Origin: Lytechinus pictus
Taxonomy: Eukaryota
Length of the DNA stretch: 64,000 nt
NCBI RefSeq assembly: GCF_037042905.1
Contig: NC_087250.1
Coordinates: forward strand, 24,864,001 to 24,928,000
Reading direction: 5' to 3'
A program made the translations under genes and the position numbers. How positions within the stretch are numbered: position 1 is the stretch's first letter; every line of letters starts with the position of its first letter. Below are positions 1-64,000 of this stretch, piece by piece. A model generated the notes under the pieces. It saw only the letters and a program-made list of their open reading frames with translations. It had not been told where the DNA came from and made no database searches.

Positions 1-539
1 ACGTTTTATTTATACAAAAAGACACTTTGGTGGTCATTTCATTGGATTCTGTACGAACTCAGTATTGTTTGGAGCTAAAAGTGAATGAGAAAATTTTCAA
101 AACTTAAAGAACGAAAAGCTGTTTGACCCCGTGTCTCCCTCTTGGTGTCGTCACTGGTCCGCGATATTTCAAAACGTTGCAGATGGCCACTTCAGTATGA
201 AACCGCGGGTATATACATACCAAACACAGAGCTTCAAAGCAGTTGCGGATAATACACGAAATATTTTGAGGCAGCACAACATAGCCAATTGTGGTATAAT
301 TTGTAAAAAGTTGCCAGCGAGCGAAGCGAGCCAGAAAATTTTGGCCTTTCAGGATTTTGAAATTACATTCTAATTATGTGATAATAGCTTTGAAAATATA
401 GCCAAAGTAAAAATTGAGAGGGTTTGTACGGTAAATCTAGCAGGCGCAAAGCTTTACTTATTCATTAAGATCGACATGGGGAATATATATAACTAGCCCT
501 TGGCTAAGGATTTTTTTTGTCCTGATTGCGGCCATTATT

Positions 540-1279
540 TACGGAGCCCGGGAAGGGACATGGTAAAAATATTTTTATCTCGTTAAAACGACATAGTATC
601 TCGTTTTAATGAGATAGTATCTCGTTAAAACGACATAGTATCTCGTTTTAATGAGATAGTATCTCGTTTTAATGAGATAGTATCTCGTTTTAATGAGATA
701 GTATCTCGTTTTAATGAGATAGTATCTCGTTTTAATGAGATAGTATCTCGTTTTAATGAGAAAGTATCTCGTGTTAATGAGATAGTATCTCGTTTTAATG
801 AGATAGTATCTCGTTTTAATGAGATAGTATCTCGTTAAAACGACATAGTATCTCGTTTTAATGAGATAGTATCTCGTTAAAACGACATAGTATCTCGTTT
901 TAATGAGATAGTATCTCGTTTTAATGAGATAGTATCTCGTTTTAATGAGATAGTATCTCGTTAAAACGACATAGTATCTCGTTTTAATGAGATAGTTATC
1001 TCGTTTTAATGAGATAGTATCTCGTATAAGTCCATTGCATACTGGAACCGGGTGGTCCCTGTATTAAGCCTATGGGAGTGAGAGAATTCAGTAGTCCACG
1101 GGTTAACAACATAATACCACCGGCAGGAAGTTGGTTGGGTGTTCGATATTCGAAATTCAAACTGTGAAGTTGGTTTGATATTCAGGTTCGATATTCAAAC
1201 GCGTGTGAAGTTGGACCAATATTCGATATTCAAAAATTAGGGGTCTTGAAAGCTAACTAGGGGGTTAAACAAGTGCAGC
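540..1279 (+). mobile_element. Truncated duplicate of the foldback element left arm
   Basis: Same ATTATT flank (534-539), tacggagcccggg terminus and 21-bp array as at 2156. It ends abruptly at 1279. Confidence 0.9.
577..1025 (+). repeat. 21-bp minisatellite (tagtatctcgttttaatgaga / tagtatctcgttaaaacgaca)
   Basis: About 21 tandem units of two variants. Confidence 0.95.
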
Positions 1280-2192
1280 GAAATTTTGAATTTTATAAAA
1301 TGATCTGAAAGATTTTAAGAGAAATTCCAATAGTTGCAGTAAACACTGATTTCATGAGAAAGTCTGTAAAACAAGGCTTACTTGTCAGTATATCATCGAG
1401 GATCTAGATCTGGTACAGTTACTTAAACTGAACTTCGTGAAATCTTGAAATCTACGCTGAAAAATGTTTAGACTCAAGATCCCCAACACAGATAAGCGCA
1501 CGTGGGACAGTGTATAATTATTGCTTTGAAAGTCGTGCCCGACTCTACCCGAATCCTGTGCTTATTTGCTGATTTCTCAGCAATTACACAATTTCTTCCC
1601 GAATTCTTTGGCACATACGTTTTATTTATACAAAAAGACACTTTGGTGGTCATTTCATTGGATTCTGTACGAACTCAGTATTGTTTGGAGCTAAAAGTGA
1701 ATGAGAAAATTTTCAAAACTTAAAGAACGAAAAGCTGTTTGACCCCGTGTCTCCCTCTTGGTGTCGTCACTGGTCCGCGATATTTCAAAACGTTGCAGAT
1801 GGCCACTTCAGTATGAAACCGCGGGTATATACATACCAAACACAGAGCTTCAAAGCAGTTGCGGATAATACACGAAATATTTTGAGGCAGCACAACATAG
1901 CCAATTGTGGTATAATTTGTAAAAAGTTGCCAGCGAGCGAAGCGAGCCAGAAAATTTTGGCCTTTCAGGATTTTGAAATTACATTCTAATTATGTGATAA
2001 TAGCTTTGAAAATATAGCCAAAGTAAAAATTGAGAGGGTTTGTACGGTAAATCTAGCAGGCGCAAAGCTTTACTTATTCATTAAGATCGACATGGGGAAT
2101 ATATATAACTAGCCCTTGGCTAAGGATTTTTTTTGTCCTGATTGCGGCCATTATTTACGGAGCCCGGGAAGGGACATGGTAAAAATATTTTT

Positions 2193-2641
2193 ATCTCGTT
2201 AAAACGACATAGTATCTCGTTTTAATGAGATAGTATCTCGTTAAAACGACATAGTATCTCGTTTTAATGAGATAGTATCTCGTTTTAATGAGATAGTATC
2301 TCGTTTTAATGAGATAGTATCTCGTTTTAATGAGATAGTATCTCGTTTTAATGAGATAGTATCTCGTTTTAATGAGAAAGTATCTCGTGTTAATGAGATA
2401 GTATCTCGTTTTAATGAGATAGTATCTCGTTTTAATGAGATAGTATCTCGTTAAAACGACATAGTATCTCGTTTTAATGAGATAGTATCTCGTTAAAACG
2501 ACATAGTATCTCGTTTTAATGAGATAGTATCTCGTTTTAATGAGATAGTATCTCGTTTTAATGAGATAGTATCTCGTTAAAACGACATAGTATCTCGTTT
2601 TAATGAGATAGTTATCTCGTTTTAATGAGATAGTATCTCGT
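2193..2641 (+). repeat. 21-bp minisatellite, left TIR outer domain
   Basis: About 21 tandem units, same as 577-1025. Confidence 0.95.
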
Positions 2642-3000
2642 ATAAGTCCATTGCATACTGGAACCGGGTGGTCCCTGTATTAAGCCTATGGGAGTGAGAG
2701 AATTCAGTAGTCCACGGGTTAACAACATAATACCACCGGCAGGAAGTTGGTTGGGTGTTCGATATTCGAAATTCAAACTGTGAAGTTGGTTTGATATTCA
2801 GGTTCGATATTCAAACGCGTGTGAAGTTGGACCAATATTCGATATTCAAAAATTAGGGGTCTTGAAAGCTAACTAGGGGGTTAAACAAGTGCAGCACGTC
2901 TCGGGCAACCATAACAACACTGGCCTGCCCTAGTAAGAGGACATTCAGGGGACAAACGTCAGTGAATAAAAGGGCAGAAATTTTTTTTTTTTTTTTTTCT

Positions 3001-3706
3001 TTTCGAGGGGCCCCCACATCCCGACGGCCTACCCAGGGCAACCATGTATCCTATCTTGTAGAAATCGACTCGGGAAACAAGATAAGCACTAGCTTGACCC
3101 GGCGCATGCACATTTAGGGGGCTCAAATTAACAAAATTAAAGGGAATAAAGGGCTATTTATCGCATTTTTTCAATTAAAAAAAATATATTTTTCAAGGGG
3201 CCCCCAGGGATATCCCGACGGCCTAGCCAGGGTAACCACGTATCCTAACTTGTAGAACTCGACTCGGGCAACCAGATAAACACTAGCTTGACCCGGCGCA
3301 TGCACATTTAGGGGGCTCAAATTAACAAAATTAAAGGGAATAAAGGGCTATTTATCGCATTTTTTCAATTAAAAAAAATATATTTTTCAAGGGGCCCCCA
3401 GGGATATCCCGACGGCCTAGCCAGGGTAACCACGTATCCTAACTTGTAGAACTCGACTCGGGCAACCAGATAAACACTAGCTTGACCCGGCGCATGCACA
3501 TTTAGGGGGCTCAAATTAACAAAATTAAAGGGAATAAAGGGCTATTTATCGCATTTTTTCAATTAAAAAAAATATATTTTTCAAGGGGCCCCCAGGGATA
3601 TCCCGACGGCCTAGCCAGGGTAACCACGTATCCTAACTTGTAGAACTCGACTCGGGCAACCAGATAAACACTAGCTTGACCCGGCGCATGCACATCATTT
3701 AGGGGG
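3001..3706 (+). repeat. 194-bp tandem repeat, left TIR inner domain (~3.6 copies)
   Basis: tatcccgacggcc recurs at 3211, 3405 and 3599. Confidence 0.93.
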
Positions 3707-5706
3707 CAACTCGTTAAAGCATCTCATGAGCAGATCTTATTCATCTACTAGTATTATACTACTTGTAAGTCCTAATTCCTCCGCCAATAAAATAGTTCCG
3801 AAATCTTAGTGACACCTGTATTTTTCTTTCATTTGCACAAAATATGTTCAATGGTTGCCCATTCTTTGTTTATATAATCAGTCTAATCATTATACATACT
3901 CTTTTTTGTAATCAACTCACCAAAAAAAAAATGAGAATGGGTTGGGTCGAATGAATATCTTTAGCTTTCTGTTGTAGATCGTCATCTCTTGGAGAAAAGA
4001 TGGGGGCGTATATCGATACAAAACGTTTTGTCATGATATAAAATATGAGTATAAAGCTCCAATGATCTTCGAATGATTCTCATGAGACATTTTATTTTGC
4101 ATGTTTAGCCTTCAATTTATTTAGTTAGCAAGGAGTTATACCCCTCCAATAAATTTTAATGAACTAAAATGTCTCTTTTAGACGATATCGCGTGACTAAT
4201 TCCAAATCTATTGATTGATTGATCGACTAAATTTCCAAAGCTACTATCACATAATTAGAATTTAATTTTAAAATAATTTTAAAGGCCAAAATTTTCTGGC
4301 TTGCTTCGCTCGCTGGCTACTTTTTTCAAAATTAATTATTCCACATTTGCTTTGGTGTGCTGCCTCAACATATTTCGTTTATTATCCGCAACTGCGTTGA
4401 ACTTAATATAATATGTGGTGTATGTACCAGCGATTTGAAAAAAAAAATGGCCATCTGCAATGTTTAAAAATATCACGAGGTTCCGGGGGCTCCACCCCAG
4501 ACCAGTGCATGGCGCCACCGAATGGGGAGGCCCCATTGAGTCCCCCCCCCCACCCCCGAAATTTGAAGGAAAAAAAATGTATATAATTCTCCAAAAATGT
4601 TTTTAGTTCTTTAAATTTTAACAATTTTGTCATCCATTCACCGTCACAGCATTTAGCTCCCAACAATTTTAGTCACTAACATAAATCTTTCAGGCCATTA
4701 TATAAAATTCAAAATGTAGCTCGCGCTACGCGCTTCCAGATATTAATGATTATCTGTTCACATGGGGCTTAAAAATCCAATATTATTAGAGTTTTCATTA
4801 TTCGTTTTAGCAAGATACATTATCCTGCGAATTCATAATTTTCACAAATGATATATTTTCAGCGAATTAGATAGCCATCCAGTTCATAATTAAAAAAAAG
4901 CTTAGAACGGCCAGGTATCATCCCGGATATCAAAAATTTTCGGCTCGCGCTTCGCGCTCGCACTATTTATTTGGTGAGATATCATCTTCATAACCCAATT
5001 AATGGAAACAGCTGATCCTTAACAGGTCCCTTTTTCATTCAGTAGGGACTGCATATAAAATAAAATTAGCTCGCAACTCTCGCTCGATTTTTTTTTAAAT
5101 GTGTGTCATCCCCCCGGCCCCAAAATGTTTGTTTGCCTCATCCTAGGTTAAAAACCCTGGTGCCGTCATTGCCCCGGACCCGAACCGCATAGCACTGCCC
5201 CCCCCCCAAAAAAAAAAAGTTCTACAACCGAGAACAAAAAAGAAATAATAAAAGGAAAGAAAGAAAAGGAAGATGAAAGATATGATGTCATTTTCTGCAT
5301 TCCATGTCAAAATCAATCTCAAAATTACAGGTGATTTTTTTTCGCTCACTTCACTCGCTCGAGACTTATTATTAAGCAAATATTTGCTGCGTGCGCCATG
5401 GTGTGCCCCCTCTTTTTTGTTCTAATCTCGCATTGAGCTTCGCCCTAATGTTCAGGGCATAATCATAAAATATCCTGGTCATACAATAATATGTATGACC
5501 CCTCCATTCTCTCTCTCTCCCTTTCCCCTCCTTTTCTTTCCTATCTCTCCCTTTCGCTTCTCTCTCTTTTATTTTTGTCTTCTCTCTTTCTTTGTTGTTT
5601 TTTACTCTACCCATTGGCGGCAACCCTAACGGATGGGGGGGACCGTGGTTCCCCATGCTAATCCGTATTCCTTGTTAATTTAACCCCCCCCCAAAAAAAA
5701 AAAAAT

Positions 5707-6985
5707 ATGCATGCGCCAGGTCAAGCTAGTGTGTATCTGGTTGCCCGAGTCCAGTTCTAAAAGTTAGGATACGTGGTAACCCTGGCTAAGCCGTCGGAAT
5801 ATCCCTGGGGGCCCCTTGAAAAAATACTTTATTTCAATTATAAAAAATGCGATAAATAGCCCTTTATTCCCTTTAATTTTGTTAATTTGAGCCCCCTAAA
5901 TGTGCATGCGCCGGGTCAAGCTAGTGTTTATCTGGTTGCCCGAGTCGAGTTCTACAAGTTAGGATATGTGGTTACCCTGGCTAGGCCGTCGGGATATCAC
6001 TGGGGGCCCCTTGAAAAAATACTTTATTTTAATTATAAAAAATGCGATAAATAGCCCTTTATTCCCTTTAATTTTGTTAATTTGAGCCCCCTAAATGTGC
6101 ATGCGCCGGGTCAAGCTAGTGTTTATCTGGTTGCCCGAGTCGAGTTCTACAAGTTAGGATACGTGGTTACCCTGGCTAGGCCGTCGGGATATCCCTGGGG
6201 GCCCCTTGAAAAATATATTTTTTTTTATTGAAAAAATGCGATAAATAGCCCTTTATTCCTTTAATTTTATTAATTTGAGCCCCCTAAATGTGCATGCGCC
6301 GGGTCAAGTTAGTTCTTATCTGGTTGCCCGAGTCGAGTTCTACAAGTTAGGATACGTGGTTACCCTGGCTAGGCCGTCGGGATATCCCTGGGGGCCCCTT
6401 GAAAAAATACTTTATTTTAATTATAAAAAATGCGATAAATAGCCCTTTATTCCCTTTAATTTTGTTAATTTGAGCCCCCTAAATGTGCATGCGCCGGGTC
6501 AAGCTAGTGTTTATATGGTTGCCCGAGTCGAGTTCTACAAGTTAGGATACGTGGTTACCCTGGCTAGGCCGTCGGGATATCCCTGGGGGCCCCTTGAAAA
6601 ATATATTTTTTTTAATTGAAAAAATGCGATAAATAGCCCTTTATTCCTTTAATTTTGTTAATTTGAGCCCCCTAAATGTCCATGCGCCGGGTCAAGTTAG
6701 TTCTTATCTTTTTGACCGAGTCAAGTTCTACAAGATAGTATATGTGGTTATTCTAGCTAGGCCGTCGGGATATCCCTGGGGGCCCCTTGAAAAAATACTT
6801 TATTTTAATTATAAAAAATGCGATAAATAGCCCTTTATTCCCTTTAATTTTGTTAATTTGAGCCCCCTAAATGTGCATGCGCCGGGTCAAGCTAGTGCTT
6901 ATCTTGTTTCCCGAGTCGATTTCTACAAGATAGGATATATGGTTGCCCTGGGTAGGCCGTCGGGATGTGGGGGCCCCTCGAAAAG
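5707..6985 (-). repeat. ~194-bp tandem repeat, right TIR inner domain (~6.6 copies)
   Basis: Reverse complement of the 3001-3706 unit. Confidence 0.93.
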
Positions 6986-7345
6986 AAAAATTAAAAAAAA
7001 TAACAATTTTCTGCCCTTTTATTCACTGACGTTTGTCCCCTGAATGTCCTCTTACTAGGGCAGGCCAGTGTTGTTATGGTTGCCCGAGACGTGCTGCACT
7101 TGTTTAACCCCCTAGTTAGCTTTCAAGACCCCTAATTTTTGAATATCGAATAGTGGTCCAACTTCACACGCGTTTGAATATCGAACCTGAATATCAAACC
7201 AACTTCACAGTTTGAATTTCGAATATCGAACATCCAACCAACTTCCTGCCGGTGGTATTATGTTGTTAACCCGTGGACTACTGAATTCTCTCACTCCCAT
7301 AGGCTTAATACAGGGACCACCCGGTTCCAGTATGCAATGGACTTA

Positions 7346-8111
7346 TACGAGATACTATCTCATTAAAACGAGATAACTATCTCATTAAAACGAGATACTA
7401 TGTCGTTTTAACGAGATACTATCTCATTAAAACGAGATACTATCTCATTAAAACGAGATACTATGTCGTTTTAACGAGATACTATCTCATTAAAACGAGA
7501 TACTATCTCATTAAAACGAGATACTATCTCATTAAAACGAGATACTATGTCGTTTTAACGAGATACTATCTCATTAAAACGAGATACTATCTCATTAAAA
7601 CGAGATACTATCTCATTAAAACGAGATACTTTCTCATTAAAACGAGATACTATCTCATTAAAACGAGATACTATCTCATTAAAACGAGATACTATCTCAT
7701 TAAAACGAGATACTATCTCATTAAAACGAGATACTATGTCGTTTTAACGAGATACTATCTCATTAAAACGAGATACTATCTCATTAAAACGAGATACTAT
7801 CTCATTAAAACGAGATACTATGTCGTTTTAACGAGATACTATCTCATTAAAACGAGATACTATGTCGTTTTAACGAGATACTATCTCATTAAAACGAGAT
7901 AACTATGTCGTTTTAACGAGATACTATCTCATTAAAACGAGATACTATCTCATTAAAACGAGATACTATGTCGTTTTAACGAGATACTATCTCATTAAAA
8001 CGAGATACTATCTCATTAAAACGAGATACTATCTCATTAAAACGAGATACTATGTCGTTTTAACGAGATACTATCTCATTAAAACGAGATACTATGTCGT
8101 TTTAACGAGAT
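7346..8111 (-). repeat. 21-bp minisatellite, right TIR outer domain (~36 units)
   Basis: Reverse complement of the left array, longer and with a different variant order. Confidence 0.95.
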
Positions 8112-8213
8112 AAAAATATTTTTACCATGTCCCTTCCCGGGCTCCGTAATTATTGCATGTAATCTAGCAAGCTTATAATATACACCATCCACCCCCCGGG
8201 GGGGGGGGGCTTA

Positions 8214-9326
8214 TTATATTCACTCGCGTTCGTAATCACTCGCGTTGCGTTGGTAATCACACGCGTTTTTTATTTTTGGCGATTTTTTTTTCATTTCGGT
8301 GCGATTTTTTTTCTAACGGTGTCTTCAATGGGACAAACACGCTGGGAAAATAAAATGAAATTGAAATTCGAGTTTCGTTTTAAGCCGGCAAGTGCCTTAA
8401 ATAAGATGTACTCGACTACTTTTTAAACATAACAAACAAGCAAATCAGCCATGTGGCTCAACTAACTTAGAATAGATCCGGACTTCTACTGTGTCTTATA
8501 CGAGGACTCCGAGTCGGAACTTGCCATATCTGCCACATCGATATTACATCGTATCATTCCCATATGCGGACATGCCTGCATGCAATGGCCCCAAGGCGGC
8601 CGGACCCGGCCGCGGTCGGACACGACGTGCATCGGTAGCACGGAGCAAGCTAACGTGAGTCGAGCTGAGTTAGATCCCACGTTACATATGTAACGTGGGA
8701 TCCGCATATGGGAATGATACGATGTAATATCGATGTGGCAGATATGGCAAGTTCCGACTCGGAGTCCTCGTATAAAACACAGTAGAAGTCCGGATCTATT
8801 CTAAGTTAATAATAGTTATTATTTAATGAATAATGATTATATAACAAATAATTGTTCTATATAATATTGGTACAATCGGCGCCTCATATATAACGTGGGA
8901 TCTAACTCAGCTCGACTCACGTTAGCTTGCTCCGTGCTACCGATGCACGTCGTGTCCGACCGCGGCCGGGTCCGGCCGCCTTGGGGCCATTGCATGCAGG
9001 CATGTCCGCATATGGGAATGATACGATGTAATATCGATGTGGCAGATATGGCAAGTTCCGACTCGGAGTCCTCGTATAAGACACAGTAGAAATCTATTCT
9101 AAGTTAGTTGAGCCACATGGCTGATTTGCTTGTTTGTTATGTTAAAACAGTAGTCGAGTACATTTTATTTTAAGGCACTCAATTGCCGGCTAAAAACGAA
9201 ACTCGAATTTCAATTTCATTTTATTTTCTCTGCATGTCTGTCCCATTGAAGACACCGTTAAAAAAAATCGCCAAAAATTCAAAACGCGAGTGATTACGAA
9301 CCCGCACGCGACGCGAGTGATTATAA
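8214..9326. mobile_element. Palindromic non-autonomous element with ~450-bp arms and an extra internal partial arm
   Basis: 8214-8690 is the reverse complement of ~8885-9326, which gives the mirror ORFs 8486-8707(-) and 8895-9089(+). Ends read ttata(a/t)tcactcgcg. No clear TSD. Confidence 0.8.
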
Positions 9327-9735
9327 ACTGCCGGGGGGGGGGCACTCGACCAATGTGCCGCGGGCTAGCCCGGCCGCGCGTTTCCGTTTTACACCCTGGC
9401 GAAGGCATTTTCCGCAAAAATAGCCACAAAGCGACTAGTGAAGAGTCTACACACGTCGCTGAACATGTCTACACACGCGCGCGCGGAAGAGGAAGGGTTC
9501 TCGCGGAGCTCTTTCTTTCCTCCCTTTTTGGGGGGTTTTCTTTATCAGAATTGTTAATTTTCATCGAGCCGCATCTTTTACGGATCTTTTAGGACCAATA
9601 TTTGGATTTCTTCTGCAAAGAGAAAGCAAAGGTAAGCAGGATTTGTTGGCCTTTAACTAATTTCCATTCCGCACACACTAACGCATAGGTTAACACGTGT
9701 TTTCAAAAACCCCGCCCTGTAGCGGCGGACCAATC

Positions 9736-11044
9736 ATGACAGAGGGTCACGCGAAAACGGGACCGCCATTGCAAGATACCACTGACGATGAATTCCGGAC
9801 TGTCACGTACGCACGATCACCTAAAATTAAATTTCGCGGCAAACGAAGACGTGAAGGAAGCTTGGACGTGGAAAATATCACGCCCAGGGCGGACTCTTCG
9901 TCAGATAGTACAAGCAACACAACTTTTACGATACACAGCACCCCATCCACAAACACAAGGGCCAATTTTACTCTGTATATTAGCCCGATAGAAAAAAACA
10001 AGAATTTCAATAACGTAAATCCCATAGAAATAGCAAGAGCAATTAAACGCACTTGTCCCAATCCAATTGACAATATTATCTGACCGCTCTTCAACAAATA
10101 ACCCAAATTGGCAACATCCCAGTAAAAATAGAAGAAAAGAGAGCCGGCGTGAAGGGTGTTATTTATGGGGTCTCTACAGCTATCTCAGAAGAGGAAATCA
10201 AGCAGGAGCTTAAGACCCAGGGAGTTTCTTTTGCAAAGAGAATTACTAAGAAAACAAAACAAAATGAAATGGTCCCATCGAAGAAGTGCCCCTCAAAAGT
10301 GTAATTCTTACATTCAATAAAACAAATCTCCCCGAACAAGTAAACTTGTGTTTTCAAATTTTCCCAGTTAAGATCTTTGTACCCCGTGCTTCAAGATGCT
10401 TCAAATGTCAACGGTTTGGCCACGGCATAGCTCAATGCAGAGCAAAGATACGTTGTGTTAGGTGCGGAGAAGCACATACCTTTGAGGAATGTCAAAAGAA
10501 AGAAGATAGGAAATGTATCAATTGCGGGGGCAGACATTCTGCAGCATACGATGGATGTGCCGTGGCTAAAAAGGCACAGAAAATACAGCACATAAAAGTA
10601 ACAAAGAACACAACCTATGCTAACGCCGCAAAAATGCTCGCTAACGAAGAAAAAACAGCAGACAATAACTTGACCACGCCTCATAATGTAGACTCAACCA
10701 ACAAGCACCAAATTGATCCCCTTGTAGCTCAAACTAAATCCGCCCCTCCGGTGGTCCGTCCAAAAGAACCCCTCCCAAAAAAGACGGCACCACAAACAGA
10801 AGTTCCAATGGATTTTAATTATGAACAAACAAGAAAAGAAGAACATAGATACGAGCCTCAAACGAAAAGTAACTTTTTAACAACAGCAGACAATGAACAG
10901 ATTATAAATTTTATTACTTATCTTATATTCATTTTTGTGGAAGGAAAAACAAAGAAAGAAGTTTTAGCTCTGGTCGAATCGGTAACTGGACGATTGCTTA
11001 GAAGTGGATCTACCCCTACCCCACAGGCAGAAGGAGGTAGCTAG
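9736..11044 (+). pseudogene. LINE ORF1 (gag-like, three zinc knuckles), frameshifted
   Basis: VKGVIYGV..EEI, VILTF, RCFKCQRFGH..C, CVRCGEAH...C, CINCGGRH...C. The frame is broken near 10080 and 10285. Confidence 0.88.
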
Positions 11045-11057
11045 TTTTTTTCTTATC

Positions 11058-14000
11058 ATGGCGTCCCTAGCAATATTGCAGTGGAACGCACAGGGCCTAC
11101 ACTGCCATGGCAGTGAACTTATAAGATACCTAAGTAACCCTCACAACTTATTCTATCACATTATTTGCATACAAGAAACTTGGTTTGGGGAAGATCATAT
11201 TTTTAACATTCCCAATTATACATGTATACCCAGGAACCGTATAAATCAAAGTAGAGGAGGATGTGCATTTTACATCCACAAAACGGTCGACTATTTAACC
11301 CCTCGTTTTGATGAAGAATATGAAATCCAACATATAAAAGTGTACTTTGGTGAGTCACATATTGGCATAGTCAACTTTTATAATCCTTGTCAAAAATTAG
11401 ACGAAAATATTTTAAATAAATTACTAACTGTAGCCTGTGGTACTGATAGGTTTCTCATACTAGGAGATTTTAATTCCCATAACAGCCTTTGGGGCAGTGA
11501 AAAAAATGATCATAACGGACTTATCATAGAAGATTTCATTAATAATCACCATTTAGTTATATTAAACGATCTTTCAGGAACAAGACTCGATCCTCTCTCT
11601 GGAAAAATGTCCAATTTGGATCTTAGTTTTACTTCCCCAGCTTTATCGAACCGATGTTCCTGGGAGGTCCTCAACAATTCTTTTGGCAGTGATCATTTCC
11701 CTATATCGATAGAGCTTCTTATGGATATCTCTAAAGACACCACACCTCAAAAAGAAAATTCTAGTCATATGAAATTTTGGTCTTTCAAAAATACAAAATG
11801 GGCTGATTTCGCAAAGAAATGTGAAGAATTGATGGATGAATTCATTAATTTTGAAAGTTCTCAAGAATTTTATACTTTTTTCATCAAAAGTCTTACAGAT
11901 ACTATCCTTAAGACAGTTCCTTCTAACACAAAAAGACAGCATAATCCTATACCTTGGTGGACTCCTGAATGTACCAAAAGCATCAAAGCGAGGAATAGAG
12001 CTAAAAATAATTTAACAAGACATATATCTGTAGAAAATCTTGCCTCTTTCCAGGAAAAAAAGGCAGAAGCACAAAAAATTATACGTAAAACGAAAAAGGA
12101 ATATTGGGATTCATTCTGCAAAAAACTCAACCGTTTCGTCCCCGAAGGCAAACTATGGGCAACAATCAAACGGATGAACGGCTTGAGTGGCAAGAAATCT
12201 AACAGAATGTCGGCACTTATTGAAAATGATAAGGTAATAACAAAAGATTCAGACAAATCAGAATTATTAGGAAATCATTTTCAGGAAATGGGCTCATCTA
12301 CCTTTCCAACAAAAAACCAATTACCCAACCTTGAATTGGAGATTTCTCAGGCACAATCTGAAGGTTTAGATCATGTAATAAATGAATCTTTCACAATTTT
12401 GGAACTAGAAAAGGTTCTCAAAACCTGCAAAAATTCAGCACCAGGTAAAGACAACATCCCTTATATCGTTTATCAAAATCTTCCTCTTAAACCTAAAAAA
12501 GTAATGTTGAAAATAATGAACAAAATTTGGAACTCGGGAGATATACCCCATGAAATGAAACATTCTACTCTCGTTCCGATTCTTAAGAAAAAGAAAGATC
12601 CTAAACTTGTCTCTTCATATAGACCTATAGCTCTTTCTTCATGCTTTTCCAAAATATTTGAACGTATGGTTAAAGGAAGACTTGAATGGTACATTGAAAA
12701 ACATAATATTTTGCCTCCCATAATCAGCGGCTTCCGAAAAAACCACAACACCACTGATAGTATTGTTGATTTGGAAAACACTATTAAAAAAACTATCAAC
12801 AATGGAGAACATACTTTGGCTCTATTTTTAGACGTCGAAAAGGCATACGATAGATTATGGATAAAAGGTCTAATTTACAAACTTTTGCAGTGTGGTATCA
12901 AAGGTAAAATGCTAACTTTTCTCTACAACTACCTTTCAAATAGAACATTCCAAGTTACAATTGGAAAGAGTGAATCATAAATATATGTAATGCAAAACGG
13001 ACTCCCACAAGGAAGTACACTTAGTCCCATATTATATAATATTATGATGAGGGACATCCCTATCATCAATCCAGTCACCACATCCATTTATGCAGATGAT
13101 ATACATGTAGCAGTTTGGATGTCCGGTAATCAATTAGATGTAACCTCAAAAAAAATTCAAGAATATCTTAACAAATTACACGTATGGTTTAATAAATGGG
13201 GTTTCCGTCTTTCCTCTGATAAAACTGCTCTGGTTTTATTTACAAAAGCCCAAAAAAATAATTGCCCTGAGATAAAACTAGGAGAAAATCGTCTAACTTT
13301 CAACTCTGTTAAAAAGTTTTTAGGTGTCACTTTTGATCACCGACTTACATGGCATGCCCATATCGAGGATATAGTGACAAGGTGTAAAAGGAAACTTAAC
13401 ATTCTCAGAAGCCTTACTGGAACTTCATTTGGAAGCTCCTCCAAATCCCTCCTCATTGTTTATAGGGCAATAATAAGATCGCTAATGGAGTATGGATGCG
13501 AGGCTTATGATAGTGCATCCCAAACAATAAAAGCAAAATTAGATGCAGTTCAATATCAAGCATTAAGGATTTGCGTTGGAGGGCTCCCTCTTACCCCACT
13601 AGAAGCCCTGCAGGCTGAACTCGGGGAAATGCCCCTCGACCTGAGAAGAAAAGCACTCACAGTTAAGTTCAGAAGAAAGATTGAAACACATGAAGACCAT
13701 CCAATTTTGCTTAATATAAAACCGTGCTGGCAATTCGATTTATCCAATACTCAAAAAAATTATAAACCTTTTGGAATCAGAGCAGAGAAAATAAACTACT
13801 CTGTAGAATCATGTAGATACGCTTTTCCTCCATGGCTTTTTCAACACCCGAAGGTTTCAATAGAACTGAACAAGGAACTAAATAAACATGACCATCCTTT
13901 ATATAAAAAACAAACGAGCCTCGATCTTATTAATTCAAAATGGTCAAATCAACTCCATATTTACACAGATGGATCCAAAGAACCCGTCACTGGAGCATGT

Positions 14001-14791
14001 GCTGCCTCCTTTTACGTTCCAGCTTTCCATTACTCCCAGTCTAAACGCCTCACTGATTATACTTCATCATATAGAGCTGAATTAGCAGCAATCATCTTAG
14101 CCCTCAACTGGTTAGAAACTCTTGATGTATACGTAGGAGTAGTAATCTTTAGTGACTCATTAAGCTCCCTAGTAGCAATATCAGAACAAAAAGAAATACC
14201 TTTTGTCTCAGAAATTCTTACCCTACTAACAAATTTAACATTTTTAGGCATAGACATAAACTTTGAATGGATCCCCAGCCACTGCGGTATTAGTGGAAAC
14301 GAGATGGCGGACACGAAAGCAAAAAAATGCATTGCAGAAAAAAATTGAAGTCAACAACAAATTATCTTTAACAGAAATAAAACATCTCATTTTCAAAAGA
14401 TACACTCTAGAATGGCAAAAAAGATGCAATGAATCCCATCGCCTACTTAAACTATACCATCCCACTGTTAACTCTCCCTTTTTTTTGTTCCCTTAGTAGA
14501 TTCCACGAAACCATTATCCACAGACTCCGTTTTGGTGTAATAGGATTGAACTACGATTTAAAAAGACTTAATATACACCCCACGGGACTTTGTGATACAT
14601 GTAGGCCTAACAAATTAGAAACAGTTGAGCATTTTTTAATCGAGTGTCCCAAATATATAATAGAGAGAGCCATGCTACTTACAGAAACAAATCTATCAAC
14701 CCCCCAAAAAATAATGGATCTCTTAAAGAGTACTAAGGTAGAAACCCAATCTGCATTGGTCCGTTTCGTTCTCAGAACGAAACGATTATAA
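11058..14791 (+). pseudogene. LINE ORF2: AP endonuclease, reverse transcriptase, RNase H, C-terminal CCHC
   Basis: APE: QWNAQG, IQET, GDFNSH, SDHFPI. RT: YRPIAL, FLDVEKAYD, PQGSTLSP, YADD, FLGV. RNase H: YTDGS, AELAAI, SDS, WIPSHCGISGNEMAD. C-terminus: CDTC..ETVEHFLIEC. In-frame TAA at 12978-12980 and frameshifts near 14340 and 14485. Confidence 0.95.
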
Positions 14792-15037
14792 AGTCTGAAT
14801 TTTCTCCGCCCCCTAATTTTGTATTTTTTATTTATTTATTTATTCATTATTATTATTGATTTTTTTTTCTACAAGCGTTAAATCTATGAAAGGGAGACAC
14901 AAAGCAGAAGAAGATGCAGACACATGGTCGATTTTTACTCACTTTCCTATGGTCCTATACATTTTGATTATATGTCATTTTACTACATCGACAACAGATA
15001 GCCCGTAACGAGGAGCTCAGCGATCGTCGTGGATCCT

Positions 15038-15072
<35 letters not shown>

Positions 15073-15847
15073 CCACATATTCTTTTTTTCCCTTCTTTAC
15101 CCGTTGCTAATTATCCGAGTTCTTTAATTTGGTGATTTGTCAGGGGGGACAGAAAGGAGTTAAGAATAAAGAGAGAAGTTTTGTTGTTTATTTGTTGGTT
15201 TGTTTGGTTTTGTTTTCAAGTTTGTTTGCTTGTTTGTTTGTTTGTTTGTTTGTTTGTTTTTTTTTTTTTTTTTTTTTTTCACTTTTTTTTTTGGAACTTT
15301 CATCCCATACTTTAGTTTTCGGTGTCCCGAAACCTGAAGTTTTATCAGGCCACAAATCCAGTTTACTTTTGTTTTCTCTATTGCAGCTTAATGTAGCAGA
15401 AGAAAATACAACGTGCTGCAAGAAACAGAACGCATAAAAAAAAAAGATAAAAAAAAAGGAAAATTCTTATTTTAAAAGGACAAAAAATACAATATGTCTA
15501 TATAAGAAGAAAAGAAAAGAAAAGAGAAAAAATGAAACAAGAAAAGAAAAAAGAGAACAATAGAAAAGAAAAGAAAAAAAAGAAATGAAAAGAAAAAAGA
15601 GAAAAGAAAAGAAAAAGAATAGGAAAAAAAAGAGAAGAGAGAAAAAAAAAGGAAAAAAGAATAAGAGGAAAAAAAAAGAAAAAAAAATAACAAGAAAAGA
15701 AAAGAAAACAGAAGAAAAGAAAAGAAGAATAACAAGCTGTTGAAAATGAACAAAAGCTGTGGCAAAAATAGTCAATCCTGACTGGTTGCCAACCAAGGAA
15801 AGAAGAAGAAGAAGAAAATGCAGGGTACGACACAGGCGAGTCCTACA

Positions 15848-15877
15848 CATAGAGATGTATTAGTATACATCTCTATG
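15848..15877. mobile_element. 30-bp palindromic micro-element with 8-bp TSD
   Basis: catagagatgtat-tagt-atacatctctatg flanked by gtcctaca at 15840-15847 and 15878-15885. It is absent from the mirror arm. Confidence 0.8.
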
Positions 15878-16129
15878 GTCCTACACCACCGCATGCAATC
15901 TGCACAGTTACTGAATAGAGTTCCTCGGCACGTCATGTACAGAGAGCAGTCATATGAGTGAAATCCGAACATGCTTTTGCAGTTACTTTTTTTATGAAAA
16001 GTTATGAAAAAGTTTTTTTTCTAAATATAAATTATTAACTAAATGAATCGAATGACAGACAAAATAAAAATAAACAGATACATATAATAGAAAGAAAATT
16101 GAAGTTTGATGGATTGATACAATTAGATG

Positions 16130-16169
16130 CCGAAAGATAGATATAGAAGACTGATAAATTGATAGAGAC

Positions 16170-16220
<51 letters not shown>

Positions 16221-17170
16221 TATAGATAGAAGTAGAGAGAGAGAGAGAGTAAGACAGAGAGATGGATATATATATAGATAGATAGATAGATAGATAGAAG
16301 TAGAGAGAGAGAAAGACAGAGAGATGGATAGATAGATAGATAGATAGATGGGGGGAGAGAACTTGAGAGATGGAGAGATGTTATAGATAGATAGATAGAT
16401 ATATGGACGGATAAAGAGAAATAGAGAGAGAGAAAAAAAGACAGACAGATGGATAGATAGAGAGAGAGAGAGAGAGATAGAGAATCTGAGAGATAGATAG
16501 ATGTTAGATAGATAGATAAAGAATGAGAGAGACAGAGAAGATTAACAGATAGATAGATACTGTAGTTACATAGATAGATAGAGATAGAATTTGAGAGATA
16601 GATAAATAAATAGATAGATAGAAGATAGATAGAGAGAGAGAGAGAGAAAGACAGAAAGATGGATAGATAGATAGAGAGAGGGGGAGAGAGAGAGAGAATT
16701 TGAGAGATAGATAGATGTTAGATAGATAAAGAATGAGAGAGACAGAGAAGAGCGACAAATTAACAAATAGATATAGATACTGCAGTTACATATAGATAGA
16801 TAGATAGATAGATAGATAGAAGATAGATAGATAGATTAAAGAGAGAGTGAGAGAACTAGAGAAAGACAGATGGATAGATAGAGAGGGGAGAGAGAGATAG
16901 ATAGATGTTAGATAGATAAAGAATGAGAGAGACAGAGAAGATTAACAGATAGATAGATACTGTAGTTACATAGATAGATAGATAGATAGATATAGATATA
17001 ATTTGAAAGATAGATATATAGACGGATAGAGAGAAATAGACAGACAGATGGATAGATAGATAGAGAGAGAGAGAATTTGAGAGACAGACAGACAGATGGA
17101 TAGAGAGAATTCGAGAGATAGATAGACGGATAGAGAGAAACAGAGAGAGAAAAAGACAGACAGATATATA
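16130..17170 (+). repeat. Complex (GATA)n/(GA)n microsatellite region, mirrored as (TATC)n at ~20960-22200
   Basis: Direct inspection. A higher-order subunit (tgtagttacatagatag) is repeated. Confidence 0.9.
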
Positions 17171-17684
17171 CAAATAAATATTTACTTGTATAAATTATAA
17201 TTAGTTTTTCTAATGTAACCTCTCGAATTTACCGGCGTGATAACCACCTCGACCATATACCTTTTCCGTTTCACTTGAATGAACTTAAGTCACGCGAATT
17301 CTATATCACACCAGAAACCGAACACACGACACTGCACACCTCCGAGTCAGCCCGAAAGACCCCAAAGACCCAGGTAAAATTACCCCACATTAGATACATA
17401 TATTTATTTGTATATATTTGTCATGTTTGTACATCATATGTGTATGTTTGTGTATATGTACATATGTATGTATATATATATGTATAAGTGTATTTATGTA
17501 CATATATGCGTATGTGCATGTATGTATTTGTATATGTATGTATATGTATGTGCATATATTGTATACGTACGACGTCATTGTTACATATGTTATTATCAGT
17601 TATTATATATGTACATGTATATGCCCATATTTCCACCTCCCTCTATACTATTGATATGTTTCGTTCGTTTTTGTTAAAATAGAA

Positions 17685-17716
17685 CCCATGAAGAAGGCCT
17701 AAGGCCGAAAGCTCGG
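17685..17716 (+). ncRNA. Degenerate minimal hammerhead-ribozyme motif in a Penelope-like 3' end
   Basis: cc-ATGAAGA-a-ggcc(taa)ggcc-GAAA-gc-TC-gg, then AATAAA and (TA)n. C3 appears mutated to A. Confidence 0.5.
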
Positions 17717-17868
17717 AATAAATTGTGGTCTACAGCAACGTCAAATCGTCTTGTCATTCTTTCGCCTATATATATATATATATATATATATAGTCAAATG
17801 ATCTGCTCGGAGATTATAAATAGGTTCAAACAAAGAAAAGTATAAAAACTCCGTGGACAGTAATATTT

Positions 17869-17903
17869 TAACGAATTTTCGCCCATAGGGCTTTGTCAAG
17901 TTA
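17869..17903 (-). ncRNA. Minimal type I hammerhead-ribozyme motif (U3-A8 variant)
   Basis: The minus strand reads taac-TTGACAA-a-gccc(tat)gggc-GAAA-at-TC-gtta. Stem I is taac/gtta and stem II is gccc/gggc. Confidence 0.7.
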
Positions 17904-18409
17904 TGACAAATTTATTAGATTGCGTCAAAATAATGCATCATAAAAATGCGCGGTATCCAAGCAGTGAGCAAAAGCGCACAAAGGATGACGAAAATGATAC
18001 GTCATAAAGGGGAAACGAAAGAAGACAGTAGGAGAAGTAGATAGAGAGAAAATGAGAGAGAGCGCGTGAGAGAAAGAAGAAGAGAGAGTGGGTGAGAAGG
18101 AGGGAGATAAGCAAGAAAGAAAAAAAGAAAAAAAGAGAGAAGAAAAAAGAAAAAGAAAGAGAACAGGAAAGAAAGACAAGGAAGAGAAGGTAAAAGAAAA
18201 ATAAAAAAAGAAGAAAACAAATATCCACGTCAAACGAAATGAGTGGAAAGAAACATTGAGAGAGAAAGAAAGAAAGAAAGAAAGAGCGGGTGAGAAGGAG
18301 GGAGATAGGGGAGAAAGAAAGAAAAAAGAGAAGGAAAAAGAAAAGGAAAGAAAGGAAGAGTGGGTAAAAGAAAAATAAAAAGAAAGAAAAAGAAGAAGAA
18401 AAGAAATAT

Positions 18410-18770
18410 CTACGTCAGACGAAATGAGTGGAAAGAAACATTGAGTCCATTGGGTTGGAGACATCCAAGGCGATGGATAATCTTCTCTTCCAAAAGCTTT
18501 CTGTCCTCATCACTTCCTTTGCAAGATAGAATTCCGAAGATCTTCATATCATCTATGGTGTGTCCAGGCAAATTGAAGTGACGGGCCACAGGAAGACCTT
18601 GAGTGTTGAGTCTAACGGACCTTAGGTGTTCAGTAGCTCTGTCGGCCATCCTACGCTTGGTTTCCCCGATATAGATCAAGTCACAGCGAGAGCAGACGAT
18701 GGCATAAATCAGGTTGGTGGTGGTACAGGTAAAATCTTCCCTTATTTCCCACGTGCCATTCGGCCCCTTC
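18410..18770 (-). pseudogene. GIY-YIG endonuclease C-terminal fragment of a Penelope-like element
   Basis: FTCTTTNLIYAIVCSRCDLIYIGETKRRMADRATEH...VARHFN...R...E..I......PNGLN. The CxxC between the GIY and YIG motifs is typical of Neptune-type elements. Confidence 0.9.
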
Positions 18771-18807
18771 AGCAAAGTGCAATCCCCCTTCAGCAAAGTA
18801 AAATCCA

Positions 18808-18905
<98 letters not shown>

Positions 18906-21900
18906 TGGATTTTATTGCAATAAAAACTATCAAAATAAAATCACAAGCAGTCAAAGACTGAAATAAGTGAATGTTTACATACAAAATATAAAGTAAACAT
19001 TATAAATGAATATCAAATACAATATAAATTCATACAAATGAAAAAGAAATGTATCATAAATAAATACAAAAGGCCAAAAGTACTACAAAAGTGTCACCAA
19101 AGAAGAAACAAGCGGAATGAAAGATTAAGAAGAAAGAGGAGAGAGAAGAGGAAAGAGGTGAGAGAAGGGAAAGAAATTGGGATAAGACAAAGAGAAGGGA
19201 AAGCAAGAGGTGGAATTTGAAAGAGAATAGGAGGCAACCTTCAGAAAAAAACTCGTTATGCAATACAAGACATTTAACTATGGTAACAAGTAAATAAAGT
19301 AGTAATTGAATCGAATCGAGCACAAAAAGGGAAAAGTAGAGCTGAGGAAATAGACTCCAGAAGGAAGTCGAAGCAGTGTTGATATTGCACGAGTAGATTA
19401 ATAGATGGATAGAGAGAAATAAAAGAGAGACAGATGGATAGATAGAGAATTTGAGAGATAGATGTTAGATGGATAAATAGATAGACAGATAGATAGGTAG
19501 ATAGAGAATGAGAGAGACAGAGTAGATATACAAAATAACAGATAGATATATCATGTAGTTCCATAGATTGATTTATAACATAGATAGTGGATAGACAGAT
19601 ATGATAGATATAAGGATAGATATAATATGAAAAAAAGTAATTATGTGTTTTATTTTTCAATATTTTAGCTATTATTCGTTTTCATTCATATAAACGATCA
19701 TGTGCGATAAAGTAAAAAAAAAAATCATGAAGCCAACGTATATAGTTCAGCGGAACAACCAAAATACAGAGACTGAAGCTTTTGGTATAAACTCAGCTGC
19801 ATTTGCACGTATGTTCTGCGGATATCTTCGGTGCGGACTTTTGGGTCGCGCGCCCAGCTGATTATGTAAACAAACGTAGACGTAGACTCTTCACTAGTCG
19901 CTTTGTGGCTATTTTTCCGGAAAATGCCTTCTCCAGGGTGTAAAACGGAAACGCGCAGCCCTTTCCGTTTTACACCCTGGCGAAGGCATTTTCCGGAAAA
20001 ATAGCCACAAAGCGACTAGTGAAGAGTCTACGTCTACGTTTGTTTACATAATCAGCTGGGCGCGCGATCCAAAAGTCCGCACCGAAGATATCCGCAGAAC
20101 ATACGTGCAAATGCAGCTGAGCTTATAGACCAAAAGCTTCAGTCTCTGTATTTTGGTTGTTCCGCTGAACTATATACGTTGGCTTCATGATTTTTTTTTT
20201 ACTTTATCGCACATGATCGTTTATATGAATGAAAACGAATAATAGCTAAAATATTGAAAAATAAAACACATAATTACCTTTTTTCATATTATATCTATCC
20301 TTATATCTATCATATCTGTCTATCCACTATCTATCTTATAAATCAATCTATGGAACTACATGATATATCTATCTGTTGATTTGTCTATCTACTCTGTCTC
20401 TCTCATTCTCTATCTACCTATCTATCTGTCTATCTATCTATCCATCTAACATCTATCTCTCAAATTCTCTATCTATACATCTGTCTCTCTTTTATTTCTC
20501 TCTATCCATCTATTAATCTACTCATGTGCAATATCAACACTGCCTCGACTTCCTTCGAGAGTCTATTTCCTCAGCTCTACTTTTCCCTTTTTTGTGCTCG
20601 ATTCGATTCAATTACTACTTTATTTACTTGTTACCATTGTTAAATGTCTTGTATTGCATAATGAGTTTTTTTTTCTAAAGGTTGCCTCCTATTCTCTTTC
20701 AAATTCCCCCTCTTGCTTTCCCTTCTCTTTGTCTTATCCCAATTTCTTTCCCTTCTCTCACCTCTTTCTTCTTAATCTTTCATTCCGCTTTTTTCTTCTT
20801 TGGTGACACTTTGTATTACTTTTGACCCTTTGTATTTATTTATGATACATTTCTTTTTCATCTGTATGAATTTGTATTGTATTTGATATTTATTTATAAT
20901 GTTTACTTTATATTTTGTTATGATTCTATTTGTATGTAAACATTCACTTATTTCAGTCTTTGATCTCAAATTCTCTCTATCTATCCATCTGTCTGTCTTT
21001 TTCTCTCTATCCGTCTATATATCTATCTCTCAAATTATATCTATATAGATCTATCTATCTATCTATCTATCTATGTAACTACAGTATCTATCTATATGTT
21101 AATCTTCTCTGTCTCTCATTCTTTATCTATCTAACATCTATCTATCCATCTGTCTTTCTCTAGTTCTCTAGTTCTCTCTCTATCAATCTATCTATCTATA
21201 TGTAACTGCAGTATCTATCTATCTGTTAATTTGTCGCTCTTCTCTGTCTCTCTCATTCTTTATCTATCTAACATCTATCTATATCTCTCAATTCTCTATC
21301 TCTCTCTCCCCCTCTCTCTATCTATCTATCCATCTTTCTGTCTTTCTCTCTCTCTATCTATCTATCTTCTATCTATCTCTCAAATTATATCTCTATCTAT
21401 CTATGTAACTACAGTATATATCTATCTATCTGTTAATATTCTCTGTCTCTCTCATTCTTTATCTATCTATCTATCCATCTGTCTTGTTTTCTCTCTTTCT
21501 CTATTTCTCTTTTTCCGTCCATATATATATCTATCTAACTATAACATCTCTCCCTCTCTCAAGGTCTCTCCCCCATCTATCTATCTATCTATCTTCTATC
21601 TATTTATCTATCTATGTAACTACAGTATCTATCTATCTGTTAATTTGTCTATCTTCTCTGTCTCTCTCATTCTTTATTTATCTATCTATCTAACATCTAC
21701 CTATCTCTCAAATTCTCTATCTCTCTCTCCCCCTCTCTCTATCTATCTATCCATCTGTCTGTCTTTCTCTATTTCTCTCTATCTATCTATCTATTTATCT
21801 ATCTATCTATGTAACTACAGTATCTATCTATCTGTTAATTTGCCCATCTTCTCTGTCTCTCTCATTCTTTATCTATCTATCTAATATATATCTCTCAGAT

Positions 21901-21987
21901 TCTCTCTCTCTCTATCTATCCATCTGTCTGTCTTTTTTTCTCTCTATATATTTCTCTTTATCCGTCCATATATCTATCTATCTATCA

Positions 21988-22048
<61 letters not shown>

Positions 22049-22082
22049 ACATCTCTCCATCTCTCATTTCTCTCCCCCCCCC

Positions 22083-22113
<31 letters not shown>

Positions 22114-23365
22114 CATCTCTCTGTCTTTCTCTCTCTCTCTCTCTACTTCTATCTATCTATGTCTCTATCTATTTATCAGTCTTCTATATCTATCTAAGTG
22201 TATCAATCCATCAAACTTCAATTTTCTTTTTATTGTATGTATCTGTTTATTTTTATTTTGTCTGTCATTCTATTCATTTAGTTAATAATTTATATTTAGA
22301 AAAAAAAAATTTCTTAACTTTTCATTAAAAAAACCTAACTGCAAAAGCATGTTCGGATTTCACTCACATGACTGCTCTCTGTACATGAAATGCTCTGATC
22401 AGTAACTGTGCAGATTGCATGCGGTGGTGTGGGACTCGCCTGTGTCGCACGCTGCAACCAGCGACGTGTGTAGACTCTTCACTAGTCGCTTTGTGGCTTT
22501 TTTTGCGGAAAATGCCTTCGCCAGGGTGTAAAACGGAAACGCCGGCCAGCGGCACGGGCGCCGGTGCGATCGCGCAGAGGTGATGGTTGGACAGCGCTCA
22601 GCGGCCGCTTTTCACCAAAATTGCAGCTCATTGTGGCGGATTAATGCGACCGGAACGGCGTAACGAAAAATATGCGAAGCTTTGGAGCGGATTTATTTCT
22701 TCTTTTTTCTCGATAAGAAGACAATGCTATGCTTCGGAGCGGCTTTCTTGGTTCTTTTTCTCAATATGATGAAAATGCTATGCCCTGGAACGGATATTTG
22801 AGTGTAAAAATGGGGGTCCCCTCCGCGGCACATACCCATGCACTATGCATTTTATACTGAGTGCCCCCCCCCCTGCATCCACCTTTTTCCCCGTTCTTTG
22901 TATTTGCTCATCCTCGGCAGCTTGGTCGTTATATTAAGTTCTTTTCCTTTTTTCTTGTAAATTTTCTTCATATTCTGATTTATTAATTTAGCTTTTTGCT
23001 CTACCTTCATTTCCCGTTTCGTTTTTCCCTTTTCTCCCATTTTCCCGGAATTCTTGCCTGTACCATTGAGTCATATCTTTTGATTTTATATCCCTCTCTT
23101 GCTAATCGTGCTAATGCATAGTATTTCCGGATATTTTGTACTTTCCAAAATGTTCTTTCGTTCCTTTTCCCGCTTTCCTTCCATTTTCTCTATTTATGTT
23201 CTTTCTTTCTGTTCTTTTCTTTTCACTTTTTCCCTTTCCTCTTTTTCTGTCCCTTTCTCTCTTTCTCCCTTTTTTCCTTTTTTCTCGTTTTTTTTATTTT
23301 CCCGGTGAAATCCGCCAGTGGGGGGCAGCTTGCCCCCCCCCCCCCGCCTGTTACGCCACTGTGTG

Positions 23366-23535
23366 CGACTCACCGACGACTGACTGGAATACTCCCCAAG
23401 GATTGGAGGATGTGCACACATTGTGTGCGGGAATGACTGATTGAATCCGGTGACCGGGGTAATAATATATCTCCAAAGCGCTTAGACACATCGTTCCAAT
23501 GTATTAAGCGCTATATAAAAGCGGATTTTTATCAT
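23366..23535 (+). mobile_element. SINE 3' fragment with L2/CR1-like tail
   Basis: ccggggtaataat...aaagcgc...gcgctatataaa tail, shared with the SINE at 56783. Confidence 0.6.
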
Positions 23536-23715
23536 TAATGGTAGTTATCACTTTATTTATTCCCGAACAGTGAAGAACAAGTAAGGTATAAATATCTAAT
23601 CATACTCATACAGTTGTAAACATCGTTATTTCTCAGCTATTAAATACATTTTAAAGAAAATATCTACATAATCGATTACAATCGATTACTGAATTTCGCT
23701 ATACTACTATATATA

Positions 23716-25780
23716 CACAACAAAAAAAGTAAGTCCCCACCTTAAACAAACATCAATAATTTCCGAACCAATGCGAGTTTTTAATATATTTTTACATGAG
23801 CGTGTAGGTAATTTTATAAGCTACCCTCTGAGTAAACGTTATGGACGTATTTCACTTCATGCTTCAGTGAGCACCGTCAGAAGGCAAAAATGTCACTTTT
23901 CAAAAGTCACAAGCCAAATATCATGACTTTGATTCCATTTTATTGGAACTAATTCCACATTCTCATCATAAAAAAATAGTCAGAAGGCTTGTAAAAGGTA
24001 CTCTCTAAAAGACGATACAACTTTTTTGGCTAAATTTCACGGTTGAATAAGCACAAGTCCAAATTTGCCATAAATGGATTTTTACACATTTATATCAATA
24101 AAAATGATAGAATATGAAGACAGTTATTTTTGGAAGATTTTCTTTAACAATATTAATCGTTTCACGGTTCAATGAACATTTATTGAAAACAAAAAATACG
24201 ATTTTCAAATATCATAGGCAAGTATTGGTTTATTTTGGGAACTGAAAATTATCTTTTCTCAACTTTTTCGTTATGTTCATTACCAATTAACATGCTTCAA
24301 TGATTCAGAGGCGTTTAATTAAATATCCACGCTTGAATGAACATGTGGAATGCGATTAGCTCTTTTTTACGTTATTTGAAAAAATGCAATTTGTTACTAT
24401 GGATATCTGTCACAAACCTCCTTGCATAGTTCATTTGATACGATTTTTATGAAAATCCCGATGTTTAATGCATCAGTGAGCATACAATATTCGAATATTA
24501 TGCAAATGAGAAGAAAGTTCAAGGCCTTGGCCCCACTCTGTGTCGTATCAAATGGTTATTTTGATGTGCGCGCCTTTTGGATAGTGTTACTCTGAAGCCA
24601 TGTACGAAGTTTCATGAAATAAATATTGGCAGAAGTAACAAAAACCGTCCATGAAACAAACCCTCATTTCATATTTGTTAAAATTTTGACTTCGTCTCCC
24701 ATAGACTTGTGTTCATTATGGGTGCACATGTTTAAGAATAAGTAACCCCTTACTCAATATGGTGGAACTTTTTTTCACGGCTGTCTTTAGCAATGTCATT
24801 AGGCAGTAATGTTTATCAACCTATGGGCAGAATATTGTGCAAAAATGAAATCGCTTTGTTTATTTATGGATGAGTGAGCACGCATCAAAGTGGGAAAATT
24901 GGTATTTTCAATGTCACAGACTCATTTGAAAGGGTAATAAAGTGAATATTGGGGGCAAATTCGGTTCAAATAAGACTATAATTGCTATTGTTTTTATCAT
25001 CCATCATTTCTATCACCACACACTTTCCGAACTTTAAACATTTTCATGGTTGAGCGAGCACATTCGAAAACTTAGGAATGAATACTCTTTATACTGCATA
25101 AATGTATTCTTTTCCTAACAATTTCTCATGATCAGTTTAATTTATGGACAAATCAGTGGTGGGTCCAGAATTTTAGAATGGGGGAGGGGCCTATAATCGG
25201 GGGAGCCACCAACATTTTCAAATTTAAACATGATCTAACAAGTTGTAGAGGATACTTACTACCATAAACCCCTATGATGATACGTCACAATACAGGGGCC
25301 GGGGATGGGTTTTCAAAGTGGGGGGGGGGGCAATCGTATGGTCATTTTTACATTTTTGTACATGCTTTTGGAAAAAGTGGGGGGGGGGACTGAAGCTCCC
25401 CACCCAACCCCCCCCCCCGCTTCCGCGGCCCCTGCAATACACTGTGTTCACTCAACCATGAACATAATGATATCAAAATTGTGTGTGGAGTGGCTAAATG
25501 ATGGATAGTAAAACAGCATAACACCATAAAATTCACCTAAAGACAACATTTGCCCAACTTTATTTGCACAATCTGAAAAACGACTCTTGTGACTTTCAAA
25601 AATGGTCATTTTTAATTCAATCTTTAATTACTCATGCATGACTCAACCGATCAATCTTATTTTTCTCCAGGAGTTGGTTAATGAGTGTAGAAAACCACCT
25701 ACGGAATATCATGTCTCAAAATAATTCCGTTCAAAAGTTACAGCAATTTGATTTAGGGGGGACTTACTTTTTTTGTTGTG
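23716..25780. mobile_element. Non-autonomous DNA transposon with TA TSD
   Basis: TA|cacaacaaaaaaagtaagtcccc ... ggggacttactttttttgttgtg|TA. No transposase ORF. Confidence 0.85.
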
Positions 25781-27245
25781 TATACATGGATTTAAAATTA
25801 TTCTACGCTCTTTGTCGTTCCGAAACAATGCTGATAATTAAATAAACATTTCAATACATTATATATATATGTAACACGCGGAAACTGATGTAGAAAGATG
25901 ACACACGACACCATTCCTTGTGTTTCGGTTCGTTTAATATCGATGGATCGTTACGTACAAAATTCCAAGTACAAGAACAAAAGATAGAAAAAAACCTGCA
26001 AAAACCAATAAGAACAAAACAATGAAATAGAATTATGATATGTTTGAAAAAATGCACAAAATAGAAATATACACATATTTGCTTGTGACTCTAAGATAAA
26101 CATTCATCAATATGACGTCAAGTAGACTCGTAATAATCAATGATAAACATGTTGTCTATATCCATTCATTAAACTTAATCAATATTGCCTGAATTCAACT
26201 CATCTAATCACAAATTCAGTTCCTCCATCGTTATGGATAACTCTTCCAACAAATAAATGAAATACATCCATCAAGTGAAATTTACCAAACAACAATTAGA
26301 ATATGCCAACAAATTAACATTGAAATACAGTGGTTAATAAATGATAACCACTCACCCTGGCAATCTGGCCTAGAGGACCATATTTCCTCTGGTGAGAGCC
26401 TCACCCGCTACACGAATGTCATGTCAAATACCTTTAAAAGGAAAGTAACAATAATTACACATAGTAAGCAATCATTGTGACCCTTTACTCTGAAAACACT
26501 AAACTAAAACATTGAATTAACAATTCAATAACCAAAATCAATTTAACCAAAATCTTCAACTCTAAAGATCATTTTACTAAATCGTTTCACTATAAGATTA
26601 GAACCGAACACATTTTTATGTTTATAACTACAATCAAGTATACAAGTACAAGTGATTAATACAAAATATAACAAAATTACATAAAAATCATCTGAAGTAA
26701 CAAACACAGATGCATAACTAATAAACTATTAAGTTCACAAAACCCCTTTAAAATAAGACGGATAACATGCTATGCTAGCCAAGATAGCTCTTTAATATAA
26801 CCTAACGTATTATTAAAGACAATAGAAAATACATTGCGAACCAACTTTATAAACTATTATTCAAAACTAACAGAATTGACAAAATAAGATAATTAAGCTT
26901 ACCTATAATTTTGACCAAAAAAATGAAGCCTCTCTGCCTGCGCCCCATGAATGGTCATAATCATTGCTATAACTTTCATCATCATCCAAATGACCATCAC
27001 ATGCATTCATCTAGTTTGTCCTCCTAAAAAGTAACCTATACACGTTAACAACTGTGGAGAGTATACGAGCAGGTTCATGGTTGCTATAACGACAGTACAA
27101 GAGAGGAGCAAAGTAGGAAGGTACTCTCCAGGTCCACAATGAATCGGTATTGATTTTTAGGATGAAAACAAAGACGGGAAGTAGAGTATCGGAGAAGATT
27201 CAACTCTCGCTCGACCATTCCCTAAAATCCCCGAACGGAAATGTG

Positions 27246-27993
27246 CACTCTAAAAAGCGAAGAGCTACAAAGAGCTAATAGCTCTTAAAGATCAAGTCTA
27301 CCTCAGAAAAATGTTGATTTGAATCAACAAAGAAAATTCAGACAAACATTATGCTGAAAACTGGATCAAAATTCGGATGTAAAATAAGAAAGTTATGACA
27401 TTTTAAAGGTTCGCTATTTTTCACAAAATAGTTATATGCACAATTTAGTCACATGCAAATGAGAGAATCGATGATTTCCTTCACTCACTATTTCTTCTTT
27501 TTATTGTTTGAATTATACAATATTTCAGGACCAACCTGACTGAACCATGAAATGTTAAACAATGTTAATTCCACATGTTCAGGGAGAAATAAAACTTTGT
27601 TTCACAGGACAATGAGGAGAAAATTAGAATATTTCATATTTCATCTAATGAAATGCAAAAGAAAGAGTGAGTGATGTCATAATTTCCCTCATTTGCATAC
27701 CGACCATGATGTGCATATAAGCGAAACCTTAAGATGTCATAACTTTCTTATTTTCCATCCGATTTTGATGAAATTTTCAGTGCTATGCTCGTTGGATTTT
27801 TCTCTTTTTATTCAAATCAACTTTTTGTTGGGATGACTTGTCCTTTAAAGAGCGTGTATAGTGACTGCAGTTCGGAGTGCTGATTTGTCTAGTTCAAATT
27901 TGAACGAGAAAAATCAGAACTCCGAAGTGCAGTCACTATACGCGCTCTTTAAGAGCTAAATTAGCTCTTTGTAGCTATTCGTTATTTAGAGTG
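27246..27993. mobile_element. Palindromic CACT-ended MITE (EnSpm/CMC-like), 2-bp TG TSD, interrupted
   Basis: tg|cactctaaa ... tttagagtg|tg. It becomes a ~190-bp near-palindrome once the nested insert is removed. Confidence 0.75.
27289..27844. mobile_element. TTAA-targeting MITE with AG..CT ends (Kolobok-like)
   Basis: ttaa|agatcaagtc ... gacttgtcct|ttaa, with inner inverted motifs atcaaaattcggatg / catccgattttgat. Confidence 0.8.
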
Positions 27994-28699
27994 TGGCAAT
28001 GAGAGACAGATAGAGGGAAATCAAAAAAGTATCAACCTGAAAATTTCATCAAAATCATATATAAATAAGAAAGTAATGACATTTTATTGTTATGTTTTTT
28101 TACAACAGTTATAATTATGCAAATCTTAGTCAGGAGCGCGTCGCCGACACGTTTGTGTTTTATAATTATGAATTATTTTGATATGGTCATAGTGATAAAT
28201 TTGATTTGTATGATTTCACTGAACATCCTAACATTGAACATATACCGTAAGCGGGGTGCCCCCATCCTACGAAAAAGTCTGGATCTTGCCCTTTTCTATC
28301 TCTTTTCTCCTCTCGTTTTCTTCATTCACCCAACTCTCCGGCCCATTTTTTTTCTCTTCGCATATTGCCACCATTTTCAGTGTCTTGCTGTCTACTCCTT
28401 ATGTTTCTTCCTCCATTTCGTTACCTCTCTTTTTTCATCATTTTTTCCTCTTGTTGATATCCTTTTTGGCCATCCTTTTTATCGTTTTCGTCTGTTACAA
28501 GTTCTTTTCTGTCTCTTCTTTTTATTTCCCCAATCTATCATCCCCTATCCCCCTGTCACTTCTTCCTACCTTTTAGCTCGAATCAGTTCGAAATAATGGG
28601 TAAATACTAAACTGAAAATAATTTCCTTTTGTGGGCCATATATGGGCCTGCCGCACCGGAAGGGTTGGTCACATTTTCTTTCGTCACGCCAAAGAGCAG

Positions 28700-31600
28700 T
28701 CCCAGCTTTCATAAATGGGGGGGGGGGGCGAAAATATTTTCATCTGCATTTCCACGTCGCGGCCGCCTTTTTTCAAGGGTTAGTCCTGACTAAATGTTCA
28801 TTCTTAGAAGCAAGATAAGGTATTTTATGTGACCTGGATATAAGTTGCCATTTGCGCGAGCTAAAATTTTTGGACATTTTATATATTTAGACATTAAAAT
28901 TAAACATTGTGACCACTTTTGTTATCTTAAATTGGAGGGGTATCTAGCTAAACGATCCATGTGAGCGCAAATTGCGAGCTGAAATTTTTAATAAAATTAC
29001 ATTGGCCAGCAAAAGATTAGTTGAAGACTGTTCTCAGTGAACCGTGAAATAATAAAATTTTCACCAATCCAAAAATGCAAGCGCGAAGTGCTAGCTGAAA
29101 ATGTCATATTTTTACCTGAAAACTCGATTGTAACCATGAAGAGGATAGATACATTAACCGAACAATCATTCCGAGCGCGAAGCGCGAGCTGAAAATTGTG
29201 ATTCCAACCAGAAAACCGTACATTCTAAGCACTTTTTGTAAGAGTAGGCTAATGTGTATATAATTAGACAATTCATGCTAGCGCGAGCTAAAACTTTTAA
29301 TTAAGCGTTCTGAAAAGGACATGTTGATTAACTGTTTGCATTGACTCATTAATTGAATACTTTTCTTACTAATCAAATAGAGCGAGCGAAAAGTGCGAGC
29401 TGAAAATTTTGATTTCCGACCAAAAAACTTGACATTCTAAGCACTTTTTGCATGAACGGTATGTGTATTATTACAATCCATGTGATCGTTATCCGATACC
29501 CTTAAATAACTGTTCTGGAAAAAGACATATTAATTAACCGAAATTGCAGTGACCGTAATAGAATACATATCTCACCAATCAAATAGAGCGAGGGCGAACT
29601 AAAAAATTTGGATATTATAAATTGAAAACTAAATATTTTCCCACGTTTTTACATTAAAACAAAACTTAGTTTCTGCATCTGTGATTGAACAAGCTGTGTA
29701 AAAAAAACATATAATGCGAGCGCAAAGCGCAAGCTGAAATTTTTGATTTCCGACCAGAAAATTGGACATTCTAAGTACTTTTGCACGAATAATATGTGTA
29801 CAACAATTTATGCAAGCGCGAGCTGATATTTTTAATTAACTGTTCTGAAAAAGGACATGTTTATTAAATGTTTGCAGCCATGATACATTTTTCACTAATC
29901 AAAAGGAGCGAGCGCGAAGCGCGAGCTGAAAATTTTGGATATTTTAACTTGACTGAAAACGAATTTTTTTTACACGTTTTCACATTTCAACAAACATAGT
30001 ATCTGCATCTGTAATTGAACAACCCGTGTACCTTAAAAAAACATAATGCAAGTGTAAAGCGCGAGTTGAAATTATCGGTATAGTACTGACCCGAAAGTGA
30101 AATTTTGAGCACTGTCCAACATGAACGAAAATTGTGGGGAAAATATTGATCTCACTGAATATATGATAAGAGCGCGAAGTGCAAGCTGACAATTTTTGAG
30201 ACTTAGACTTTAAACCGGGCCATTTTTATCACTGTCGGTGAAGCGCGAGCTGACATCTTTTGACATTTTGACTTTGAAAAATTAACATTTTGACTTAAAA
30301 CTCAATGGTTTTACACCTTTTTTTACAAAAAGAACAAGCTGAAGAGCGGCATTTGCAATTTAACTATCTGTGTATCTTAATGCGAAGCGCGAGCGGAAAT
30401 TTTCGATATTCTGAGGGAGAATTTAAGCTCTGTCGAACATGAAGGAAAAATGTGGAGAGGAAATTTAGATCTCACTTTGCGAGCGCGAAGCGCCAGCTTA
30501 GCTTTCAATGTAGATTTAGACCTAAAAAACGAGACGTATGAAGCGATACCGCAATGAAAAAGGGATTAGTAAGCCAAATAAAAGACGTTGAATATCCAAT
30601 GAAACAATGCGAGCTGAATTTTTTTTACATTAAGACCTGATAATTGGACATTCTGAGAAGGATGTTTTTTCAATGAAGATCAAGATATAGCTATATGTAG
30701 GCATATTTAAAATGATAAACAGTTATTACGAGCGCACAGCGCAAGCTGATTTTTTTTTCTAGACTTTAAAAAGGCAACACTCTTTTTGCACTTCTTGAAA
30801 AATTATGAAAACGAAGGGCATCATGCTCAACAAATTTTGATATTCAGACTTGATCAAAACTGGACGTTTGAAACATTTTTTAATATGTCTAAAGAACAAA
30901 CTTTTATCTCAATAGATAATGTGAGCGCATAGCGCGAGCTGATGTTCATACTGACCCTCTAGGGGACCTTTTAAGTGTTGTCCAAGACGTAAGAATATTG
31001 TGAAGATGATATGGATCTCAATAAAATGAATGATGCGAAGTGCGAGCCGAATTTCTTTTTTTGCGGTTTAGAACTACAACCGGGCCATTTTAATCACTGT
31101 CGGTAAAAGCACGCGTGACTTTCAGGCGATGTATACTATAAATTCTGGAATCCAATCACTGTCGGTAGATGAAGCCCCTGTGTGTTAACAGCCCTGGATG
31201 AACCGACATTTACATTCTAATCACTGTCGGTACATGAGGCAGTTGGAAAATTCCAGCTTGAATCGACAGTTTATCATTTTTCTGACAGGCTTCGATCTCA
31301 CTAAATGAATAATGCAAGCGCGAAGCGCGAGCTGAAAATTTTGGGTGATTTAGACCTAATAGTAAGATCGGGACATTCTAATCACTGTCGGTAGATGAAG
31401 CCATAAGAACAGCCCTGGGTGACCCGACATTTACGTTTTAATCACTGTCTGTACATGAGGCAGTTGGAAAATTCCAGTGTGACCCGACAGTTTATCATTT
31501 TTTCTGACGAGCGCGAAGCGCGAGCAGAACTTTTTTGGCGATCTAGACCTACAACTGGGCCATTTTGATTACTGTCGTTACCTAGTGCGTGTTCACTTTT

Positions 31601-31900
31601 TAGGCGATTAAGACTGAAAATCGGTAAATTTTAATCACTGTAGGTAGATGAAGCCGCTGGAACAGCCATAGGTGATCTGACAGTGTATCATTTTTCGACA
31701 GGCGACGGTCCAACAGCCCCTGCTTTTTTCTCTCTATCCTTCTTTCTCTTTCCCTTTTTTTCTTTTTTTTTCTCTCCTTTCTTTTTTTCGTTCTTTTTCC
31801 CTTCCTCCTTTTTTACCCTCTCTCCTTTCATTTTTTCCCGACGGGCGTGGAGATTTCCCGACGATATCCATAGTAGGGGGGGGGGGGTCGGGTATGGGGG
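28700..31900 (+). repeat. Old repeat with a dispersed gcgagcgcgaagcgcgagctgaaaattt motif array
   Basis: The motif recurs many times at irregular spacing between poly-G tracts. Boundaries are approximate. Confidence 0.65.
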
Positions 31901-32276
31901 TGCGACATCTGCTCATGTATGTATCAGTGAATTTGAAAACCACCTTGATTGTTGCATTCTTATCTTATTTTATTATTTTACTGTTCATGCGCATGAGCTA
32001 ACTGTGAACTGGTTTATTACATCTAATTATATAATAAAAATAAAAAACCTTTCTTACATTAATATTAAAAATGTTTGAAATCTTACCTAGATCATCGTGT
32101 GTATCATCATTGTCAGCATCAACTAGTCTCAAATCGATCATCAATGGTGCGACGATGAGAAACAGAAATATTACAAAGCGATGCATTGTGGAAAATCTAC
32201 AAGGCATGAGAAAGGGGAAAATAATGGTTAAAGGAAATCTAGGTACCTGGTGTCAGGCTCTCACAGTGTGTGGACT

Positions 32277-32834
32277 GGTTACACTTCGTAATTCCGAAGG
32301 TTCTTTATTCCGAAGGTTCGTAATTCCGAAACACGCAAATTGCCTATACCTCGATGTTCGTTAATCCGAAAACGTAAAAGGGTTCGTTAATCCGAACATT
32401 TGTGGCGTTATTCCGAAGGTTCGTTATTCCGAAGGTTCGATTATCCGAAAACGAAATAAGGTTCGATGTTCCGAAGGTTCGATAATCCGAAAACGAAATA
32501 AGGTTCGATGTTCTGAAGGTTCGTTGATCCGAAAACGAAATAAGGTTCATTGTTCCGAAGGTTCGTTAGTCCGAAAACGAAATAAGGTTAGTTAATCATT
32601 TAGTTTTCGGACAAACGAACCTTCGGAATTACGAACCTCATTTCTTTTTCGGATTAACGAACCTTCGGAATTACGAACCTCACTTTGTTTTCGGACTAAC
32701 GAACCTTCGGAATTACGAACCTCATTTCGTTTTCGGACTAACGAACCTTCGGGATTACGAACCTTCGGAAATATGAACCTTCGGAATAACGAACCTTCGG
32801 AATATCCGAACCTTCGGAATTACGAATGTATGCG
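32277..32834. mobile_element. Mutator/Foldback-type MITE with tandem-repeat TIRs and 9-bp TSD
   Basis: gtgtggact at 32268-32276 and 32835-32843. The arms are built from ttccgaaggttcg / cgaaccttcggaa repeats. Confidence 0.85.
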
Positions 32835-32956
32835 GTGTGGACTTGGGGTGGTTTCCTGAATGGCCCCAGAATGCTGTTCTGGAATGGTTGGCCTATCTCA
32901 TTCTTTGTCATGATTGATTCTTTAAAGGAGTCATGTAAATCAGGTTGATTCAAGAC

Positions 32957-33658
32957 TCTAAGTGCTGAATTTGTAATTGAATTTATTATCAAATACTCGC
33001 TGATCTTGACTTGCCTTATAGTGTAAGACCAACAGGTCTAAAAAAATAATAGTTTCATACACCTTACGACTGTTCGCGATCCGATTTTGGAAGAAATCGC
33101 ATTTTGCTCATTTTCTAAAAATGTGAATGGAACATATCATTTTATTTGAGGTTAAAATTAATTGAAAGAATGCTAACATAATCATTTCGAAAGATTGCAA
33201 GCATTTATTTTGGAGTAAAGGCCTAATTATTCTCAAATCGTAGCCAATCGTATGACTGCTATGACGTCATTACGACTAGATATTAAATTTGCTTTTATTC
33301 TAAGAAGTATGATAGCATAGTCACAGATTTGAATATAGGTATTCGTACGATGATTTTGAACATTACACAGTAAGATATTCCAAGTCTCAATACTAGCATC
33401 AAATTTTACTACGTTTTATTCCAAAATTGAGTCGCAGACCAATCTTAAGGTGTGCGGTCGCCTTAACTTGCAATAGCGATTTGAGAGTATATACTATTAT
33501 GTAATTATTTCCAGTATGATGGCTCGGGGGTCTTGTGTAATGGATAGTGTTATATCCATTTGGCGAGTCGAGCACAGAGTTCATTATTTAGGTCCTCTAT
33601 GCAAGTCAAGATCAGTGAGTATTTGATAATAATTTCAATTACAAATTCAGCACTTAGA
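32957..33658. mobile_element. Inverted-repeat element with a nested MITE (~33058-33464)
   Basis: tctaagtgctgaatttgtaattg...cttgacttgc is mirrored at ~33600-33658. The inner pair is caccttacgactg..gattttgg / ccaaaatt..taaggtg. Confidence 0.6.
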
Positions 33659-36600
33659 AAAAAGTACACACGGACACAAATATCATGTGATCATTGTGAT
33701 AATCCCATATTGCAATCTGGTTACAACAAATATTTTAATTTTATATGGCACCTAGATAGATCCTTGTGATTTGATTGGTTGTTTGATATCGTTTATTCAG
33801 CCCATTTTGCAATGACGTCATTAACCGCGTGCAATTTTGGATCCATTCATCGTGCAACTTTGGATCCATACGATTTTGTTCGTTATGAACTTCGATGTAT
33901 CCACCAATATGGCTTGTTTGTCTTGGTCTTCATAACCAAGCAAGAAATAGGATGGGATTGAGGACTAGGGTGATGGGGGGGGGGGTAAACACTGCTGCAT
34001 GCTCTTCGAACCCCCAAAGTAATCAAGTAGAAATCAAAATGAATGTATCAATACAAGAAAACTAAGTCCAACAATAAGGCTGCCAAAAACACAGGGAACT
34101 CTCCGTGACACCTCATTGAGACACACACTATGCGCATATTTTTTTTTTTGGGGGGGGGGGGTTGAGGCACGGTACCTGGGTAGTCGAAAAAGGAGGCAAT
34201 ATATGAAAATAAAAGGGAGAGAAAAAAACGTAGGAAGAGATCGCAAAAAATGGGGAAAGTATATAAGAAAAAAGGAAGAGGGAATAAAGGGGGTGGGGGA
34301 ATGAAGGGGGAAAAGAGGGGGAGATGAAATAAGAATAATAATAAAAGAGCGTGCATGGGCGCGTGCGCCCGCAATTTGACCTAATAGCGAGGAGCAGAAA
34401 TGATGCTCGACCTTTGGGGTGCTAATTTGATGTTTGACCGGGAGCGCATGTGTCACATGGGGGAGGGGTTGGGCAAATTGAACTTAAACTTAGGGGGCAT
34501 GAACTTGACCCGTTATGAGGGGGCACCAAACTGACCTTAAGCTCGAGGGAGGGGGTGCTTTGGTGCGGATCCGGGGGGGGGGGGCACACCGGCTCATGCC
34601 TCCCCCCTTTTGAGAGCCACAAAAAAGTGGTCGAAAGTACCGTATATGTGCAAGTGCTAACCCTTTTTTAAATTTTTGCCTGTCAAATTTTTCTGGACAA
34701 AAGTGCCCCCCCCCCCTGGAAATTCCTGGATCCGCTCCTGGCTGGCATTTAATAACACACATATAGGCCCTATATTTTTTTTTTTTTATTTAGAAGTGAA
34801 TGAATGACTCAAAATTGGTCGTATAGCTTCTCATTGGCGGCGGAAGCCAAAAAAATAGGGGGGGGGGTCGACCTGGAATTTATGGTTGGACACAGGAAAA
34901 AATTTGACAAGCAAAAAAAAAAGGTGAACAAACAAAATTTTAGGGGGGACCATAACGATTAAATTAAACAATTTTTAGGGCGGCCCACCTGAATTTAGGG
35001 GGGACGCAGGAAACAAAATTGACAAGCAAAAAAAAAAAAAAAAAAAAAAACCCTCAAATTTAGGGGGACAGGACCCGCGCCCCCCTCCCCCTGCTTCCGT
35101 CGCCTATCATAAGCGGCCTATGTAGCTTCTTAATATCATCTTAATTGCACCAAGCTTTCGATCAAAGCTTGGCACAAGAAAGAAGCTACAATATTTGTAT
35201 TGTCATTTATAGAATATATTTACTACATTCGAACCTTCTGACAAAGACGGAACCAAACGACGGCTCTCCTATCGTTTCGGCAAAATTTTGAACCAGTCAT
35301 TTGGATCCGGGGGGCCCGATCGACTAGCCGTTTTGTACTGGCGGTATTAATCAACTAGCCGTTTTGGACCGCCGGTACCCGGGCCAAATATTCTATGACA
35401 CCGGCTGCATGCAGCTCATGCACCAGCAGCAGTGCGCATGTTGTAACGACGAAACAATCAACAGACCGAACTCGCACTGCATCGGAGCATGTTTTGCATC
35501 GAAATTCATATGAAAAAAAAATTAGGTGTCATATAAACCAAATAATGAATTTTCGTGCAATGGACAGAATACTTCATGAGGTGAAAGATGAAATGATCCA
35601 TTCAACGAGGATGGATCATTATTGCATCTTTCACCGAATGAATTATTTGTATATTCATCGTAATTATCATCGTAATTATTATTTTTTTTACTTTGTGACT
35701 TCTTAGACGAGAGTCTCCTACATGTAAATTCCACGAATTTTTTTTTTTTTTTTAAATTGAAAGTGATTTTATTCGTGTCATTATTATATGTTTGATCGAC
35801 GCCTTCAAATAATCAGTAAAAACGCTGTTTAAGATTTTATACAACGTTGTTTACTATATGAACCTTACAGTATTTGTTTAACCGTTTAAACAATCATGTT
35901 TAATTTGTTGAAAATTAGATATTGAAAATTAAACTTTGTTGCTTAAGATTTAAACAGTTGTTTAAACTATTAAATAAATTAAATAATATTGTGATTTGCC
36001 ATTAGCATGGTTTGATTCATATTTAAATATAAGAGAAGCTAATTTGTTGCAATATAGAAAAGTACTTGCTGGATTTACCACGCTCAGAAATACCTAACCA
36101 TCATTGATGAAGCATAAATGAGGTTAATCAAACATAAATTGAATACTGTCGTGAAATTAAGGGGGGTAAAATGTTTGTCAAATCGAAAAGTTGACTATTA
36201 ATATTGCAAAAGAGGACAGAAAGACCTATTTAAACTGTAATATATAAATTCTGTACAGTATATATCTTATCTATAATGAATGAAGCTCAATGTATTAAAG
36301 AATTACCTGACTGTTTAATGTTTTTAAAGATCTTAACATAAATTCTCGAATAGTGCTCATCATAATTTTTAGGCATAAATGCCAAAACAGACTATTGTAA
36401 GTGTGCTTTTAATATGATCATGATGATGGTTGCCATCAAATCTCAATATTAAGAATGTTGAAAACCCTAAATAATTAAAACTCTCACAGGTAAAGAGATA
36501 TTGTCTCAAAATTTTTTTGGTCGATCAACTGCATGGGACAAATACCGATTCCCCTTTCAGGACTGGTACATTAAATTACTGTCTCTACTTTTCTTTCTCT

Positions 36601-38080
36601 TTATATTGTTAAATCAATTTTCGATGTGTTAATTTATGTAATTTGATATGTATCTTAACAAAATATCTTATAACCTGATCATACTGTTGAGTGTTTATGT
36701 ATTATCCTCATCCATTACTTTCAGTTGTAGAAAGTTGTGTTGTTTGTCATCCCGAGTCTCGTGGAAGATCAGCTTTTGATGATTGAGCTTATCTAGTGAA
36801 ATATGAATAAATCATGAAGTAAAGAAAGAAATATTAAGCATATTTGCCTGCCTTCACTTTTGGTCTCAACGGTATCAGTCACCAGGGTGCAACCAAAATC
36901 AAAGGCAGGTTTCATTCCGAATCACGCATGGTAGAAGCTCTCTCTACCAACAAATGTCATGCTATATAGTTGTCGATTATCATCTATTACAAAAGTGAAC
37001 TGTTAGCTCCTGTGGCTCTCGTTAAAATGTTTTATTTCATAATATTGATTTCAGTCGACCTATTCACTCTCATGAATCTTCAGTTCCATAACTTTATTAT
37101 ATACTTATAGTTTGCAAATGGAGCACTTGGTCGCCATGCTAAGCAAAAGCTTATAAGCTTGAAAATCATAACGATCAAATATAACATCTTGAGCAATAAT
37201 AAGCTTGGTATTTAAGCAATTAGATCTACATCTGTTGCATCAAATACATGTTTGGCCAAAGCTCTTGCTTGCGTCCATTAATACAATCAAAGTTTGCAAG
37301 CAATATGTTTGTGCATCCTCTCCAATGACTTTTGTATTATTATTTTAAGACTTTCTAGCTTTCATATCATAATTGATGAAAAGAAAAAATACCCCAGAAG
37401 GGTAAGAATTAAGGAAGAAATATTTTACCTGTCTATAGAATAGATAAACGACGGCTAAACTGACCCGGATGTTTTACGCCCTGACAGCTGGATATTCTGC
37501 TTCTTGTTTGAAGCTTAAACATATGTGCATCATCAATGTTGCATCTTCATAATTTCGGAGTGCTGCAGTCCGTTGATCAAGTTCTAATCAATCGAAATGA
37601 AATGATATCCTTTTCAAATCATTCTAACAGATGAACGGTCCTTGTATAGAGCAATATGAAGGTGCTAACACCGTGTATAGCATAAGCCATAATATCTTTG
37701 GGGTATTTGTTTTGTATGATATGGTGAAAACTTGTGATGTCTTCTCCTATGGAGTATGTTGATAGGTATATACCGGTAATTATGTCAGGAGCAGGGCTCT
37801 AGTCATGTTACCGACGTGATCAGGCGATGGCAAAGTAGCGACTCGTCGAGTTGACGACAGACAGATCATGTCTCTTAAATAACAATGAATTGTAATATTT
37901 TGCAAGATGACAGCCAATCACCGATGGGATGCTATTAAACCTCGGGGCATGCCGGTGTGTATCGCCTTTGTATACATTATCTGTCATAATTATTTTCTTG
38001 GAATATTATCTGCCTTCCGCGTTTTTGTTATTCCCTGTTGACTAAACTTGTTTTTCTCCTCTCTCTCCCACCCCCCCCCC

Positions 38081-38113
<33 letters not shown>

Positions 38114-38171
38114 TCCATCATCTTCTTTTTCCTCTTCTTTCTTCTTAACTCTTCTTCCTTCTCATCCCCTT

Positions 38172-38213
<42 letters not shown>

Positions 38214-38457
38214 TCCCCCTTGTTCTGGGGGGGGGGGGTGCTGTTGCCCCCTCAGCCGAGGGGAAAAAAGAATAAAATGAAAAAGAAAAATGATTACACG
38301 AAATTAGTTTTTTTTATAATATTCAAATCAACAGGATTTTATTCATTGACTATTATAATTATCAATATTATCATCATCATCATTATCATCATCATCATCA
38401 TTATTGTTATTATTATTTATGGATATTTAGAGACGCCAAAACAAAAAGTACCATAAG

Positions 38458-41400
38458 CATAGGCGGATCCAGGGGCGGGGGGCTCGCCCCCCCCCCCCCT
38501 ATTGGCGGGGCAAAAAAAAGGGGGAAGAAAGAAAAAAAAAGAAAAATAAGGGAAAAGAGAAAAAAGAAGGAAAAAGAGAGGGGAAACATAAAAAGAGGAA
38601 AAGGAGTGAATAAAAAAATCTTTCATATCACTATAAAAAAATTGCGCTCGCATTGCCTGTTAGGTGATTTACATATCTTGAATAATATGAAGCTCAAAAT
38701 ATCATATTTTAAAGTCAACATACCAAAAAATATTTTAGCTCGCAAACCGGACTTTCATTATTTTGCTCGATTTACAAATTGATTTTTAAAAAGTTCTCTG
38801 TAAAATATTATGTTTTATGATCTGAATATTAACATTTCGGCTCGCGATTTGCGCTCGCGTTGATTGTTGAAAATACATGCATATTAACTCATGCGTCTAA
38901 ACTGCTTTAAATGTCCAGTTTTCAGGCCATAATATTTACAGATTTCGTATTCTGATATTACGTATATGAGATTAATAAACAAGATATTAATTTAATAATC
39001 AAATTATCCTTTTTTCAGAATTGACTATCGACAAGTTTCATCTCGCGCTTAGGAAGAGAAATGGGAAGACATAGTCATCATTTTCATATGTTCTTAGAAT
39101 ATCCTGGTCCTAATGTCAAAACTCAATGCAATAATAATGAAACACATAAGGTCTTTTTTTTAATGTGATCCATATTCACCTAAAAATTTTCCTACAAAGT
39201 GCTTGAAATACAGAGCTTAAATTGACCCTTCTCAGATCGGAATATCAAATATTTTAAACTTACGCTCCGCGCTCACTTTATTGATTTTCATAGTAAAAAA
39301 GGGGCATTTAGAATGCCCACTCAGATTTTATGTCGAAATCTGAGACATGCGCGCATGTTTATTCAGATATGCAGCTTGTTCCCTACTTAAATCATTATCT
39401 AGTTTCATATCACAATATTTTAAAAAATCTGCTCGTACTTTGCGCTCGCAATATTAGTGTAGGAAGATTTCCAATTACTCATCCTTTTCACGATTTACAA
39501 ATCATGAATAGAATCTCGAATTTTTCCGCTCGCGCTCGCATTAATTGTTTAGTAACATACTTATCCTTTTCATGATTACAAAAAGTGCTTAGAATTTCCA
39601 TTCTTCAGGTTGAAGTTACCAAATTTTCATTATTTATTTGATTGTTAAAATATGTAACGTCTTCAAGGCTAACTGCAAGCAACCGTTACTAGATCCATTT
39701 TTGATCAGGTAAAAACGTGTATAAAAAAATTCTGCTTGCGCTTTGGGATAGCTGTAATTATGTAGCTGGATACACATCTCGTTTAGGATCACAAACATTG
39801 CCCAGAATGTTTAAATTTTAGGACAAATTACATGAAATAAAAAAAGATAGCTCGCGCTTCGCGCTCGCACTATTTAGATAAGGCTTATGAGATTTTTATA
39901 TATTTATGTTGAATCACATGAACAAAGCTTAGAAGTGACCCCTTTAAAGAAACAAACAAAAATCAACATCGAGCGACCAATCGGGGAAAATGTGGCTGAA
40001 AACAAAAATCCGCCCCCCCCCCCCTATTGGCGAAGGCTGGATCCGCCCCTGTGTTTCTATATAAGATTTTTGCTCGTGCTTTGCGCTCACACTGTTAGGT
40101 GATTTACATAACTTGTTCAATATGGAGCTTAAATATCAAGTTTGAAAGTCAATATATACAAAACATAATTAGTTCACCTCGGAAATTAAACTTTCATTAT
40201 TTTGTGTGATTTACTAATTGATTTACTTATTGATTTTAATAAAGTGCTCTGTAAAAATGTCAGTTTTGTGGTCTGAATATTAACATTTTCTGCTCGCGCT
40301 GCGCGCTTGAAAATTTGATTTATCAGGTACTTATTATTTTTGTGTATTCCATAAAGTTTTCAAAATATCTCTTTTCAGGTCTGATTATCAAAACGTATCA
40401 GCTAGCTCTGCACGCTCACATTTTGATTGGCGAGTTATGTATGTGTCAATATTGATTACACAACAAACTACTTAAAATCCTTTCTTCATGACAGTTTATC
40501 AAAAATTTCTGCTCGCGATTTGCACTCGCATTTATTCCGCGCCCTCGATTATGCATTAACAAATAAGATATCAATTTAATAATTAGATTGTGCCTGTTGT
40601 TTCATCTCGCGCTGAGCAAGAGGAAAAGAAAGATAGTCATCATTTTCATATGATGGCATGTCCTAAGGATGTCCCGGTCCTATATGTCAAAACTCAAAGT
40701 AATAATAATGAAAAATATCAGCTCATTATTAAGTGTGATCCAGATATCCACCTCACAATTTTTCTACAAATTGCTTGAAATATAGAGCTGAAAGTTACTC
40801 TCAAGTTTTAGATCGGAATACCAAATCATTTCTTGATTGTTGAAATATTTAATGTCTTCCTGGCTAAGTGCAAGCAGTCCAGACAGGTAGGGCCTGCCTT
40901 TTCGATTAGTTCAAAACGTATATAAAATTTTCTGCTCGCGCTTTGCGCTCGCATTATTGATGTAAGGAAGATCCCAAATTACTCATCCTTTTTCAAAAAA
41001 TGAATAGAGTGTGTCGTTTTTAGGTCTAAATCTCGAAATTTGCGGCTCGCGCTTCGCGCTCGCATCTATTGTTAAGTTATATACCAATTACTCATCCTTT
41101 TCATTATTTCCAAAAAGTGCATAGAATTTCCAATCTTTAGGTTAAAGTGTCAAAAATTTTCAGCTCGCGCCTGGCGCTCGCATTATTTGATTGTTGAAAT
41201 ATGTATTGTCTTCATGGCTAACTGCAAGCAGTAGGTAGCCTGCCTTTTCGATCAGTTCAAAACGTGTATCAAACAATTCTGTTCGCGCTTCGCGTTCGTA
41301 GTATAGTTGCATACACATATTTTTCAGGATAACAAACATTGCCTAGAATGTCCAAATTTTAGGAAAAATATACATAAAATTTATGTAAATAAGGATTATG

Positions 41401-43114
41401 ATATCATATATTGTTATATATAAGAATAATTGTAAAAGTAATTACATTCATTTATTTTAATAGTTATGTTCTCTTTAAGGATATTCATGGCATAGAATGA
41501 TAAAGAACATTCAACAATGTATTTGTAAAAGCTTTTGTTATTCAGGCCTCTCGCCTGCATAAAGGCCAATGATTTTTGTTATTTCTGAATAGAGATTGCT
41601 TTACAATAGACTTGTATTGGTATTGGAAATGAACAATAGGCTTATCTATTTTGTTGACACTGTTGATTTCAATTAGGTCATTCAACATGTTCAAGAGTGT
41701 TAATGTAGACTGCTCTAGAAATGGGCAGAATGTTCTTTTTGTAGACAATACTAAAAAAAATCCAGAATAGTGAATACGAGAAGTTTCTAGAATAGTGAAT
41801 AATTTGTATATAAGCTGGCAGTATCATATCAGATCATATCACATCAGATCTCACGCCAGAATTTAGTGTCGTGTTGGGATCGGTACTTTTAGAAGGGAAG
41901 CGCAATGAAGAAACTTTGGAGAAAGTTCTACAGTTCAAATCACTGGGTATTTAATCATCATTTACAGTTTACAGTTCGAAGTACATGAAGATTCAGATAT
42001 ATTAGGAGACGATTAATATAAAATAATTTAGAAGTATCAGCCTGAGATTCGGAGTTAAGTTAAAATTAATACTGGATGGACATCTAAGTCTTGAAGTCAG
42101 TCAGTCAGGATTAGTGTGGGTCTAGTATTCTATCGTTGGTATTCTCTTCTATTCTCTAATAATCAAGAAGTCTTATTTATATCATTAGTTCTGGGGTGTA
42201 ACAATTTAAGGTGGGAGTGATCTAAACTTGATCTGATTGGTCTACAGGTAACTGTCTATCAAACTTTATCTGGTATAAGGGGTGTGGTGATGCTCTGTGC
42301 AAGTGACTGGGGCTGGGAGTGTGAGTCATACTTCTTCCATGAAGTAAGCTGACGTCACTGAGGGTTGGTCTTTTTATGGTCAAGGTTTAGGAGTTAAATG
42401 GTATGGGGGTTTTGGGATTCTTAGATGACATTAGGGGAGTTTAACAAGTGAAGGTGAATGACTGAAAGGATAACAGGAAGTTAAATACATACTACATAAT
42501 ATTAAGTCAGCGCAGACTTTATTTCCACCTGGAATATTTATCTTCTGTGGAATTACTTGCACGCCATCAATGAACTGTTTGCAGTTATTTTGACAGAGGA
42601 ATTTTCAGTTCTCATCGAGATCATCTAACTGTTTAATGAACACTCTTCAACCAATGGATTGCTGAAATTTACTGTTAATCATCATCAACATCGTCTTCGC
42701 GGACATTTCAACTCATTACAGTGACTCTTGTTATTCATCGTGTTTCAACATCAGTTACATCATCGCCATCATCGTGAACTTTAATTTAAGGAATCTTTGC
42801 CATCCAACTTGGATTTTACTCTGGATTATTATCACAATTTCAAGAGACGTAAGATTAATATTTATTTTTGTTTTGTTTATGACTGTCATTTCCTGTAATA
42901 AAAAAAAAGGAAATCAAGTTTAAATTCTAAAATTTGTCATTGTTATTTGTTGCAGTATCGTAACAATATTTATGCTAAGGAGCTAAGAAGTAACCATTAT
43001 GACTACCCCTTCAGAGAAACTGAAACAAAAGTCATGTTCAAGCGGCCAATCGGGGAAAATATGGCTGATAACAAATCCGGGCCCCCCTAGTGGCGAAGGC
43101 TGGATCCGCCCTTG
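38458..43114. mobile_element. hAT-like non-autonomous element(s) with ggcggatccag ends and an internal duplication
   Basis: Left end cataggcggatccagg. Right ends ctggatccgcccctg (40051) and ctggatccgcccttg (43114). 40052-41410 repeats 38630-39900, including the ctcgcgcttcgcgctcgc motifs. Confidence 0.6.
41412..42965 (+). mobile_element. Solo LTR-like insertion (TG..CA, 4-bp ATAT TSD)
   Basis: atat|tgtta ... taaca|atat. The uninterrupted paralog is at ~39885-39935. An AATAAA lies near the right end. Confidence 0.65.
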
Positions 43115-43199
43115 ATAGGGCGTACAATATATGAATGATAATGTAACAGTTGCAATAATAACCACAATCAGTCATTCGAGATAAAAAGGGAATTTAATT

Positions 43200-43325
43200 A
43201 TTTAGGAAAAGGATATGTCTTAAGGGAAAATTTGAAGCCAAGAATACTGGAAGCATTTCTTATTGGAAGAGGGATCTCATTCCAAGTCTTGGCAGCTGCT
43301 ACAGCAAAACGTTTTTCGGCAGAAT
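43200..43325 (-). mobile_element. L2/CR1-type LINE ORF2 C-terminal relic
   Basis: The minus strand reads AEKRFAVAAAKTWNEIPLPIRNASSILGFKFSLKTY. Confidence 0.7.
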
Positions 43326-46300
43326 TATAGCGATGATTTAGAATCCCTCCTGTAGACTATACTTCACACACTTTTGTTTTATTCGTCATGGATACGAGAG
43401 CCCACCAGCATAAGTCTGTATCCGATCAGTTTAGTAATGTTCAGACTTAGGGGGCGTTGGAAGAAAGTATTTGCGATCAATTGCCAATTTGTCTACTGCA
43501 AACTCGTCCACCCACCACATGGTCTACTTTCATTTAGTCTAATGCCATTCCCTCCATCAACATTTCGTCTAACATCCATTTGGTCCAAATTAACCATTTG
43601 GTCCAATCATCACTTCGTGTATGACCATTTGTCTCATAACCAGTTAGTCGAATATCCATTTCATTCTCTTTCATTCTGCAAAATTTGATGTTTAGTCAAA
43701 TTTTTAGGGACCGAAATAGACATGCAAATGATAAAGTTTCTTGCAACGCCCCGTTAAACTAGGCCAACTATTGATTTATACGCAGAAAAAATAGTAATTT
43801 TTTCCGTTCATCATTTTCATTTATTATTCAATTCACTTCAATCGAATCTTTATATCACAAATAAGATTAAAACGTACAAGGGCTGGCTGCATTAAACAAG
43901 TGTTAAAGTGTTTTGCTTTCTACCAGGTTATAAAAAACATACTGAATCATAACATTCATTTACTAAACTTTTTCATTAAACTGGATTCGTGTCAGTTACA
44001 CGTAATATTCATTTCAGTTTTATACGGCATTAGAGGTTCTTTGCTAAGGATATACATAATCAAGTGAAGACAAATCTATATTCTTTTGAATTAGCGCTGG
44101 AATAACATGGTAGCATGCAATATTCAATTTCAGTTTTTTCATAGTACTGTATTAGAAGTTATACAAGATCAGCTGCATTAAGTGGGGTTATTTTTACCCA
44201 ACTATTATAGATCTCCGAACCTACTTTCCTTTAAACTTACAAGCGGAATTAAATCCCCTATATAAAAAAGGAATAGGCATATGACATATAAAAACTTTCA
44301 TTGTTTTCTACAGCATTGTGATTAACACATACCTACCTCCAATAAAGTTCCGAAGCAATGACGTCAGTTGCCATTGTGCCATGGCGGTCTCGTTATAAAC
44401 AAATGAACCGGACGAATGAAAGCGTGTGCTTCTTATATTAGAAAATGGTTGCTACGGAAATTTGATCGCTTGCAACCATTTCTTCAGACGAGCCAAAGTC
44501 ATACAAAATGTACAGACAATCGTCAGCTGCGAATCTGTTTAGAACCAGCACGACATTACACCATGGCAACTAACGTCACACTTCGGAACTCTATAAACCA
44601 ACTGGTTTTCAAGTTTCGGTTCAAAATAAAAAGTTACTTTCTTTACTTTTGTCACCGTGGCAGATTTTGTTCAAAATATAGTGGAAACAACAAAAGTCTA
44701 GTACGCAAAGAAGAATTCACACATTGGTCTTGACTATTATCATAATAAATCCTGTAATTCATAATGATATCCCACAAAACCAATACGATTTGATTATTAA
44801 GTCTATGATACATTACAACTTAAGTGAAATAATGTATATCCACATCAAACCTTGAAGAAATTCTCTTGACAGATAACGCACAAAGCTCTACCTAAAATGC
44901 TGTTGCAATATAGTTGCATTTTACTCTAAAAACCTACATAGAATATACTTACTGTACAAAATGTATCTAATAGTTTCAAAATGTTATGATAATGTGCTAC
45001 ATTAATGTAGCTTTTATTTCACTCATTTTATTTCTCACAAGCCCCCCCCCCCCTCCCCCCCCCCCAAAAAAAAAAAAAAAAAAAAAAAAAAACACCCAAA
45101 AAACACAAAAAAAAACCATGTAAACAATCATCAAATACCATGAGACCATATGGTGAGTCTGTTGAAACCCTATGTAGGCCTACGGTTTTTTATGGGGTTT
45201 TTTGGTACACATTTCCACGAGATGAACATTTTTTTTCATTGAAGTTTTAGTTTACAGCCAAATATTAATAACAATGTGACAATAAAGTTTAATGCAACAT
45301 TTGAAATGCATGGAAGTGTAAGAACGAAATATACGTTTTCTTAAAACGTTAAACACTTTGAACAATAAAAAAGATGGAAATGATGACATTCGGAACGGTT
45401 TTACTCAAGTAGCATCACGTTCAAGCCTTGTCAATATTTGGTAACATACAATTATAATAAAAAGAAGAATATGAAGCAGATACTAAATGTACACAGGCCT
45501 AATGTCTGTGTGGTAACAAACGGCTACGCTTAGAATATTACAAAATGGTTCCTTAACAGTTCATAGAACAACACCACTTCATCACTTCATTAGGCAAACC
45601 CAAAAGGTATACTAAATACGTTACAGTCAGTGTTCTTTCAGAGAAGATCAGCGGCCATCCGTATTCATCCAGCTACTACGGAAATATGTTTATAGAAAAA
45701 CAAAATATTATCTGAATTTCGATGAATACCATAACTGCTATTCACATTTATACTAATGATCTTGGGCACATAAGAAAAGGAATAAAAAGCAAAAAGGGAA
45801 AAGACAAAAAAAAAAGCTGGAAAGATTTATGTTATCATAACAATCATTGAAAACAAACTCTTTATACAATATTCTTTTGCATGCCGTGCAACTGTCATGG
45901 CTGAAAATTTTGTGATAAGCCACAACTGCATAGGACAATAGGCCTCGCTCCCGTTAATAAACCTCATTGTTATTTCGATTTTTTACACCTAAATACTGGA
46001 ATTCTGTTTAATTTTTCAAGTAAATAAAATGTCTTTGGATAATAATTGCCATACATTATGTTATCGACAAACATGCAATTACAATGTATACAATGGTTGA
46101 TGAAACGCCTTAAAATAATCGTGAAAGATTGATTATTCATTATGAATCGCTTTCATTTTGATTCATATTTCTCTTTCTGTATCAAGCCTTTTTTAAATAA
46201 AAATCTTTCTCGATTTTTACATGTACATAACATTCATCTGTTACCGAGATACATTCATACAATATACATGACATAGAACACAAAAATACCTAATATACAA

Positions 46301-46391
46301 AATATATAGAGAAAGTAAATCAAGATATTGATTAAATTGGTTTTGTTCGCTGTAAACACGTATAAATAGGCCTATTATAAGAGGTCATGTA

Positions 46392-49300
46392 CAGTGCCGG
46401 CCGCGGGAAACGTCACAGTGCCCCCTAGGGCGAACGCGGTAGCCCGTAGCGGACATTTGAGGGGAGCGGACGCGGGAAGACCCCCGCGTTCGCTCCCCTA
46501 GGGCATGAGTGCCCTAGGGGAGCGCCCGAGGGTAGCGCCCGCGACTATCCTAGGGTGTTTCCCTAGGATGTTCGGCCGTGCATTCTTGTTCGAAAGAAGA
46601 GGTCTGATTTGACAGCTTTGCAGATAAAAGGGAGAAGAAGAAAGCAAAAAATGAAAGAAAAAGGCGAAAAGGAAGGGATGGATTGAAGACGAGAAGAAAG
46701 GATATAAGAGAAATAGAAAAAGTGCGATCTGTGGACATCATTTTCATAATGCACCTCTCATCATCAAATTTATTTTCAATTTATCGTTTAGTTCTTTCTC
46801 AATCCCTCTCTCAAACTATATTCTTTCTCTCTTCCCAACATATAATGCTATGTTAAATTAAGCTACTTATACATTTCCATAGAATACATGAAACTGTTGT
46901 TGTTTCACAATATAACGGAGGGGATATTACAAAAGAAGGGGAAGGGAAAGCAAGAGAAAGTAGAGGGGAGAAACAAATCACGGAGTGAAAGGGGACACAG
47001 AAAAGGAAGAGGGGAAAAGGAAAAGAGAAGTGATAAAGGAAAAGGAAAAAGGAAAAAATATATAGAGGGAAAGCCGAAGGAGGGAAAGAGAGAAGAAAGG
47101 GAAGGGGAGAAAGAAGGAAAAGAGTGAATAAGAGGGGGGAAATAAAAAGGAGGAGAAAAGGAGAGAAAGAGAAAATATAGCGGGGGATATCGAAGGAGAG
47201 AAGAGATTTCAAGAAATAAGAAAGAAGGGGCAAGAGAAGGGATAAGGGGTGAGAAATTAAAAAGGAAGGGACATTGAGAAAGATTAAATAGAGGGGATAA
47301 AAGTTACTGAAGGGGAGAAAGAGAGAAGAAAGGGAAAGAAAAGGATATTACTATTCTCATCAAAATACAAGAACCCCTCTCTAATTTTCCTCATCTTTTT
47401 ATTCCCTTCCTCCTTTCCATTTATCTATATCAACCACTAGCTCTCATCTCTTCCCGATGTTTATCTGTGGACATCATTTTCAAAATGCACCTCTCATCAT
47501 CAAATTTATTTTCAATTTATCGTTTAGTTCTTTCTCAATCCCTCTCTCAAACTGTATTCTCTCCCTCTTCCCAACATATAATGCTATGTTAAATTAAGCT
47601 ACTTATACATTTCCATAGAATACAAAAACTGTTGTTTCACAATATAACGGAGGGGATATTACAAAAGAAGGGGAAGGGAAAGCAAGAGAAAGTAGAGGGG
47701 AGAAACAAATCACGGAGTGAAAGGGGACACAGAAAAGGAAGAGGGGAAAAGGAAAAGAGAAGTGATAAAGGAAAGGGAAAAAAGGAAAAAGGAAAAAATA
47801 TATAGAGGGAAAGCCGAAGGAGGGAAAGAGAGAAGAAAGGGAAGGGGAGAAAGAAGGAAAAGAGTGAATAAGGGGGGGGGGAATAAAAAGGAGGGGAAAA
47901 GGAGAGAAAGAGAAAATATAGCGGGGGTATCGAAGGAGGCAAGAAGAGAAGAGATTAAATGAAATAAGAAGAAAAGAAAGGAGGAGAAAAGGGATCTTTA
48001 TTAGTGTCCGTCAATTACTCGTTTACTCTCTCTCCCAATCCCTCTCTCAAACTATTATGTCTATATGCTTTTCATTCTTCCCTTATCAACATACATCGCC
48101 ATGTATAGCCATATGAAACTATATTTTAGATATGTTCGTATAATACAAGAATTGGTTATTATTTCATTGTAATATATATGTATAGTTCTGCAGTACTTAG
48201 TTATGAAACTTGTTTTACTCAGTAATGCTCACGCGTGATGATTAAAGGGATTTTCGATTATATTATATAGAAGTGAACCGGGACGGGCTTTTATTCTCCA
48301 ACTTGGCTTGAATAACTCCTTTGTTCCCCGAAAAGAATATAGTTAGGTTCGATAGTTAGCGTTTGCGTGAGCACCCTCCAAAACTCTTAACAAAAGAAAA
48401 GAATGGTTTGTATAGCTCCATTCTTGCTTTGTCGGCAAGTGATAATTAACTCGTTAAGTACAAATTCTTTTATCATTTCCAATACATATAACAAAATATA
48501 TTTCGAAGGAAAATCTTGTTTTACTGAAATAAAATAACTGAAAAAATGTCTAGAACGTTAATTGATGTCCAACTAATCTATCAATATAAAACCGCAGTTC
48601 GTAAAATTGATAGGTTAATCTTTACTTCGACGTCAATTATTCGTGTTATTATCATCATGTAAGTGTATCAAGGATGTTAATATTCGTTTTAAACCCATCT
48701 ATAATTTTGTACAAAATTGCGCGTAATATATGCGTTGTACAAGTAATCTTTACTTCGATTATGTTCATTATTATTATTCGCATCATGGAGCTGGAACCCC
48801 TTTTCATTTTTCTCATCCTCCTCTTCCTACTTCCCCTGTATTATTTTCCATCGCTTTCATATCTTCCCAATCCAAATATCTACCAATGTTAATTAAACAC
48901 CGCAATCGAGAGCAGATAATGTAATCAGATGTTTTAGCAAAAAGACAAATCTGTTACATCTGTTACATTGAGGTAAATTTATACTTTTTATAGGGTGGGG
49001 GTTTTAGAGACCCGATTTGAACCGAATTGAAAAGAATATCCTTATTCATTGTTGTTGACGCATCAACAAATTAATCCCCCCCCCCCCCATTTCTTAGAAC
49101 ATCCTGGCATAAATTGGGAAGCGGATGTGATCAAAGGAGAGGGTCGGTGTGGACGGGAGCAAGACTCTCCCAGACTGTCGACAATAACAAAAGAACCAAA
49201 AAAAAAAAAATCGATGAGCACAACCAGTTTTACTGGTGTTCGTTTTTTGCACGTCTATGATGTGAGAAAGAACACTTTTCCCCGATATACAAATGCATTA

Positions 49301-52300
49301 GCATGATGAGAGAAATAAATTAAAATGATTAAAGGCAAAGAAAAGCGGGAAATGAAGGTAGAATGGTATGAGCCAAACTCTAAATTGGAAAATAAAGAAA
49401 GGGACAAGATAATGTCGTATGAAAGTCTATCATAAACTTGCTAAATCTCCAAAGATGCTGCGACTCTGTCCAAAAGAGAGAGTAGGGTAAATTACGATAT
49501 TTTTAATTATGTCAAAATCTATAAAAAAAAATTTGATTTTTGCAATAACTCTGTCAAAATTTTTGCTCGCTCGCTGGCATTTATATGCATTTTTTGGCCC
49601 GATACACCATACCGCCCCCCCCCCCCCCCCATTTTTTCCCCCTATGATGCCATTTCCTGTTCCGGGATATGAGGGGGATTTTTTTTTGCTCTTGCCCCCC
49701 CCCCCCCCCCGGCCCCCTACCCCGCTTATTATGATAAAGGTTTATAAAATATCATTACCGAAATGAGATAAAATGACAATAAGTGGGGCTCTTGCCTTCC
49801 CTGCATGATCCGATGTCGAAAGAACACACCAACGTCGGATCGTAATCGAAAAACCACCTTCAAAGAAATCAAAGAAAGATCGTGGCACAAAAAGGAGGCG
49901 GTGAATTATCATGAGTCGACCTCGTGCATGATCGATGTCATGAACACGTAGCGGCGTCGTATGGTAATCAATGATCATTGTGCCTATTTCCAGCGAAGGG
50001 AAATGATAAATGAGCACTGGAAAAAATGTCAATGACTCGGGGAAGGCCTTCGTCCGAGAGTACATGTATCTATATGTCGAAATGTTTAGATTCATTGCGG
50101 TAAACGAAAAATAATAGGTTCGACGTTCCAGCCAGGGTGACCAGATTTTACAAAATTAAAAACGGGACAATCGGCAAAGCACAACATGTATGTACCATAG
50201 GATCGAAAGAGCCAGGCCAAAAAATCAACAAAAGAGGCCACACAATGTTAGACTTGTTAACAAAATATATGAAGAAAGGGAAGGGAGGGTTAGCGGAAGA
50301 AAGATATGAGGAAGCAAGAATTGATTTGAGAGGAAAGACAGAAAAAAAATAAGGAAAAATTAAAAGGAAAAAAGTTTGATTAAAAGGTTGAAAGAATGAA
50401 TAAAAGACAGATAACGGTTTCCATCATTACTTGAAATGAATAAGAAAAGAAAGAATTAAAATAAAGGAAGGGAAGATGAATGTGTGAAAGAGAACAATAT
50501 AAGGAGAGAAAAGTAAGAAAAAATGAGGAAAAGAGAAAGAAAGAAGGAAAGAACGAAAGAAAAATAATTCCTTCATCATTTGAAAGAAACAAAGACAGAA
50601 GAAAAACGGGAAGGAAACATTGAAGAAAGGGAAAGAAATACTAAGGGAAAAGAATTAAAAGGGAAAACAGAAATTAAAGAATATAAGAAAGGATGAAAGA
50701 AAAGAAAGCAAATAACATCTAAATCAAAATTTAATCTACAATAGATTCCGATCACGCTAGTTTAAAAACATAATGGTCTATCACAAGATAACCGAAGTAC
50801 ATGCACATGCAAACATAATGCAATGTACGTACCCTAGGGCACCCGAGGATAAGTGCGGGCACGGCCAATATTATATAGCACGCAGGAAACTGCGGGCCCG
50901 GGAAAACGCCCTCGTCTGCTCCCCTTGAATACCCTCGGTTAGACGCAAAAGCCCCCTAGGGTGTTTGCGTGCTCGGGCGTGACGTTTCCTGCGGCCGGCA
51001 CTGTGCCGGCCGCGGGAAACGTCACAGTGCCCCCTAGGGCGAACGCGGTAGCCCGTAGCGGACATTTGAGGGGAGCGGACGAGGGAAGACGCCCGCGTCC
51101 GCTCCCCTAGGACATGAGTGCCCTAGGGGACTACCCCGCGTCTATCCTAGGGTGTTTCTGTTGGATGTTCGGCCGTGCATTCTTGGTCGAAAGAAGAGGA
51201 CTGATTTGACACATTCAAGACTGCATGTGATTTTTATCTCATATCAAGCATAAGTTTTCGAATATTTATCGTGGATAAAATCTGTTATGAAAATTACAAA
51301 GTTTTGGGTTGATAACTGGGATTTTAGGCTTTTTCACCGAATTACTTATTGTGTTCGATTACACACTGGGACCAGCATAGAGGGTCCTTTCCTATATATT
51401 GATATTCTTTCCGTGGTGTCCGTTATTTCATTCACTCACATGGTTAGTCGTGATTGTAAATGAGTTTCTGACAAAGGAGCAGGTATTTGTCGATGTTGAC
51501 CCTACATTCCGGAGGTCGTCCTATAACTATTTACTCTATTGTTTCCCTGCATGGTCATCCTTTTTATATACCCTGACATGCCTTTCAGGCGCGGATCTAC
51601 GAGATTCAGATAAAAGGGAGAAGAAGAAAAAACCAAAAATGAAAGAAAAGGCGAATATGAAGGGATGGATTGAAGACGATAAGGAAAGAAATAAGAGAAA
51701 TAGAAAAAAGTGAGAGAAGGGGAAAGGGGAGAAAGAGAAAATAGGGGGGGGGGGGCGAAGAAGAGAAAGAGGGAGAGGGGGTAAAGAAAAGAAATAAGGA
51801 AAAGGTGAAAATCGAGAAGAAAACAGAGGGGATATCAAAATGCAAGGTTAGACAGAAAGAAAATAGCGAAAAGGAAAATAGATTGAAAATCAAAGGGGAG
51901 AAGAGTCAAAGGAAGAAAAGGAAGGACAGAATGATAAGGAGGGGGATATTAAATGAGAGGAAGAAGGGAGACATAATAAAATCGTCCAGTTTTTCATATC
52001 AGAAAATACGTTAGTAACTCGCATCTGCCCATTTTTACGCTGATGACAAGTATTAAACATTCTTGCGCTCAATCTTGTAATTATTTTCTCTCACCTTGCT
52101 CACAATTTCCTGCTCTCGTTGCATCAATTAAAAACTTGTCCCGAATTAACATCCGCTCATTCAAGAAAGAAAAATTAAAGAAAAAGGCAAATAGGAAGGG
52201 ATGGAGGGAAAATGAGAAGGAAAATAGAAAAAGTGAGAGAAGCAGAAGGGAGCGAAGAAAAGAAGGGGAAAGGGGAGAAAGAGAAAATAGAGGGGGCTTA

Positions 52301-55036
52301 TTGGTTCATGGTAATATGGATACCATATAGTTCTGCGGTACTTAGTTATGAAACTTGTTTTACTCAGTAATGCTCACACGTGATGATTAAAAGGATTTTC
52401 GACTATATAGAGGTGAACCGGGACGGGGCTTTCATTCTTTAACTTGGCTTGACTAATTCCGTTGTTCCCCCGAAAAGAATTGTTAGATTTGATAGTTAGC
52501 GTTTGCGTGAGCACCCACCAAAACTCTTAACAAAAGAATGGTTTGTATAGCTCCATTCTTGCTTTGTCGGCAAGTGATAATTAACTCGTTAAGTACCCAT
52601 TCCACACACTACGTCATAGTAGCTTTCGAAAACATACATGTACTTTTACTTGGGTATGTGTTTAAACATTGAAGCTAAATGTGCTATAATTTTTTTAAAT
52701 AGTTACATTATGTAAATAGCTTTTGCTGCTTTGCTCTGGAGCGCATTGAGCATCCAATCAAGATGGAAAGTGCGCTTTGCAAATGTCATGTATTATTATT
52801 TTTAGCTACCATATAACACTGAATTCTGTATTATACCAAGTTGATACTTGGTTTTATCATTTCCAATTCATATAACAAAATATATTTCGAAGGAAAATCT
52901 TGCTTTACTTAAATAAAATTAATAAACAATGTTTATAACTTTAATTGATGTCCGACAAATCTAACAATATAAAACCGCAGTTCGTAAATATGATAGTTTA
53001 ATCTTTACTTCGACGTCAATTATTCGTGTTATTATCATCATGTAGGTGTATCAGGGATATTAATATTCGTTTTAATCCCATCTATACTTTTATATAAAAT
53101 TGCGCGAAATATATGTGGTTGTTCTCACTATGAAGCTGCAACCCCTCTTCATTTTTCTCATCCTCCACTTCTTTCTTCTCCTTTATTATTTCCACCACTT
53201 TCATCTCTTCCCAATTCGAATATCTACCAATGTAACTTAAAAACCACAATAGAGAGCAGGTAATGTAATCAGATGTTTTAGCAAAAAGATAAATCTGTTA
53301 CATCTATTGCATTTAGGTAAATTTATATTTTTTATTGGGTGAGGGTTTTAGAGACCCGATTTGAACCGAAATGAAAAGAACATCCTCATTTATTGTTGTT
53401 AGCGTATCAACAAATTAATCCCCCTCCTCATTTCTATGAACATCCTGTCATAAATTGGGAAGCGGATGTGATCAAAGGAGATCAAATGTGTGGGCGGGGA
53501 GCAAGACTCTACCAGACTGTTGACAATAACAAAAGAACCAAATAAAAAATCGATGAGCACAACCAGTTTTGCTGGTGTTTGCTTTTTGCACGTCTACTTT
53601 GTATGATCTTGGTCATACTAGTATTCGTTTTCACCTTTCATTCCCTTTATTAGGGTTGTATCAACCATGTCAACGAATTGACGATCCCAATATTGACCGC
53701 ACGTTTGTTTTAACATAATGAGAATTCGCAAATGCCCTTGATATTCATAATTCTGTTTTATTTCAAGTTTGTCATTAATGTTTGTTAACATTCACTCTGT
53801 TAATAACTTGTCAATTTTGATTTACAAAAAAATCAAGTCTGCTTATTAATGCCTTTTATCTATTTTAATTATTTTTTTTGTTGATATCCCTTTATTTCTT
53901 CTTTCCGGATTCCACCCTGTGCACCCCGTTAAACTCAGGGAAGAATGTTTCAAATGTTTTCTAGTTCTTACACTGTTCACAATAAGGAGATGTGATTAGG
54001 TGTATTGTTTACGCTGAAGGGAGAGGAATGGGTGCGTATGGAAAAAATATCCCAAAAGATAGAGAATTGATCTCCATGACATTAACTCACAATTGTGTCC
54101 TATTTTTTAAAAACAAGTTTGTATGATACACGTATGCCTCCCACGTAAGGCGTAAGGAAAAAAGTTTACCTAATGCATCAAATTAGATTGATTGATTAGA
54201 TTCATTGCGGTAAATGAAATACAATAAATTCGATGTTCCAGCCAGATGACCAGATTTCACAAAATTAAATACGGGACAATCGACAAAGCACTATGTACCA
54301 TCGGATCGACCGAGCCAGGCCAAAAAATCAACAAAAAGGCTACACAATGTTAGACTTGTTAACAAAATATAATTAAGAAAGGGGAAGGGAGTGTGAGCGG
54401 AAGAAAGAAAAGAGAAAATAATGAGGAAACAAGAAATGAATTGAGACGAAAGAAAAAAATAAGGAAAAATTAAAAGGAAAAAAGTTTGAATAAAAGAGAG
54501 AACGGTTTCCGTCATTACTTGTAATGAATAAAGAAAGAAAGAATTAAAATAAAGGAAGGGAAGATGAATAAATGTGTGAAAGAAAAAACATAAGGAGAGA
54601 AAAGAGAAAAGTAAGAAAAATGGAGGAAAAGAGAAAGAAATAAAAAGAATTCCTTCATTATTTGAAAGAAACAAAGACAGAATAAAACATGAAGGAAGAA
54701 AGGGAAAGAGGGAATAAGGGAAAACAGAATAAAAAAAAATAAAAAAATAACATCTACAAAAAAATAATCTACAATAGATTCCGATCACGCTAGTTTAAAA
54801 ACATAATGGTCTATCACAAGATCACCAAAGTACATGCACATGTAAACATAATGCAATGTACGTACCCTAGGGCACCCGAGGATAAGTGCGGGCACGGCCA
54901 ATATTATATAGCACGCAGGAAACTGCGGGCCCGGGAAAACGCCCTCGTCTGCTCCCCTTGAATACCCTCGGTTAGACGCAAAAGCCCCCTAGGGTGTTTG
55001 CGTGCTCGGGCGTGACGTTTCCTGCGGCCGGCACTG
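46392..55036. mobile_element. Head-to-tail dimer of a non-autonomous TA-targeting (Tc1/mariner-like) element
   Basis: TA|cagtgccggccgcgggaaacgtcac ... gtgacgtttcctgcggccggcactg|TA. The internal junction cactg|tgccggcc is at 51003/51004. An empty-site paralog is at ~56175-56195. Confidence 0.88.
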
Positions 55037-56782
55037 TATTCATAAGGCGAAACGCTTAGGCCAGTGGAGTGATATGATTAAAAATAAGTACTGTAGGCCT
55101 ATAATACTCATTAAATATTTACATTGGCTCACATTAAAAATGAATATGCATTTCAGGCATAGCAGCTTCACCACGTTCAACGTTGATATTTTGCTGTAAC
55201 TTGTAAGTATTGTAAGTGACTTTAAAAAAAAATAACTATGCGAATATTGACAGACTTTGACTATGAAATATTCAAAGCCATATTAACAACGAAAATATAG
55301 AGTAAAGTATTTATGAATGCATGTTATGACTATTGATTCACGTATGGCTGTTTTACTCAGGGGCCATCCGAATTCATCAACCTTCTACGAAAATATGTGT
55401 AATGAGAAAACAAAGCATTTAAATCTGAATAACTGCTGTACACATAAATGCTCTCACGAGCTCCAAAGAAAAGGCATAAAAAGCAACAATAAAGCTGGAA
55501 AGATTTATGTCATAATAATATTGAAATCAAACGCTTTATACAATATTCGTTTGCATGCCCTGCGACTCTCATGACTGAAAGTTTTGTGAGAGGTCACAAT
55601 TGCATAGGGATATAGGCCTCGTTCATGTTAACAAACCTTATTGTTATTTCGATTTTTTTTTACATCTAAATACTCCAATTATGTTTAACTTTTCAAGTAA
55701 ATAAAATGTTTTTGCATAATAATTGTCATACATTATGTTATCTACAAACATGTACTTACAATGTATACCATGGTTGATAAAACGTCTTAAAATATAATCA
55801 TGAAAGATTAATTATTCATTGTGACTCGCTTTCATTATGATTTTTATTTCTCTTTCTGTATCAAGCCTTTTTTAAATAAAAATGTTTCTAGATTTATACA
55901 TGTACAAAACATTCATCTGTTGCCGAGAAACATTCATACAACATACATGACATAGAACACAAGAATACTTAATATACAAAATCTATAGAGAAAGTAAATC
56001 AAGATATTGATTAAATTAGTTTTGTTCGCTAAAATAATTAAGCGTAAAAGTCTGCTTAAATTCTGGATTTGAAATACTGACTTTCTTGCATCGAAGTTAC
56101 TGCATATATCTTATTCATCATGTTCATGTTAACAGGACCATGCTGAAAACACGTATGAATAGAATTATTATGAGAGGCCATGTATTCACAAGGTGAAACA
56201 TTTAGGCCAGTGTAATGATATCATACAAATAAAAGCACTGTTGGCCCATATATCAAATATTTACATTTTCACACATTAAAATGAATATGCATTTCAGGCT
56301 TATCAGCTTCATCACGTTCAACGTGGATATTTTTTTGTAAGTATTGCAAGTGACTTTTTTTCAAAATGTTTAAACTTTGCGAGTATATATTGACAGACTT
56401 TGACTCCAAAGATATCCAGAGCCATTAACAACGGAAATTTAAAGTATTGTCATTATGAATATTGACTCAAGTATGGCTTTTTTACTCAGTGGCCAAGCGA
56501 ATTCATCCACCTTCTACGAAAAATATGTGTAACGAGAAAACAAAACATTCAAATCTGAATAACTGCTGTACATATTAATGCTCTTATGAGCTCAAAAGAA
56601 AAGGCATAAAAAGCAACAACAAAAAAAGCTGGAAAGGTTTATGTCATAATAATATTGAAATCAAACGCTTTATACAATATTCGTTTGCATGCCGTGCGAC
56701 TCTCATGACTGAAAGTTTTGCGATAAGTCACAATTGCATATGGATATAGGCCTCGTTCCTGTTAACAAACCTTATTGTTATC

Positions 56783-57075
56783 GTGGAGCGTTGTGGCCCA
56801 GTGGATTGGTCTCCGGACTCTGAAACAGAGGGTCATGGGTTTGAATCCCAACCATGGCGTAATTTCCCTCGGCAAGGAATTTATCCACATTGTGCTGCTT
56901 CGACCCAGGTGAGGTGAATTGGTACCCGGTAGGATTTATTCCTTGAACGCTTTATAGCGCATATTAATATGGCGGCTTAGCTACAGCCGGGGTAATAATA
57001 TGATACCAAGTATCAAAGCGCAGTTGAGTATATACACATATTAAACTGCGCTATATAAATGGACATATTATTATT
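56783..57075 (+). mobile_element. tRNA-derived SINE with L2/CR1-like tail
   Basis: A box tggcccagtgg, B box ggtttgaatccc, core gacccaggtgag...ggtacc, tail aaagcgc..gcgctatataaat(tta)n. It is absent from the paralogous repeat copies. Confidence 0.8.
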
Positions 57076-59035
57076 ATAACTATTATTTCGATTTTTTACA
57101 CCTAAATACTGGAATTCTGTTCATTTTTGAAGTAAATAAAATGTCTATGAATAATAATTGCCATACATTATGTTATCGACAAACATGTTATTGCAATGTA
57201 TACCATGGTTGATGAAACGTCTTAAAATATAATCATGAAAGATTATATTATTCATTATGACTCGCTTTCATTATGATTCTTATTTCTCTTTCTGTATCAA
57301 GCCTTTTATCAATAAAAATGTTTCTAGATTTATACATGTACAAAACATTCATCTGTTGCCGAGATACATTCATACGACATACATGACATAGGAAACATGA
57401 ATACCTAATATACAAAATATATAGAGAAAGTAAATCAAGATATTGATTAAAGTAGTTTTGTTCGCTAAGATACTTAAGCCTATACATGTATTACTGTTTA
57501 TAATGTTTTCTGTCTAAAGGATTGAAAATTATTTTATTTCATAGCATCTAAGTTACTGCATAATATATATAATGTCAACAGAACCATGTTGAAATCGTAT
57601 CTAATCTGAATGTTATGACGCCTAAATGTATTCCTAATAAAAAGATAAATAGATAATGTTACATCCGGGTAGTATTCACAGCATTGTACACAAATCGGAG
57701 CTCATGGTCCATGACTTGTCAATCAAAATATGAGAAGGAAAATATAGCCTATATGTTGTTTTCTTTCCTTTCAACATTTTATTTACTCAACATTAAAAAC
57801 AAAACCACAACCAAGAAATACATAAACATGTAGGTGACTTTGCTATCATGTATCATTCATATGGGAGCAAAATGATGGTATACCTTTTTTTGTAAAAATT
57901 AATATACATTTACATTAAAAGGAATATAGTACCGACATTTATACATGTACATGTGTTACATAAAAAAAGTTAAAATGCAAACTTATATGAACCAGTGATG
58001 AATTGATATAATTTGCAGTATAAGAGCCTACACATAATTCATTCATCGGAAACAATGAGGAAAGTTAATTTAATAGGGTCTATAAATAATACATACATGG
58101 CAGTTCTAACATTGCAAACATATCTAAGTTCAAGGGTCCCGATTTTCAACACAACTCTCCGTCGGCCCTACTCGAATCACTCAATACTAACACACAAGTA
58201 AATGTAGTTCTTTTTCTATACAAGTGTATGCTATAAACACTTAGGCCTATCAAAACAGCTGGATTTTAATGGTTAAAATGATAGTCATAATAAATAAAGG
58301 TATTTATATGGCGATGTCTATACTATCTACAAACAATATTATTCAGAGGAACATTGCCATGACAATTATAACATAGTGCTCGTATACAGAACTAAACTTA
58401 TGAAATTTTCAATATATGGATATAAGATTTAATAAATTGAATCTTATTTTGGTAATATTGATTGTCGAATCTCGATTATTTGTTTCCATAAAATAGATGA
58501 TATAAATATGTTTTTAAAATCGAATATCATAGAACATAGTCTACATTTTGATTTTGTATGAGGTTAAACGTCCAAGCGACAACTATTAACCTTTGGAAAA
58601 GAAAATGAACTCTCTATAACTTTGCAAGGAGATCCAATAATAAATATATGAACAGATCGTGCCGATCGATACATGAATATATAACAAAACGCGAATGTAA
58701 TACATTTGTCCAGTGAGCTGTTTTATCATAGATTTTCTTAAAATGAATAAGTGTACAGTGATTGTTTAATTTACGCTTAAGAAAAATATGGTGTTAAAAT
58801 ATAACAGCCAAAAATGTAGATATAAAATAGATAGACACGTCACACAACAAGGAGAGAATTTAAAATGTTTAATTCAAATCCAATTGTAATTCTTAACTTA
58901 TATACAATAAATGCCTATATACTATAATCAAAGAGTCTATATTGATATAGAGCTAATGCGGTACATTTTGGTGATACAGACCTATTAAAAAAATGTTTCT
59001 TCGTCGACGACAAGATGTGAGAAAAGGGCCTGAGA

Positions 59036-59333
59036 CTAACTTTTGACAAAGAGAATTTCAGCTTCATGTCTTAACCGTGCAGCCTCAAGTGCAAATTGGA
59101 GTTTCTCAACCTGCTCACTGGGTCGGACACGCCGTCTCCATTCTTCAATCATCTCCCTAAGACCTGATCTTGAGACAGTCCTGGCCGAAGAGTCAGCTCT
59201 GACCAAGTATTTCTCCACCGTTGAATAGGAGAAACCGAGTTTGTAACCAAGCTTACTTGCTTCATTTATTCCACAAACTATATCAGTCAGTACCTGTATC
59301 ATGCTGTTTGAAACGAACTTCATTCGGCCTCCA
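59036..59333 (-). CDS. Terminal exon encoding a death domain
   Basis: Acceptor tttcag. KLGYKLGFSYSTVEKY...LREMIEEWRRR....VEKLQFALEAARLRHEAE matches the death-domain helical pattern. The frame is open to a TAG stop. Confidence 0.75.
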
Positions 59334-60730
59334 CTGAAATAAGGAGTAATGAAAGTGAATTGAAGAAATTAATTAGAAAAAAAAATACAGTCTGAGTTGA
59401 GCCAAGCAAAAGTAGATGCATCAAAATACTGATTTCATTTCAAGAAAAAAAAATCCTTTACATTCAACGTAAATTTTCACCATTATCATCTGATATCCTG
59501 ATCTAATAGGCCCCACGTTAAAAATATGTAAATATCATAACATCCAAATAAAAAAACGAATACTCTGAGAATTAGATAGAACGAAAGGAAAATGTGTCAA
59601 ATTTGGGACCATGTTATGTTGTTTTATTGTTCTAAATTTGTTAAACGGTGGGCAATTAAGCATTTTGTACCAGAATCCTTTTGCAGATAAAGTTTTTTTT
59701 TTATACCGGTGGTCTATTAATTGAATTTATTGAAACTCATTGTAGTCTTCACAACTGGAATTTATTTTTGAACCATGCGATCTGCTCCTCAGGTAAAATA
59801 AGCCCAACCACACAATTTTGAAGCAGCACAAAATTGAAATGCTGGGGATATTTACCATTCAGTTCTATAAATAAAAAAAGTAATCATAAAATCAATGAAA
59901 TAAAATAACAATCGATCATTTTGTGTATATATTTTCACCTCAGGTTGTCATTTAATTGCATTAAAATGTCATATTTTAAAAACTGAATTTACGTTTTTTT
60001 TTCATCACGATGCATTATTTAAAAATCTTTTTAAAAGATAATTCATAAGTTTATGTCTGAATCGGGTTTTTAGATTTCCCTATATTTGTTTAAATGTTTG
60101 CATTTGTAACAATATTTAAAAAATGACTTGATAAAATCATAGGCGGCGGAAGCGGGGGGGGGGGGGACAGGTCCCCCTAAAATTGAGGTGGGGGACGTTC
60201 CCCCCTAAATTTTTTGTTGATAACCTTTTTTTTTTTTGTCAATTTTTTTTTTTACCTGTGTCCATCCAAAAAAATTCAGGTGGACCCCTCTAAATTTTGT
60301 GGCTTCCGCCGCCAGTGGATAAAGTTATCTTTTGTTATGTTGAAATTTTTATATTCTCATACCTTTGAGCTTTGTCGTAGTCAGGTTCCACTGTTTAAAA
60401 AAAAAAAAAAAAAAAACATATTATGTCATTTGAGTACTTTTGAACTTTTGAACGCACTGAAATATTTATTCTTTTATCAAAATATGTATTCCAAAGATGA
60501 TTCGAGTTTTTTTCCGTTAAATCAAGAGCATGTCGTAAGATATATTATAAGCATCCTTTTTATACGTGATATCATGTATAATATAGAATGGAAATCAATG
60601 TGAATGTTTGGTTAATCTCATATTCAAACTATGATTGCAACTACTTCTTGCTTGTGAATTTATAAAATTGGTGTATTCGTTGGGGGTTTTTTATTCAAAG
60701 ATATTCTGATCGTGTTTTTTTTCCACAAAC

Positions 60731-61071
60731 CTTCTTTGGAGATTTCAATCTCTTGTTCTGCAAGTACGGATGGGCCTTGCTCAATGCAAACACGAACACG
60801 CTTATCATCGTTTGAGGGCGGCAGACTTATGTCTATAGTATTCCAACCTCCAGATAGTAGGCAATGCACATGAACCTTTATGAAGAAATAGGAGATAGAC
60901 AATGGATTTGAGTAATTTTCATGAACTGCTTTCGATGCAACCTATTTGTAACATCTGTCATCTTCGTCGAACATATTTTGGTGCGTGATGATTTTTTTTT
61001 GTCAGCATCATTCTGAATAGATATTAAAACAAGCGATTCTAAGCTGGATGGTAAGGGCATTTTATTACCTT
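60731..61071 (-). pseudogene. Probable upstream exon of the death-domain gene, disrupted
   Basis: ttttcag acceptor and candidate ag|gtttgt donor. Protein-like stretches are present (TIQLRIACFN; GGWNTIDISLPP..VRVCIEQGPSVLAEQEI), but there are in-frame stops. Confidence 0.4.
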
Positions 61072-61183
61072 CTGAAAATGTATTTGGTAAATTTGGGTCA
61101 CAATTATTTTCAATAAAGTATAGAAATGCGACATGACATCAAAGAGCCTGGATGACATTAAGAACAGTTCTTCAGATCCTTAC

Positions 61184-61318
61184 AGTTTCTTGAGTCTTCT
61201 CCGAGCCAGTGAGACACGAAAGCTTGATGTTATCTTCAGCAGATTCCAGACAAAATTTGAATACAGTCGTGACTTCGTAGAATGGTTCCGACAAGCTGTA
61301 ATTCTGTCCTTTCACACC
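61184..61318 (-). CDS. Candidate 135-bp phase-0 exon of the same gene
   Basis: tttccag|GVKGQNYSLSEPFYEVTTVFKFCLESAEDNIKLSCLTGSEKTQET|gtaagg. Open frame with canonical splice sites. Confidence 0.5.
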
Positions 61319-61541
61319 CTGGAAAGAAACGTTGGTAAATATCTAGATGTCATGTGAATCACTATTTGGATAGAATGTCTGCATTTTCTTTCTAAAGTAA
61401 GACGCATTTATTGCATGAATCAATATGTAAACACACGCACAAACACACCCTTGAGAAGAAAATCTGATTTTGTAATAATATTTAAGAAGGAAAACTTCTC
61501 AAAGACGCTCTGAAGTACCTCAAAATTTGACTACGTAGCAG

Positions 61542-61592
<51 letters not shown>

Positions 61593-61593
61593 A

Positions 61594-61654
<61 letters not shown>

Positions 61655-61711
61655 TTCGGGAATACTATCATTGTATAGAGTGCTCAATGTCCTTCACAGG
61701 AAGAGCTTTGA

Positions 61712-61902
61712 ATAATAAACACAAGTTCACAAGGTTGACTGGAGGTTCATCAAATTTAATTGCAACTCTGAGTTTCACGCAACCTACGTGAGGTGCGATC
61801 GTCAGGCAAGTTGCCTGACGATCGCACCTCACGTAGGTTGCGTGAAACTCAGAGTTGCAATTAAATTTGATGAACCTCCAGTCAACCTTGTGAACTTGTG
61901 TT

Positions 61903-61908
<6 letters not shown>
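61712..61908. repeat. Perfect palindrome, 98-bp arms with a 1-nt spacer, next to (TA)n
   Basis: 61712-61809 is the exact reverse complement of 61811-61908. Each arm contains CTGACGA-stem-GAAA-c-TC. Confidence 0.95.
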
Positions 61909-61937
<29 letters not shown>

Positions 61938-62219
61938 TTGGTTTTCCACGTATTGGCAATAATAATAATAAGACATCAGAAATGCGAAACAAATTCACGA
62001 GTAATGCAGTTTTTGCAGTGCCAACAATTAAGTTCTTTTATTCACTCTCCAAATTTTTGGTAGACATCTACCTTCTTCAGGGAAGATTCGTGAATTGTGA
62101 CAACTTTGAATGACAGTTGTTTTTATTAAAGCGTGCGCGATCTCAGCGGGACAAGGGTAACCACTGCTAGGTGCGCAAAATGCTGTTATGAATGTATAGT
62201 GCGCGCTTTTGGGTAATAG

Positions 62220-62670
62220 ACCATTAATGACGTAAGTTACGTAATAATAAAAGAGAAAGTCAAGAAGGGGCCTAAGCTTTCGATCCTAGCAGAATCTTCA
62301 TCGGAGGCAAAATGATAAAAGATAAAAATAATAAAAGAGTATGATTTAGGTTTCGTAACAATAAAAAGATTTCGTAATAAAAAGAGTGTCTAGCTGAGAC
62401 CGCGCACGCTGCACATTGCACAGAGAGATAATAATAAACAAGATAGCAGAATTAAGGAAATTAAGGCAAAGAGGAGAAAGATATGATTATCTATAGAATG
62501 TGAATGCGTTGAGCCAAGACAGATCTTTGTTGAGGCCACTTTCAAACGTGCGGCTTTTGACGATATGTCTCAGCTCAGCCCATTTCCGTTCCTCTGCCGA
62601 TCTGTATCCTCCGCCGAAGATGCAGACTTTGATATCTTTGACAGAGTGATTAGGGAGGTTGATGTGAGAA
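62220..62670 (-). mobile_element. Penelope-like 3' fragment (end of GIY-YIG ORF plus hammerhead-like motif)
   Basis: Minus strand: SHINLPNHSVKDIKVCIFGGGYRSAEERKWAELRHIVKSRTFESGLNKDLSWL. Motif gcct-CCGATGA-a-stem-GAAA-gc-TT-aggc at 62270-62308. Confidence 0.75.
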
Positions 62671-63060
62671 AGAACAAATCATTCCAAAATACTATGCTAG
62701 CGTGATTGGTAAGAAAGGGAAATAAACAACAAAGATGACAAAATAGCAAACAACAGCGGGAAATTAAGGTAGAATGGAATGAGTCAAAAGTTCTATTGGA
62801 AAATTAAGAAAACGGACAAGAAAAAAACAGAGAACTATAAACACAACCGGGCTTTTATTTCGTTTTATTTTTTTATTTTGAATTTATTATTATGTTTTTT
62901 TCTCTTTTTAGGGGGGTTCTCTCTCCTCCAAATTTAATCATTCAATCTTACAAAGACTTGTTGCACAAGGCATTTGCATGTTCTAATTCTTTATCTGTTA
63001 CTGTGTTAGAATAAAATATTGCTGTGCTTGATATCGATCCGAATCAGCATTCATGTTGGA

Positions 63061-63137
63061 GGTGCCGTGACCGAGTGGTCTAAGGTGCCTGGCTATACAT
63101 GGAGAGTCCGGGATCGATCCCCGCGGCTACGACACCT
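63061..63137 (+). mobile_element. tRNA-derived SINE head
   Basis: A-box-like tgaccgagtggtctaagg and B-box-like gggatcgatccc. It does not form a full cloverleaf. Confidence 0.55.
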
Positions 63138-64000
63138 TTGCTCTTATATCCTTCATTCAGATAAATGGAAATGCTTTACGCATTATTTGTAAGTAGGTGT
63201 GCACTTGTTTGTTTAAAAAAATAAAAAGCGTATCTCCCCTAATCTATCCTCTGTTGGAAATAATTATAACGGGACTTTACTCAGGGTACCTCCTCGCTCT
63301 TTTTGTTGTAGAATTAAGACGTTTATGTCAAGGTTTTTTTTCTGCACCACTTTTAGAATCATTATAAACCTTTTTCTATTGCCTTTTTTCATTAATATAC
63401 CTTTATGTATTTTGTACTAATTTCAAATCATTCCAATGCTGTAAATTATACCCCCCCCCCAATGATCGGTAATAGACGATATTGAACAAATTATTCGCGT
63501 TTTTGTTCTCACTGTCTCAATCTAACATAAGCATTAATAAAACATGAGCACACAAGCCATTAGTAAAGGTGAGGTACAAATTATTTTGAAGGCCCATCTT
63601 ACCATTATTCTTACAAGGGATAGTTTTTTTTTTTAACATGCGGTTAAAGTTAAGGTCATAATGACTCGCTTGATAGATTACATGTCAAGAGTCCGGGTGA
63701 GAGTAAACGCCATCGACATTCAAGCAAGCCGATGGCACAATTGGAATACTCCCTCCTCCGTGGTTTTAGGTCCAACCTTTTATATCATGACATTCTTTTT
63801 CTTTCACGAAGATTATTATAAAACCCCGGTTTAACCACTGATGTGTAGAAGATAATTGATTGACATGGAACGTTGTTTCGTCTTGCAGTCGCGCGTGACT
63901 TGCAAGTTGACTATTGTTCTCAAAGCAGCCTCCTCATTGGTTAATCATTTCGCCTTTTTTGGCAAGCGGTTATTAGGGCATTTCGGTTAGCTCGGCGGTG

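Follow-up and report, generated by a model that had tools for sequence, protein, structure and literature searches.

The foldback element at positions 2156-8148 (5,993 bp) of a 64-kb stretch of Lytechinus pictus DNA, hereafter the window, is best read as an IS3EU/GingerRoot-type DNA transposon that is non-autonomous and has a foldback architecture, and we place the probability of this reading at about 0.82. Judged from its sequence, the element is a probable IS3EU-type member, short of proven membership. It entered a host repeat as a single unit, duplicating 6 bp, and it encodes no recognisable protein; moreover, its identical ends and intact target duplication suggest that the insertion is fairly recent.

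Architecture of the element and its short relatives

The coordinates of the element and its modules are compiled in Table 1. The element opens with TACGGAG.. from 2156 and closes with ..CTCCGTA up to 8148, and the terminal 37 bases of its left and right ends are complementary throughout (37/37); a preliminary description of this DNA, which had proposed a 6-kb modular foldback with TAC..GTA ends, had placed it at exactly these positions. The terminal inverted repeats exceed the length of >30 bp expected of IS3EU/GingerRoot elements, and TACGG..CCGTA at both ends agrees with the TA..TA termini of this lineage (TAYGG..CCRTA in rusts). Furthermore, the element displays the structure by which foldbacks are recognised, namely long inverted repeats of modular build, in which a domain of tandem repeats is combined with an inner domain lacking them; its left and right arms measure 1,552 and 2,446 bp, respectively, and are separated by a loop of 1,995 bp.

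Table 1. Features of the foldback element and of its surroundings in the window
Feature	Positions	Strand	Remarks
Left target-site duplication, ATTATT	2150..2155	+	Sequence; single in empty paralogous sites
Left terminus, 36 bp, starting TACGGA-N11-GACA (IS3EU-type motif)	2156..2191	+	
Left outer array, 21.4 copies of a 21-bp split palindrome, two main unit types	2192..2641	+	
Left inner block, with a decayed 194-bp unit in its inner part	2642..3017	+	
Left inner array, 3.5 copies of the 194-bp unit	3018..3707 (array to 3695, arm similarity to 3707)	+	
Loop, 1,995 bp, without long ORF; host interspersed repeats at 4227-4477 and about 4893-4982	3708..5702	.	
Right inner array, 6.5 copies of a 193-195-bp unit	5703..6966	-	
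Right inner block, 373 matches with left block	6967..7346	-	
Right outer array, 36.4 copies of the 21-bp unit	7347..8112	-	
Right terminus, same sequence as left terminus	8113..8148	-	
Right target-site duplication, ATTATT	8149..8154	+	
Target DNA, left part of the host repeat that resumes at 8155	2020..2149	.	Contig depth, runs X1-X3
Tandem duplicate of 1617-2895	1..1279	+	Starts upstream of the window

The succession of modules earlier described for each arm was retained, although their dimensions had to be amended: the first 21-bp unit begins at terminal base 37, hence the plain terminus is of 36 bp instead of ~37 bp, and the inner blocks comprise 376 bp (left) and 380 bp (right), with 373 matches between them, instead of ~360 bp, being unique only in part. 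The inner block aligned to the 194-bp unit, best at the inner end of the block, with a score of 177 against a maximum of 147 in 200 shuffles; this alignment above all shuffles suggests that the large 194-bp array probably grew out of arm sequence. The 21-bp unit of the outer arrays is a split palindrome, laid out as an 8-bp arm, a 4-bp spacer, a second 8-bp arm and 1 base. As had been proposed for a segment of ~2 kb, the loop is non-coding, without any long ORF, and none of the 5 element ORFs scanned against Pfam, out of 37 listed, had a match (0/5). Frames of more than 100 codons in the element are only those read through the 21-bp arrays, and an Rfam search of window positions 1-10000 gave no match. 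The loop also contains host repeats that are present elsewhere in the 64-kb window.

A metagenome scan for relatives of the element recovered two loci, L001 and L002, which are MITEs of 113 and 155 bp constituted only by two termini and 2 or 4 units of 21 bp, respectively, such that the difference in length between them is exactly two units. Compared with the window terminus, their ends agree over 22-23 of 23 bases and over 29-31 of 37, and base 37 opens the first unit in the window element as in both relatives. When the six units of these MITEs were compared with the window consensus, the arm positions were largely the same (83/96), whereas the spacer positions were not (3/24). A unit with conserved arms and a variable spacer would suit binding by a dimeric protein, with one site per two turns of the helix, and the 21-bp array is a likely transposase-binding array, a role proposed from the conservation in 6 units from 2 loci. 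The target duplication of L002 is imperfect (5/6 bases), and L001 has none (2/6 alike). The host of both MITEs is presumed to be an animal; beside L001 lies a frame of 47 residues that may resemble the first exon of an Rb-family gene, and for which 4 relatives were found, with no solved structure and no atlas match. Two other pattern matches, L003 and L004, had neither units nor a second end and were set aside as chance. In prokaryote genomes and viral contigs, the terminus and unit patterns gave 0 true matches and no transposase partner.

The composition of these MITEs bears on a composite origin of the element, in which the termini and the 21-bp arrays would be IS3EU-derived, as in a MITE similar to L001 and L002, and positions 2642-7346 would correspond to a second foldback or to captured DNA, the whole having moved or stayed as one unit after the entry of this segment. 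The MITE contigs (43% GC) match the window in the terminus and the 21-bp units alone, and nested repeats are common in the window, both of which favour such an origin. Conversely, the junctions at 2641/7347 show no clear target duplication, and a formal TA reading at this place leaves no intact unit, which follows from the palindromy of the unit. Furthermore, rare variants of the 21-bp unit occupy matching places in the left and right outer arrays, which suggests that the arms were copied as wholes. We regard a composite origin, the main competing reading, as unlikely; it would alter the origin of the inner domains and leave the identity of the ends untouched.

Terminal motif, target site and competing assignments

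Families of IS3EU terminate in TA..TA, usually duplicate 6 bp of the target, and form one lineage with GingerRoot; among the 45 families in Repbase, 17 are autonomous, thus non-autonomous families exist (PMC10045372, accessible text). In rusts, the termini follow TAYGG..CCRTA (PMC12730594), and fungal IS3EU inverted repeats are described as >30 bp. We compared by eye the 5' ends of the 27 fungal IS3EU consensus rows available in Table S1 of that study: 26 of the 27 start with TAYGG, and a longer motif, TAYGGA-N11-GMCA, fits 20/27. This motif was derived from the first 15 rows (15/15 fit), and among the next 12 it was found strictly in 5 and with one mismatch in 2 more; the rows represent related families, and are therefore non-independent. 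All three termini in the window fit the motif in register, the window total being 4 matches against 0.38 expected. The fourth match, at 38418, is devoid of a partner on the other strand and was taken as chance. In addition, the first 21 terminal bases agree by eye at 15/21 positions with each of IS3EU-2_PGr and IS3EU-3_PCor from the same table. The IS3EU-type signature previously noted for this element, i.e., its ends together with a 6-bp duplication, is thereby extended by a longer motif common to the fungal IS3EU families tabulated.

Regarding the target site, ATTATT is found at both 2150-2155 and 8149-8154, and the longest direct repeat flanking the element is of 6 bp; given the local composition, the chance of a flanking 6-bp repeat is about 3e-4. 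Public sequencing runs were then used as a source of empty sites: 23 were matched by shared words (share at most 0.19), and contigs of 4 of them were aligned to positions 2020-2235. Window positions 2020-2155 are at high contig depth in runs X1, X2 and X3, which identifies the left flank as a repeat, and contigs matching up to 2155 run on into letters similar to 8155-8184 (at least 4 contigs in X1, at least 4 in X2 and at least 3 in X3), the consensus continuation agreeing with 8155-8184, ungapped and by eye, at 17/30, 22/30 and 23/30 positions, respectively. These empty-site contigs, taken from 20 of 89 loose-end rows, are consensus loose ends with an agreement of 0.64-0.89, and represent paralogous copies of the repeat in another organism or individual rather than an orthologous empty allele. 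As read from these consensus ends, the empty copies of the target repeat carry ATTATT once. Contig cover was absent on 2156-2235 in runs X1-X3 and on 2020-2155 in run X10, with such contigs showing presence only. The usual 6-bp duplication of IS3EU/GingerRoot is represented here by ATTATT on both sides of the element and once in the empty paralogues, in support of the duplication proposed in the preliminary description.

An integrase-like transposase of the Polinton/Maverick or Ginger2/TDD type, as another enzyme duplicating 6 bp, is an improbable origin for the element. Polintons have long inverted repeats, which counts in favour of such an enzyme, as does the lack of a transposase in this copy; nevertheless, Polinton ends are AG..CT and Ginger ends are TGT..ACA, and neither fits TAC..GTA, so that the element has the 6-bp duplication of Polinton/Maverick without the AG..CT ends, while its TACGG..CCGTA ends fit the IS3EU pattern. 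Duplications of 6 bp are indeed produced by both Polinton/Maverick and Ginger2/TDD (PMC6839031, accessible text).

A foldback of Mutator type, like Tetris, Drosophila FB or the sea-urchin TU elements, is a very improbable reading and is largely refuted. It draws on a shared plan of outer domain, tandem array, inner domain and non-coding middle, the latter variable in Tetris, and on the view that most foldbacks are Mutator elements (PMC4079207, accessible text); however, the duplications of 8-10 bp that characterise Tetris have no counterpart here, given that the longest flanking repeat is of 6 bp and the empty sites agree with this length.

Equally improbable are a Tc1/mariner derivative duplicating TA (ends CGG..CCG) and an element duplicating a 4-bp TTAT (ends TTAC..GTAA), both formally readable from a single window copy and already treated as merely formal in the earlier account: the TA reading fails because the empty paralogues pass from one ATTATT into the right flank, where it would need ATTATT twice around TA, and the TTAT reading, whose predicted empty site does not differ from that of the 6-bp reading, requires a T before TAC that was found in 0/5 other ends: the end in one X10 contig, which is identical to 2156-2221 over 66 bases and has a different flank with A as its last base, and both ends of L001 and of L002, preceded by G, G, A and C.

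Known systems, novelty and a possible mechanism

The element resembles IS3EU/GingerRoot in its TA..TA ends, its 6-bp duplication and a terminal motif in register with the fungal families tabulated in PMC12730594. GingerRoot elements are described with inverted repeats of 100-150 bp and target sites that are GC-rich on average (PMC6839031, accessible text), and fungal IS3EU with inverted repeats of >30 bp, whereas those of the element extend over 1.55 and 2.45 kb and contain two tandem arrays each, and its target is made up entirely of A/T. Unlike autonomous members of IS3EU/GingerRoot, this copy harbours no transposase.

Among foldbacks, FB, Galileo and the sea-urchin TU elements have a modular plan like that of the element. 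Galileo is a P element, from which the element differs by its 6-bp duplication and IS3EU-type ends. Tetris of Drosophila virilis has 8-10-bp duplications and was assigned to Mutator (PMC4079207). As far as the accessible text of that study describes it, Tetris shares with the element long modular inverted arms, tandem arrays of unequal copy number and a non-coding middle, which varies between copies in Tetris and was seen in one full copy of our element (n = 1); a larger unit that probably arose from adjacent parts of the arm is likewise a common trait, such an origin having been proposed for Tetris (PMC4079207). Conversely, the element differs from Tetris in the length of its duplication (6 bp), its IS3EU-type ends and its two arrays per arm.

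Internal tandem units have also been described in IS3EU-like sequences, namely HSymIS3EUlR of Hydractinia, with units of 182 bp (PMC11934779), and the oyster satellites CgiSat35 and CgiSat47, with units of 690 and 129 bp (PMC8268682). These are satellite-like, and the accessible parts of both sources describe neither inverted modular arms nor target duplications for them, in contrast to the element. A beetle repeat with a partial match to IS3EU has been reported as well (PMC5844308, accessible text). Our literature search, most subscription journals being outside its scope, found no description of an IS3EU foldback, and the literature retrieved for IS3EU and sea urchin consisted of genome papers merely listing IS3EU; prior cataloguing of the family is quite possible. 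The combination of foldback and IS3EU that had been put forward as new has no published precedent within this search, but its novelty is weakened, since the foldback shape may well recur and IS3EU-like sequences with tandem units are in print (PMC4079207, PMC11934779, PMC8268682, accessible texts). The general principle is unchanged: foldbacks are considered to have emerged more than once, and independent evolution of their shape in separate lineages of transposons has been suggested (PMC4079207).

For an element of the IS3EU/GingerRoot type, the sequence features would be consistent with the following mechanism. An IS3EU DDE transposase supplied in trans by another element would move the foldback, recognising the 36-bp end and binding the palindromic 21-bp units, probably as a dimer, with the units spaced about two helical turns apart; it would then pair the ends and link them to the target at positions 6 bp apart on the two strands. 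Excision could proceed by cut-and-paste or, as in bacterial IS3, through a copied circle. The arms may have started as a short end module of the kind seen in the 113- and 155-bp relatives and extended inwards, one end being copied onto the other during gap repair; slippage or unequal exchange may later have raised the copy number of the 21-bp and 194-bp units. The loop would correspond to host DNA, either captured or secondarily invaded. Foldback repeats have been proposed to act as extra transposase sites, which was shown for Galileo according to PMC4079207 (accessible text).

A wider proposition, for which we consider the odds evenly poised, is that the element may display the code by which an IS3EU lineage of animals recognises its ends, in which the terminal TAYGGA-N11-GMCA, common to the fungal families, is followed from base 37 by phased, dimer-binding 21-bp split palindromes, the same module building 113-bp MITEs and multi-kb foldbacks in different hosts. 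If so, foldback elements and satellite-like arrays would have in IS3EU one more source, as yet undescribed, and these ends would be conserved or transferred between distant animals. On our main reading, IS3EU is probably, alongside Mutator and P, another origin of foldback elements, and these can give rise to satellites and rearrangements. We consider the conserved end module to be the most useful new point: many genome reports list IS3EU, but its structure and function are described as largely unexplored (PMC11934779, accessible text), and a copy whose 6-bp duplication is supported, and whose ends combine a conserved motif with a candidate array for binding, constitutes a substrate for first binding and transposition assays.

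A tandem duplication over the left end

The beginning of the window holds a 1,616-bp tandem duplication that the preliminary description had missed: positions 1-1279 are identical to 1617-2895 (1279/1279). The duplicate carries the flank, a second left ATTATT (534-539) and a third terminus at 540, followed by the complete 21-bp array and by 254 bp of inner-block sequence. Either this duplication arose very recently or it reflects an error in the assembly. Alternative transposition was considered as its cause and rejected, as the breakpoint of the duplication lies 740 bp inside the left arm and not at a terminus.

Left arm and 21-bp units of the main element

The tandem duplication at the left end of the window (Table) has its junction at 1279/1280; it covers the flank and reaches 740 bp into the left arm of the probable IS3EU-type foldback. 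Within the outer arrays of this element (2192-2641 and 7347-8112), the two main types of 21-bp unit are approximately reverse complements of each other, and 15-bp hairpins are thus possible between adjacent units. Rare unit variants occupy matching places in both arms.

L001, a metagenome locus carrying a MITE of 113 bp (887-999) that shares the terminus and the 21-bp unit with the foldback, harbors a 47-codon frame (472-612, - strand) ending at GT, with the MITE lying ~270 bp upstream; from its appearance, this frame may be exon 1 of an Rb-family gene.

A second foldback

A second foldback was observed at ~8208-9332, 54 bp to the right of the main element, with arms that are 88% alike, short repeats close to its ends, and an additional inverted copy (8463-8570 / 8701-8808). 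Its ends are probably GGC..GCC, located between runs of 10 G, which perhaps represent a Mutator-like duplication of 9-10 bp.

Other repeated elements of the window

Repeated features and their positions in the window
Feature	Position	Remarks
Perfect tandem duplication, 1,616 bp	1-1279 and 1617-2895	May be genuine or an assembly artefact
70-90-bp element	9372-9461, 19882-20031, 22459-22547	96-98% identity; hairpin form once
Non-LTR retrotransposon	9694-14791	ORF1-like part; endonuclease, reverse transcriptase and RNase H domains
Large nested palindrome	15878-22435	Many simple repeats; inner 2-kb hairpin at 18951-20963, 93% identity
Further inverted-repeat elements	27281-27952, 32280-32830, 32957-33658, 61712-61908	

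The reverse transcriptase of the non-LTR retrotransposon is split by a stop codon near 12980. Inside the large palindrome, a 176-codon frame (18410-18940) resembled by eye a fragment of a GIY-YIG endonuclease; a Pfam scan of this frame returned no match. Among the further inverted-repeat elements, the one beginning at 32280 is composed of 16- and 42-bp units and starts with TAC at both ends, and the last is a near-perfect palindrome of 197 bp adjoining a TA run. Within 45648-57482, several segments of 300-900 bp occur in duplicate (82-92% identity), which suggests tandemly copied genes or a segmental duplication of old date.
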